Positions 1 to 64,000 of a stretch of 64,000 bases of DNA are shown here, piece by piece (positions within the stretch are counted from its first letter, which is position 1; each line of letters begins with the position of its first letter). Origin of the DNA: Antechinus flavipes. Taxonomy: Eukaryota. A program made the translations under genes and the position numbers. The stretch covers positions 262,570,001 through 262,634,000 of the forward strand of contig NC_067403.1 in NCBI RefSeq assembly GCF_016432865.1. Reading direction: 5' to 3'. The notes under the pieces are model-generated. The model did not search any database. It saw only the letters and a program-made list of their open reading frames with translations, and was not told the DNA's origin.

Positions 1-790
1 CCTCCCGCAGCCTGGCCGGGCCCTGGGCATCCTGGGCCTGGGAGAACAGAGGAGGCGGCAGAGGGAGGGAGGGGAGGCCCGGGCCGGGCTTGGGGTAGGG
101 CTGGGGGGGACCCAGCAGGAGGAACTAACCCCCTCCCCAGCCCCAGCCCGGCCTGAAGCCGGCACTTCCCTTCCCTTCCCGGGGACGTCCTCCACCACCT
201 GGGCCCCGGCAGGGTGGGGCGGCCTGGCCCCCGGGCCTTGCCCTGAAGCCCTCGGCCGCTCTGCCTCGGGGGTCTCTGTCTTCCCCCTCAGTGAGACTGG
301 CCTGTCCCCGGAGGCCCAGCTCTGGGAGCCGGATGCCCCTGCCCACCTGGCCCCCTCCCACCCCTTCCCCTAACGAGTCATCACAGAAGCTCCCGACAGA
401 CAGGGCGGGCAGGGGCCCAGACACCGGCGGGGCCAAGAGAAGCCGTCCCCTCCCCCCCGGCCCGAGCCCCTCGGCCTGGCCAGCGGCCCCCGCAGAAAGT
501 TCCAGAACTCTCCAAGGGCCACGAGGCTGCTGGGCCCCAAGCGGGAGCCCCCGACCGTGTCCGCCTTTCCGGGTCAGACGGGCCCGGCCCTGAGTGGCCA
601 GAGAAGCCGGCGCTTGGCGGGGGTGGCCGGGCCGGCCTTCCCCGGTCCCCCTCAGAGACGGGCCTCCGGGAAGCGGGCCCCGCCCCAGCCCGCTCGCTTT
701 GCAGAAGAGGAAACAATCTCGGAGGGACGGAGAAGGGTCACCCGAGGCTCAGGTGGCAGAGCCGGGGCCGGGGCCGGGGCCCTTCCTTAC

Positions 791-867
791 CCAGCCGTCT
801 CCACCAGCGGCTGCTCCTCCTCGGGGCCTCCGTCTGCGGGGTCCCGCTCCATCTCTGCCTCCGCCAT
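791..867 (-). CDS. LSP1: LSP1 first coding exon (MAEAEMERDPADGGPEEEQPLVETAG, phase 2); gene continues left of the window
   Basis: cccATGG start and GG|gtaagg donor. The MAEA...G N-terminus and phase-2 split glycine match human LSP1 exon 1. Position and strand fit the SYT8-TNNI2-LSP1 synteny. Confidence 0.8.
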
Positions 868-947
868 GGGCCCTGGCCGGCCGGGAGCAGGTGTGCGGGG
901 GCAGGTGCGCGGGCCTGTGGGACCGGCCCGGAGGGCGTCACTCGGCC

Positions 948-959
948 CACTTCCTCCTT
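948..959 (-). promoter_or_regulatory. PU.1/ETS site in LSP1 proximal promoter
   Basis: AAGGAGGAAGTG on the minus strand, about 80 bp upstream of the ATG of a leukocyte-specific gene. Confidence 0.5.
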
Positions 960-1764
960 CCGCCGCACAGGCTGAGGTTTGGGGGAGGGGGCCCTTGGGC
1001 TTTTAAAAGAGAGACTCATTTTGTGAAGAGGAAAACCTCAAAGTCTCCAGGAAGCGTTAAGCAAGCCGGTGGCGGTGCCGGGGCCTGGCGGGAGGAGGGC
1101 CGGGGTCCCACTGGACGGGGCAGCCCACCCAAGGCCGTCCCAGCTCAGGCCTGGACCTTCCGGGCCCCGGGAGCTCAGCCTGTGAGCAGAGCTGGAACGG
1201 GGGGACTGGGGGCCGGGGAGAGCCATGGAGGCTATGGGGGCCAGGGAGGGGCCGTGGGGGCCGGAGTCCCAGGGATCCTGGGGCCTAGGGGAGACCTTCC
1301 GGAAGCTGCTCCTTTGAAGGGCGAAGGGGGGCTGCTGCTGCACTCCGGCTGTACGTGGGGGACAGCTTTGCTCAGTGGGCCCACAGGGCAGAGCCAGGGC
1401 CCAGGGGGCAGAGAAGCAGCTTTGGGCGGCTGTCAGGAGGAAAGCTTCCCGGGGACCGACGGCTGCCTCTGGGGAGTGAGCTCCCTGTTTCTGGAGAGCC
1501 CCAGAAGGCAGCTTCAGGGGGGGCCAGCAGGGGCTCTGTTCAGGGGGCCCCATTTGGGAGCCTCCATCTCCCATTCCCCCTCCTACTTCCCCGGGGCCTG
1601 GTGTGGCCCTGCTGGACACATTGAGGATCCTCCTTCCTACTCAAATGTGGTTTCACCCACTTGGGATCCAACTCATTCATCCTCTCCCCAGCGTCCCGGC
1701 CAGGTGGGCTTGGGGTGCCCGGCCCCCGGCCCCAGCCTCCAGCCTCCACTTACAGAAAGAGACA

Positions 1765-1908
1765 GGGGGCAGTTAGTTGGTGCAGTCAATAGAGCACCCG
1801 CCTAAAATCAGGACTTGAGTTCAAATCTGGTCTCAAACACTTGAGACTTCCTAGCTGTGGGACCCTGGGCAAGTCACTTAACCCCAATTACCTCAGGAAA
1901 AAAAAAAG
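1765..1908 (+). mobile_element. tRNA-derived CORE-SINE (WSINE/MAR1-like) with A tail
   Basis: ggggcagttagttggtgcagt...gagttcaaatctgg...gggcaagtcacttaacc followed by poly-A. Confidence 0.75.
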
Positions 1909-2362
1909 GGAGAGAGACAGAAACCCCCTTGGAATTCCAGATCCATCCAGCCTGAAATCCAAGCTCTGTCCCCAGAGCCTGTCCCGAGGAGAGCCTCGTG
2001 GGGGTGAATGAGCGGGCCATGGGAAGCCCAGTGGTTTGGACCCTGTGGCCAGAACAAAGGGCCTCAACTGATCTAGTTGTTCCTCGATCGCTCCTAGAGG
2101 GGCGTGAGAGCAATGGCAGGGAAGGAGGGGGAGAGAGAGCCCAGCCCTGGACTAGGGCCCAGGAGGGGATGGTGGGGGGATGGTGGGGAGAGCGTGGGGG
2201 AGTGGGGGCAGTGATAAGGCAATGATTCAGGAATGACTGAGGACAGATGGGAGATTGGTCCCTCTAGCTCAGACTCATATTAGCCACTGGGCCTACAGAC
2301 CTCGGAAGGCCAAAAGGAGCCGAGGGCATGGGCTGACTCCTCTGCCAGCCAGACCAGGAGCA

Positions 2363-2510
2363 TTTATTAAGCACCTACCCTGTGTTCTTTACTAAGCACC
2401 TACTCTGTGTCCTTTACTAAGCACCTACTCTGTGTCCTTTACTAAGCACCTACTCTGTGTGCTTTACTAAGCACCTACTGTGTACTTTATTAGGCACCTC
2501 TGTGCCAGGT
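2363..2510. repeat. 25-bp tandem repeat, about 6 copies, derived from an L2 3' tail
   Basis: Units of tttactaagcacctactctgtgtcc ending in tgtgccagg. Confidence 0.85.
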
Positions 2511-2779
2511 TCTGTGGGATTTGTCCTTCCTTCTGGAAGAGGGCCAAAATGATGTCATTGTATTGCAGTGGAGTCACTGGTGTCCGCCTGGCTAACCAGG
2601 CCAGCTCCGGCTCAGAGTATCTTCCTGTAGGTCAGCACAAGACCCTCTGAACATTTCAGGGGCTTCCCTAACTTTGGGCCTCATGTTTCCTCTGGGCTAA
2701 CTCAGTCCTGGTTTGCTGCTAGAGCCCGGGGGGAGGGAGGGGGGGAGGAAGGGGGGGTTGCCACACTGGATTATCCTGG

Positions 2780-3270
2780 GCTGGTGGATCCGTGTGATCC
2801 AGTTAATTCCAAAGTTCTTCAGAGAGACCTGAGCGAGTCCTGGAATGGCTTTTTCTGCCTCCTCCCCCCCAGTGCTTGCTGTGTGTGAGCTCTCCAGAAA
2901 TACTCCCTCTTGCAAGCAGATGTTGGCATCTGAGCAGCAGACCCGTGCCCTCTGCCGTGGGGTCAGAGGCTGGGCAGCGTGGTTTGGAAAAGGCCTGGGC
3001 GTCCCGGGTCCCACCGTGCCGGGGGAGCTGCAGAACTCCTGAGACAATCCCAACGGCAGCGAGTCGCTTCCCCGACGCAGCGCCGATAAGCTGCCCGGGC
3101 TCACTGCGTACAGCAGTGGTCAGCACAAGAGCTCCACAGCCCTTCCCTCTGGCTGTCACTCTCCCACACTCTCCTTCAGAGCCTCCTGGACCCTGAGCCA
3201 GCTCCAGCCAGCCCCGATCTCAGCCTCAAGGCGGACGTCCCTGGGGAGAGCGAGGATCCGGGGCCTTCAA
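2780..3270 (-). mobile_element. RTE LINE fossil, C-terminal ORF region
   Basis: Minus-strand translations contain VSLKNFGIN, GELTHSKH and ALVLTT, resembling the end of RTE ORFs. The sequence is heavily GC-shifted. Confidence 0.65.
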
Positions 3271-3578
3271 AACCACCAAGGGACTGCTGGCTCCACACCT
3301 GCATCAATTCAACTCCATCAGAGGTAAAATACTCGGGGAGATAGAGGATTCTAGCCTCAGCAAAAAGGCCCACGAAGCCCGGCTTTACACTGAGAGGAAC
3401 CATCCAAAGCATTCTCATGACCCCCTGAAGGCCAAAGACCGCAGGTCCCCCTCAGCTCCTCAGTGCCCACGGAGCCGCGCGCCTTAGGGTCCAGGACGCT
3501 CCCGGAGAGGACGCCCGACACTGTTCCTGCCAGACCAGCAATCAGCGCTGGAGCCACTGATGTGGAAATGGTCGCGGC

Positions 3579-4227
3579 TGTGGTGTTCTTGTCTCCTTTA
3601 TAATAATAATATGAGAATGGTTCTCTCTGGGAGAGCAGGTTTCTCGGGGAGGTTTTCTGGAGGCAGCCTTAGGATCAGTTCAGATCAATAATTACCCCAA
3701 AAGCAGCCAGGTGCTAAAAGTTCAGATCTTTTATTGTCTCCAGTATAGCCCAGTTAGCTTAGAGGCCGATCTCTCTGCTCGGTTCCGAGAGCTCCTGCAG
3801 CTTTGTTCTTTGCCTCTGCTCCCTTCAGCCTCCAGCCAGCACAAAGATGAATCTGTCTCTCTTGCCTTCCGAAGTCATTCTCTCCTGGCTCTAGCTCAAT
3901 TCCGACTCTGGCTCTTCTGACTTGACGCTCCCCTCTCCATGTAATTTGGCTGAATTCTCCTCACTGGGCCTCTGCTTTCTTCTCATACACCAGAGAGAGG
4001 GATTATGGGTTTTCTCCCATAGTGCTCTCTGGCCCTAAGAGCTTCAAGGGAGGTGTGAATTCACAAAGTAACAAAGTTTACTGTGTGAGTCTCCCATACT
4101 TGTGAATTCCCATGAGTAAAGGTGTGAACAGAAGCATTGAGTCAACTAGTTCTACTTAGTACCTTGTTTCAGGTTCTGGCCCAAAACATCAACTCTAATG
4201 AGTCAGCAGTTTGTAAAGATTCCAACA
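3579..4227 (-). mobile_element. Solo LTR (ERV)
   Basis: TG...CA ends and a minus-strand AATAAA at 3730-3735. Composition differs from the flanks. No clear TSD, so the boundaries are approximate. Confidence 0.5.
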
Positions 4228-4688
4228 CCCGGCCCACGTTCAGCTGAAGAAGAGCTTCTCAATGTCATCAGGCTGCTCTCCTGGGAGAAAGCACCGCTTT
4301 CCGGTTGAGGTTCACAAGGTGGACGGGCCACTGTTCATCTGAAAGCTGACTGGAAACGTCCAGAGTGCCCGGAAAAAGGAAGCAGAGGCCCAAGAGCTCC
4401 ATAAAACTAAGGGGAATAGATTGTCCTGTGACCACCACAGGAGGCGCGCTCTCCGTCACTGCTGGCAAGACCCTTGCGGAGTCCTCCTTAACAGGCGGAC
4501 CCTACATCTGGAGGGAGGTCAGCTGCTGGAGAGCCAGTGTGGCTGCAGAAGGGGCTGGGGGTGGACTTCCCAACCACTCCAGGAGAGATGCCGGGAGCAG
4601 GAGCGAAGTCTGTACGTAGCATCTGTGGGCTTCTGATGCGGTCAGTCATGAGGGCTTATGGGAAAGTCTGCAAAAATTAGGGTGCCCA
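4228..4688 (+). mobile_element. RTE LINE fossil, RT domain, left part
   Basis: Translation LSCDHHR...VLLNRRTLHLEGGQLLESQCG...QERCREQ matches RTE reverse transcriptase. It ends at the GCP motif. Confidence 0.75.
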
Positions 4689-4828
4689 AAATGAAGGTGA
4701 CCTCACTGTACCTGGCCTAAAACTATATTATAGAGCAGCGGTCATCAAAACCACAGGGAACAGACTGAGAAGCGGAGGATGGATCAGTGGAATAGGCCAT
4801 TCCTATATATGAGAATATATATATAAGA

Positions 4829-4861
<33 letters not shown>

Positions 4862-7735
4862 TATAATATATAAGAATATATATATATATATAGTATATAA
4901 GAATATGTACATAATATATATAAGAATATATATAATATGTAAGAATATATTAAAATATATATACATAGTATATAAGAATATGTACATAATCTATATAAGA
5001 ATATATATAATATGTAAAAATATATATAATATATAAAAGAATATATACGCATAATATATAAGAATATATACATAATATATATAAGAATATGTACATAATA
5101 TATATAAGAATATATATAATATGTAAGAATAGATATAAGAATATATATATAGTATATAAGAATATGTACATAATATAAGTATACATATAATATGTAAGAA
5201 TAGATATATAATACATAAAAATATATATACTAATATATAAGAATATATATACATAGTATATAAGAATATGTACATAATATATATAAGAATATATATAATA
5301 TGTAAGAATATATATACATAGTATATAAGAATATGTACATAATATATATAAGAATATATATAATATGTAAGAATATTTATACATTGTATATAAGAATATA
5401 TACATAATATATATAAGAATATATAATATGTAAGAATATATATACATAGTATATAAGAATATGTACATAATATATATAAGAATATATATACATTGTATAT
5501 AAGAATATATACATAATATACATAAGAATATGTACATAATATATATATATAAGAATATATATACATAATATACAAGAATATATATACATAGTATATAAGA
5601 ATATATACATAACATACATAAGAATATATACATAATATATATAAGAATATATATAATATGTAAGAATATACATATACATAATATATAAGAATATATATAC
5701 ATCGTATATAAGAATATATATAATATGTAAGGATATATATAATATATAAAAGAATATACATACATAGTATATAAGAATATACATACATAGTATATAAGAA
5801 TATATATATAATATGTAAGAATATATATACACATAATATATACGAATATATATACATAATATATAAGAATATGTATAATATNNNNNNNNNNNNNNNNNNN
5901 NNNNNNNNNNNNNNNNNNNNNNNNNNNNNNNNNNNNNNNNNNNNNNNNNNNNNNNNNNNNNNNNNNNNNNNNNNNNNNNNNNNNNNNNNNNNNNNNNNNN
6001 NNNNNNNNNNNNNNNNNNNNNNNNNNNNNNNNNNNNNNNNNNNNNNNNNTCTTATATACACATAATATATGTATTCCTATATATACATAATATATATGTA
6101 TTCCTATATAATATATAAGACTATATACATAATATATAAGAATATATAGATAATATATATTTATTTCTATACAAGACAGAGTAGTCAGTGATTATAGCAA
6201 TCTAGTGTTTGATAGCCTAAAGACCCCAGTTTCTAGGATAAGAACTCATTATTTGATAAAAATTTCTGGGAAAATTGGAAAACAGTATGACAGAAACTAG
6301 GCATTGACCCACACCTAATACCCTGTACCAAAGGTCGAAGTGGGTTCATGATTTAAACATAAAAGAGTGATACTATGAGCAGATTAAAAGAACAAAGGAT
6401 AGTTCATCTCTCAGATGAGTGGAGAAGGATGGAATTTGTGGCCAAAGAAGAACCAAAATACACTATGAAATGCAAAAAGAATCATTTTGTTTATTTTAAG
6501 TTAAAAAGGTTTTGTACAAACAAAATCAATGCAGATAAGATTAGAAGAGAAGCAGAAAACTGGGGGGGAAATTTTATATCCAAGGGTTCAAATAAAGGCC
6601 TCATTTCCAAAATATATAGAGAATTGACTCTAATTTATAAGAAATCAAGCCATTTTCCAATTGATAAATAGTCAAAGGATACGAACAGACAATTTTCAGA
6701 TGAAGAAATTAAAACCATATCTAGTCATATGAAAAAAATGCTCTAAATCACTATTGGTCAGAGAAATGCAAATTAGGACAACTCTGAGATACCAGGACAC
6801 ACCTGTCAGATTGGCTGAGATGACCGGAAAAAATAATGCAGAATGTTGGAGGGGATGCGGGAAAACAGGGACACTGATACATTGTCGGTGGAGTTGAGAG
6901 CAGATCCAACCATTCTGGAGAGCAATCTGGAACTATGCCCAAAGGGCTATCACACTGTGCATCCCCTTTGATCCAGCAGTGCTATGACTGGGCTTATACC
7001 CCAAAGAGATACTAAAGAAGGGAAAGGGACCTGTATGTGCCAAAATGTTTGTGGCAGCCCTGTTTGTAGTGGCTAGAAGCTGGAAAATGAATGGATGCTC
7101 ATCAATGGGAGAATGGCTGAGTAAATTGTGGTATATGAATGTTATGGAATATTATTGTTCTATAAGAAATGACCAGCAGGATAAATACAGAGAGGACTGG
7201 CGAGACTTACATGAACTGATGCTGAGGGAAATGAGCAGAAGCAGGAGATCATTGTACACGGCAGCAACAAGACTGTACAATGATCAATTCTGATGGACGT
7301 GGCTCTCTTCAGCAATGAGATGATATGAGATATATACATAGCTCATCCATGTATACATACATATACATACATTTCCAATGATCTTGTGATGAAGAGTCAT
7401 CTGCCCTCGGAGAGAGGCTGTGGGGACCGAGTGTGGTCCACAGCACTGCATTCTCACTCTTTTTTGTTCTTTGCCTGCTTTTTGTTTTCTTTCTCATTTT
7501 TATCCCTTTCTGATCTGATTCTTCTTGTGCAGCAAGGATGGAAATATGTATAGAAGAATTGCACGTGTTTAACACGTATTGGATCACTTGCCGCTAGGGG
7601 AGGAGGTGGGGGAAGGAAGGGAGAAAAAAACTGAAACCCCAGGTTTGGGGAGGGTGAATGTTGAAAACGACGCATGGATTTTGAAAATAAAAAGCTTTAA
7701 TCAGAACAAAGAAAATTTTAAAACTTATTTTAAAC
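4689..7735 (+). mobile_element. 5'-truncated L1 (ORF2 3' part plus 3'UTR and A-rich tail), interrupted by an AT-rich minisatellite
   Basis: ORF2 motifs (DLKLYY region, MFVAALFVVARSWK, GEWLSKLWYMNVMEYY). Homology is continuous across the 4800-6170 interruption. Confidence 0.9.
4802..6168. repeat. AT-rich minisatellite (about 20-25-bp units, ataatatatataagaatatatatac) with (TA)n(CA)n and an assembly gap at 5882-6050
   Basis: Direct reading. Confidence 0.95.
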
Positions 7736-7740
7736 CATTC

Positions 7741-7970
7741 AGTTGCCCAGAGGAGCTCATCGGGGTACTTGGTGGGTTTGCTGGCAGCGCTTGCCGGCTC
7801 CTGGACCACGGACAGTGCCCCGAGCTTTTCCAGGGAGGGAGGCCGGGCTCGGTGCTTTCTTAGCCTGAAGTTTTCAGCCGTGTCAGACACCTTCAGTGAG
7901 CGCCCGCGAGGAGCCACTCGGCTCAGGGTAAATTCTTCTACCTGGAAAGGCTAAAAGCCCAAGCCAGAGA
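7741..7970 (+). mobile_element. RTE LINE fossil, right part resuming after the L1 insertion
   Basis: Translation FSCPEELIGV...LLDHGQC...KFSAVSDTF continues the RTE RT sequence from the GCP motif. Confidence 0.6.
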
Positions 7971-9229
7971 GTCGGTTTGGGGGTTTGTCTGCCATGATTG
8001 TGTCCTCGCTGCGGCCTCTGAAGCCCAGAGGCAGCGAGCTCCGGGTGGGGTCTTTCCCGCGGGGGGGAACACGAAGGGGGCGGGCTCCCAGTCTGAGGGG
8101 GAAGAGTGGCCACGATTGCAGACGGGGCACGGGGTGAAAGGGGGAGAGCCCGGAGGCCGGCCCAGAGGATGCCCCAGCCCAGGAGGAGGGCTGTACAGCA
8201 GGGGTGTCGGCCGGGGCTGGAGGCAGGAGGGGGCAGGTGGCTCGTTTGCTGCTGGGGTGACAGGGAGCCACAGGGGCTTAGTGAGGGGAGTGATGGGAGC
8301 TTTGCAAAGTCACTTTTGGGAGACAGATGACAAGGGGGGAGACTGAGGCAGGCAGAGCCAGGTCTGGGGGCAGGGTCACAGGAGAGAAGGGGGCACACGC
8401 AGGAGCTCTTGGGAGCGGACTCTGTGACAGAAGATGGGGAAAGGGGGGCGGAGTCAGTTAACTGAGAGAGGGCTCCCCAAAGGGCTGAGGCACACCTGCA
8501 AGACCACCCTCCCCGCCCTGGGGCTCCCGTGGGGCATGGGCACCTGGGGCCAGGGGGCCAGTACCCAAGTACTGCGTGTGCTTGTCATGGGACCAGGGCA
8601 GGGGGGTGGGTGGTGAGGAAGCCCCTCTCCTTTGAGACAACCGGCCTGGATGACGCCCCTCCTCCACCCTGAATGATGCTCCCCCCACCTGGGATGATGC
8701 CCCTTCTCCACCCTGGATGCCACGCCCTCCCGCCCAAGGTGGCAGAGCTGTGCCAGTGCAGGGCATCCTGCCTGGCATCCTTGGGCAGAAAGAGTGGAAC
8801 ATGCTGATCTCAGATCTTTGTCTCTTTTCCCAAAAGGGCCAGAATGCCCAGTGTTGCCCTCACGCTCTTGGCGCTCTGGCTGGTGCCCCGGGAAGGAGCG
8901 GACGGGCTCTCGTGCGCCCGGCCACCAGCCCAGCAGTGGGCATCAGCACCAGGGGGCTCTAGACCCGCCTCTACCCCCATCCAGAGCATCTGAGTCTGAA
9001 AAGATGTGAGCAATCAGCAGTGGGGAGGGCCTGGCGTCCTGCTGCCAGACTCTGAGTGTCCCTTAGAATGTGACTTGGGGACCCTGCTCTTCTGGGACTC
9101 AGTTTCCCCACATGTAATTCCACGTGACCATTGCCTGGGCGCAGGACACCGCGGCGGCCCCAAGGCCGGAGGCTCCTGGAGTGACCAGGAGGAGGGAAGG
9201 GATGGACAGCGCGGCTGGACTTCCAAAGC

Positions 9230-9235
9230 TTTATT
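9230..9235 (-). terminator. TNNI2 polyadenylation signal AATAAA
   Basis: First minus-strand AATAAA, about 300 nt after the stop codon. Confidence 0.75.
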
Positions 9236-9536
9236 TACATGGCTAACGTTTCTGCGGGAGGACGGCCCCCTGCACACGGGGGCGGGGCTGCTGCTGGGCA
9301 GAGCCCTGGGGCTTCTCTCTCCACCGCCCACTCTCTGGGGCCCCTTGGGGAGCCTGTGGGGGGCACTGGGGGCGCGGCTTCGGAGGGGCTGGCCTTGGCA
9401 AAGGGGCGGGAGAAATGGACCTGGAATAAATAGGATCTGGGAGCGGGGAAGCCTGGTGGGCAGGCGGGGGGGGGGGCCGGAGGGGGACAGGCGGGCGAGT
9501 GGGTGGGCGGGCAGCTGGGCAGGCGGGCGGGCGGGC

Positions 9537-9632
9537 CTAGGACTCGGTCTCAAACATCTTCTTTCTGCCCTCCATTCCAGACTTTTCTTCAATGTTCTTC
9601 CTCCAGTCACCCACGTCACGAAGGTCCCTTTC
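9537..9632 (-). CDS. TNNI2: TNNI2 last exon ([31 protein letters not shown])
   Basis: cccccag acceptor and TAG stop. Near-identical to the human fast skeletal troponin I C-terminus. Full CDS is 549 nt = 182 aa. Confidence 0.97.
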
Positions 9633-10054
9633 CTGGGGGGTGACGAGAGAGGCTCAGCTGTGCCCCCTGCCCCGGCCCCAGCCCCCCAGGCGGCCACGCT
9701 TGGGACACCCCGAGGCTCCACGGGAGGGATGGCAGGCGGTCAGCCAGAGCTTGGTCTCCCCGGCCCTCAGGCTCCCCTCTGGGAAGGGAGGAGGGAATCC
9801 CCGTCCTCTGCCCACAGCAGAAACACTTTCCAAAGTTGGGGAGGTGGGGGAGGGAAATCCTGGTCAGACCTTGGGGGAGTGAGGCAGCCACAGAATTCGG
9901 GGCCTGAAAGTGGGGGTCCCCGGAAATCATCTGAAAGGTCAGCAAGGGTCACCATCCCCCCTTTCTCTCTCAGGGCAGGGGGGCCTGAAGCTCTGCTGGT
10001 GTCCAGAGCTGGGAGAAGGGATGAGCTCCCACCAGGAGGAAGGTTGGAGGAGGA

Positions 10055-10200
10055 GGGCAAAGGATGGAGGAGGGAGGGGAGAGGATGGAGGGAGGAGGGA
10101 GGGGAGAGGATGGAGGGAGGAGGGAGGGAGAGGATGGAGGGAGGAGGGTGAAGGATGGAGGAGGGAGGGGAGAGGATGGAGGGAGGAGGGTGAAGGATAG
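10055..10200. repeat. Purine-rich, about 20-bp tandem repeat (ggagggaggagggagaggat) in the last TNNI2 intron
   Basis: Direct reading. Confidence 0.8.
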
Positions 10201-10258
10201 AGGAAGGAAAGGGGAGGGCTAAGGGCTGAGTAGGGGAGGAGGGCTACCCCCCCCTTAC

Positions 10259-10435
10259 CTTCTCGGTGTCCTCCTTCTTCACCTGCTTCAGGTTGGCTCT
10301 CAGGTCCATACACACCTTGTGCTTGGAGCCCAGCAGCGCCTTCAGCATGGCGTCAGCCGACATCCTCACCCTCCTCAGAGGAGGCCTCTTGAACTTGCCT
10401 CGAAGGTCAAAGAGCTTCTGGTTCATGTCTTCCAG
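10259..10435 (-). CDS. TNNI2: TNNI2 exon 7 ([31 protein letters not shown]...KKEDTEK), contains the inhibitory region
   Basis: 177 nt with AG/GT boundaries. Matches troponin I. Confidence 0.97.
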
Positions 10436-10603
10436 CTGCAGGGAGATGAGGATGCCTGGGGTGGGAGGGGCCGGGGAGAGGGAGGGGAAGGGGCCGGGAG
10501 GGGAAGGGACCTGGCTCCCCCGCCTCCCTGGTTCCCCGAGATTCTCCTCCCTGGAGGGCCCCCCACCCCCCAGCAGGGGCAGAGCAGCCCGGGCACCACG
10601 AAC

Positions 10604-10693
10604 CTCCTTTGTGCTTTTCTGAACCTTCACTTCCATGTCATATTTCTCCTCTTCAGCTGCATCGACCTTGGCGTGGAGCTGCCTGCAGAGGTC
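10604..10693 (-). CDS. TNNI2: TNNI2 exon 6 ([30 protein letters not shown])
   Basis: 90 nt, donor GAG|gttcgt. Confidence 0.96.
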
Positions 10694-10850
10694 CTGGGGG
10701 GGAGGGGGCAGAAGGTCCATTAAGGGCCAGGCGGGAGCTGTCCATGGGGGGGGGTGCTGGGGCCGGCTGAGGAGTCAGCCCTGGGGGGCCGGACCGGCGG
10801 AGCCCCTGGGTGCCCGCTGCCGGGTCCTGGGCATAGGGGGCCCCTCTCAC

Positions 10851-10979
10851 CTGCACCTCCGACATGGACCCTGGCAGGTGCAGGGGCGGGCAGTGCTCAG
10901 CCAGGTAGTTGGCTTTCTCGGACTCCCGGCGGCTCTCTTCTTTCTCCAGCTCAGTGGCCGCTATCTGGAGCATGACGCT
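10851..10979 (-). CDS. TNNI2: TNNI2 exon 5 (SVMLQIAATELEKEE...PGSMSEVQ)
   Basis: 129 nt with AG/GT boundaries. Confidence 0.97.
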
Positions 10980-11413
10980 CTGGGAGGAACAGGCCCCAAG
11001 AAAGACGGGGTGAGTGGGGGACCCCTGGCCCCCAAATCCCCCCAGAGACCCCACCCCCTTCTGGGAGCCTCCCCTCCCCCCCAGCCCCTCCATTTGGAAG
11101 CTCAGCTAGAACCCGGCCCCCATTCTATCCTCTGGGGCCCTTCTCTCCCTGCCCCAGACTTCAGACGCACAGCACCCTCCCCTCCCCCAAGCCCCAATCA
11201 GCCCTGGGCCGCGGAGGGTCTCGGGACTTGTTGCACGGAACCGAATGGCTCCAGGACAGGGACCCCCCCCCCCTCCCGTAGGAGCAGCCGCTGTTGGGCG
11301 GGGAGGGCGAAGGGAGGGAGCCTGGGAGGAAACCCCGTCCGGGGGTCCCGGGGGAGAGGAGCCCAAGGGAGAGGGAAGAGGGGGAGGGGGAGAGGGGGAG
11401 GGGCCGGGCCTAC

Positions 11414-11455
11414 CTTCAGGTGCTGCCTGCGGGCGGTGATGGCCCGGTTCCTTTT
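11414..11455 (-). CDS. TNNI2: TNNI2 exon 4 (KRNRAITARRQHLK)
   Basis: 42 nt, cgcag acceptor and gtagg donor. Confidence 0.96.
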
Positions 11456-12976
11456 CTGCGAGGGCAGAGACGTGGGTTAGCTTTGGGCAGCGCCCACCCC
11501 GCCCATCCCCCCTTCCTCGCTCGGACCCCTTCGGGCCGGCCGCTCCGGGCTCCGGTAGGAGGGAAGCCGCGGGGAGCGGGGAGCGGGGACCCCCGTTACC
11601 CCTCACGGCCGCTTCTCCTCAGTGATCCGCCTCCGCCAGGGAGAGCCGCCCCTTCTCTCCCATTTTGCAGAAGGGAACCGGCAAGGCTGAGCCCTTAGCA
11701 GAGTCTCCCTGATTCTCACTGAGGCGGCTCGAAGCTTTTTGGGGGGGAGGGGGGAGGAGCAGCTTAAAATGTAACTGGGAAACATAGAACAGAATTGGTA
11801 AAAACACCAGGAAAGGTAAATAATGCTATGGGGGGGGGGGCTGAGCCCGCAGCCTGCAGGGAGCCGAGGAGCCCCCTCCCTGCTGAACCCCTTTGTCTCC
11901 TTTGAGCTTCTAGGGGGGCCCCAGGGGATCCCCGGCCTCCAGGGCGTTCAGGGAGGCTACGGGGGAACCGCAACAAGCCTCTTTGCCTCCCTCTTAGATC
12001 CAGAGGCCAAGGGCTGCTGGGCCCTCTCAGCCTCAGTTTCCGCATCTGTAAATTGGGCTCCCAGCTCTCCCTGCCTCAGAGGTAAGGCTCTGGTTTCCGT
12101 GGATACATGTTATCATTCTTTATGGCTATGAAGGAAGTGGGGGGCAGGGAGTGGAGCCTAAACTGGCCTCCGGGCTCTGCCCCTCCCCCAGGCCCCGGCT
12201 CTCCTCCTCTTCTCTTCGGGAGGACTCCTGGGGGTGGGGGAGGGGTCTGGAGGACTTTGGGGAGAAGCTGAGAGTGTGGATGTGGAGACGGTGGGGGAGG
12301 GGAGGCCCTTTCTTCACTTCCCCTCCTCCTCCTCACAGCTGACCACTTCCTCAGTTTCACCAGCGACGGGGTGTGCGTTGGGGGGTGGGGGAGGGTGCAA
12401 GGAAGCAGGGTCAGGGAGGGATGATCAGTGAGCAGACCTGGCCCAGGGCGGGTGGGCTCCTGGGATGGGGGGGAGGTGGGACCCAGGCCAGAGGAGACCC
12501 GAATAGGCGAGGAGGGCAGATGGGCAAAGGTCAGGACCTGAGAGGAGGGGAGGGTCAACTGGCACCGGCTGGGGCTTCGGGCGTGGGCGCCAGGCCAGTG
12601 GGCGGAGGGCTTCTGTGGGGGCGGGGCTGTTCCCAGGAGAGAGGCCCCCCAGTGAGCCGCAGGTGGGAGGGGCTTTCTAGCCACACCCCCAATCCCTGAA
12701 AGGCCTGAGGCTCCTCCTGGAGCAGACAGCGCTGGGCCACCCTCCTCAGGCCTCTGCCCCTCCCACTCGTACCCATTTCCCCCACTCAGCCAGTGAGACC
12801 TTCTATTCCCCAGTCATTCCTGAGCCCAGGCCGGCGAGGGGTCGGGGCCGCGTTGCCTGAGAGCCCCTGGGAACACATTTAGCCTGGGGAGGGTGGATTT
12901 GGGCAGCGAGAAGAGAATCCCCTCCCCGGGGAGGAAATGAAGAGCTTCTCCCAGTCCCGGCCCCCGGGGTACTTAC

Positions 12977-12983
12977 CTCTTCA
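12977..12983 (-). CDS. TNNI2: TNNI2 exon 3, 7-nt microexon TGAAGAG
   Basis: Long pyrimidine tract, accag acceptor and gtaagt donor. It restores MGDEE as in the human gene. Confidence 0.92.
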
Positions 12984-13109
12984 CTGGTTGGGGAGGGGGA
13001 AAGAAGGAGAGAAAAAGAGAGAAGAGAAGTTAGAGGTGGTTCCAGAGAAGAAGGGCTAGAAAACCAGGGGGGACCGAGCTGGGGGGAGGGGCTGGGCCGG
13101 GATACTCAC

Positions 13110-13117
13110 TCTCCCAT
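13110..13117 (-). CDS. TNNI2: TNNI2 exon 2 coding part ATGGGAGA (whole exon 13110-13139)
   Basis: ccacag acceptor, ATG GGA GA and gtgagt donor. Confidence 0.93.
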
Positions 13118-13284
13118 CCTGAGGGCTTGGTGGCAGCACCTGTGGAAAGAGCAAGATCCAAGATGAATGGGGCCTCTCCCCCCTTCCCCCTCCCAAAGGG
13201 GTCGAGGGATCCCTGGGACCCCCAAGGGCACTTTCCTTCCTGACCAACCTTAGCTGGGAAAATGCCCAAGAGTCAGGGAAAGTG

Positions 13285-13475
13285 TTTCTAAAAATGGGAC
13301 AATATTTGCGAGTTGGGGGGGAGGGGAGGCTGGATTACAGATCTCCTGAGCAGCTGTTTCCTTGAGCAATTCCTTCCCCCCCAACTGGGCCTGGAGGGAC
13401 TGGGAGGCTGAGTCTTCACTAAAGGGACAGGCCAGCACAGGTGGCCTCTGGGGCCAGAGGAGATATTTATAGCTC
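13285..13475. promoter_or_regulatory. Probable TnI-fast intron-1 muscle enhancer (IRE/FIRE-like)
   Basis: Contains MEF2-like CTAAAAATGG (13288-13297), a G-rich CACC box (13315-13326), GGATTA (13332-13337), CAGG, E-boxes CAGCTG (13351) and CAGGTG (13438), and an AT-rich MEF2-like site (13463-13472). Confidence 0.6.
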
Positions 13476-13834
13476 CGGCCCCCTTCAGCCCCTTGCCCAA
13501 GGGGGAAGAGAACGGCTCCACCCTTCAGCCATGTCCTTGGTGGGGCTCTCCGCGGGCCTTGGTGATGGGCGGAAGAGTACGACCCCCTCCACCTCGACTT
13601 CTTCAGGAGCCCTAGACTCCCAGGAAGCACTTCTCCAAATAAGGCCCAATACTCATCTTTATTTGAGCCTCTGGAAGCAGCCAAAGGGACCTGGGGGCCA
13701 CCATGGAAACCCCCGTAAGTCAGCCAGGACCAGTGCTGCCAGAGAGGCCTTGTCCCCGGGACAGAGCCTCCACCTTGGGTTCCTCTGCCTCCTCCCTGGC
13801 AGCCTCCCCAGCCCTCAGGGCCCCCCGCGCTCAC

Positions 13835-13935
13835 CTAGCTTCCCCGAGAAGTGCACGGCCGCAGATTTACGGGAAGAGGTCAGGACGCAAGACGCAGATC
13901 CAGCAGCTGGGTCCGGTGGGAGGGGGTATAAATGG
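13835..13935 (-). promoter_or_regulatory. TNNI2 non-coding exon 1 (donor at 13834, start about 13900) and TATA-like TTTATA (13927-13932)
   Basis: CTAG|gtgagc donor, E-box at 13904 and a TATA-like element at the expected spacing. The TSS is inferred. Confidence 0.55.
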
Positions 13936-14416
13936 GCGTCCAGGGCGGGGGCCCAAGCTCTGTAAGGGCATGCAGCTTTCTCAGACCAATGAGGGACAGA
14001 GACTCAAAGACCTCCCTAGGGAGTCCTGGAGATGGGGGGGGGGGCAGGAAAGAAGAGGATCCATCCAGGGAGAGGGAGGAGAGAGAGAAGGGGGGGAGGG
14101 CTGGACAAGGGCAAGTCTATTTAGGGTTTTGTGACAAGCCCAAGATACCTTGAGCTTCTGAGGAGCTATAGACACCAAGTCTGCCCTGCCTAGTCCAGCC
14201 CAGACCTCCTGCAGGCCGCAGAAAGCCAAGGCTCAGAGAGTCATCGCTCTGTCTGGCTCCACAGCAGTGTCCCGAAACACAGCAAACCAGTCAGGAAAAC
14301 CTGCGGTCAGTCTGACCTCCGACTCTTGCTATCTGTAGGACCTGAGACAACTCGGGGTTTTAGCTTTGTTTTTCCCCTATGGGATAGGAGAGCCTCCTCG
14401 TGGGGCTACTGACAGT

Positions 14417-15930
14417 CAATGAGTCTTTATCAAGCACTGACTACTAAATGCTGGGGATACAAAGAAAGGCAAACACGCATTCCCTTCCATCAAGGAGATC
14501 ACAGGGGAAGACAACAGGTGAAGAACTAGGTACAATGAAGAGCAATCAATCCACAGAACTTCGAAGGTCATCTTCAAAAAAGGTCCCAGCAGTGGGAGAG
14601 GCCTGGAAAGGCCTCCTGCTGGAGGAAAGTCGGGAGGTAGAAGTGAAGAGGGAGGGCATTCCAGGCACAGAAAACGGCCAATACAAAGATCACGGAGTTG
14701 GGAGATGAAGTAGTGACCAGTAGGGCTGGATCATAGAGTGGGTAGAGAGAAGACTAGAAAGGCAGGGCCTTAAGCACTAGAGGAATTTATTTTTGATTCT
14801 GGAGGTAACAGAGGGATGGGGTGGAGACCGTGTGACATGGTCTAATAGATTACTTTGGTAACTGATCATAGACTGGAGGGGGAGAGACTGGAAGCAGAAA
14901 TATCCTCTCCACTCCACCCGCAGCCTGTGCAATAATTCAGGGGAGAGGGAATGAAGTCCTGTGTCAGAGTGGAGAAGAGAATTAAAAGAGAGAAGGGGAC
15001 TCAAATATTCCAGATGTTGCAGAGATGAAATTGACCAGACATGTTCTAGAAGTGAAATCGACTGGATATACTCCAGAGGTGAAATCGACCAGAAATGCTT
15101 AAAAGAGATACAAATTGACCAAAGGGGTTCCAGAGGCGAATTTGACCAGAGATACTGCAGAAGTGAAATTTACCAAAGATGTTCCAATGGACTAGAAACG
15201 TTACAAAGGTGAAATCAACCAGAGATGCAGCAGAGTTTAATTTGATCAGAGATATTAGAGAAATGAAATCTACAAGATATGGTCCAAAGATGAAATCAAC
15301 CAGAAATGCAGAAGAGGTAAAATTGACCAGAGATGTTCTGAAATCAACCAGAGATGTTCCAGAGGTGAAATCAACAGGCCTTAGCACCACATTGGATATG
15401 GGGGATAGGGGGTAAGTGGGGTGAGAGTAATGAGGAGTCCAAGATAACTCTTAAGTTGAGATTCTGACGGATTGGGAAGACGCTAATGCCCTGGACAGTA
15501 ACTTGAAAGTTAGGAAGAAAAGGGGCTTCAGCGGAACCTGGGGCTTCAGCTTGGGCCATATTATTTAAGATGGCTCGGGGATATCCAATTTGAAATGCCT
15601 GAAAGGCTTAGACGACATGAGATTGAGAGAGGTTAGGCGGCTTAGATAAGTAAATTTGAGAATCATCAGCCCAGAGATGGTAATTAAATCCCTGGAAGTT
15701 GATGAGATAACCCAGGAAGATGATCTAGAGGGAGGGAAGAGGCTCTAGGACTAACCCTGAGGAACACCTCATCTTATCAGCCTGACTTGGATAAGGATCT
15801 AACTAAGGAGAAGGAGAACTAATCTGATGGGAGTTGCCTGGAAAACCTAAGAGAGAAAAGTATTCTGGAAAAGGTAAAGGAGGAGGGGGAATGAGAAAAG
15901 GTCATTGGATTTGACAATGACTTTGCAAAC
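14417..15930 (-). mobile_element. L2 LINE fossil
   Basis: L2 3' tail (tttatcaagcact...tgctggggatacaaag) and L2 ORF2-like segments such as aggtgaaatcaacaggcc...ggatatggggg. Confidence 0.75.
15007..15372. repeat. Degenerate, about 30-bp tandem repeat expanded inside the L2 (ccagagatgttccagaggtgaaatcga)
   Basis: Direct reading. Confidence 0.75.
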
Positions 15931-18006
15931 CCTAAAAAATGAAGGGGAAAGAGAAAGGCTCCAAGGCAGCTTTTAAAACCAGTCTTCACAGACCCCCATT
16001 TCTTTATTCAGCCCTTTCTCTGCCTGCCTGTTCCAGGGCAGCTGTGGAGCTGAAAAGGATCCTGAAATAGCCAATGCTTAAACCAAAGATTCGCAGCTTT
16101 GATGGTGGCGATCCAGGTCTTGATGGTGGAAGGGGAAAGGAGCCCACCACTGCCCTGACGGAGCATCCCCCCTCACGCTGCAGGGAGTCCTCTTGGCCAT
16201 CTTTGATGCCTCCCATTCTGGGCTCTGGGGCCCCGGCCTAGGGCTAGGAGACGGACACCCTTCCACTCCATGGAAAATCTTGAAGGAAGATTCTGGCCTC
16301 CAGCTTCCCCTCTGTGCGAGCAGTCAGAGCCTTTTCGGGGCTCACAATGTAGTCCCTCTACATATGAACCCGCACATTTAGTTAACGTTCACTTGCTGCC
16401 ACACTCTGGCCAGTCAGGGAAACGCAGGCTGGGATTCTTCACAGAGGCCGCCTTAGAAGGGAATGAGGAAATGCTTTTTTCTCTGTCATCCCTGTTTAGC
16501 CGGCAGGGAAATGAGGACCCAGGTGCCCCCACACATCCACATACCCCTTCTATTCTCTCCCTTTCTGAGCTTCCTCCCCCCTCCTAATCCTCCAAAGGAA
16601 AGGGGAATAAGCAAAAAACAGCGCGAGGAAAATATTTTAAAACTCCCAATTCCCCATGGGTAGAAGGGCTCGGGACCTAAATGTCCCCGGCCCCAAATCC
16701 AGCGGCTCTGGAGCTTAGGATCTGGGTGACCTCGGGCAAATCCCTGCCCACTCCGGGCCTCAGTTTTCCCATCAGGCAAACGGACCCCAATGTCCCTGGT
16801 GCCTCATTCTCCCCCCGGGAGGTTCGGCCGAGGGGTGGAGGGGAAATCTTGACGAGCAGCTCTCCCATGTGCGCGGCTTCTCAGAATGACCCTGGAGCGG
16901 CCCGAGGTCGTTGGGGAAGCGCAGAAGGGACGGGAGGGGCAGCGGGGGCAGGGGGACCACAGGGGCTCCAGACAACAGGGGGCTCAGGAACTCCCGCTGG
17001 GGGCAGAATGGGGGGGGGGCGTCAGAAACCGCGGGCCCCGGTCAGCTCTGGAGAACTGAGCCTTAAACCTTGGGAAACGGCCAAGGCAAGAAATCACAAC
17101 CGCCCACTGCCCGGATGCCGGGACGGGCGTTTTCTGTAGGATGGAACCCGGGCCAATAACAGCCCGGAGGAGTGTTGGGCTGTGGGAGCAAAGGGCGCCC
17201 CCTGCCCCCCATCACAGGCCGGCCGGACCCTGGCCCAGGGGCCCCTTTATCACAGGACGGTGTGGAAGCGTGGGACACAAGGGGCTGGAGAAGAGAAAGG
17301 GCCGGCCCCTGGTCCCCGAGCCCGCTGACCCCGAAAGGGCCCCGGGCAGTGCCGGGACGGCCGGGCTCTTCCCCCCTGCGGGAGCAGAAGCTCCATCCCG
17401 GGGGCCCGGCCTGTCCTCAGACCTTCCCAAGCATCCAGACTCCTCGGGACGGGACAGCGGCCGGGAGCCGAGGGGGACGAGTTCCTCTGCCCCGGAAGGA
17501 TGCACCAGGGAGGCTACCGCGGAGGCTGCAGGGAAGGGGGGGCGCTGAGAGCCGGGGTTCCCTGCCGGCTTGTGAGAGCGCAGCTGCCCCCTCCCAGCCG
17601 ACTCCTGGGGGGGCCGTGAGGGAGGGAAGGAGGGAGCTGCATTTTCCCCCTCTCTGGCTCCCCCTCGTGGCCAGAACAAGAATGGGCAGAGGAAGCGGCT
17701 GATGCTGGGCCCGTAGCAGGGAGTCCCAGGGAGGCTCCGGGGAGCCCGGCTGTGCTCCCCACCCTGTCCTTGCTCCTCCTGGGCATCGCAGCCGGCGTCC
17801 CCAGGGCGCACGGGGGGGGAAGGGAAGTGGCTCCTTAGGCCACAGAGGACTGGGAAAGGTGGCGGCCCCCCCCGACCCCGGGGCCCCCTCCCCGGGGCTC
17901 CCCAGCAGCACCCCCCGAAGGCTCCGCCTGTCCCAGCCTTGGGGAAGCTCTGACCGGGCGAGAACCAAGAGTCGGGACAGGGCCTGGACGCGGTCAGCAC
18001 TGCCTG

Positions 18007-18012
18007 TTTATT
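18007..18012 (-). terminator. SYT8 polyadenylation signal AATAAA
   Basis: 30 nt after the stop codon. Confidence 0.8.
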
Positions 18013-18042
18013 GGGGGAGGGTCTCCGTGGGGGCCCCTCCTC

Positions 18043-18255
18043 CTAGGGGCCCCTTTTCAGCGTCAGGGCCTGGTCCACCTCCTCGGGGGGCCGCAGTCTG
18101 TGCCACTGGGCCACGGGCCGCCGGGCCTGGGCCAGCATGTCCGACCAGTGGTGCAGCTGCTGCCCCGCGGCCCGGCCGCCCAGCAGGAGCTTCCCCAGGG
18201 GCCGGGCCCTGGACGCGCGGCCGCGGCCCCACACGGACACCAGCAGGTCCACGTT
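18043..18255 (-). CDS. SYT8: SYT8 last exon (NVDLLVSVW...HWSDMLAQARRPVAQWHRL...KRGP*)
   Basis: Synaptotagmin C2B end with the WHxL motif. Full CDS is 1161 nt = 386 aa over 8 coding exons. Confidence 0.93.
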   Translation of the reverse strand, partial: NVDLLVSVWGRGRASRARPLGKLLLGGRAAGQQLHHWSDMLAQARRPVAQWHRLRPPEEVDQALTLKRGP

Positions 18256-18331
18256 CTGGGGAGGAGACAGACCAGGCTCAGCCCCGCCCTCGGGAGCCCC
18301 GGCCCGGGGCCGCCTCTGCCCGGGAGCCCAC

Positions 18332-18465
18332 CTGGATCTGGCTGAAGGGCACGGGGAAGGCGAAGGCTTCGTTAAAGTAGGGGCTGCCCAAGCTGCTTTT
18401 CACCCCGGTTTTCTTCTTCTTCCATTTCTTCCCGTTCAGGAGGAGCTGAACCTTCACATAGGAAT
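18332..18465 (-). CDS. SYT8: SYT8 exon ([20 protein letters not shown]...[17 protein letters not shown])
   Basis: 134 nt, C2B polybasic stretch, AG/GT boundaries. Confidence 0.94.
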
Positions 18466-18535
18466 CTGGGGGGGGGGAAGCTGCTGAGCCCTGGGCCCCT
18501 TCCCGGCCCCCCCCCGGCCCGGCCGGACCCCCCAC

Positions 18536-18641
18536 CTGACAGCCCCTGCCGCAGGCCTCGAGCCTCCAGGATCACCACCGTCAGCCTCCCGGTGCTGGGC
18601 ACGTAGCGGAGGGAGAAGCAAAGCTCCCCCGTCTGCTCCTG
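18536..18641 (-). CDS. SYT8: SYT8 exon ([35 protein letters not shown])
   Basis: 106 nt, start of C2B, NAGNAG-type acceptor. Confidence 0.93.
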
Positions 18642-19236
18642 CTGCGGGGGGACAGAAGCGGGTCAGCGCCGCCTCCCGGGGCCCCCGTCTTCCCGCTCCG
18701 TGAACCGGGTGGAAGTAGCCTGTGCTCCCTGTGCCGCCATCGGGCCGATCCTCCTGGGGCCAGACCGGGGGAGTCCCCGCTGCTCCTGCCATCTCGGGGC
18801 CTCTCTCAGGCCTTGCCGGTGACCCCGCTCCCCCCCTGCCCCCCTTTTTGTGGGGGCGTCCCCTCCTGCCCCCGGGGGCCCCTCACGTCCTGGCTCCGGC
18901 TCCTCCCTGGAGCCTTCTCTGGCCCCCAGGACCACAAGCTCCCCCGGAGAAACCCCCATCTGGCCCCTCTTCTATCTGGTGACGTCCTACTGAGGTGCAG
19001 AGGGGGAAGGCCCTGAGGGGTCCTGGCCAATCCCAGGTGGGCTCAGCTTCTCACTGGCCTTCCCTTTATGCCGCGGATGCTGGGACCGTGGAGGACGCGC
19101 TCCCTCCCATGGGCTGCTGGGCTTCACGCGGCTCCCAGGGCGGCTTTTCCCAAAGCCGAGTCCGGGGGTCCGGGGGGGAGTGAGCCAGGGGGGAGCGGGG
19201 GGCCCGGGGGCCTCAGAATGTGACCCCGAGTCTCAC

Positions 19237-19404
19237 CTGGGCCCCGCCGGGCGGCCCCAGCTCATACCACTGCTCCAGGACGTGCTGAAGGTCGCTCGTG
19301 CCCAGGGGGATCAGCAGCTCCCCGAGGGGCGGCTGGCAGGAGAAGCGGTGGAAATCCAGGACCTGGATCACCAGCAGGGCCTCGGGGAGCTCCGCCTGGG
19401 GTAC
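19237..19404 (-). CDS. SYT8: SYT8 exon (VPQAELPEALLVIQVLDFHRFS...WYELGPPGGAQ)
   Basis: 168 nt, second half of C2A. Confidence 0.94.
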
Positions 19405-19518
19405 CTGAGGGGAAGCGGGGGGAGCCCCAGAATTCGCCTCCCGGCCCCAGTCTGCCAGTGCCCCCACACCAGCCCCCCGGCTCTGGGCACCGCCGCCTCC
19501 CCACCCCCCGAGCTCTAC

Positions 19519-19686
19519 CTGGAAGACGCAGCTCTCGTTGAAGACGGGGCCCAGGGTCTGCCGGTGCACCTTGGTCTCGTGGACCCTCCGGGGGTCCGAC
19601 CTCAGGTAGATCCTGGCGTAGGGGTCGGCCAGGCCCGTGGCCTGCAGGGCCCTCAGATCGGCCGCCTGCTTCAGGCCGACCCTCAG
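19519..19686 (-). CDS. SYT8: SYT8 exon (LRVGLKQAADL...DPYARI...HETKVHRQTLGPVFNESCVFQ)
   Basis: 168 nt, first half of C2A. Confidence 0.94.
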
Positions 19687-19840
19687 CTGGGGGAGAGGAG
19701 GACCCTCAGACCCGAGGAGGGGGGGACCCCGTGTCCTCGCAGCCCTCTCCTGGGTCCCTCCGGCCTCCAGCAGCCAGAGGAGGAAGGTCCCCGCCCGCTT
19801 CTTCACAGAGAAGAGTCCTCCCGGGGTCGCCGTCACCCAC

Positions 19841-19936
19841 CTCCTGGCTCCGGAAGTTGTATTCTAGGGAGACCTGCAGCCGCCCCCTCCTGGGCTCCTC
19901 CAGCCCCAGCGCCACGTCGTCCAGCTCGGGCTGCAC
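19841..19936 (-). CDS. SYT8: SYT8 exon (VQPELDD...GRLQVSLEYNFRSQE)
   Basis: 96 nt, linker and start of C2A. Confidence 0.92.
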
Positions 19937-20014
19937 CTGCGCCGGAGGAAGCCCGAGGATCGATCCCCCTTCTGGCTCCGGGAGAAGCCCCCAGTCTGGG
20001 GACCGAGAGCACCA

Positions 20015-20856
20015 ATGTGGGGCACTCGCTCCCACAGGCACTCACCAGATGGGCACTCACTCCCATGGGCATTCACTCCTGCGGGCACTTGCTCCCACGG
20101 GCACTCACCAGGTGGGCACTCACTCCCATGGGCACTTGCTCCCACGGGCATTCACTCCTGCGGGCACTCACCAGGTGGGCACTCTCTCCTGTGGGCACTC
20201 ACCAGGCGGGCACTCGCTCCCGCGGGCACTCACCAGGCGGGCACTCACTCCCACGGGCACTCACCAGGTGGGCACTCACCAGGTGGGCACTCACTCCCGC
20301 GGGCACTCACCAGGTGGGCACTCACTCCCGTGGGCACTCACCAGGTGGGCACTCTCTCCTGTGGGCACTCACCAGGTGGGCACTCACTCCCACAGGCACT
20401 CACTCCCGCGGGCACTCACCAGGTGGGCATTCACTCCCACAGGCACTCGCTCCCATGGGCACTCACCAGGTGGGCACTCACTCCCATGGGCACTCACCAG
20501 GCAGGCACTCGCTCCCGCGGGCACTCACCAGGTGGGCACTCACTCCCACGGGCACTCACCAGGTGGGCACTCACTCCCACGGGTACTCACCAGGTGGGCA
20601 CTCACTCCCGCGGGCACTCACCAGGTGGGCACTCACTCCCACAGGCACTCGCTCCCATGGGCACTCACCAGGTGGGCACTCGCTCCCATGGGCATTCACT
20701 CCTGCGGGCACTCACCAGGTGGGCACTCACTCCCACGGGCACTCACCAGGTGGGCACTCGCTCCCGCGGGCACTTGCTCCCACGGGCATTCACTCCCGCG
20801 GGCACTCACCAGGTGGGCACTCGCTCCCACGGGCATTCACTCCTGCGGGCACTCAC
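20015..20856. repeat. Minisatellite of 15/16-bp variant units (gggcactcaccaggt / gggcactcactcccac) filling a SYT8 intron
   Basis: Direct reading. The unit equals the adjacent exon/intron junction. Confidence 0.95.
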
Positions 20857-21023
20857 CAGGTGGGCGCTGGTGGCGCTGGAGGCCGTGGCCAGGCCCACCG
20901 TCTCCTTCTTCACACCCTTCTTCCTTCGCCGCCGCCGGCGCCAGCAGCAGACCGCGCAGAGCAGGCAGGAGGCCAGCAGGAAGGCAGCTCCCCCGAGGAC
21001 AGTGACGAGCAGCCACCAGGGCA
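20857..21023 (-). CDS. SYT8: SYT8 transmembrane exon (PWWLLVTVLGGAAFLLASCLLCAVCCWRRRRRRKK...AHL)
   Basis: 167 nt encoding a TM helix, Cys cluster and basic stop-transfer run, as in human SYT8. Confidence 0.92.
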
Positions 21024-21176
21024 CTGTTGGGGGGGAGAGAGCTGGGCCCCCGAGCCGGCTCCACCTCCACACTCAGGGCCCCGCACGGGGGGAAACAGGT
21101 TTGGAAAGCAGGGGGGCTCAGCCACGGTCACAGCGCCCAGGGCAGGGCCCCCCCCAGCACCGGCCCGAGAACTCAC

Positions 21177-21285
21177 GGGGAGTCTTGTCCCAGACGTCGG
21201 GGGAGGGTCCGGGTGTGGCCCGGCTCTGAGCAGGGGAGGGGGACGCAGCAGGAGGGCCGGGGCTGGTCTGATTGACCAGAGTCAT
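21177..21285 (-). CDS. SYT8: SYT8 first coding exon (MTLVNQTSPGPP...DVWDKTP)
   Basis: accATG Kozak and gtgagt donor. Phase 1 matches the next exon. The sequence is poorly conserved, so this is less certain. Confidence 0.75.
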
Positions 21286-22239
21286 GGTCCTGGGCCTCCC
21301 GGGGGGACACACGGTCCTGGAGCGGCCCTGAGCCAGCGCCCCCTGGGGGAGGGTCAGCAGGGGCCGGCGGCAGAGCCAGGGACCCCAGGAGGCGAGCAAG
21401 GAGGAGGGCAAAGGGCAGGGACGGCGCTGTCCCTGCCAGCCGGGCCCCGGGCACTGGTCACAGGAGATGGCGCGACCCGTCCGGGCACCCGGCAGGGAGG
21501 CCCATGTCCCCGGGCGGGGGCAGCAGGCGTGGGGGAGGAGGCTCCCCTGGAGCGTTCCTGGTGGCTGAGTCAGGCGCCCCGCCCTCGCAGCCCGGGGCCA
21601 GGGGGGGGGGGCAAATGGTCCCAGCCCCACAAAGCAGGAGAAAGGTCCCGGGCGCCGTCCCCCGCAGGGCAGGGCCCAGATCAGAGCCCCGAGGCCCGGC
21701 CGTGGGAACTTTGCCCTCCTTCCCCCGTCCCCCTGCGCTCCCTATCGGCCCCCGGTGTTTGCCGGGCGGGCGGCTCCCGGCCTTCGCGAATGGCACCTCC
21801 CGCCGTGCGGGACAGAGGGCTGGGGGGCCCGGGGGCGGGCAGCGGGGGCCGAGCCTCCTCGGGGCCGGACGATTTGGGGGCGACTCCCAGCATCCACGGG
21901 GCCCGGACCCACCTCCCCGGCCTTGCTTGTTCCCTGCCTCCCCCCCTGCCCCCTCCCTAGCGTGAGGGTCTCCCGCCCGCTGCCCCGGGGATCCTGTCTG
22001 CCGGGCGTCCCCACCCCGCCCTGGGAATCCAAGGCCGGGGCTCTCCCCTTCCTCCCAGCAGACTCCAGGGCGAGCACCCGGGACACCCGATGGCCACCCT
22101 TCCTCTCCCTCCTGGTCGGTTTATTGCAGCCTTTGGTGCCTCCAGAGGAAGCCTCAGGGCGGCCTCTGCCAGGGGGGCTCAGGGGCGGGGGAAGGGGCTG
22201 GGGGGGGCGCTCAGCTGGGCTGCTCCGGCTGGTAGAGGT

Positions 22240-22590
22240 GGGCTCAGGGAGGACTCAGGGGTCAGGGAGGACTCAGGGAGGACTCCGGGCTCAGGGAGGA
22301 CTCCAAGCTCAGGGAGGACTCCGGGCTCAGGGAGGACTCCAAGCTCAGGGAGGACTCCAAGCTCAGGGAGGACTCAGGGGTCAGGGAGGGCTCAGGGCTC
22401 GGGGAGGACTCCAGGCTCAGGGCTCAGGGAAGGCTCAGGGCTCAGGGAGGGCTCAGGGCTCAGGGAGGACTCCAAGCTCAGGGAGGACTCCGGGCTCAGG
22501 GAGGACTCCAGGCTCAAGGAGAGCTCCGGGCTCAGGGAGGGCTCAGGGCTCGGGGAGGACTCCAGGCTCAGGGAAGGCTCAGGGCTCAGA
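22240..22590. repeat. About 19-bp minisatellite (ctcagggaggactccgggc variants)
   Basis: Direct reading. Confidence 0.9.
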
Positions 22591-23810
22591 GCTCCCTTGG
22601 CCTCCTGGGCTGCCCTGAGGAGCTGCATGGCTGGAGCTGGGGGCCCCAGGCTGCCCTTCCCCGGCCTCCGGCCAAACTGGAAATTCTTCTCTGGAAGGGG
22701 GATGGGGAAGGTCCTGGAGGGGCCCCACCTCAAGGCCCGGAAGTCCTGAACCCTTGGGAGCCGGGGAACTCCCTGGACTAGCAGGCCCTGCAGGGGTCCA
22801 AGGGGGCGGGTTCTGGGGTCCCTTCCAGGACCCGGACAAGGGAAAAGGGGGTGGGAAGACATTTCTGAACATCTTAGCTTCAAATCTGTGGGCCCTGAAG
22901 CCTGGGTCAATGTGGGGAGCAGCGGGTGGGGCTGTCTGGAAGGAGGGGTCCCCCTCTGTCTCCCAGTGGCTGAGGTTCTTGGGGGTCCCAGACTTCTCAG
23001 GTAGAGAGGATTTTCTCTTCCCTCCCCAGCTCCAGCTCCAGCCCCAGGCCCGATGCCCGCGTCTCCCTGCCCGATGCCCATTTCTGCCCGGCCCCAGTGG
23101 GTGATCCACACTGAGCCGCTTCTCCCACGCCTCCCTCCCCCTGCCCTCGGAGCCCGGCAGCGGCTCCTGCCCAGGGGCCCTAGTTTGTGGAGCGGGACGG
23201 TTTTCTCGCACTGGACGCGGGGGCGCAGGCGTGTGGGTGGGTGGGCACTGCCGGGCCCCAGGCACCTCCGGCCCTCCCGTTTTCTTCCTCTGGCTCTGGG
23301 GGTGACCGCCCTGTGACACAGGCTGGGCCGGGGGAGGGGGAGACGGATGGCCGTGCGGGCAGACATGGCGGCGGAGGCGGGCGGGAGGCCGGGGGGATGA
23401 TCTACGGCTGTGCCTGCGGCCTGGCCGGGAGACACCCTGCTGGCTGGGGGGGGGGAGGCAGGAGATATGTGGTCACCTGGGGGGCTGCACAGCTGGGGCT
23501 GGGGGAGGGGGGGGTCTTGGCAGCCAAGGCCCTGCCCCGGGCCCCAGGAGAGTGGGGAGCTCTGGCTGGGCTGCCACGTCCCAGCCCGGTGGGTGGGCCG
23601 AGTGGGCTGCAGGACAAGGAAGCAGTCTTCTCGGGAGACCCCCCCCATCCAGCCGGCACAGACCGGACCCTTGTCTGTCCATCTGCCAATCACTGGCCCG
23701 ACCCGAACCCCCAGCAGCCTCTGCTCCTGGGGACGGCCGGCCCCCTGCCCTGCACTCAGCTAGCCTGGGGACCGGGGACGCCCTGGGACGGTCCCTGGGA
23801 CAGAACAGAC

Positions 23811-24110
23811 TCCATTTGTCCTTTTGTCTGTTCCTGGGAGACACTGTCCCATTTGTCGTTTGTTCCTGGGAGAGACTGGACCCCATTTGTCAGTTTGTCT
23901 GTTCCTAGGAGACACGGGCCCCTTTGTCAGTTTGTCCGTCTGTTCCCGGGAGACACGGGCCCCTTTGTCAGTTTGTCCGTCTGTTCCCGGGACACACGGC
24001 CCCCTTGGTCGGTTTGTCCGTCTGTCCCGGGAGACACGGGCCCCTTTGTCAGTTTGTCCGTCTGTTCCCGGCCCCTTTGTCAGTTGGTCTGTTCCTCATT
24101 TGTCCGTCTC
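23811..24110. repeat. About 41-bp tandem repeat (gtttgtccgtctgttcccgggagacacgggcccctttgtca)
   Basis: Direct reading, about 7 degenerate copies. Confidence 0.8.
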
Positions 24111-24594
24111 TGGGACAGCCCGGATCCCCTTTGTTTATCTGACTGTTCCTGACGCAGACTGGAGCTCCCTCTGTCTGTCCATCTGCCTACTTCCTTCTGT
24201 CCAGTTTCCTGCTTCTGCCCTCAACTGCACGTCTTTCTCTGGCCATTCAGCCAGGCCCGGAGAGACACTGAGTCCGCCCGTCCAGCTCTCTGGATTCCGT
24301 TTGTCCGTCAACCATCTGTGCCCGGGACTATCCCCTTTGTCCATGTGTCCCCGAGAAGCCCCCGGGCTGATCAGGTTGTCTCTTTGTCCGCCCAGTTGGA
24401 CTCGGTGAGAGACCGGCCCAGTCTGTCCGTGTGTCTGCTCCCGGGACCGGCTGGATTCCATTTGCTGCTCCAGCTCTCTGCCCCTGGAAGGGTCCATTTG
24501 TCCATCGGTCCGTCTGTCCCTGGGAAGCTGAAGCCTATTTTTCTGTCTGCTCCTGGTCATGAGCATCTGTCTGTGAGCAAAGCTCTGGAGCCGG

Positions 24595-24815
24595 ATCTGT
24601 CTGTCTGTCCCCACCAGCCCGTGACCCCGGCCATCTGCCTGTTCCCGGCCCCCCCAACCCTGCGCCCTGGCCATCTGTCTGTCCGTCCCACGCCCCCGGC
24701 TGTCCCTCTGTCCATCCTCTCCAGCCCGTGCCCCCGGCCATCCATCTGTCCGTCCCACGCCCCCGGCCATCCCTCTGTCCGTCTCCACCAGCCCGTGCCC
24801 CCGGCCGTCCCTCTG
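24595..24815. repeat. Degenerate 30-35-bp tandem repeat (ccccggccatccatctgtccgtccca)
   Basis: Direct reading. Confidence 0.6.
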
Positions 24816-24889
24816 CCCGTTCCCAGCCCCCTCCCCCTGGCTCGGGGACAGCCCGTACCCCATCCATCTCGCCGCGTCCCGGAGGCACA

Positions 24890-25292
24890 TTCCTGGGCTT
24901 GGGCGCGAGCCAAAGCAAACCCCCGGTGGCCGCCTCTGCGGAAGCCCCCGCGGCGGGTGGGGGGCCCGCGGTGCAGGGATGGGCAGGGGCAGGAAGGGGC
25001 GGCGAGCCCTGCGCTCAAAGCCACCTTTTCATAAGCGGTGATTAGGCACCGGGCCCGGCTCCGTCCCGGCCCGGCCCCGAGCCCGTCTGTCCGGCCCCGA
25101 CCGCAGCGGGCGGGCCCGGCGCCCACCGCGACTCCCAGACTGCAGGCTCGGCGTGCCTGGGGAGGGACGGGACTGCCCCCCCCCCCCGGCCGCCCCACCC
25201 CCACCTGCTTCCTGGAAGCCGGCGTGGGAGGGGCACCTTTCGGCTCCTGCAGTTGGCGGTAGGAGGGAGCCCCCGCCTGTGGCCTGGTGAGT
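24890..25292 (+). promoter_or_regulatory. Candidate CpG-rich promoter and 5'UTR exon of the cN-I-like gene (donor CTG|gtgagt at 25287)
   Basis: CpG-rich with GC boxes, TATA-like TTCATAAG near 25028 and a strong donor. The next exon has an acceptor at 26184 upstream of its ATG. Inferred only. Confidence 0.35.
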
Positions 25293-26210
25293 CCCGGCCG
25301 GGGCCCCCAGAGGGTCTTTTCCCTCCAATCCAGCCCCCGGGGGGCCCCTCCCCAACTAACCCTGTGGCCCCGAGCCCCCCCCCCAAGAGCAGCTTTACTC
25401 CCCACGTCACCTCAGCCAGGGCCGTGGGTGGTGGGCGGGAAAAGGGGCCCCGAGCCCGGGGGCGGGTGGGGGCTGAGGGAGGGGGGCGGGGGAACCTCTG
25501 CGTCCTGCTGGGCCTGGCTCCCAGGGCCGGAAAGGGGAGGCTGGGGGTGCACTTTCACTTTAGGGCGGGCGGGAGAAGCTGAGGCTAAGTTCTGGGTCTG
25601 CCGCTTCCCTGGGGAGGGGGCCTCTCTCTCTGGGCCCTCTCCCCCCGGGGCCAGAACAAGGGGTCTCTGAGGTGAAGCCCCGAGCCCGCCCCCCTCCCCC
25701 CCGCAGCACCCGCCCCTCCCCCTGCAGAACCGGCCCCGCCCGGCCCCTTCCGGGTTTGCTAAGTGTCTGACACTCCAGGCTGAGGGACTGGTCCCAGACC
25801 CACTTTACACGTGAGGGAAACTGAGGCAGCCTTTTACTAGCTCGCTCAGGGGTCCCGCGGCCGCTCAGCGTGGGAGGGAGAGCGGGGCTCGCGGGCTCCA
25901 AGGCCAAAGTTAGTGCGGCTGCTCGGGCGGGGCCACAGCCTCCCGTCCCCAGCCCTCGGGGACTCCGGCCTCCCCCGGCTCCCATCCTGGGCCTCCCCTC
26001 CCGGCCGGGCCCCCCCCCCCGAAGCCCCGCCGGGGTCTGCCCAGCCCGGGAGTGTGTCTGGGAGGCCGTGTGGGCACGAGTGAGTGAGTGAGGGAGAGCC
26101 CAGGACTGACTTGGGCTCTCTCTGTTGAGTCCTCCCCAGAAAGGAGCGTCCCGGCATCCCCTCAGGGCCCCTCTGTGCCCCCAGACTCCTCTTCTCCCTC
26201 CCTCGGGGCC

Positions 26211-26255
26211 ATGGCAGCTCCGGAGGCCGTGATCCTCAACCCTGACGTGGCCCAG
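26211..26255 (+). CDS. cN-I (NT5C1)-like gene, coding exon 1 (MAAPEAVILNPDVAQ)
   Basis: gccATGG Kozak and CAG|gtgagt donor. Phase 0 matches exon 2. No homology support for this short exon. Confidence 0.65.
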
Positions 26256-26579
26256 GTGAGTGGGGGCGCTCCCCCCCCCCAGATCACCCGGGCCCTCGGA
26301 GGAAGACGAGGTGCTGCTGGAGGCCCGGAGAGGGGCAGGAGGGAGGGCGGAGCCCCCGGGCCCTTCCCCAATGAGGGGCTTAATACGTAAAACAGTCCTT
26401 GGGGGCCAAGGGAATCCGCCCCATTCGGACAAGGCGTTTCCCGGGTGGAGAGGCTGTTTCAGCCCCAGCCAGGCAGAGGGGAGGGCTGGGCAGTCAGGCA
26501 GCATCGCCCAGCGGCTCCGGGTCCGAGCCATGGTCCGGGGCCACGAAAGGGCCAGAGGGAGGAGACTGTCCTGAGGCAG

Positions 26580-26805
26580 CCCTGACCTTGGGGCTCTTAA
26601 CCTGAAGGGGAGACGGGCCCTGACCTCGAGGTTCTTAGTCTGAAGAGGAGATGGGCCCTGACCTCGAGGCTCTTAGTCTGAAGGGGAGATGGGCCCTGAC
26701 CTCGGGGCTCTTAGTCTGAAGGGGAGATGGGCCCTGATCTTGGGGCTCTTAGTCTGAAGGGGAGATGGGCCCTGACCTCGGGGCTCTTAGTCTGAAGGGG
26801 AGCCG
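26580..26805. repeat. 38-bp tandem repeat, 6 copies (ccctgacctcggggctcttagtctgaaggggagatggg)
   Basis: Direct reading. Confidence 0.92.
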
Positions 26806-26921
26806 GGGCCTCAGTCTGCCAGGACCCCCATAGCCTTGCGGGGCGCCCGGGAGGCGGGGGGGGAGCAGGGCTCTCGGGAAGCCTGGGCCGAGCCGGGTGC
26901 GCCGCCTCTGGGCCCCTGCAG

Positions 26922-27089
26922 AAGGACCCTCGGGAAGCGCTGGTCGTGGCGGTCACTGCCAGAGCCACCTTCGACCTGGAGGCGGAGCACCAGCTGTTCC
27001 TGGCCCAGGGCCCGGAGGAGTACACCAAGTACCAGAGGGAGCACGCCACGGAGCCGCTGCCCCCGGGCACAGCCTTCCCCTTCATCCAG
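26922..27089 (+). CDS. cN-I-like exon 2 (KDPREALVVAVTARATFDL...EPLPPGTAFPFIQ)
   Basis: 168 nt, the same length and phase as NT5C1A exon 2 as I recall it. Homologous to NAVTIAVSSRALF...PGPAFPFVK. Confidence 0.9.
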
Positions 27090-27380
27090 GTGCTGGCGGG
27101 GCTGGGGGGGGAGGAGCCCGGGCCGGCCCTCGGCTCTGGCAGGACATGGAGCGCCGGGAAAGCCCCCCTCCCTGCCCCCTCCCTGCCCCTCTCTTCCCAT
27201 CACCCTCACAGCAGGGGGCCTCTGGCGCCCCCCCGCCCCCTCCTCTGGCAGGCCCTGGGCTGGCCTTTCCTGCCCCAGCTCCCCCAGCCCCCCAGGGAGG
27301 ATGGAGAGGCCTGTGGGCCTGGGGAGGCCGAGGAGCTGGCGGGCCCGGCCCAGAGCTCACCCCGCTCTCGCCGGCACTAG

Positions 27381-27510
27381 GCGGTGCAGCTGGTCAATCA
27401 GAGGCTGCTGGAGCGGGACCCGCAGGAGCGAGGTCTCCTGGACGTCATGGTCCTCTCCAACAACAGCCCGGAGGCCGGCAGGAGGATCGTCCACTGCGCC
27501 AGGCAGGCGG
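27381..27510 (+). CDS. cN-I-like exon 3 (AVQLVNQRLL...DVMVLSNNSPEAGRRIVHCARQA)
   Basis: 130 nt, tag acceptor and gtgaga donor. Homologous to AVNRRL...DIVLMTNNHAQVG. Confidence 0.88.
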
Positions 27511-28115
27511 GTGAGAGGAAAGCCCGGGGGAGGCCAATGGGGAGGATCCCGGGGGGGGCTGATGGGGAGGACCCCCCTCCACCTAACACAGCCCCCAAGG
27601 CCTTGCACCCGGCCCTTCCCCAGAGCTCCGGGCCCAGGCAGATCCCAGGAGGCTTCAGCCAGCCTTGGTCCTGCCTCCCTGCGGCCTTCAGCCCAGACCC
27701 GGCCTCCCTCGGGGACCAAGCCTCTGCCCCTGGAATGAAGGGGGCCGGGCCCCAGCCAGGGCAGGGCTCCGGAGAGCGGGGGGCCGGGGACCCCGAGCCA
27801 GAGCTTCGGCCCCAGACTCCCGGCCCGCTGGCTCAGGGGAATGGGGGGGCGGGGGGGCACAGAGGCAGGAAGCCTCGCTCAGGCTCCGCTCAGGGCTTTG
27901 GTCCAGGTTGCCAGAAACTGGCCGGACTATCACGCCTTCCCTTTACAGAGGAGGAAACTGAGTCCTAGAGAGGCGGGGCTTGCCCAGGAGCACTTGCCCC
28001 GGCAGTTCCCTTTGACCTCCTGCTCCGGGCCGGCCCTGACAGAGCCGGGGCATGTGGGGGGCGCTCCCTGCCTGGGGGAGGGGGGAGCCCTCCAAAATGG
28101 CCGCCTTCCTCCCAG

Positions 28116-28238
28116 GCCTGGAGATCTCCAAGTTCTGCTTCGTCAGCGCCGAGGACTCCACCCAGTACCTCCGGGAGCACAACGTGGGGCTCTTTCTGTC
28201 CGCAGACAGGACCGACGTCTGCAACGCCCTGAAGAGGG
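28116..28238 (+). CDS. cN-I-like exon 4 (GLEISKFCF...YLREHNVGLFLSAD...ALKR)
   Basis: 123 nt with AG/GT boundaries. Homologous to IERFCM...YLKAYHTNLYLSAD. Confidence 0.9.
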
Positions 28239-28871
28239 GTGAGCCCTTCCCCGCGCCGGACCCCCCCGCCCAGGTCTGCCCGCTCCCGGAGGCTCCTGGG
28301 CCGGCCTCCCCTCCGCTGCCTTCCTTCCTGTGACAGGAAACTGCTGTGGGCCCCGGGGGAGGGAGGAGGGGGCACAGACCGAGGGGCCCCAAGGCTGGAC
28401 TTCAATGGGAGTCTTGGTCTCCAAATCCGGGGCTTTTTCCCACACCTCATGGCAACAAGCATTTATTAAGCACCTCCTGTGTGCCGGGGGACCGAGGGGA
28501 CTGCCGTGTGATGGGGGAGGAAGAGGGGTGCCCCAAAGCTGGCTGTGGCCGAAGGGGCCCTGGAGGATCCCAGAGACTCGGGAGAACGGCCGGAGGGGGG
28601 GGGCTGCGACAGGAAGCCTCTCCCTCTGCTCCCTGGGGCCGGCCCTGGGGTCTCCCAGTGGGTGCTCTGGCTTTTCTAGGGCTTTGGGGGGTGGTACAGA
28701 GGAGGCAAATCTCGGCCGTCCCGGAGGATCTGCAACCGGGGAACCCCCAGCTCCGAGAAAGGGGGGATCTGGCTGGGGCGAGGGCTGTGGGGGACCAGGG
28801 CTTGCGCAGTCCTCGGACCAAGTCCTTGGGCCCGGCCTCCATGGGCCGCCCCGCTTGTGCGCTGCCCGACA

Positions 28872-28963
28872 GCGCCATCTTGTGGCTGCTGGGGTCCGTG
28901 CAGCCGGCGGTGCCAGGCACCGGATGCTGAGTGAGGAGGGGAGGCAGAGCCGCCAGGGGGCGC
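28872..28963. promoter_or_regulatory. Divergent CTCF motif pair: CCACAAGATGGCGC (-, 28872-28885) and CCGCCAGGGGGCGC (+, 28950-28963)
   Basis: Near-consensus CTCF core motifs read directly from the sequence. Binding is not shown. Confidence 0.6.
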
Positions 28964-29142
28964 CACGGGGCGCAGAGAGCCAGCCTTAGCCTCGGGAGTT
29001 CGCACTCCAGCTCCGACCCCCTGACAGTCTCTTTGCCTGCTGGCCTCAGTTTCCTCATCCGTCAGATGGCATCCTCTCCGCGCCGAGACTGTGGCGAAGG
29101 CCAGGGAGCCGGCGGATGTGAGGCGCTGGGCCAGCCCGCGGC

Positions 29143-29650
29143 TCCCCAGCCCCGAGCCTCCCCAGCCCCCGGCCTCCTCAGCCTCCGGCCTCCCCAGCCC
29201 CCGGCCTCCTCACGCCCGCGGCCTCCCCAGCCCCCCAGCCCCCGGCCTCCCCAGCCCCCCAGCCCCCGGCCTCCTCACGCCCGCGGCCCTCTCAGCCCCC
29301 GGCCTCCTCATGCTCGCGGCCTCCCCAGCCTCTGGCCTCCCCAGCCCCCGGCCTCCTCATGCTCGCGGCCTCCCCAGCCTCTGGCCTCCCCAGCCCCCGG
29401 CCTCCTCACGCCCGCGGCCTCCTCAGCCTCCGGCCTCCCCAGCCCCCGGCCTCCCCAGCCTCCGGCCTCCCCAGCCCGCGGCCTCCTCAGCCTCCGGCCT
29501 CCCCAGCCCCCGGCCTCCCCAGCCTCCGGCCTCCCCAGCCCGCGGCCTCCTCAGCCTCCGGCCTCCCCAGCCCCCGGCCTCCCCAGCCCCCGGCCTCCTC
29601 ACGCCCGCGGCCTCCCCAGCCTCTGGCCTCCCCAGCCCGCGGCCTCCTCA
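29143..29650. repeat. 16-bp C-rich CpG minisatellite, about 32 copies (ggcctccccagccccc variants), abutting the exon 5 acceptor
   Basis: Direct reading. Confidence 0.93.
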
Positions 29651-29674
29651 CACCCACAACCTCTGTGTCCCCAG

Positions 29675-29853
29675 GGGTCCCCGCCGCCCTCCTTTTCCAG
29701 CAGGAGGTCCAGGCGCCCAGCACCCAGCTGCGCTTGGCCTTCGACGGGGACGCCGTGCTCTTCTCGGACGAGACGGACCGGGTCTTCCGGGAGCGGGGGC
29801 TACAGGGGGCCGCGGAGTATGAGAAGGCCCTGGAGGCCGTGCCCATCGGAGAC
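29675..29853 (+). CDS. cN-I-like exon 5 with HAD motif I (QLRLAFDGDAVLFSDETD)
   Basis: 179 nt, ccccag acceptor and gtaggt donor. The catalytic DxD is intact. Confidence 0.93.
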
Positions 29854-29955
29854 GTAGGTGGCGGCCCCGCCCGGGCCGAAGCTCCGCGCCCCCTGGGAGG
29901 GGGGAGGGTCCGGAGGACCCCGAGGCCACGCCCTCATCCCTGTCTCCGCCTCCAG

Positions 29956-30258
29956 GGGCCGCTGAAAGCCTTCGCCCTGCGGCTGGGGCGGCTGCGCGAC
30001 AAGTTCGGGCCCGAGGACTCCCCGGTGCGCACCTACCTGGTCACGGCGCGCAGCCGCGGGGACATGAGCGTGCGCGCGCTGAACACCCTGCGGGCCTGGG
30101 GGCTGCGGCTCGACGAGGTCTTCTTCATGGACGGCGCCCCCAAGGGACCCACGCTGGCCCGCGTCCGCCCCCACATCTTCTTTGATGACTCCATGTCCAA
30201 CATCCGGGGGGCTCAGGACGCCGGCGTCCCCTCCGCCCTGGTGCCCTGTGACTGCTGA
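29956..30258 (+). CDS. cN-I-like exon 6 (RTYLVTARS...GAPKGP...RPHIFFDD...VPCDC*)
   Basis: 303 nt with HAD motifs II-IV intact. Full CDS is 948 nt = 315 aa with no stops or frameshifts. Confidence 0.93.
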   Translation, partial: GPLKAFALRLGRLRDKFGPEDSPVRTYLVTARSRGDMSVRALNTLRAWGLRLDEVFFMDGAPKGPTLARVRPHIFFDDSMSNIRGAQDAGVPSALVPCDC

Positions 30259-30504
30259 GGGAGATGCCCCCCAGCCCCCTCCCCTCCCCCTGAACTCCTT
30301 CCCCTCCCCCTCTCTCCTTCCCCCTCCCCCCCTCCCTACGTCCTCCCTCCTGCTGTGTCTCTCAGCGCCCTCAGTCATGCCGTCCATCCCCCTGTCTCCG
30401 GGCAGGGAGCCTTTCCTTTGAAAGCCCAGGAGAGAGGATCCAGGGCCACCCAGCCCCCCAGCCCCGAGCAGTGAAACCCCCAGAACATACCCTGGCCGAG
30501 CAAG

Positions 30505-32930
30505 GGGTGGGGGAAAGGAGGGAGAGAGGCTTTTATTAAGTGTCTGCTGTGTGCCAGAAACAGTGTGGGGGAAAGGAGGGAGAGAGGCTTTTATTAAGTG
30601 TCTGCTGTGTGCCAGAAACAGTGTGGGGGAAAGGAGGGAGAGAGGCTTTTATTAAGTGTCTACTGTGTGCCAGAGACAGTGTGGGGGAAAGGAGGGAGAG
30701 AGGCTTTTATTAAGTGTCTGCTGTGTGCCAGAAACAGTGGGGGGAAAGGAGGGAGAGAGGCTTTTATTAAGTGTCTGCTGTGTGCCAGAAACAGTGTGGG
30801 GGAAAGGAGGGAGAGAGGCTTTTATTAAGTGTCTGCTGTGTGCCAGAAACAGTGTGGGGGAAAGGAGGGAGAGAGGCTTTTATTAAGTGTCTACTGTGTG
30901 CCAGAAACAGTGTGGGGGAAAGGAGGGAGAGAGGCTTTTATTAAGTGTCTGCTGTGTGCCAGAAACAGTGTGGGGGAAAGGAGGAGAGAGGCTTTTATTA
31001 AGTGTCTGCTGTGTGCCAGAAACAGTGTGGGGGAAAGGAGGGAGAGAGGCTTTTATTAAGTGTCTACTGTGTGCCAGAAACAGTGTGGGGGAAAGGAGGG
31101 AGAGAGGCTTTTATTAAGTGTCTGCTGTGTGCCAGAAACAGTGTGGGGGAAAGGAGGGAGAGAGGCTTTTATTAAGTGTCTGCTGTGTGCCAGAAACAGT
31201 GTGGGGGAAAGGAGGGAGAGAGGCTTTTATTAAGTGTCTACTGTGTGCCAGAGACAGTGTGGGGGAAAGGAGGGAGAGAGGCTTTTATTAAGTGTCTGCT
31301 GTGTGCCAGAAACAGTGTGGGGGAAAGGAGGGAGAGAGGCTTTTATTAAGTGTCTGCTGTGTGCCAGAAACAGTGTGGGGGAAAGGAGGGAGAGAGGCTT
31401 TTATTAAGTGTCTGCTGTGTGCCAGAAACAGTGTGGGGGAAAGGAGGGAGAGAGGCTTTTATTAAGTGTCTACTGTGTGCCAGAAACAGGGTGGGGGAAA
31501 GGAGGGAGAGAGGCTTTTATTAAGTGTCTGCTGTGTGCCAGAAACAGTGTGGGGGAAAGGAGGGAGAGAGGCTTTTATTAAGTGTCTGCTGTGTGCCAGA
31601 AACAGTGTGGGGGAAAGGAGGGAGAGAGGCTTTTATTAAGTGTCTACTGTGTGCCAGAGACAGTGTGGGGGAAAGGAGGAGAGAGGCTTTTATTAAGTGT
31701 CTGCTGTGTGCCAGAAACAGTGTGGGGGAAAGGAGGGAGAGAGGCTTTTATTAAGTGTCTGCTGTGTGCCAGAAACAGTGTGGGGGAAAGGAGGGAGAGA
31801 GGCTTTTATTAAGTGTCTGCTGTGTGCCAGAAACAGTGTGGGGGAAAGGAGGGAGAGAGGCTTTTATTAAGTGTCTACTGTGTGCCAGAAACAGTGTGGG
31901 GGAAAGGAGGGAGAGAGGCTTTTATTAAGTGTCTGCTGTGTGCCAGAAACAGTGTGGGGGAAAGGAGGGAGAGAGGCTTTTATTAAGTGTCTGCTGTGTG
32001 CCAGAAACAGTGTGGGGGAAAGGAGGGAGAGAGGCTTTTATTAAGTGTCTACTGTGTGCCAGAAACAGTGTGGGGGAAAGGAGGGAGAGAGGCTTTTATT
32101 AAGTGTCTGCTGTGTGCCAGAAACAGTGTGGGGGAAAGGAGGGAGAGAGGCTTTTATTAAGTGTCTGCTGTGTGCCAGAAACAGTGTGGGGGAAAGGAGG
32201 GAGAGAGGCTTTTATTAAGTGTCTACTGTGTGCCAGAGACAGTGTGGGGGAAAGGAGGGAGAGAGGCTTTTATTAAGTGTCTGCTGTGTGCCAGAAACAG
32301 TGTGGGGGAAAGGAGGAGAGAGGCTTTTATTAAGTGTCTGCTGTGTGCCAGAAACAGTGTGGGGGAAAGGAGGGAGAGAGGCTTTTATTAAGTGTCTGCT
32401 GTGTGCCAGAAACAGTGTGGGGGAAAGGAGGGAGAGAGGCTTTTATTAAGTGTCTACTGTGTGCCAGAAACAGTGTGGGGGAAAGGAGGGAGAGAGGCTT
32501 TTATTAAGTGTCTGCTGTGTGCCAGAAACAGTGTGGGGGAAAGGAGGGAGAGAGGCTTTTATTAAGTGTCTGCTGTGTGCCAGAAACAGTGTGGGGGAAA
32601 GGAGGGAGAGAGGCTTTTATTAAGTGTCTACTGTGTGCCAGAAACAGTGTGGGGGAAAGGAGGGAGAGAGGCTTTTATTAAGTGTCTGCTGTGTGCCAGA
32701 AACAGTGTGGGGGAAAGGAGGGAGAGAGGCTTTTATTAAGTGTCTGCTGTGTGCCAGAAACAGTGTGGGGGGAAAGGAGGGAGAGCTTTTATTAAGTGTC
32801 TGCTGTGTGCCAGAAACAGTGTCGGGGGAAAGGAGGGAGAGCTTTTATTAAGTGTCTGCTGTGTGCCAGAAACAGTGTGGGGGAAAGGAGGGAGAGAGGC
32901 TTTTATTAAGTGTCTACTGTGTACCAGGCA
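30505..32930. repeat. 58-bp VNTR, about 42 near-identical copies (gggaaaggagggagagaggcttttattaagtgtctgctgtgtgccagaaacagtgtgg)
   Basis: Direct reading. It ends in an L2-type tail (tgtgtaccaggcacagcgct). Confidence 0.97.
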
Positions 32931-33291
32931 CAGCGCTGGCTGCCACACAGATGATGGCAACCTGGAGATGGTGGGCGCTACTAGGATTATTCTTACAGTT
33001 GAGGAAGCGGACAGGCAGCGATGAAGTGGCCTGCCCGAGGTCACTCAGCCAGGGCGTCCTGAGGCTGGAGTTCAGCTCGTCCCCCTGATTTTGTGCCCTG
33101 AGCTGCCTCTGGGGAAGCCTGGAAGCCAGGTCCTGGCAGGGCTCCTTCTTGGGGCTCCAGCCCCCCCCAGGGACCCCTTTACCCGCCCCTCAAACTGAAA
33201 TGGGGGTGCTGAGGCTGGTCAAGGTCACCACTCATCCCTGGTGCTGGGGAATGGCTCCCTTCGAAGCTCCCCACCCCCACCCCCGCCACCG

Positions 33292-33297
33292 AATAAA
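33292..33297 (+). terminator. Probable polyA signal of the cN-I-like gene
   Basis: First plus-strand AATAAA after the stop that I could find, with a T/GT-rich element about 35 nt downstream. Confidence 0.45.
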
Positions 33298-33988
33298 GGA
33301 CAAGCTGGTGAGACTGGGGACTCAGCAATCCCTTTTGTCTGGGGGAGGCGAGGGGGAGGGGGCCGGGCTCCTCAGAGCTGCAGGGAAGCAAATGGAGCCG
33401 CAGCGGCTCCCACTCTGGCCCGGTGCCCAAGCAGCAGCAGAACCAAGCCCGAGTGGTCCCTTGGGGAGGGAGGTGGAGGCCGACCCCCGGCCTCCATCCT
33501 GACCTCCGAGGCTCGAGCCCTTGCTGCCTCCCCCTCCCCAAGGCGACCAGACCACCCCGAGTCCTCCACTTGGGCCTATTTGGGAACCAGCACTCGAGGC
33601 TGCTCCTCCCCTCAGCCTCTTTGAGGGCAAAGTCTGGGTGCAGGGACTGCCTCCGGAGGATGGGCCTCCGTGAGACCGCCATCGCCAGGCAGTGTTAGCT
33701 GCCACTTTTCTCGGCTCCCGGTTAAGTTTCCCTGTCGCGTTTTAACCTGGTCTGGCCCCTTGTGGGGACCCGGCCTTTGGTTGAGCAGCCACGTCCCCCC
33801 CTCCGGGACCCATTCGGGTTTTCCTGACAGATCCCGGCGGGGCTTTGCCATCTCCTTCTCCGGATCCATTTCCAGAGGAGGAAACTGGGGCAAACAGGGT
33901 GAAGTGACTGGCCCAGGATCACACAGGCCACTTTCCGAGATTGTGTGGGCGTCTTCTGGACTCCAGAACCGGATCTCTGTGAACTGTG

Positions 33989-34002
33989 GCGCCACCTGGC
34001 GG
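33989..34002 (-). promoter_or_regulatory. CTCF motif CCGCCAGGTGGCGC
   Basis: Consensus match. Confidence 0.6.
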
Positions 34003-35617
34003 CCAGACCTAGAATTCCTCCCTCCCCAGATCAAATTTGTTGAGTTCCTGCTGTGTGCCAGGATCTGGAGACGGAAAGGAGGTCCCTGCCCTGGGAGAAT
34101 TTACGACCGGGGGAGGGGGAAGGGGGAGTGCCAGCGTGCAAACAAATCTGTACCGAGCGGGGCCAGACAGGAGAGAGGAGGTCACGGAGGGAGGGCTGGC
34201 TGGGGAAGACTGGGGGGGGGGGGATTTGCATTCGCAGGTCAGCGGAGCGGCAAGAGGATGGGAGAAAGGCGTCAGGAAATCGTCTCTGCCGGCTGCCCCC
34301 CTCTCCAAATGCCCCCACTCAGCCGCTCCTGCTCTCCCCTCCATCCTGTGACCCGCTCCGGTCACCTCTGTGGCTCCCGGCCACGCTCATCCTCATTGCC
34401 CGTGGCCTCTCGTGGAGCCTCCAGCTCGGGAGCACCTCCATCTTGCCAGCCACCCCTGGCCACCAGGGCTCCCCAGCCCCCTCCTTCGCACACTCCTCCT
34501 TGGTGACCTCCTTCCCTGCCCCACGGGGCCCTCGTCGGGGCTCAGCCTTAGGCCCGTCCTCTGCCTCCTGCCGGCCTCCGGACCGGGCCGGTCCTTGAGG
34601 GGATGCTCCTGCCCCTCTCAGAGCCAGAAGGCCCGGCCGTCCCATTCTTCACTTCCCTCCCACCCATCGGGCAAAGTCGGTTCATCCTCCGGGGCCTCCA
34701 CTCCCAAAGGCACCTCCCCACTATTGCAACCCCCTCCAACCGGTCTTCAGCCTCCAATCTGTCATCGCTCAAAGGCGGGTCCCGGGAGGCCGGCTTGCGC
34801 CATCCTGATAATGGACGGATGAGGGCCGTCAGAACCTTGACTCGGCACTCCTCACCTCGGGGGCCTCGCCCAGTGCCGGGACACAGATTTTTAAAAAGCT
34901 TTCCCCCTCGTGGGCCTGCGGGAGCGCCCAGACCTCCAGGAGGTGTGTGTAGGGGGCGGGGTAACCTGGGGTCCCCGAGGGAGGTTTGCAAAAGGCCTTT
35001 TCCAACTTGCCATCTGATTGGTTCCCAGTGTGAGGCTGCCAGTCTGGTTCATTTAAGAGCCTCGTTCAAGGCCAGGCAAAGGCCCGGGGCTTAGGGAGAC
35101 AAAAGGCCCAGCTCGGGGTTCTGGAAATCTCCCACTCACGCCCTCTCCGCCCACTCACACCTGCCTGCCCCCTCCGCCCTCTCCGCCGCCGCCTCCCCCA
35201 GATAAGATCAAACTGGAGCAGCAGGAAGAGGGGAGACGCCCCAGACCCTCCCGAGTCAGCCCTGTCGGAACCCCCTCCCCCTCCCCTCCGCCGCAGGGAC
35301 CGCTCCCCGCCACCGGGAGGAGCTGCTGCTGAGTGACGAGCCGGCTTCCCGCCTCAGGGATCATCGGGCTAAGCTGCTTAAAGCTTCGGGACATAGGGGC
35401 CCGGGGACCCCGCCCGGCGGCGCACCCCGGCTCCCCGGGGACTGCCGGGACCCCAACACCCCGCTTCCTCAAGGACGGAGGGCAGACCTTTAGTAATGGG
35501 CGCAGGCACTGGTTTGGGGAAGTCTGACTGAGTAGTCCTGAAGTCTCTCTCTGGGAGGAACCAGGGACTTGAGACCAACGTAATCTCCTAATAGAGTACC
35601 CTTGTGTTGTAATCTAG

Positions 35618-35631
35618 GCGCTAGGGGGCGC
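35618..35631 (+). promoter_or_regulatory. CTCF motif GCGCTAGGGGGCGC
   Basis: Near-consensus match. Confidence 0.55.
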
Positions 35632-35775
35632 CACGAGGCACGTTTGTGCTTGGGATCAGAAAGACTCGTGGTCCTGAGTACGAATCCAGCCTCAGACACT
35701 TCTTACCTGTGTGGCACTGGGCAAGTCACTTCTTCCCGCTAACCTCAGTTTCCCTATCTGTAACTTAGTGAATGC

Positions 35776-35778
35776 TTT

Positions 35779-35822
<44 letters not shown>
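35776..35822. repeat. (TTTC)n microsatellite at the L1 tail
   Basis: Direct reading. Confidence 0.9.
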
Positions 35823-38800
35823 TTTTATAATTATAACTTTTTGTTGACAGAACCCATACTAGGGTAATTTTTACAGCATTATCCATTGCACTCGTTTCTG
35901 TTCCGATTTTTCCCCTCCACCCCCTCCCCCAGATGGCAAGCAGTCCTTTACATGTTGAATAGGTTACAGTATATCCTAGATACAATCTATGTGTGCAGAA
36001 CCGAACAGTTCTCTTGTTGCACAGGGAGAATTGGATTCAAAAGGTATAAATAACCTGGAAGAAAAACAAAAATGCAAGCAGTTTATATTCATCTCCCAGT
36101 GTTCTTTCTCTGGGTGTAGCTGCTTCTGTCCATCTTTGATCAATTAAGGCTCTCTTTACCGAAGAGATCCACTTCCATCAGAATACGTCCTCAAACAGTA
36201 TCGTTGGTGAGATATATAACGATCTCCCGGTTCTGCTCCCTTCCCTCAGCATCAGTTCCTGTCAGTCTCTCCAGCCTCTCTGGATTCCTCCTGCTGGTCG
36301 TTCCTTACAGAACAATAATATTCCATAACATTCATATACCACAATTTACTCAACCATTCTCCAATTGATGGGCATCCATTCATTTTCCAGCTTCTAGCCA
36401 CTACAAACAGGGCTGCCACAAACATTTTGGCACATACAGGTCCCTTTCCCTTCTTTAGTATCTCTTTGGGATATAAGCCCAATAGAAACAGTGCTGGATC
36501 AAAGGGTATGCACAGTTTGATAACTTTTGGGGCATAATTCCAGATTGTTCTCCAGAATGGTTGGATTCGTTCACAACTTAACCAACAATGCACCAGCGTC
36601 CCAGTTTTCCCACATCCCCTCCAACATTCATCATTATTTTTTCCTGTCATCTTAGCCAATCTGACAGGTGTGTAGTGGTATCTCAGAGTTGTCTTAATTT
36701 GCATTTCTCTGATCAATAGTGATTTGGAACACTCTTTCATATGAGTGGAAATAATTTCAATCTCATCATCTGAAAATTGTTCATATCCTTTGACCATTTA
36801 TCAATTGGAGAATGGCTTGATTTCTTAAAAATTAGAGTCAATTCTCTATATATTTTGGAAATGAGGCCTTTATCAGAACCTTTAACTGTGAAGATGTTTT
36901 CCCAGTTTGTGGCTTCCCTTCAAATCTTGTTTGCATTAGTTTTGTTTGTACAAAGGCTTTTTAATTTGATGTAATCAAAATTTTCTATTTTGTGATCAGT
37001 AATGGTCTCTAGTTCATCTTTGGTCACAAATTTCTTTCCCCTCCACAAGTCTGAGAGATAAACTATCCTATGTTCCTCTAATTTATTTTTAATCTCGTTC
37101 TTTATGCTTAAATCATGGATCCATTTTGATCTTATCTTGGTATATGGTGTTAAGTGTGAGTCAATGCCTAATTTCTGCCATACAAATTTCCAGTTATCCC
37201 AGCAGTTTTTGTCAAATAATGAATTCTTATCCCAATAGTTAGGAACTTTGGGTTTGTCAGACACTAGATTGTTATAGTTGACTTGTGAACCTAACCTATT
37301 CCACTGATCAATTAATCTATTTCTTAGCCAATACCACATGGTTTTGGTGACTGCTGCTTTATAATATAGTTTTAGATCAGGCACAGCTAGGCCGCCTTCA
37401 TTTGATTTTTTTTCATTAATTCCCTTGAGATTCTCAACCTTTTGTTCTTCCATATGAATTTTGTTGTTATTTTTTCTAGATCATTAAAATATTTTCTTGG
37501 AAGTCTGATTGGTATAGCACTAAATAAATAGATTAGTTTAGGGAGTATTGTCATCTTTATTATATTCACTCAGCCTATCCAAGAGCATTTTATATTTTCC
37601 AATTATTTAAATCTGACTTTATTTGTGTGCAAAGTTTTTTGTAATTTTGCTCATATAATGCCTAACTTTCCTTTGGTAGATAGATCCCCAAATATTTTAT
37701 GCTATCGACAGTAATTTTGAATGGAATTTCTCTTTGTATCTCTTGCTGTTGGATTTTGTTGGTGATGTATAAAAATGCTGAGGATTTATGGGGATTTATT
37801 TTGTATCCTGCAACTTTGCTAAAGTTATGAACTATTTCTAATAGCTTTTTAATAGAATCTCTGGGGTTCTCTAAGTATATCATCATATCATCTGCAAAGA
37901 GTGATAGTTTGGTTTCCTCATTGCCTATTCTAATTCCTTTAATCTCTCTGCTTATTGCAAGGCTAGCGTTTCTAATACAATATTGAATAATAAGGTGATA
38001 GTGGGCAACCTTGCTTCACTCCAGATCTTACTGGGAAAGGTTCCTGTTTTTCCCCATTGAATATGATGCTTATTGACGGTTTCAAACATATGCTCATGAC
38101 TATTTTAAGGAAAAGTCCATTTATTCCTATACTCTCAAGGGTTTTTATTAGGAACGGATGTTGGATTTTATCAGATGTTTTTTCTGCATCTATTGAGATG
38201 ATCATATGGCTTTTGTTAGTGTGGTTATTGATATAGTCAATTATGCTAATAGTTTTCCTAATATTGAACCAGCCCTGCATTCCTGGTATAAATCCTACTT
38301 GGTCATAGTGTATTATCCTGGGGATGATTTTCTGTAATCTTTTTGCTAATGTTTTATTTAAGATTTTAGCATCAATATTCATTAGGGAGATTGGTCTATA
38401 ATTTTCTTTCTCTGTTTTCAGCCTACCTAGTCTAGGTATCAGTACCATGTCTGTGTCATAAAAGGAATTTACTACGACTCCTTCATTCCCTATTTTTTCA
38501 AATAGTTTATATAGCATTGGAGTTAATTGTTTTTTAAATGTTTGGTAGAATTCACATGTAAATCCATTTTGTCCTGGGGATTTTTTCTTAGGGAGTTGGT
38601 TAATAGCTTGTTCTATTTCTTTTTCTAAAATGGGACTGTTTAGTCTATTTACTTCTTCCTCTGTTAATCTGGGCAAGCTATATTTTTGAAGGTATTCTTC
38701 CATTTCATATAAGTTGTCGAATTTATTGGCATAAAGTTGGGCAAAGTAACTCCTAATTATTGCTCTAATTTCCTCTTCATTAGTGGCAAGTTCTCCCTTT

Positions 38801-40660
38801 TCGTTTTTAAGACTAACAATTTGATTTTCCTCTTTCAAATCAGATTTCAACTCTTAGTTTTATTAATTAATTCAATAGTTTTTTACTTTCAATTTTATTG
38901 ATCTCTCCTTTTATTTTTAGAATTTCAAGTTTAGTGTTTGACTGGGGGGTTTTAATTTGTTCCTTTTCTAGCATTTTTAGTTGCAAGTCCAATTCACTGA
39001 CCTTCTCTTCCTCTATTTTATGCAAGTAGGCCTCTAGAGATATGAAATTTCCTCTTACTACTACTTTGGCTGCATCCCACACATTATGGTATGACATCTC
39101 ATTATTTTCATTTTCTTGGGTGAAGTTATTAATTATGTCGATGATTTGCTGTTTCACCCAATCATTCTTTAGTATGAGATTATTTAGTTTCCAATTATTT
39201 TTTGGTCTATTTTCCCCTGGCTTATTGTTAAATGTAATTTTCATTGCATCGTGGTCTGAAAAGGATGCATTTACTATTTCTGCCTTACTGCATTTGAATT
39301 TGAGGTTTTTACATCCTAATATATGGTCAATTTTTGTATAGATTCTATGAACTGCCTAGAAGAAAGTGTACTCCTTTCTGTCTCCATTTAGTTTTCTCCA
39401 GAGATCTACCATATCTAACTTTTCTAGTATTCTATTTACCTTTTTGACTTCTTTCTTATTTATTTTGTGATTTGATTTATCTAAATCTGAGAGTGCAAGG
39501 TTGAGATCTCCCACTATTATAGTTTTGCTGTCTATTTCTTCTTGCAGCTCTCTTAATTTCTCTTTTAAGAATTTAGATGCTACATCACTTGGTACATATG
39601 TGTTTAATATTGATATTGCTTCATTATCTATGCTTCCCTTTAGCAAGATATAGTGCCCTTCCTTATCTCTTTTAATTAGATCAATTTTTGCTTTTGCTTG
39701 ATCTGAGATCAAGATGGCTACCCCTGGTTTTTTGACTTCACCTGAAGCATAGTAGATTCTGTTCCAATCTTTTATCTTTACTCTGTATGTAGTTCCCTGA
39801 TTCAGGTATGTTTCCTGTAAACAATATATTGTAGGATTCTGGCTTTTAATCCATTCTGCTAACCGCTTCCTCTTTATGGGGGAGTTTACCCCCATGTCAA
39901 TAAATTAACATTTATTGTTAAAATTACCAATTCTATATTACTTGCCATCTTGTTAACCCCTGTTTATGCTTTTCTCTCTTCCTTACCCCTTATCCCCCTC
40001 CCCAGTATTAAACTTGTGAGCACCACTTGCTAGTCACAGCCCTCCCTTTTTAGTATCCCTCCTCCTCCCCTCCCCCTTAGAGTTCCTCCTCCTGTCTTAC
40101 TCCTTTTCCTCAAAGTTTCTGTATTCCCTTCCCTTTTCACTTTTTCCTTCCCACTTTTCAGTGAGGGAGAAAGTTTACCATAAATTGAATTTGTCTAAAA
40201 TTTTTCTCTTTAAGCCAATTCTGATGGCAGTAAAATACCCACTATATTCATCCCCCTCCATTCTTTCTCTCAGATATAATAGGTTTCCTTTGCCTCTTCA
40301 TGAGATGTGGTACCCCCACTTTACCCTTTTTCTGGTACAATTTCCTTTCCACCTTTGGTTTCTAGAACAAGGTATACATGTATTCTTTAAATATAGAAAT
40401 ATACTTCCCAAGATTTCTTTTTGCCTTTTTAGGTTTCTCTTGAGTTCTATATTTATAGATCAAACTTTTTGCTAAGTTCTGTTTTTTTCATCAAAAATAG
40501 ATGAAATTTGCTTATTTTGTTGAATGTCCATCTTCTTCCTTGGAAAAAGATGCTCATTCTAGCTGGGTAAGTTATTTTTGGTTGCATACCGAGTTCCTTA
40601 GCCTTTCGGAATATCATATTCCAGGCCTTTCGATCATTTAATGTGGACACTGCTAGATCA
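35823..40660 (-). mobile_element. Large L1, truncated within ORF1: ORF1 C-terminus, ORF2 endonuclease and RT, 3'UTR; disrupted
   Basis: Fragmented ORFs with GVNSPIKRKRL (endonuclease), [14 protein letters not shown] and [10 protein letters not shown] (RT), and KITYPARMS (ORF1). Multiple stops and frameshifts. Confidence 0.95.
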
Positions 40661-42044
40661 GTAGACACCAACTCCTCTTCCTCTAAAGAAGATGAGAGCT
40701 GAAGCAAAAGGAGAGCTGGGAGGAGGCAGTCTTTGGCTAGGAGGCAGTCCTCCCCCAGGACGTTGGGGGTGAGCTGTAGGCCATTCCCTGCTCCAAGGGG
40801 CCAGCCAAGCTGGGTTCATGGTGGGGGGGGAAGGTAGGGGAGACCGGGGGTGCTGGAGAGCCCCACTTCCATCTTCTCAAAAGGAGCCATGGGTCTCCAC
40901 CCCCCATGGGAGGGTTCAGGAGCAGGAAGTGGGGGGACGATCAGCCTGGGAGACCCACAAGGAGCTGGGAGGGGAAGGAGGTTCCAGCAGGACCGTGGAG
41001 CTATCCCAGCAAAGGGCCTGGACCTGGGAGGGTCCCCCCAAAGAGCAGCCTCTGGGACCCCATTTTGGCAGGAGGCGAACTAGGAGCCTGAGAGGACCAG
41101 GGCCTCCATCTCTGTCAGAGTGGGACCCTTCCTACTAATTCCATCCATCAGACAGCCCAGAAAACCGCAAGGGCAGCTTCCGTTTGGAGCCTCTGACCCC
41201 AGGAGGAGTAAGGGTAGGAGCCCCAGTTCTGGGCCGAGGCTTGGAGGCTCTGGAGCTTCTGCCCAGCCGGGAGGGGACTGGCTACAGCTCAGCCACAGCT
41301 TTGCATCCTGGGGCCCAGGCCTTGGAGCCCAAACACGAACGAAGAGCCGGTTCTGGAGGAGCTGCCGTTCTCCGATTCACTCTGGGCACTGGGGAAAGGT
41401 GGGGGGGGGCGCCCTGCCGGCGATTGGTACAAAGGGAAGGCTTCCTGGAGGAGGCAGGACTTGCAGGGCGACCTTCGAGGCCACAGGGATGGCCCCGTTC
41501 ATGTGGCCCCAGGAGGGGCAGCGCCGAGAGACCGACGCCCAATGGGTGCCAAGGGAGGGGGAGGGGCTGGGCAGATACCCCTCTGGAGAATGGGGAGCCC
41601 TTGCTGGCTTGTGACAAGGGGCCAGCAGCTCAGGAAGGTGCCCCTGGTGGCTGGGGGGAGTCTGAGGCCAGAGACTGAGGGAGTGGAAGCTGACCTTGGG
41701 GGGTGGGTGCGGAGGCCGAGATTCTGCCCCGTTGGCTCCCGGGGCGTGGGAAGGGGATGAGCTGCCCATGAGTCAGAGGTTAGAGCGGGTGCTGCCCTGG
41801 GGACGTGTGCAAGAGGATTTGGCTTGGCAGGGAGGACAATGGGACCCATGCACACCATGCAGGCAGACTGGGAGGACACATGCAGGTCATGCGTGCTACA
41901 TGGATGTTGGCTCCATGACCTGATATGTCAGTGCTTCTTTGGGGGAAGAGAAGGAGCACTTGGCTAAGTGACTTGTCCAGGGTCACCCAGCTGCTAAGTG
42001 TCTGGGGTCTTCCCGACTGCTGCCTGGGTGCTTTGTCCCCCACA

Positions 42045-42058
42045 GCGCCATCTGGCGG
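42045..42058 (-). promoter_or_regulatory. CTCF motif CCGCCAGATGGCGC
   Basis: Consensus match. Confidence 0.6.
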
Positions 42059-43275
42059 CCAGCCCTCCTACTTTGGCTCCTTTCTCCAGGCTTTCCTATT
42101 TCTCCTGATTTCTTGGGCTTTGCCCCTCCCCTCACCCCCCTCCACTGCTTGCCCCACCAAAGGCCCGGCTGCTCTGGGGCTGGGGGCAGCTTTTGCCTTT
42201 CCTATTTCTGGGACTTCCACTGTTCCCGGCAGACCGAAGACTTCCACTCTGGAAGGGTCCAGTTAGAGGCCAGCAGAGCCTCCAATGGCCGCGTGGGGAC
42301 GAGCCGCCTCTCCGTGCTCCTTGGGTTCCCTCTCCCCCTCCCCCCAGGAGTCATGCTTGGGGCTCCTTCCCAGGCTTTTTGTGGCCATGTCAGCTATGGG
42401 GGGGGGGGGCAGGCAATGAACTAGAAGGAAAGCTACCCCTTCAGGGGAAGAACGGGCCTGCATACAGCAGGTGCTTAATAAATGTTTATAGGTCACTGGC
42501 TGGGGTGCTGGGGGGAGGTTGCTGGGTGAAAGGGCACGGGGATCAGCATGGCTGGCACTCCAGGGGAGGTTGTCCTGAGATAGCGCTGCCTGGGGAGTCC
42601 TCTGGGACCAGCGGGAGGCAGGGAGCTCTTCGGGCACGAGCCCTGAAGGTTTGCTCAGACTTAACTATCACCCTGAGCCCCACCCCAGCCTAAATGGTCC
42701 CTCCCACTTTGCCAGTGCCCTCGGCTGGTGGGCAGAGGGGCTCTTGCGGGAATCAGGAGGATCCGAGTCTGGACTCACTCACTGCAGAGCCCTTCATGAA
42801 TCCCTGAACATTATGGACCTCAGTTTCTTTGGCTGTAAAATGGGGGTGATCATAGCTTCTGCCGCCCAGGGAGATGATATCTAGGAAGCGCTCAGCCCAG
42901 TGTCTGGCTCTCACTTGGCACTCCATAGTGCTCAAGCCCTCCTCCCCAGCTGTCTTGCACAGGCCCACTTTCTGTCTCAGGCTCCACAATCTCTTTTTAT
43001 ACATGTCCTGTGATCTCCTTCCCCCCCATCGGAAGCCTGTGGGGGTGGGGCTCACCCCCCTGCAGGCTCGGACACTTTCAGGGGCCCCACTCTTCCAGAC
43101 CCCCTCGGGGCTTTCCTGGCACAGACACTGGGGGGCGTTGCCTTTTCTCCTCACTTGGCAGATGAGGAAACAGAGGCAGGCAGACCAGAGACTTGGCCAG
43201 CATCCTGTAGCTCAGGTGTCTGGGGACACATTTGAATCCACTCCTCCATACTCAGCCTGGGCTTTCTGCACTATG

Positions 43276-43289
43276 GCGCCACCTAGCTG
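43276..43289 (-). promoter_or_regulatory. CTCF motif CAGCTAGGTGGCGC
   Basis: Near-consensus match. Confidence 0.45.
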
Positions 43290-43369
43290 CCCTAGGGCTG
43301 GCACACAGTAAGCGCTTAATAATTGCTTTTGTTTGATTGTGAACCTGTACAGAAGTCTTGCTCATCAGT

Positions 43370-43540
43370 AGCTGGAAGACTGGGCCGGGCTGAGGACGCC
43401 TGTCCTGGAGAAGCAGATTTGGGAGCTCGGGCTCCTTCAAGGCTCTGAAGGGCTGGGGGGCTTGTGCAGGGGTGGGAAGTCGCAGGAGGAGGCCTCCTCC
43501 CCGGAGGTGCTCAAAGGCCGGAGGAATGGCTGCCGGGTCA
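43370..43540 (+). mobile_element. CR1/L3 fossil fragment
   Basis: cctggagaagcaga...tccttcaaggctctgaagggctg...ggaggtgctcaaagg resembles the L3 3' ORF region. Confidence 0.4.
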
Positions 43541-46500
43541 GGGGGAGGGTCCTTGGGAGTCTGGCCCCGGAGCCCCTCAGCTCCTCCTGGAACTCTGAGC
43601 TGCTGCCCTAGGGGGGCCTCCGGCGACTCCACAGCCCCCAGTGACTGTGGGCGGAGAGCGGCGCGGGGCTCTGGGCATTTGACCACCCGAGACTGTTACC
43701 CCATCTGAAAAAGTGGGCATGATAATATGGGCTCCCCTCGAGGATTCTGGGACTGGGTGGGGGGGCAGGAAGGAAACTGACTCCCCACCCAAACCCCCTT
43801 TCTCTTGGACTGAGAAAGAGGAAGGAGCGAGAGCTTGCTTCACCCACGGGAGGGGAGAGAAGGGGGATGGGGTGGAGGAAGTCACATGGGACTTCTTGGG
43901 GTCAGGAGACTGTCACGGGACCAGGCCTCCGGACACTCTGGTCTGGCCACAAAGGGAGGGGGGCCCCCATACCCTGCAGAGAGAGCTGAGCGCCAGGATC
44001 TCTCCCCTCCCCCTCCCCCAACTCTCCCGCATTAAAGAACCACTCTTGGCAGGGACCCGGGATGGAGGCAGGCTGGGAAGTGGGGCTGGTCCTGCCCGGC
44101 TGGGGGGGCAGCATTGCGGGGGTAGCCGAGCCATGTCCCCCAGCTCATTGTTTCTGTCTCTCTCCAGCTGCCCAGCTCCGACCCGGTCTGCCTCTGCCTC
44201 TGCTTCTCTCTGTCTCTCTGTCTTTGTCTCTGTCTCTTTGTCTGTCTCTATCTCTGTCTTTTTGCCTTTGTCTCTGTCTCTCTCTTTGCCTTTGTCTCTG
44301 ACTCGGTGTCTCCCCCTCCCTCTCATGTCTCTCTGTCTCTGCCTCGGTCTCTCCCCCAGCCTGTTTCCCGTTTCTGCCTCTGGCCTGCCCGCCCCCCATC
44401 TTGGTCTCCCCCTGCTGCTTCCCCCTGGGGAGGGGCCGCGGATGAAAGCTGGCAGCTCTTTATGGCCCCAAAGATCACTTTTGAACTTGGAGGCAGGAGC
44501 ATGGATGGAATGACCTTGAGGGTCCCCTGAGCCCTGGTGGCTGCCCTGGTGGCTGGGGGGGACTCCCGGCTCTTTCCCCTCCCCCTGGTCCCCAGGAGGG
44601 GCTGGCAGTGGAGCTGGGGAGCTGGGTAGGACACTCAGGGAGGGGGCGGAGATGCTGCTGCTGCCCAGCTGCTGATTGGAAGGTGATTCCGGGGGGCGGG
44701 GCTCCTCAGTGTGTCCCAGGAGGTTCCTGGTAGTTCTCTGCTAACTTGTGCCGGACACCTCCATGGAATTCAGGGCGGACCTTTCCACTTTCCCTGTTCA
44801 AATGCCGGGTCCCCAACCCTTCCAAACGTTCTCACTGAGCCCCCAAACTCCTCAGGTGATCCAAGCTGGCCAGTCCTGGGGGCCCCACAGAGCCCGGCTC
44901 CTCCATGGGTGGGTTGGCTGTGGGCCTGACCCCGGAAAGGACCTTCCACCTCCCCAGTCCCCAAGCGCTCCGGGCCTTTTTCCGGCTCCCGCTACCTCCC
45001 GCCCCTGAGAGTTCCAAGGGAGGAGAAAGAGCCACAGGTGCAAAAACTCCTGACGGGTTCTTCCCGATAAGAGGCAGACCCGGCAACTGCTGCTGACCGT
45101 AGGCTGGGTGGTAGCCCCAGCGCTGATGAGTCCTGGCGCGAGCTGAGAAGTGAGGGAAGAGGGGGCTCCAGAGAAGCAGGGAGCCCAAGCTTCCGCAGAG
45201 GGAGGGAGGACCACCCTGGCTCGAAGTCCCAACAACTTTGCAAAGACAAAGAGCCCATGTCTAGGGGAGGGAGACAAATTTGGAACATAAGGCTTCGCAA
45301 GTATTTTGAAAAATAAAAAGCTATTATATAGAAAAAAAGAGATTGTGTCTTGAGGGTTGGACTTTCTTTCTTGCCTTTATATTCCCCAGACTTAGAATTC
45401 AGTAGGTGCTTAACAAATGCTTGTCGAATTGAAACATAAGGCAGCTAAGAGGTGTATCCACAGAGACCTGGCTTGGAATCAGGAAGACTCCTCATCATGG
45501 CTTCAGATGTCACCTCAGACACCATCTGGGAGGTCTTTTCACCCTGTTTGCCTCAGTTTCCTCATCTGTAAAATGAACTGGAGAAGGAAATGGCAAGACA
45601 CTCCAGCACCTGTCTCCAGAAAAGCCCCAAAGGGGTCGCAGAGAGAGAGATTCGCTGGAAGAATGGAAGGAAGTGTGTATTCTGTTCTAAGCCTTGGAGA
45701 CCCTGACCTGGACCCCGAGCTGGTCCTCAGGGAGCTGAGAGTTGACCAGGAGGAGGCGACACTGGCACACCATCCTTGTACCTTGTCAGAACTCTCCTTC
45801 ATTTCTGGGCTCCATGCCCTCTTCATCCCCACCCTCTCCGGGAGCCTCAGTTTCCCCAGGGCCCCTTTCCACTTCCTGATCCCCTCCCCCAGGGACCAGT
45901 GCCGGCTCCTCCTCCAGTAACCTGGATCTCCTTGATACCAAAATGCCTTGCCCCCTCCTGTGGAGAGCTGGGGATTGTGGGTATGGGGCATGGCCCAGAG
46001 CATCCCTCTTGAAGGGCCTGTGGGCTCTTTCTTTGAATTTGTTTTTGAATTCTTTGTTCCAAGGGTGGGAGAGCGTGGGGATGTTTGAAAATCAGGGTGT
46101 GTGAAAGCCAAAGCCATGAGTTCTTGCCAACATTGCACGTGGAGCTTCTGAAGAATGCCAACGGGTTTCTTCGTTTGGGGTCTCTGGCACCTGGTATACA
46201 GTTGGAGCCTAATAACTGCTTGTTAGTGACCAGTTGAAGGGGCAGCTCAGAGACCCATCCAGGAGTGAGGAGGGTGTGGAGGGAGTCCTCTGAATGAAGT
46301 GGGTGCCGGGGTGAAGACGCCTCAGGGCCAGCCCGAAGAAATGAATGCAAACGGGAGAGGGCGGGGTCACGGGGAAGGGGCCGGGACGCCCGGGTAGCCG
46401 AGCGCAATCTTCGCCGGAATTACAGAGCCAGTCCCAACATCCTGCCCTGGGAGCCCGAGAACTGCACCTCAGGCCCTCCACTCAGGGCCCAGAAGCCAGC

Positions 46501-46588
46501 TTTCCTCCCTGGGGAGGAAGCCTAAGGGCTAAGGGTCCACGACCTCTAGGGGTCTAGCCTGGATCAAGCTGCTGGGATGCTCAGTTTC

Positions 46589-47072
46589 TTTTCTTTTTCT
46601 TTCTTTTTTATTTTATTTTATTTAATAATTACTTTATATTGACAGAATCCATGCCAGGGTAATTTTTTTTTTTTTACAACATTATCCTTTGCACTCGTTT
46701 CTGTTCCAATTTTTTTCCCCTCCCTCCCTCCACCCCCTCCCCTAGATGGCAAGCAGTCCTTTATATGTTGGATATGTTGCAGTATATCCTAGATACAATC
46801 TATGTTTGCAGAACCGAACAGTTCTCTTGTTGCATAGGGAGAATTGGATTCAGAAGGTAAAAATAACCCGGGAAGGAAAACCAAAATGCAGATAGTTCAC
46901 ATTCGTTTCCCAGTGTTCCTTCTTTTGGTTTAGCTGCTTTTGTCCGTCATTTATCCATTGAAACTCAGTTAGGTCTCTTTGTCAAAGAAATCCACTTCCA
47001 TCAAAATATGTCCTCATACAATATCGTTGTCGAAGTGTATAATGATCTCCTGGTTCTGCTCATTTCACTTAG
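46589..47072 (-). mobile_element. Young 5'-truncated L1 (3'UTR) with a perfect 16-bp TSD TGGGATGCTCAGTTTC
   Basis: TSD at 46573-46588 and 47073-47088, poly-T tail, and high similarity to the 3' end of the 35.8-40.7 kb L1. Confidence 0.9.
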
Positions 47073-47377
47073 TGGGATGCTCAGTTTCAAAGGGAGGAGA
47101 AAGGCCGGCGAGCAAAGAAACGGGGCCAGAGCCCCGCCCCCGGTGGGAGGGGCCAGGGCGGGCTCCACCTATGGCGGGCGAGCAGTCCGGGAGGGATGTT
47201 GCAACAATGTGACGGAGCCGAGCCCCGCCCGGCGTCCGACCGCAGCAGGGACTCAGCGGGCGCTCGGCCCCGGAGCTGACGCTGGGACTTGGCCGTGGCC
47301 CAGATCGGGAGCTCTAAGGACTCTTGTTGCGTCCGGCTCAGGGCCCGGGCTGCTGGCCTGCCGGACACCCTCACTCA

Positions 47378-47542
47378 GGCCTGCAGCAACAGCCCCAGGG
47401 TGGGGGCAAAGCAGGCTCTCCTGGGCCCTGCAGCAACAGCCCCAGGGTGGGGGCAAAGCAGGCTCTCCTGGGCCCTGCAGCAACAGCCCCAGGGTGGGCT
47501 CAGCCGGGACAAAGCAGGCTCTCCGGGCCCTGCAGCAACAGT
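47378..47542. repeat. 47-bp tandem repeat, about 3.5 copies
   Basis: ctgcagcaac recurs at 47381, 47428, 47475 and 47530. Confidence 0.85.
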
Positions 47543-48369
47543 CAGTTGCTCGTCTTCCAGCAGGGCCAGAGTTAGCGGGGCAGGAACAGGAGAGTGGAAC
47601 CCGGTTCAGTTACACACGGCCAGGCCTGGGGGGGGAGGGGAGGGGTGACTTGAGGCTGTGGCAGGTCCCTGAGAATGGGGGGAGCTCCGACAAATGGGAA
47701 CAGTTAGGGAGCATCTGAAAGCCCTCGGTCCCTGGGGGAGCACGTGGTTTTGCCAGGGGTGAGATCATCGGAGCGCAAAGGCTCGCTGTGGGCTTGCTGG
47801 GTCCCAGCTCTGGGAAAGCAGTCTCCCAGGACGGTGACACGCCCCGGGCGGGGTGATAAGGGTCGCGGGGAGGCTCCCCCTACCGCAGCTCTGCCCCGGC
47901 TCTCTTTGGGGTTGCTCGCCCAGACCCGCAGCCCCTCCGCCCCCCCCAGGGGAGGTGCCCCCGGCTCTTCCCACCACATACCCCACCGGATGGACCTGAG
48001 AGTCCGGCTCCCTCACCACCCCCACTTGGGCTGGTCTCCTGGCGTCAAAGGACCATTGTTTCCAGCCCCTGCGAGGGGCTGTTGGGGCCACCTGCCCAAC
48101 CCCTCCCTGCCCCTCACCCCCGGGCCCCACCCGGCTCTGCTGAGTCACCCCGCCCCAAAAGTGGGGAGCGCTGCCTTCGGTTTTCCTCCTCCTGGGGAGG
48201 GGCTGCGATTTCCTCAGAGCTGGCACCTCGAGGGGCAGGTGCTGCCAGGCGCTTGCCACCCACTTGCCCGGATTCTCTGGGGCCCTGCCATCCTTTTATC
48301 TCCAGTGCACAGACTGGCCCCAGAGTGCAGGAGTGGGGCCGGGGGAGGGGAGTGGGATGTTCCTAAGTC

Positions 48370-48522
48370 TGGCGAGGGTCAAGGCAAGCCTAGAACATGG
48401 GCCTAATCCTGGCGAGGGCCAAGGCAAGCCTAGAACATGGGCCTAATCCTGGCGAGGGCCAAGGCAAGCCTAGAACATGGGCCTAATCCTGGTGAGGGCC
48501 AAGGCAAGCCTAGAACATGGGC
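48370..48522. repeat. 40-bp tandem repeat, 4 copies (ggcgagggccaaggcaagcctagaacatgggcctaatcct)
   Basis: Direct reading. Confidence 0.92.
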
Positions 48523-50244
48523 TGGGTCTTGGGGCCCACACTTGGGCGAGGAGCCCCCCATGTCTGCCGGCTCGCCAGCTGCAGGGATGGGATCCGTCTG
48601 AGGGCCTGGGCCGCCGGGGTGAATGGCACTTTGTTCCTGTGGCAGCCTGAGCCCTCCGGGGTGAACTCGAGCCCGGACCCCATGGGAAGGGGGGCGGAGA
48701 AGGCCCCATGGGAACGCTCCCCTCCCCCTCGGACCCTGAGGGACTGGGACAGGCTGGGTGGAGAGAGGGGAATCTGGAGCTTGCCTAACCACTCCCTCCC
48801 ACCTCCACCCACTCACCCCAGGACTTGCTCCCATCCAGTTCCGAGATCCTGGCAGAGAAGGGCCAAAAGGGCCCTTCTCCCCTCCCCCTTCCTTGGCACT
48901 TGCTGCTACCCCTCCCGGAAAGCACCCGGGTTCTGTGCCCAGCTCCGTCCTGCCCGAGCGCCCCCGCCCTCCCCCGCCAGCTCCCCGAACCTGGGACATC
49001 AGCGCACTCCCCGGCTGCTCTAGGACAAGCCCCTTCCCCTGTGCACCTCAGCTGCCCCTTCTGTTATGAGGCGGCCGATCTCATCTGAAAGAGACCCAAA
49101 GACCTGGAGGAAGCCCTCGGCAGGCTGGGGCCGCAGGGACGCCCCCTCCCTCTCGTGTCCGTGGCTGGGGCTCAGTATTAGGGCCCCTCACCCCTCCTCC
49201 ACTCTCCTTTTCACCCCTGGCTGCCCTCAGGATTGCCCAACTCTGTGGGGTGTGGGTGTGGCAGCTGCCCTAAAACAAAGAGGAAATGAGGGGGAAGGAG
49301 GGAAGCGCCCCCACTTTCTGAGCCTCCGTTTCCCCGTTCAGGCTTTGGCTCCCAGCAATCCACAGGAAATAGCCCACCATGTGGCGGGTACGTGTTGGGG
49401 GGAGGGGACACAGATGAGGCAACGGTGTGAAGTGACTTGCCCAGGCTCACACAGCTGGAGGTGAGCGTCTGGCATCTAGTCCCGTAACTCCCATCTCTCC
49501 CATCCACCTTCCCCTGAGAGGAGGAAGCCGATGGCCTCGGAATCATTATATCCATTAGCTGAGAGACCAGGAAGCTATTCTGAGCCTCAGTTTCCACATC
49601 TGTAAGAGGGGAACAATAATTCCCACGAGACCAGGCTTATCCCTTCCCCCTCTCCCCACAAGCTCCCTGACAGTTCTGAGGACCTCCCGGGAAGCCTTAG
49701 AGGCCGTGACAGAGACCCTGGGGACCGGTGACAGAGCCCTCGGGACTAGCACGGCCGCTCCAGGATTTCCTAGCCTGGGAATTCTCCTCCAACGCCGGGA
49801 AGCAGAATGAGCAGCTCTCGGGAGAGGACCCCACCCTTCCGAGAGGGCCTGCCCCGCTGACTTTTGTCCCGGCCACTTAGCCAGCATGAGTCAGCAGAGA
49901 AAGGCAGGAGACTGGCACGAGGCCGCCTGTGACTCAGCATCCCCGTGCCAGGAAGCACGCGGGCCCGGGAAGGTCAGCCTCTCGCCGGGCCCCACTGGCA
50001 GTCAGCACTTTCCCAGGCCGAGCCGATTCCGAGCACAAAGGGGTCTGGCTCAGGGTCTGCAGAGAGCCGTGGCCTGAGGCCGCCAGGGAGCCCCTGGACC
50101 TCGGTTTCCTCAGCTGTCACCCAAGAGGGATGAAGGAGGGCCTGCCTCGCTGGCTCCCGGCTGCCTCGGTCTCTGCCAGCTCCAGAGAAAACGCAGATGC
50201 TCTGAGGAGCCGCTTCCCCCCGGGAATGACTGATTACTCCCTCC

Positions 50245-50370
50245 CTCTGGGACCTCCAGCTCAGGCCTCTACTCCTCCCTCCCTCTGGGACCTCCAGCCC
50301 TGGCCTCTACTCCTCCCTCCCTCTGGGACCTCCAGCCCTGGCTTCTACTCCTCCCTCCCTCTGGGGCCTC
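50245..50370. repeat. 37-bp tandem repeat, about 3.5 copies (ctccctccctctgggacctccagccctggcctctact)
   Basis: Direct reading. Confidence 0.8.
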
Positions 50371-51109
50371 CTCTTGTCGCTGCCTCAGCCAAGACCTTCC
50401 CTCTGCCAGGGAGCCCAGCCCGCGACCCTTTTGTGGACAGACCCCCCCAGGTGGCCACCCCCCCCCCAGGCCCCTGGGCAGTGTTTCCGGACTTCAGAAT
50501 AGACGCCCCTTGCGGAGAGGGATTGTCCTTATTTTAGCTTGGTTTTGTGTAGCCTCTAGCATAGGACCTGGCACAGAGCAAGTGTTTAATAAGTGCTGGC
50601 TTTCNNNNNNNNNNNNNNNNNNNNNNNNNNNNNNNNNNNNNNNNNNNNNNNNNNNNNNNNNNNNNNNNNNNNNNNNNNNNNNNNNNNNNNNNNNNNNNNN
50701 NNNNNNNNNNNNNNNNNNNNNNNNNNNNNNNNNNNNNNNNNNNNNNNNNNNNNNNNNNNNNNNNNNNNNNNNNNNNNNNNNNNNNNNNNNNNNNNNNNNN
50801 NTCCCTCCTCCCTCGCTCCCTCCTTCCTTTGCTTCCACAGCCCTGACCTCCCTCCTGAAGCTGGTGCAGGAAGCTCTCCCTCACCCCTCCGCTCTCCCTC
50901 ACTCCTCCGAGGGCCAGCGCTCACTTGTTCCCCAGACTCCGTTTTCACACCCTCTGGGTGCCTGGGGGCTATTTCCTTAGCCGAAGGGGGGAGGGGCAGG
51001 CTAGTGCGCCTTTCCTGCAAAACAATCTTCACAAATGCTGTTGGATTGAATTTCTGCCCCAGTTTCCCACTCCCTCCCTTCCCTTAATCCACGTAAGGCT
51101 CGCTCAGCC

Positions 51110-51651
51110 TGCAGAGGTCTGGACTGGGGAGACCTCAATGAGATTAGGGTTTAGTTAAGGTCTAGTGGCAGGTTCGGGTCCAGGGAGTCAAACAGAGCTC
51201 CCCGCACCCGCCTTGGATACGGCGCAAGGATACGGCGGGAAACGAGGGCTAGTGAGTCCCCAATAAAGACATTTCTCGGCCGAGAGCTAGATTGATAAAA
51301 GAGGTTTATTATTGGGTTTGGAAGTAAGGAGCTAGGGGAAGGAAGAGATAAGGAGGGCATAGGACAGAGGGTCCGGGGGGGACAGAGGGTCCGGGGACAG
51401 AGGGTCCTCACGTGGCTGGCATGTTTGGGATCTCTGCCAAGAGGGGGTTCCCGCGAGTCCCTTTTATGATAGGAGATTTAGCTCGAGGGGCTTTTGGGTG
51501 TTGCCCCAAAGTTGGCTCAGCTGGGGTGGGGCCGGGACACTTCCGGATCTTCTATTGGAATTCAAAGGGACCAGGATTTGTGAGTCAAAGGGTAATTACA
51601 TGAACTGGAGGGGGTTGGGAAATCACAAAGAAAGGAATCTTCCCCACATCT
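51110..51651 (-). mobile_element. Solo LTR (ERV1-like, 4-bp TSD AGCC)
   Basis: TSD at 51106-51109 and 51652-51655, TATA-like and AATAAA motifs, 3' CA end. Homologous to the LTR at 51922-52388. Confidence 0.8.
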
Positions 51652-51921
51652 AGCCCATTTTACAGATTCATACGAGAGCAGGATTAGGTGGAGGGTTTGT
51701 GAGCTCTTCCTTCTAGTTCCAGTTCTGTCCCGGTGATACCGGGAGGGAACTGAAGCCAGGGAAGTTCCATGACTTCCTTCAGTCTCAACTAAATTTTCAC
51801 CTTGTACAGAAAGTCCTTCTTAACCCTTCTTGATCCCAGCTTCGGCGGGCGGTCCCGCAGGCAGACACCCAGGCCCTTGCCTCCAGCAGCAGGGCCCTAG
51901 CCCCCAGGTCCCGGCCCCTGC

Positions 51922-52388
51922 TGACTGGGAAAGATTCCTTTCTAGATTCCCAGCCTCTCCTAGTTAATAATGTAAATGGCCCTTTAACTCACAAATCCTG
52001 GTCCCTTTGAATTCCAATAGAAGATCCGGAAGTGTCCCGGCCCCACCCCGATCTGAGCCAACTTTGGGGCGACACCCAAAGCCCCTCGAGCCAAATCTCC
52101 TATCATAAAAAGGCCACGCTGAGAACCCCTCTTGGCAGAGATTCCAAACATGGCTACCATGTGAGGACCCTCTGCCCACTGGCCCCTCTGTCCGCCGCCC
52201 TCCTTATCTCTCCCTTCGCCTATATTTTAACTTTGCTTACCTAATAATAAACTTCTTTTATCAATTTAGCTCTCGGGCCAATAAATGCTTTTATTGGGAA
52301 CTCGCACTGCTACTAGATCCCATTTACCGCCGTATCCTTGCGCCGAAACCCTAATTTCATTTAGGTAGCCCAAATCTAGACCTCAACA
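51922..52388 (+). mobile_element. Solo LTR of the same family (TG...CA, 4-bp TSD CTGC)
   Basis: TSD at 51918-51921 and 52389-52392, tatcataaaa TATA-like motif and aataaa signals. Confidence 0.85.
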
Positions 52389-52651
52389 CTGCCAGGCTCA
52401 GCTTCTTCCAGATAATCCTCTGCAGGGGTCAAACGGACCCTGAGGGGGTCAGAGGATTTCCCTCTGGGAGAACAGCGGCTGCCAAACTAATGGGAACTTT
52501 CGGCCTCCGGCAAAAAGCAGCAGTCTCGGAAGCCCGGCCCAAGGTCTGTTCCTTTGTGCTGCCTCAGGGCACGAGCGAGGCAGTCCCACTGAGGGGCTTA
52601 GTGGGGGCAGGGAGTCCTGGAAATCCCCTTTGGGTCGGAGGCGCAGGCTCT

Positions 52652-53193
52652 TGTGAAAGAATTCCCAATCCCGGAATGGTAATCGGCCAAAGTGAAGGTT
52701 TATTGTGGGAGAGGAAGCCAGGTCTGCTAAGAGACTGACTTCTGCAGTGGCAAAGTCCTGTTAGGGAAAGGGAGGCTGGCCCGAGAAGGGAACCCGGCGG
52801 GCAGGGCCCCAGCAAGCTGCCCCGGCCTCTGCGAGGGAAATGGAGAAGGGAGTGCCTTCCCGGCGGGCAAGCTCCTACTTCGGACATTCTGCAAAGAGGG
52901 AGTTCAGAAATTGCCCTTTCAAAAGGAACCTTGAGGCTCAGGTTTCAGGTTGAAAAGAAAGCCCAAGTCCCGGCCTAGATGCTTATGGGTATCCGGCCCC
53001 GAGGCCAGTTGGAATTCCCGGAAAGGCTCTGGCATCCCCACGAGATCAGCGGGCGCTTTCGGACCGAGATTTCTAACTGAGTAACGACACTCAGCTCGTC
53101 CGGGAGATGTGCTTCCCAGGAGGGCCTGAGACTCCAAGATCAGTCGGGAAGCCGGTTTCTGAGTGACAGAACAAAAGGGGACTCAATTCCACA
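52652..53193 (-). mobile_element. Probable solo LTR
   Basis: TG...CA ends and a minus-strand AATAAA near 52699. TSD is imperfect. Confidence 0.45.
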
Positions 53194-53504
53194 CCCTCTT
53201 CAATACTGAATGAGCAGCAGGTTTGGGAAACAGTCTATTAGTGCTCAGAGACATGGATCAGGTGGAGGGCAGGGTCTAGGGAAGGAGGGGAAGAACCAGG
53301 AAGGAGGGATGGGGTCTCCATCGCGCAGACCAGGTCTCGGACCAACCTGAAGATATACTAACCAAGAGCTCAAAAGTTGTTTAAAGATGCTAGCGAGTCG
53401 GTCTAGGACGTCTAGAGCTCTAAACCGTGGCTGTCCAAACAGGCCGGTCTGGGACTCGATTATGGCTGATGGATGGGCTAGTTTCAGAGTTCACATCATT
53501 TAAA

Positions 53505-53640
53505 AATTTTTTTTTTGCAAGGCAGTTGGAGCTAAGTGACTTCTCCAGGGTCACCCAGATAACAAATGCTAAGTGTCTGAGGCTGGATTTGAACTCCCAT
53601 CTTCCTGTCTCCAGAGCCGGTGCTCTTCCCACTGCACCAT
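53505..53640 (-). mobile_element. tRNA-derived SINE (WSINE/MAR-like)
   Basis: Poly-T followed by ggctggatttgaactc (B box on the minus strand). Confidence 0.7.
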
Positions 53641-53717
53641 GTCCACATTGTTCTCACCTAGGAAGCCTTATGCTATGATCCCTATGAACGAGATAAGATG
53701 AGATCTTTCAAGACAGT

Positions 53718-54206
53718 TGTGAAAATCGAGTAAGGCTTCATCTATTTCAAAGTTTGAGTAGGCCTGAAGGACTTTAAAGCATTAAGTCAAGGGCATACTT
53801 AAAGTGTCTCCTCCCTGCCATCCTCCTAAGGACATACTTAAAGCCCCCTCCCTGTTATCCCCCTAAGGGCATACTTAAGCCCCCTTGTTATCCTCCCTAT
53901 TTCAACCAAATATGGGCAACTATGTACTTATTGGTCAAGTTCAATTTCTTGGGTAGTTCGCAAGTTTAGAATGTAAGATTCTCAGCCAAAAAGGATGAGG
54001 GTCAGTGGTGGGAGGGGGAATTTGCTTAGGGATTAAAAGCGTTGATCCTGCCCCCTACGGTGCTTCCTCCCTTCCATTGTCTGCTTGATGGGTGGGGGAC
54101 GCTGATTCTTGGAGAACGCATGATAAACTTTCTTTTGCTTCTAGAGATCTCTCCAGTCTATTTTTATTAATGGTTCCTGACCCACCCACCTAGAAGTAAA
54201 CCCACA
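53718..54206 (+). mobile_element. Probable solo LTR with an internal 3-copy gggcatacttaaag repeat
   Basis: TG...CA ends and a U3-like tandem duplication. No clear TSD. Confidence 0.4.
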
Positions 54207-54240
54207 GGCCCAGCAGAGGACCTGGCACCAGCCAGACTCT

Positions 54241-55850
54241 TTGCTTTTGTTTGTTTGTTTGTTTGATTTTACTAAATATTTTTTTCAACACATATCCAAG
54301 GATAATTTTTCAACACTGACCCTTGCAAAACTTGGTGCTCCAATTTCTGCTCCCCTTCCCTCCACCTCCTCCCCTAGATTACATTGGCATGTAATCCAAT
54401 TTGTGGTAAACATGGTAAAAATAGATCCTAAATCCAATACAGACATAAACATTCATACATTCTCTCGCCGCACAAGAAAAATCAAATCAAACGGAAAAAA
54501 TGAGAGAAAGAAAATAAAATGCGAGCAAACAACAAAGAGAGTGAGAATGTTATTTGTGAATCACACTCAGTTCCCACAATCCTCTCTCTGGCTGCAGATG
54601 GCTCTCTCCTTCACAAGATCATTGGAACTGGCCTCAATCATCTCATTGTTGAAGAGAGCCACGTCTGTCAGAATTAATCATCACATCATCTAGTTGTGGC
54701 CGTGGCCGATGATCTCCTGGTCCTGCTCATTTCACTCAGCATCAGTTCATGTAAATCTCTCCAGGCCTTTCTGAAATCCTCCCGCTGGTCGTTTCTTACA
54801 GAACAATAATATTCCGTAACATTTATATCCCATAATTTATTCAGCCGTTCTCCAGCTGATGGGCATCTACTCAGTTTCCAGTTTCTGGACTCCACAAAAA
54901 GGGCTGCCACAAACCGTTGTGCACATGTGGGTCCATGATCTCTTTGGGATACAGGCCCAGAAGAAACACTACTGGATCAAAGGGGATACGCAGTGTGATA
55001 GCCCTTTGAACATAGTTCCAAATCGTTCTCCAGAATGACTGGATCTGTTCACAGTTCCACTAACAATGTACCAGTGTCCCAGTTTTCCCACATCTCTCCA
55101 ACATTTGTCATTATCATTTCCTGTCATCTTAGTCCATCTGAGGGGTATGTAGGATACCTCAGAGTTGTCTTAATTTGCATTTCTCTGATCAATAGTGACT
55201 TGGAGCACCTTTTCATAGGACTAGAAATGCTTTCAATGTCTTCATCTGAAAATTGTCCATTCCTATTGATGTGACCATTTATCAACTGGAGAATGGCTTG
55301 AATTCTTATAAATTGGAGTCAATTCTCTCTATATTTTGGAAATGGGGCCTTTATCAGAACCTTTGAAGGTAAAAGTGTTTTCCCAGTTTATTGCTTCCCT
55401 TCTAATCTTGTCTGCATTAGTTTTGTTTGTACAAAAGCTCTTCAACTTAATATAATGAAAACTCTCTCTTTTGTGATCAGTAATAATCTCCAGTTCTTCT
55501 TTGGTCACAGATTCCTTCCTCCTCCATAGATCTGAGAGGTAACCTGTCCTATGTTCTTCTAATTTGCTTGTAATCTCACTCTTGTTGTCTAGATCATGAA
55601 CCCACTTTGACCTTATCTTGGTACAGGGTGGGAGGTGTGGGTCAGTGCCTAGTTTCTGCCATACTAGTGTCCAATTTTCCCAGCAGTTTTTGCCAAATAG
55701 TGAGTTTTTATCCCCAAAGCTGGGGTCTCGGGGTTCGTCAAACACTAGATCGCTCTAGTCAGTGACTATTTTGTCCTGTGATCTTAACCCATTCCCCGGA
55801 TCGACCGCTGGTTTCTTAGCCCGTCCCCAGTGGTTTTGATGGCTGCTCAG
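54241..55850 (-). mobile_element. Older 5'-truncated L1 (ORF2 3' part plus 3'UTR)
   Basis: ORF fragments FDEPRDPSFGDKNSLF...KLGTDPHL and AALFVESRNWK. Confidence 0.85.
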
Positions 55851-55854
55851 GCCG

Positions 55855-56370
55855 ACTCTTTGTAACGCTCGTCGGGTGGTTCCCCAAAGCCTCTCCTTGC
55901 AGCCGTCCTGGGAGAATAGTGACCATGTCACCATCGCTCTCCTCCTCAATGAGTACCGGGGCGTCCTGAGCTTTCCGCTGAGGGAGCCGGAGACTCTCAC
56001 CTGGCCTGCACTCTGTACTCTTACCAAATGGGCCGGGTGCAGGTTTTCCGGGCTGGCTAGAGCCTAGATGGAGCAAGGAGCCGAGTGCTCCTGGCGTAAG
56101 TGCTCTCCAGCCTCTTCTCCCAAACGAGGCTCGTTCTTCTAGCCAGGATCCCAGACGCTCGGCCGTTGTTTCCAGAAGAGAGGGGCCTTTTGCTCGCAGA
56201 TTGCCCCCAGCCACTCCTCCTGAACCCAGCGTCCCTGTGGGCCCCCACGGGCCCTAGGCCTTCTTCAGCTAGACTAAGGGCAAGAACCTTGCTTTGGTGT
56301 TTGTAAAGCTGGTACTTAGCCTGGTTGAGGGCATAGAGTGCCTCCTCAATGTTTTTCCTTACTTGTACTT
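55855..56370 (+). mobile_element. Highly diverged L2 3' fragment
   Basis: gaccatgtcacc...ctcctcaat motif and an L2-like tail (gtacttagcctgg...catagagtgcc). Confidence 0.4.
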
Positions 56371-57299
56371 TTTTCAATGAACAAACATGGATTTTCTCTT
56401 TTCTCCAATCTCTCCCTGCCCATTGAAAATGGAAAAAGAAATCCTTGTTATAAATTTACATCAAGCCCAATCAATTCCTGCCCTCATCCACCTTCAAGCC
56501 TCGGAGCCCAGTAGCTCCGGAAGGAGGGGCCCGAGGGCTCCTGCCGTGCTCCCTGGGACTCTTGATCGGGTCAGGCGGCAGCCTCCAGTTCTCTTCACTG
56601 TTGTGTGCAGGACTGTCCCCGGGGCATTGCGGCTGGGCAGGTGTCCCGGGCTTCTCTGACTCACCTTTTATGGCCCAGCCGCCTCCTTGTGCTGTAACGG
56701 CCTCAGTGCTGGGCACTCTCAAGACCAAGAGGCTCTCAACACTTCCCTGATCTTTGGGGGGACAGTGGCCAGTGTTGGGGTGGCTGGGTTCAGGCTTATG
56801 TGGTTAATGGCTTTTGGAGCCCAGTTCCAAATTGCTTCTCCTGTGTTACCCAGATCCACCAGTGTGCATGTAATGCTTTTTCATTCCTATGTATGACACA
56901 CGGGTGCCCCCTGCACCCATCTTGTTGTTCATTTGCTTTTCAGTCCTGGCTGACTCTTCATGGCCCCATCTGGGGTTTTCTTGGCAAAGGTGCTGGAATG
57001 TTGGCTTTGTCCTTCTCCAGCTCCTTTTACAGATGAGGAAACTGAGGCAGACTTGCCCAGGGTCATACAGCTAGGAAGTGTCTGAGACCACCCACGTTTG
57101 AGCTCCGATCTTACTGACCCAGGCCTAGCATTAATCACTTTGCTACTTGTCTTCTCGTCTTATAGATGAGCAAATTAACGTCCAAAGAGGGAAATGGACT
57201 TGGCCAAAGCCATTTCAGCCAGCTTCCTCATGGGGCCAGTGGCCTGAGGGTCAGCGGGTCAGGAGCCGGCAGGGATCACCGGCTGGGGATGAGTGTGTC

Positions 57300-58121
57300 T
57301 GTAAATGAGCTTACGAACCACTCTGACTTGCTTGAGCTCGCCAATTATGCAGGTGACCGAGAAGAGCCGTGTGAGAACCGACTATTAACTAAGACCCAGA
57401 GTGTCTTGTCATACCAACAATCCTTTGCAATGACCAGAATAGACCCAGCTGAAAAGTCAGACAGGTCTGAAGCTGAGCCACTTGGTGACTTAAGCCTTTC
57501 AAGAGACATCCTTAATGTCAACGACTTTCCTGACAGATTTAGGAAGCTTTTGGACACATCCTGTTTGATGGGTTTGGGGACAACTTTATCTCAGAGACTC
57601 CCCTAACTTTGTCTTAGAGGCCCTTCCAAAGTCTCGTTTTTGGACGCATCTCGTTATCTAATTGTCTGTGCTCAGGCCCTGGAGCCCGGACTGCTTATCA
57701 CCCAGAGTGCCTCCTGATTTGGAGATCAAAGGGTCATAGTTCAGACACCTGCAATTCCTTATTCTTCCCATCCCTCGGGAATGGGACTCACGGACCCCTT
57801 TCCTTCTAGGTCTACCTTCCACCCCTCCTCCCCCCACAAACCCTCCTCATCTTCCTTTGTTTAAAAGGCATATAAACTCTCCCCATCCGTCGTCGGTGCT
57901 CTGCTCTGCGCTGCGCAGGCTGCAGTGCCGATGGTTTTGCTTTTTATATTTTGTATTTTCCTGCTTAATAAAACCTTTAATTCCACAGGTATCATTTTCT
58001 GGTTTCCTCTGCTTTGGGGAAGGGGATTTAAAGCTTAAGAGCCGGCCTTTGTGTTCTCTGGGCATCTTCCCCTTTGGGGGAGAGATCTGCATTCCCTAGA
58101 GAGCATCTGCCTCAGTTTACA
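57300..58121 (+). mobile_element. Solo LTR with 5-bp TSD (GTGTC/GTGAC), class III-like
   Basis: TGTAAA...TTTACA ends, catataa TATA-like motif and aataaa near 57967. Confidence 0.7.
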
Positions 58122-58727
58122 GTGACTGCTCACCACCCCTCCCCCAGGCTGAGAGAGCCAAAGCGAGCCCCACCTCTGGTGTGTGCAAGGTCAGCGTTTT
58201 CCAGCTGGATTCACCCAGCAAGTGCTAAGCCTCTGGAAGCTACGAGTGCTAATTGTGGGAAGGGGGCACCTGGTTTAAACTGGGGCCTGGTCTTGCCCTC
58301 AGAGAGCCCACAGTGGCCTAGCTGTAGCTCTGCTAGAGGTACGAGAGAGGCTGGGGGCTGTCTCTTCCAGTTTGGGCAGCCAGGGAGCCCCTGGGACTCC
58401 TGCCCAGCAGGACCTTTGGACCTCCCAGCCCGTCCAGGCAAGCCTGGGGCCGCTTCATTGTGTCCCACAGCGCCGGCGGGCACCGGGTGGGCCGGGCAGG
58501 GAGCCAGGCCTGTGAAGGAGAGCTTGGCTCGGGCTCTAGCTCCTGCCATCTCTTCCTGGCAGGCTTCTTCTTTCCCTGAGCCTCTTCGGGAAGCCCGCAG
58601 AGGACTGCAGACCTTGGTGCTGGGTGATCCGGGGCCTCTCCCCTTCTCCCCTTTTCCTGGATGCCCGAGCCAGGCTCATCCGCTTTGCCCTGGTTCTCCC
58701 CGGCCAGGAGCGGCTTCCCGGAACTTT

Positions 58728-59215
58728 CTTTCTTTTTTATTTAATTTATTTACTAGTTATATGCCTGGGTAATTTTACAGCATGGACAATTGCCAAATCT
58801 TTTGTTCCACTTTTTCCCCTCCTTCCCCCCATTCCCTCCCCCCCGATTGGCAGGTTGACCGATACATGTTAAATGTAAAAGTATAAATTAAATACAACAT
58901 ACGTATACATGTCCATACAGTTATTTTGCTGTACAGAAAGAATCGGACTCTGAAATAGTGTCCAATTAGCCTGTGAAGGAAATCCAAAACGCAGGCGGGC
59001 AAACATAGAGGGATTGGGAATTCTATGTAGGTTCCTAGTCATCTCCCAGAGTTCTTTCCCTGGGCGTCGCTGCTTCAGTTCATTCCTGCTCCATTGGAGC
59101 TGATTTGGTTCATCTCATTGTGAAGAGAGCCATGTCAGAACTGATCATCATATAATATTGTTGCTGAAGTAGGTAATGATCTCCTGGTCCTGCTCATTTC
59201 ACTCAGCATCAGCGG
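58728..59215 (-). mobile_element. L1 3'UTR fragment
   Basis: Poly-T tail and similarity to the other L1 3' ends in the window. Confidence 0.75.
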
Positions 59216-59699
59216 AACTTTCTCCAAAGCTGCTCTTCCGAGTCTGTGGGTCCTCAGTGGCTGGGGCGGGGCATCTGTACAGCCGGACCCCCTGGAAATC
59301 CTTCGGCCATCGTCCCCCATCCTGGAGAGCGAGGCGGCGGCTCCACCCTCACCCGCTGGCTGCCTGACCCCGGGCAGGGCTCTTCAATGCCGCTTTTCTT
59401 ATCTGTCCAGTGGCCCTCCCAGCTCCTCCTAGGGCTGCTCAGAAGGCAGCCACTGATTAGGCTGGCACATATATGTTCAAAGGAAGTCGTCCCCGGGCCC
59501 AGCCGATTGTAAAGTCTAGGAGGGCAGAAGCCTCCTGGTGTCTCCTATCCTGGCACAGCGGCGGGCACTGGGGTGGGTTGGTGGTCACAGCCCCAGAGCT
59601 GAACAGAACCCTGAAGACTGTCTGGGCCAGAGGCTCGCCGAGCATGATCCCCGGGACACTTTCTAGGGCTCTTTGAGCTCAAACGTTTTATAATCATAC

Positions 59700-59842
59700 C
59701 ATGATCTTACCCCCTCATACCTAGCAGATGGGCTCACATGACATTAAAGGAAAACGTTGGATGTTGAAGGGGATGCCAAAGGGCATCTAGCTTTTGATCC
59801 AGCAATACCGCAGTACTACTACTAGGTCTATACCCAAGAAAA

Positions 59843-59877
<35 letters not shown>

Positions 59878-60400
59878 GAGAGACAGAGAATTATTTATAC
59901 AAAAGTATTTTGATGATGGCTCACAACTGAAAATTGAAGAGATGCTCATCAATGGGGAAATGGTTAAACAAGTTGTGATTATAATCAGGACGATTTCAGA
60001 AAAATCTCGATGGACTTTCATGAACTGATGCAAAGTAAGGTAAATAGAACCAGGAGAAAATTGCAGATACACAGGAAGGGTAGCATTGCCCGAGGAACAC
60101 TGTGAATGGCTTGACTCTTTTTCTCAGCAATGCAGTGATCCAAGACATTTCCAAAGGACTAAGGATAAAGCGCGCCCGCTCTCTGCTCCCGGGGAAAGCC
60201 TGACGCATGCTGCTTTTTTACTTCATTTCTTTTTCTTACAGTCCAGCCTTCTTGTCCAAAATGACCCATGTGGAAATGGTGGACGTAATTGCCCGTGTAT
60301 GATCGAAGTCCGATCGCTTACCGTCTCAAGGGGGAGAGTGAAGGGAAGGAAGGAAGGGATAGAATCTGGAACTCCAGACTTCACATAAAAAAAAAAAAAG
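59700..60400 (+). mobile_element. Degraded L1 3' fragments with A tail
   Basis: catcaatggggaaatggttaaacaagttgtg and atgaactgatgcaaagt motifs, poly-A near 60387. Confidence 0.55.
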
Positions 60401-60669
60401 TAAGAATCCCATGACCCTATATGTGCTGAAGATGTTCCTCCCTTTTCCCACCTTCCATCTGCACAAGATCAATCATTACACTAGATTCCATCCAGAATGA
60501 CCTGTCCCGATAGATTAGACTGACTGCAGAGCAGATGGGAGCATCCAACTGTCTCCTACTGAGCACAGCCCCAAAGTGACTGATAAGAGAGAGAAACTTG
60601 GCCCCCTTTTCACGGTGCTTTGGGCTTATTTTTCATAAAATGATGCTCGCATGTTAGCATGACATCGGC

Positions 60670-61385
60670 TTATTATTGTTTTTAAAGAACTTTTAAAAAT
60701 GAATTATAATTATTAATAAGAAATATTTAAATGTATTAATTGCTATTTAAAAGACTGAATAAACATCCTTAAAATATATCAGCTTATTGTCATTATTTTG
60801 AAATGGATATTTTAAAATGTATGAGTTCCTTATAGTATATTTTAAAAAATTAACAAATATCTTTAAAAATGTACCCATTTTATAATTTCAAAAAGATGAT
60901 TATTTTAGATCTTTCTGCTTATTACTTTGAAATGAATAATGGAAAATGTATCAATTCCTTATTATTTTCAAAAGATAAATAGCTTTAACTGTATCCATTT
61001 GTTATTTTGAAATACTTTTCAATGTATCAGTTCCTTATTATTTTAAAAAATATCTTCAAAATGTATCCAATATTATTATCTTTCAAAGAATAAATATTTT
61101 AGATGTTATTAGGATTTTTTTAAAGAATCAATACACATATGTTGTATTGAACATATTTAACGTGTATCGGTCACCCTGCCATCTAGGGGAGGGGGTGGGG
61201 GAAGGAGGGGAGAAGTTGGAACAAAAAGTTTTGCAACTGTCAATGCTGAAAAATGACCCAGGCGTGTTTTGTAAATAAAAAGTTATAATAAACAAAAAGA
61301 ATCGATACATAAATGTTTTGAAATGCAGTCATTTATTATTATTATTTTTAAAAGAACAATATTTTGAAAATGCGTCAGTTTCCAG
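60670..61385. repeat. Degenerate AT-rich, about 40-45-bp tandem array, interrupted by a short L1 insertion
   Basis: Recurrent aaaatgtatc...ttattattttc/gaaa units. Confidence 0.55.
61136..61295 (+). mobile_element. Very short L1 3'-end insertion with 14-bp TSD (aaagaatcaataca / aaagaatcgataca)
   Basis: TSD at 61122-61135 and 61296-61309, L1 3'UTR end with aataaa. Confidence 0.75.
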
Positions 61386-63350
61386 GGCCAACATGGGCGC
61401 TAGGCCGAGAGAAGCCGCGAAGCAAGAGTCTCGGAGCTTCCGGACAATGAATAATGTCCTTGAGAGCGGGAAGGCCGAGGACCGAGCCCCGAGCCTCGGC
61501 CACTGCCCCGGGCCGGTTCTCACTTTGGGGGCCCTTAGTTTCTATTTGAAAAAGCACAGGGACTCGGGGAGGCCCCTCTCTGGGCTCTCTCCCGCTCTCC
61601 GCACACGCTGCATCCCCACGCGGCGCAGACTCTCCAGAGAGGCTGGGGAACGAGGAGAGCCGACATTTACGGGGCGCCCACGGGGGGCCGGGCTCGCGCC
61701 TGCTGATGCTCTGTCCGCCTCGGACGGGGCGGATCCCGGCTTCCGGGCTTCCCGAGCCTCGGTTTCCCCCCTGCGCCTCCTCCGGCCCAGACGTCATTGT
61801 TGTCCCTCCTCAGTTCCGCGAGGGCGCTGACTCAGCGGCCCCGGAATGTGGCTCCCGGCCCGCCCCCTCCCTGCCGCCCCCGCTGCGGCTCCTTGCCTCG
61901 GGGGAGGGAGTGGGGGTGCCCGAGGTTGGGGTGCAGCTGACCAGGAAGCGGGCTCTGGCCCCCAGGGTGACAGCCCACCCCCCACAAAGGAGAGGCTGCG
62001 GCCTCCCCCCCCCCCCCGGCCCCGGCTCAGAGCTTCCTCCTGGAGACGCCCCCCGGAGCGCCCAGATGAGGGGCGCCTCCTGCCCTGGGTGGGGGCTCCA
62101 GGGACCCGAAAAGGCTCGGCCCCGCAGACTTGGGCCAAGTGCCCGGCTGGGGGTCTTGGGGGAACCTGGGCGGGGCCCTACGGGGGCGTCGTTCCCGAGA
62201 GTGTGGGTGGGCGAGCGGCGTCCGAGTGTGCACGCGTGTGTGTGTGTGTGTGTACGCGCACCTGCGTGTGCACCTGTGTGTGCCCGGCCAATGAGTCTGC
62301 GTGTGCCGGGCGCGCGTGCGCGTGTTTGGCTCTCTCCGGCCCCGCCTCCGGCCCCGCCTCTCCGCTCCCCCCGCCCTGCGCGCTAGGATTAAGGCAGGCT
62401 CGGCGGGCACGTGACCGCCGAAACTTACCCGAGCGTCAGCTGACCCAGCCGCCAGACCCGGACTGCTCCGTCATTGCCGGCCAGCTCCGGGCCCAGTCGC
62501 AGCTCCAGCGCCCCCAGCCCCGCCGCCGCCGCCATGCAGCCCTCCAGGCTGTGCCTTTGGCGCGCCTTCCTGCTCTGCTGGGCCGCCGCCCTTCTGGCGC
62601 CCGCCAGCGCCCTCCTCAGGTGAGCCCCCTCGGGCCCAGACTCAGCCTTGCAGCCGGCGGAGGGCGGGTGTGCGCGCACCCTCGGGCCCGCGCTTGGATT
62701 CGGGGAAGGGGCGGTTGTGCCCCCTCGGACCCGGCCTTGGAGACGGGGAGGGGCGGCGGGGCCGCTCTGCGCACACCCTGGGATCTGGGCTTGGAGACGG
62801 AGGGAGGGGCGGCTGTGTTCGCCCCCTCGGCTCTGCCCTCGGACCCGCGCGGTTCTGCTCCTTCCCTCGAACTCGGGCCCGGGCCCGGAGCCCAGGGGAG
62901 GCGGCTGCGCCCCCACTCGCAGCCGCGCCCTGCGCCATTTGCCCCCCATGACCCCGAAGGCCCCCCGCCATTCCCAGAATCCCCCCTTCCCGTGGGCCTG
63001 GGCCTCTGCCCGGCGGGTCCTCATCCACGCCTTGGGCACCGCCCGGCGGCAGGACGCCCCGTCTTCACTCCCTCCGCAGCCGGCTGGGCGCCCCCGAGGG
63101 CCCTCCTAGCCTAGTGCCCGCCCTGGGGGCGCCTAACGAGTGCGGGTCCCCTCTGGCTTCTCCAGGTCGGGCCCCGCCTTGGCCATGTCTCCTGGGAAAG
63201 GGGGCGGGCCGCCCCGCGCTGATCCTCCGGGTGCCCCCGGGCTCCCGCTGCCCTGCAGAACCTCCTCCTCTTCCCCTGGAAAACGGGGAGCCGGCGCCCT
63301 GCCCGTGTCCCGGGCCGCTCTCGGCTGGCACTGCCCACGGTGCCCTGGAA
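61380..63350. promoter_or_regulatory. CTSD CpG island and promoter: GC boxes 62340-62376, CLEAR/E-box GGCACGTGAC 62406-62415
   Basis: High CpG density, Sp1 motifs and a CACGTG motif upstream of the CTSD ATG. Confidence 0.75.
62534..62619 (+). CDS. CTSD: Cathepsin D exon 1, signal peptide (MQPSRLCLWRAFLLCWAAALLAPASALLR, phase 2)
   Basis: gccgccATG Kozak and AG|gtgagc donor. MQPS...APASAL(V/L)R matches human CTSD exon 1, and the synteny is correct. Confidence 0.88.
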
Positions 63351-63529
63351 AGGCTGCTCCAGGCTGGGCGGGGCCTGGGGAAACTGAGCCCGGAGGAAGG
63401 GGGGAGGCTGCAATGCCCCCCCCAGGTTGGAAGAGGGGTTCACCCCCGGGAGGGAGCCCAGGTCCTGGGGCAGGTGGGGCTGGACCCAGCCTCCTTGTCC
63501 TGAGGCCCCTGCAGCAGCTGAGGCAGGAG

Positions 63530-63732
63530 AGGGAGGGAGGCTGCTCTGCCCCTGGGGGGGGGGAGGGAGGGAGGCTGCTCTGTCCCTGGGGGGGGGAGAG
63601 GGAGGGAGGCTGCTCTGTCCCTGGGCCTGGGGGGGGGGGGGAGGGAGGGAGGGAGGCTGCTCTGTGGGGGGGGGGGGGGGGGAGGCTGCTCTGTCCCTGG
63701 GGGGGGGGGGCAGGAGAGGGAGGCTGCTCTGC
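63530..63732. repeat. G-rich, about 36-40-bp tandem repeat, about 6 copies, in CTSD intron 1
   Basis: Units of ggagggaggctgctctgtccctggggggggg. Confidence 0.8.
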
Positions 63733-64000
63733 CCCTATGAGCTTCCTCCTGAGCCGACTTCTGGAAAGGCTGGGGTGGAGGCCAGAGCCTTCCTTGGCCT
63801 TCCTCCCAGACCGGGTGACCTTGAGCAGGCGCCCCTGGCAGCCTGAATGGGCCCTCCGGGGCCGCAGCCCCTCCCCTCCAATCAGTTCCTCTCCGAGCCC
63901 CAGGAGCTGCCAAGGTCACGGGGCTGAGGTTCATGGGGGGGGGGGGGGCAGGGATCATGGTTGGGCCCAAACGGGGCCTTGAAGGCCGGGTCAGGCCTCT

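Follow-up and report, generated by a model that had tools for sequence, protein, structure and literature searches.

The gene examined here lies at positions 26211-30258 on the forward strand of the window, the whole 64,000-nt stretch of Antechinus flavipes DNA that was analysed, and is preceded there by a C2-domain gene and, farther upstream, by a troponin I gene. The features located were as follows.

10259..10435, minus strand: troponin I exon (inhibitory-peptide region), found by motif match and PF00992 (E = 2.5e-22); next gene upstream
18043..25985, minus strand: called C2-domain (SYT8-like) gene with a PF00168 match, upstream of and head to head with the nucleotidase gene
26211..26255, plus strand: exon 1, 45 nt; start codon, 15 codons, phase 0 donor; also 45 nt in Dromiciops and pigeon
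26922..27089, plus strand: exon 2, 168 nt; PF06189 domain begins, matched by Pfam on this exon alone (E = 3.3e-16); equal in length and phase to koala NT5C1A
27381..27510, plus strand: exon 3, 130 nt; phase 1 donor; 130 nt also in koala NT5C1A, pigeon and Dromiciops
28116..28238, plus strand: exon 4, 123 nt; phase 1-1; Pfam match on the exon
29675..29853, plus strand: exon 5, 179 nt; HAD motif I (D179, D181); Pfam match on the exon
29854..29955, plus strand: intron 5, 102 nt, in frame and stop-free; retention would add 34 aa
29956..30258, plus strand: exon 6, 303 nt including the stop; motifs II-IV (T245, K278, D292, D293); Pfam match on the exon

The six exons were rebuilt from the sequence, with all introns bounded by GT...AG and intron phases of 0,0,1,1,0. 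The spliced CDS of 948 nt encodes 315 aa plus the stop codon and holds no internal stops, and its translation is a 100% match to RefSeq XP_051823237 ("cytosolic 5'-nucleotidase 1A-like", A. flavipes); the same 315-aa sequence is carried by entries XP_051823237-40, and the database locus with the gene agrees letter for letter with window positions 16211-40258. The lesion-free, six-exon, 315-aa ORF proposed in the initial annotation was thus recovered, as was its equation of exons 2-4 with those of NT5C1A in length and phase (koala NT5C1A exons of 117/168/130/123/185/369 nt, phases identical). Use of an inner alternative acceptor AG at 28204-28205 in exon 4 gives a 285-aa isoform, X2, without residues 115-144 of the 315-aa isoform, and several transcript isoforms of the gene are given by RefSeq (Gnomon). 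An ORF at 29359-30258 runs uninterrupted across intron 5. GC3 of the CDS is 0.92 and the surrounding sequence is GC-rich.

The head-to-head arrangement with a C2 gene is also found in pigeon, Dromiciops, wombat and bilby; in Antechinus the SYT8 label of this gene was assigned by position. The order troponin I, C2 gene, nucleotidase gene is in line with the published chicken order TNNI2-SYT8-C5NT1AL-CTSD (PMC10525433). CTSD catalytic motifs were not found within the 64,000-nt window; in pigeon the nucleotidase gene has the C2 gene on one side and a gene for an Asp protease on the other. In both birds and marsupials the nucleotidase gene seems to have kept a SYT8-like gene as its neighbour, and in birds CTSD flanks the opposite side.

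The Antechinus protein belongs to the cN-I family: PF06189 (5'-nucleotidase) matched it over its full length, covering residues 17-313 and scoring 306.6 bits where the curated cutoff is 28.2. All four HAD motifs reported as intact at first reading were found (FDGDAV at 178-183, LVTAR at 243-247, PKG at 277-279 and FFDD at 290-293), and D179, D181, T245, K278, D292 and D293 were invariant in an alignment of 60 sequences that included distant outgroup homologues. An AlphaFold model (pLDDT 92) was compared with the AlphaFold models of human and mouse cN-IA and cN-IB, both sides being predicted, and superimposed at TM 0.92-0.93 and rmsd 1.4-2.2 A. In predicted structure comparison the C-terminal half (~173-308) resembled AphA and deoxyribonucleotidase-type HAD phosphatases. 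A PDB sequence search with the protein returned no match, and no solved PF06189 structure was detectable by sequence.

In phylogenetic trees the Antechinus protein fell in a third clade, here called clade C (support 100/99-100), together with proteins of cartilaginous fishes, bichir, sturgeon, coelacanth, lungfish, caecilians, salamanders, reptiles, birds and other marsupials, and within it the branching order tracked the species tree; its bird, reptile, amphibian and fish members named "1A-like" run to about 315 aa. Clade C was placed outside NT5C1A+NT5C1B, which group with the cyclostome sequences at 99/94, and clade 1B, with wombat and shrew 1B included, excluded the Antechinus protein. Identity of that protein was 44-45% to canonical NT5C1A, close to the ~45% that had been judged by eye, 40-46% to 1B and 67-70% to the clade-C proteins of birds and reptiles. 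Clade C and 1A/1B carry different fixed residues at eighteen positions, several of them near motifs I and IV (T189, D190, Y204, M273, N297); at six of these diagnostic sites clade C shares the outgroup state, and the derived residues may therefore be those of 1A/1B. The marsupial lineage carries six fixed changes at sites otherwise conserved. Branch lengths were 1.0-1.4 substitutions per site for the clade C stem and 0.5-0.6 for the marsupial stem.

These results bear on whether the gene is merely the marsupial NT5C1A (or NT5C1B) orthologue, evolving fast, and not a separate paralogue. Database names for clade-C proteins ("1A-like", "1A" or "1B-like") and the exon sizes and phases held in common with NT5C1A lean that way, but forcing the marsupial clade C proteins together with NT5C1A cost 247 lnL units (AU test, p = 5e-56), canonical 1A in koala and canonical 1B in wombat coexist with the clade-C copies of those species, and the Antechinus protein is 41-46% identical to 1A/1B but 67-70% identical to its bird and reptile counterparts in clade C. 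With the separate clade at 100/99-100, the orthologue reading was rejected, and its chance of being right is taken as negligible. The phylogeny called for in the initial annotation thus places the protein outside both canonical clades, and its view of an ancient, intron-bearing paralogue that is not a retrocopy is borne out by the exon structure shared with NT5C1A and by the separate, well-supported clade.

The clade C lineage most likely split from the NT5C1A/NT5C1B lineage before 1A and 1B separated. The outgroup-rooted tree put clade C outside a group made up of hemichordate, brachiopod, lamprey and hagfish sequences together with 1A+1B. A bolder reading, which we hold to be improbable, is that clade C is a pre-vertebrate or early-remodelled paralogue and not a plain WGD sister of NT5C1A/B; it could then be a distinct IMP-selective fast-muscle nucleotidase beside TNNI2/TNNT3, whose loss in eutherians, frogs and teleosts would have altered muscle IMP disposal. 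No eutherian protein of clade C came up in database searches or in an exhaustive HMMER search, and none from monotremes, frogs or teleosts was found. Eutherians, frogs and neopterygian fishes thus seem to have lost the gene, in the case of eutherians to judge by the absence of proteins from databases. The earlier proposal of a paralogue kept in marsupials and lost in eutherians is in keeping with these searches for its eutherian half and requires widening for the other, as most non-eutherian jawed-vertebrate lineages keep the gene. All seven of the full-length marsupial clade-C proteins listed are 315 aa long.

The gene is under purifying selection. By the NG86 method, dN/dS among marsupials and pigeon was 0.15-0.22, where the initial annotation had held that a value near 1, together with a lack of spliced transcripts, would speak against its reading; YN00 looked saturated at such GC3. 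A Logan contig of 1115 nt (SRR12097547) contains the whole spliced ORF, its didelphid assignment being made only via a cluster of at least 90% with Monodelphis. In small runs from the same organism (40-108 M letters, type unspecified) every sampled word from exon 6 and its 3' flank was present (100%). Splicing and expression in Antechinus itself are predicted from the Gnomon isoforms and from the small runs that contain exon 6. In metatranscriptome runs labelled "organism A" the fraction of sampled words present stayed constant at 0.05-0.27; these were judged to be shared low-complexity words and were set aside.

A silent or decaying relic, unexpressed and with its ORF intact by chance, would fit the long marsupial stem branch, and the high GC3 and GC-rich context ease chance long open frames. 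Against this, the dN/dS is low across marsupials and pigeon, every splice pair and catalytic residue is retained, the marsupial proteins are of one length with exon sizes equal in both mapped marsupials, and a fully spliced contig falls in the Monodelphis cluster. RefSeq also gives several transcript isoforms, and complete recovery of the exon 6 words from runs of this size is unlikely from random low-coverage DNA. A relic is accordingly considered very unlikely.

The Antechinus gene is most likely a functional orthologue of chicken C5NT1AL and a member of a third ancient cN-I branch of jawed vertebrates. Its product would be a soluble, Mg2+-dependent HAD-type phosphatase with a catalytic core in the C-terminal half (~residues 173-308). 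In the proposed mechanism Asp179 would attack the phosphate of a nucleoside 5'-monophosphate to form an aspartyl-phosphate intermediate, Asp181 would serve as general acid/base, and Thr245, Lys278, Asp292 and Asp293 would fill out the phosphate and metal site. The N-terminal Rossmann-like half (~19-171) is a candidate allosteric nucleotide site by analogy with the ADP activation of cN-IA. In striated muscle its physiological role would most probably be to remove the phosphate from purine monophosphates (IMP and/or AMP), yielding inosine or adenosine. The chicken C5NT1AL locus falls in a region tied by GWAS to IMP, inosine and hypoxanthine (PMC10525433). C5NT1AL expression in chicken breast muscle shows a negative correlation with IMP (r = -0.42), and for inosine and hypoxanthine the correlation is positive (PMC13049307). 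The chicken metabolite pattern is correlational, and AMP hydrolysis followed by deamination would mimic direct IMP hydrolysis.

An active enzyme with a diverged job (on pyrimidine or deoxy-nucleotides or another phosphoester, or with no ADP activation) would make the label of an adenosine- or inosine-producing muscle enzyme wrong. The long stem of clade C is in keeping with this, the terminal extensions of cN-IA are absent, and cN-IA itself has a low Km for pyrimidine dNMPs (review, PMC10383617); the 18 fixed differences from 1A/1B, with several near motifs I and IV, also mean that substrate or regulation may differ. Nevertheless, expression in chicken specifically follows IMP, inosine, hypoxanthine and guanosine (PMC13049307), the predicted fold superimposes almost fully on those of cN-IA and cN-IB, and at the six diagnostic sites where clade C keeps the outgroup state it may be 1A/1B that changed. 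A diverged job is regarded as a minority reading, well behind a purine-monophosphate nucleotidase of striated muscle.

The gene is already annotated, as "1A-like" in RefSeq and under the symbol C5NT1AL in chicken, and C5NT1AL is put forward in two poultry papers as a candidate for IMP degradation (PMC10525433, PMC13049307). In the searchable literature the third-clade framing was not found, and the names "NT5C1C" and "cN-IC" returned nothing relevant. Since the gene is annotated and its family well known, the finding is incremental rather than surprising. In accounts of the family the cN-I enzymes number just two, cN-IA and cN-IB (e.g. the review PMC10383617), because textbooks and reviews were built on human and mouse, while most other jawed vertebrates appear, from their sequences, to carry a third conserved cN-I gene. 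Results obtained with NT5C1A cannot simply be carried over to a separate ancient clade, and purine metabolism in marsupials and birds may depart from the mouse model. Chicken C5NT1AL is the leading candidate for the enzyme that governs how much IMP and inosine breast muscle contains, an economically relevant trait, and the eutherians would offer a clean case of metabolic gene loss.

Among known systems there is a likeness to HAD/DDDD-superfamily nucleotidases of solved structure, namely AphA class B acid phosphatase and proteins of the 5'(3')-deoxyribonucleotidase type, which align to ~173-308 with probability 1.0 and share the DxD nucleophile motif, but at 14-20% identity and TM 0.3-0.5 and without the N-terminal Rossmann-like half. 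NT5C1B (cN-IB / AIRP) shares the family and the fold (TM 0.92-0.93 to the mouse and human models); at 40-46% identity it forms its own clade, sister to 1A, and in mammals it has a long N-terminal extension, bringing it to 573-614 aa in total, which the 315-aa Antechinus protein with its 15-aa exon 1 lacks. NT5C1A (cN-IA) is an AMP-preferring, ADP-activated 5'-nucleotidase of muscle and heart. With it the Antechinus gene has in common the Pfam family, six exons, their phases, the lengths of exons 2-4, the catalytic residues and the predicted fold (TM 0.93), whereas the two differ in sequence (44-45% identity), clade, 18 diagnostic positions and chromosomal neighbourhood, and both Antechinus termini are shorter (exon 1 of 45 nt vs 117, exon 6 of 303 nt vs 369). 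The classical cloned pigeon-heart cN-I enzyme is probably 1A, because the pigeon clade-C cluster has no curated entry and a canonical bird 1A of 358 aa exists.

The closest system is chicken C5NT1AL, which lies on GGA5 between SYT8 and CTSD. The marsupial gene differs from it in its long stem and six fixed changes, and the expression and metabolite correlations belong to the chicken gene. Orthology of the two is drawn from the proteins of galliform relatives and from the published gene order: the proteins of galliforms and pigeon fall in the same clade as that of Antechinus, at 67-70% identity to it, and a flanking C2 gene is common to the Antechinus and C5NT1AL loci, with an Asp protease gene downstream in pigeon. 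The clade-C exon sizes (45/168/130/123/179/303 nt) and phases (0,0,1,1,0) are identical in Antechinus, Dromiciops and pigeon.

The proposed cN-I 5'-nucleotidase gene was confirmed. A splice model rebuilt from the sequence consists of six exons of 45, 168, 130, 123, 179 and 303 nt, with GT...AG at all introns and intron phases of 0,0,1,1,0; spliced, it yields an uninterrupted reading frame (948 nt, 315 codons), the lesion-free ORF described in the initial annotation. Pfam family PF06189 (5'-nucleotidase) matches residues 17-313 of the product with a score of 306.6 bits (cutoff 28.2), which is far above chance, and individual exons also match it alone. The gene and its upstream surroundings are as follows.

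10259-10435, minus strand: troponin I exon, upstream beyond the C2-domain gene
18043-25985, minus strand: C2-domain gene (SYT8-like, named by position), upstream of the nucleotidase gene and head to head with it
26211-30258, plus strand: six-exon nucleotidase gene

The translation is identical at each residue to P0002 (RefSeq XP_051823237-40, "cytosolic 5'-nucleotidase 1A-like isoform X1", Antechinus flavipes), the locus of which matches window positions 16211-40258 exactly, placing the window on chromosome CM028222.1 of that species; the gene model is already present in automatic annotation. RefSeq holds several Antechinus transcripts of this gene; in one of them, splicing to an acceptor inside exon 4 removes 30 residues.

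Database proteins were compared with the window protein over their full length.

Full-length identity to the window protein
Other marsupial "1A-like" proteins: 81-85%
~315-aa proteins of birds, turtles and squamates: 67-70%
Salamanders: 62%
Sharks and rays: 53-56%
Any NT5C1A or NT5C1B: 41-46%

The last range agrees with the earlier by-eye estimate of about 45% to NT5C1A. Two maximum-likelihood trees (LG+C20+F+G4) united the "1A-like" proteins as a third cN-I clade (clade C; support 100/99* and 100/100*), and in both trees NT5C1A and NT5C1B formed a joint clade of their own, which in the second tree also took in lamprey and hagfish sequences (99/94*). The alternative that the gene is an NT5C1A or NT5C1B orthologue in a lineage with no canonical copy was rejected: constraining the marsupial proteins with NT5C1A cost 247 log-likelihood units (AU p = 5e-56), and canonical NT5C1A in koala (P0104) and NT5C1B in wombat (P0143) are found besides the clade-C copies. 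In koala NT5C1A the exons measure 117/168/130/123/185/369 nt and the phases equal those of the window gene; exons 2-4 agree in length, as the initial annotation stated for NT5C1A, and this parallel intron structure rules out a retrocopy and indicates an old DNA-level duplication. The reading of the gene as an ancient third cN-I paralogue is thus supported.

Predictions for wallaby, turtles and birds repeatedly include in-frame clade-C isoforms of 274 aa (P0009, P0016, P0023, P0040, P0044 and others), which lack 41 aa, as many as exon 4 encodes; Antechinus has the internal-acceptor form (-30 aa) instead. These short forms may represent a conserved variant that misses some of the N-terminal domain, or may be noise in the annotation. 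The Monodelphis isoform P0130 (661 aa, named '1B-like') has a further ~360 residues at its N-terminus, before the clade-C nucleotidase domain, in which Pfam finds no domain; read-through or mis-joining of the model may explain it.

With an outgroup root, clade C lay outside a group in which one hemichordate and one brachiopod sequence are included (unstarred support of 86/82). At 1.0-1.4 substitutions per site the clade C stem is long, and the tree program warned that it directly meets the long outgroup branch; for this reason the placement may reflect either an origin in 1R/2R followed by early acceleration or a pre-vertebrate origin.

The distribution of clade C was taken from an exhaustive HMMER search and a clade-C profile census of annotated proteins, scoring the 8000 best word-sharing candidates. 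Representatives were found in elephant shark, sharks, rays, bichirs, sturgeons, coelacanth and lungfish; in a caecilian and salamanders; in turtles, alligator, tuatara, squamates and many birds; and in at least eight marsupials. Among these candidates there was no clade C protein from a eutherian, monotreme, frog, gar, bowfin or teleost, and the groups without one supplied many NT5C1A and NT5C1B matches. A candidate from the teleost Phyllopteryx proved by tree to be NT5C1A. This spread across jawed vertebrates points to one gene in their ancestor that was lost several times independently; one such loss would fall on the stem of eutherians or at an earlier point in mammalian history. The proposed retention in marsupials and loss in eutherians holds at the level of annotated proteins, with the addition that many non-mammals also keep the gene.

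A C2 gene also lies upstream of the clade-C gene in Dromiciops, wombat and bilby, the pigeon orthologue has a C2 gene on one side and an aspartic-protease gene on the other, and the chicken order is TNNT3, LSP1P1, TNNI2, SYT8, C5NT1AL, CTSD (PMC10525433). Of the SYT8-CTSD position claimed for the window gene, the upstream side is occupied by the C2 gene, a candidate SYT8 by its position; motif searches found no CTSD catalytic-motif exon within the 64-kb window. In the chimeric Acipenser sinensis model P0136 (flagged UNVERIFIED_CONTAM), PF06189 (residues 16-204) is fused to the N-terminus of an aspartyl protease (206-284), a hint that the nucleotidase and a CTSD-like gene are same-strand neighbours in sturgeon. 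The annotated start codon of the C2 gene is 225 bp from that of the window gene (25985-26211), and the C2 model, at 552 aa, is longer than its counterparts in bilby, wombat and pigeon (398-426 aa); the gap is either a shared GC-rich bidirectional promoter or the result of an over-extended N-terminus in the C2 model.

Several repeats lie in and around the gene. A 58-bp unit (30507-32927, ~42 copies, 97% identity, GC near 0.50, no CpG) starts 250 bp past the stop codon and could lie in or just past the 3' UTR. Intron 4 (29131-29650) holds a GC-rich minisatellite (periods 16/32/49 bp) that reads as a long proline-rich ORF running into exon 5, and intron 1 (26579-26802) a 38-bp repeat of ~6 copies. 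Several separate, fragmented ORFs at 36252-39895 (minus strand), in an AT-rich block, resemble pieces of LINE-1-type retrotransposon ORF2, as judged by eye from translations. The 3' end of the window (62000-64000) is very GC-rich (0.74) and may be a CpG island preceding the gene that follows, which by its position would be CTSD.

Gap-free codon alignments of Antechinus, Dromiciops, didelphid and pigeon coding sequences gave dN/dS of 0.15-0.22 (NG86), not the value near 1 named beforehand as counter-evidence. A 1115-nt Logan contig from run SRR12097547, called didelphid by Monodelphis cluster membership only, contains the whole spliced 315-aa frame, and the gene is accordingly transcribed and spliced in an opossum, on that assignment. 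Small runs (40-108 M letters) from the same organism as the window also contain every word sampled from exon 6 and the 3' flank; such content is unlikely for low-coverage DNA and hints at Antechinus transcription. At eighteen positions clade C and 1A/1B have different fixed residues, and marsupials show fixed changes at a further six; all of these are candidate sites of functional divergence.

The gene is annotated, the family and its chemistry are well known, and the bird orthologue is a named candidate gene. The chicken orthologue, C5NT1AL, termed uncharacterised, lies in a 1-Mb chicken chromosome 5 GWAS region for breast-meat IMP, inosine and hypoxanthine (2023, PMC10525433). In a 2026 study its transcript was the one most strongly correlated with IMP in breast muscle (r = -0.42), and positively with inosine, hypoxanthine and guanosine; per its authors, these correlations stand without enzyme assay or gene manipulation (PMC13049307). 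A 2023 review of purine enzymes lists cN-IA and cN-IB as the only cN-I (PMC10383617), and our literature search for a third cN-I clade or its eutherian loss found no paper. What appears unpublished is that the "1A-like" genes form one ancient clade outside NT5C1A and NT5C1B, together with its loss pattern and marsupial representation; the addition to knowledge is modest.

Conservation was read from an alignment of 60 sequences (clade C, NT5C1A, NT5C1B and distant outgroup homologues). All four HAD motifs reported earlier are present, and their key residues are among the invariant columns.

FDGDAV (motif I): D179 and D181
LVTAR: T245
PKG: K278
FFDD: D292-D293

By these motifs, the predicted fold and general knowledge of HAD phosphatases, Asp179 would form the aspartyl-phosphate intermediate and catalysis would need Mg2+. 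A sequence search with the window protein detected no solved structure. An AlphaFold model built on the 60-sequence alignment (mean pLDDT 92) superposed at TM 0.92-0.93 on the AlphaFold models for cN-IA and cN-IB from human and mouse, both sides being predicted. Its N-terminal half (~19-171) is predicted to be Rossmann-like, resembling universal stress proteins and small putative nucleotidases, and its predicted C-terminal half (~173-308) resembles solved structures of HAD/DDDD phosphatases of the AphA and deoxyribonucleotidase type.
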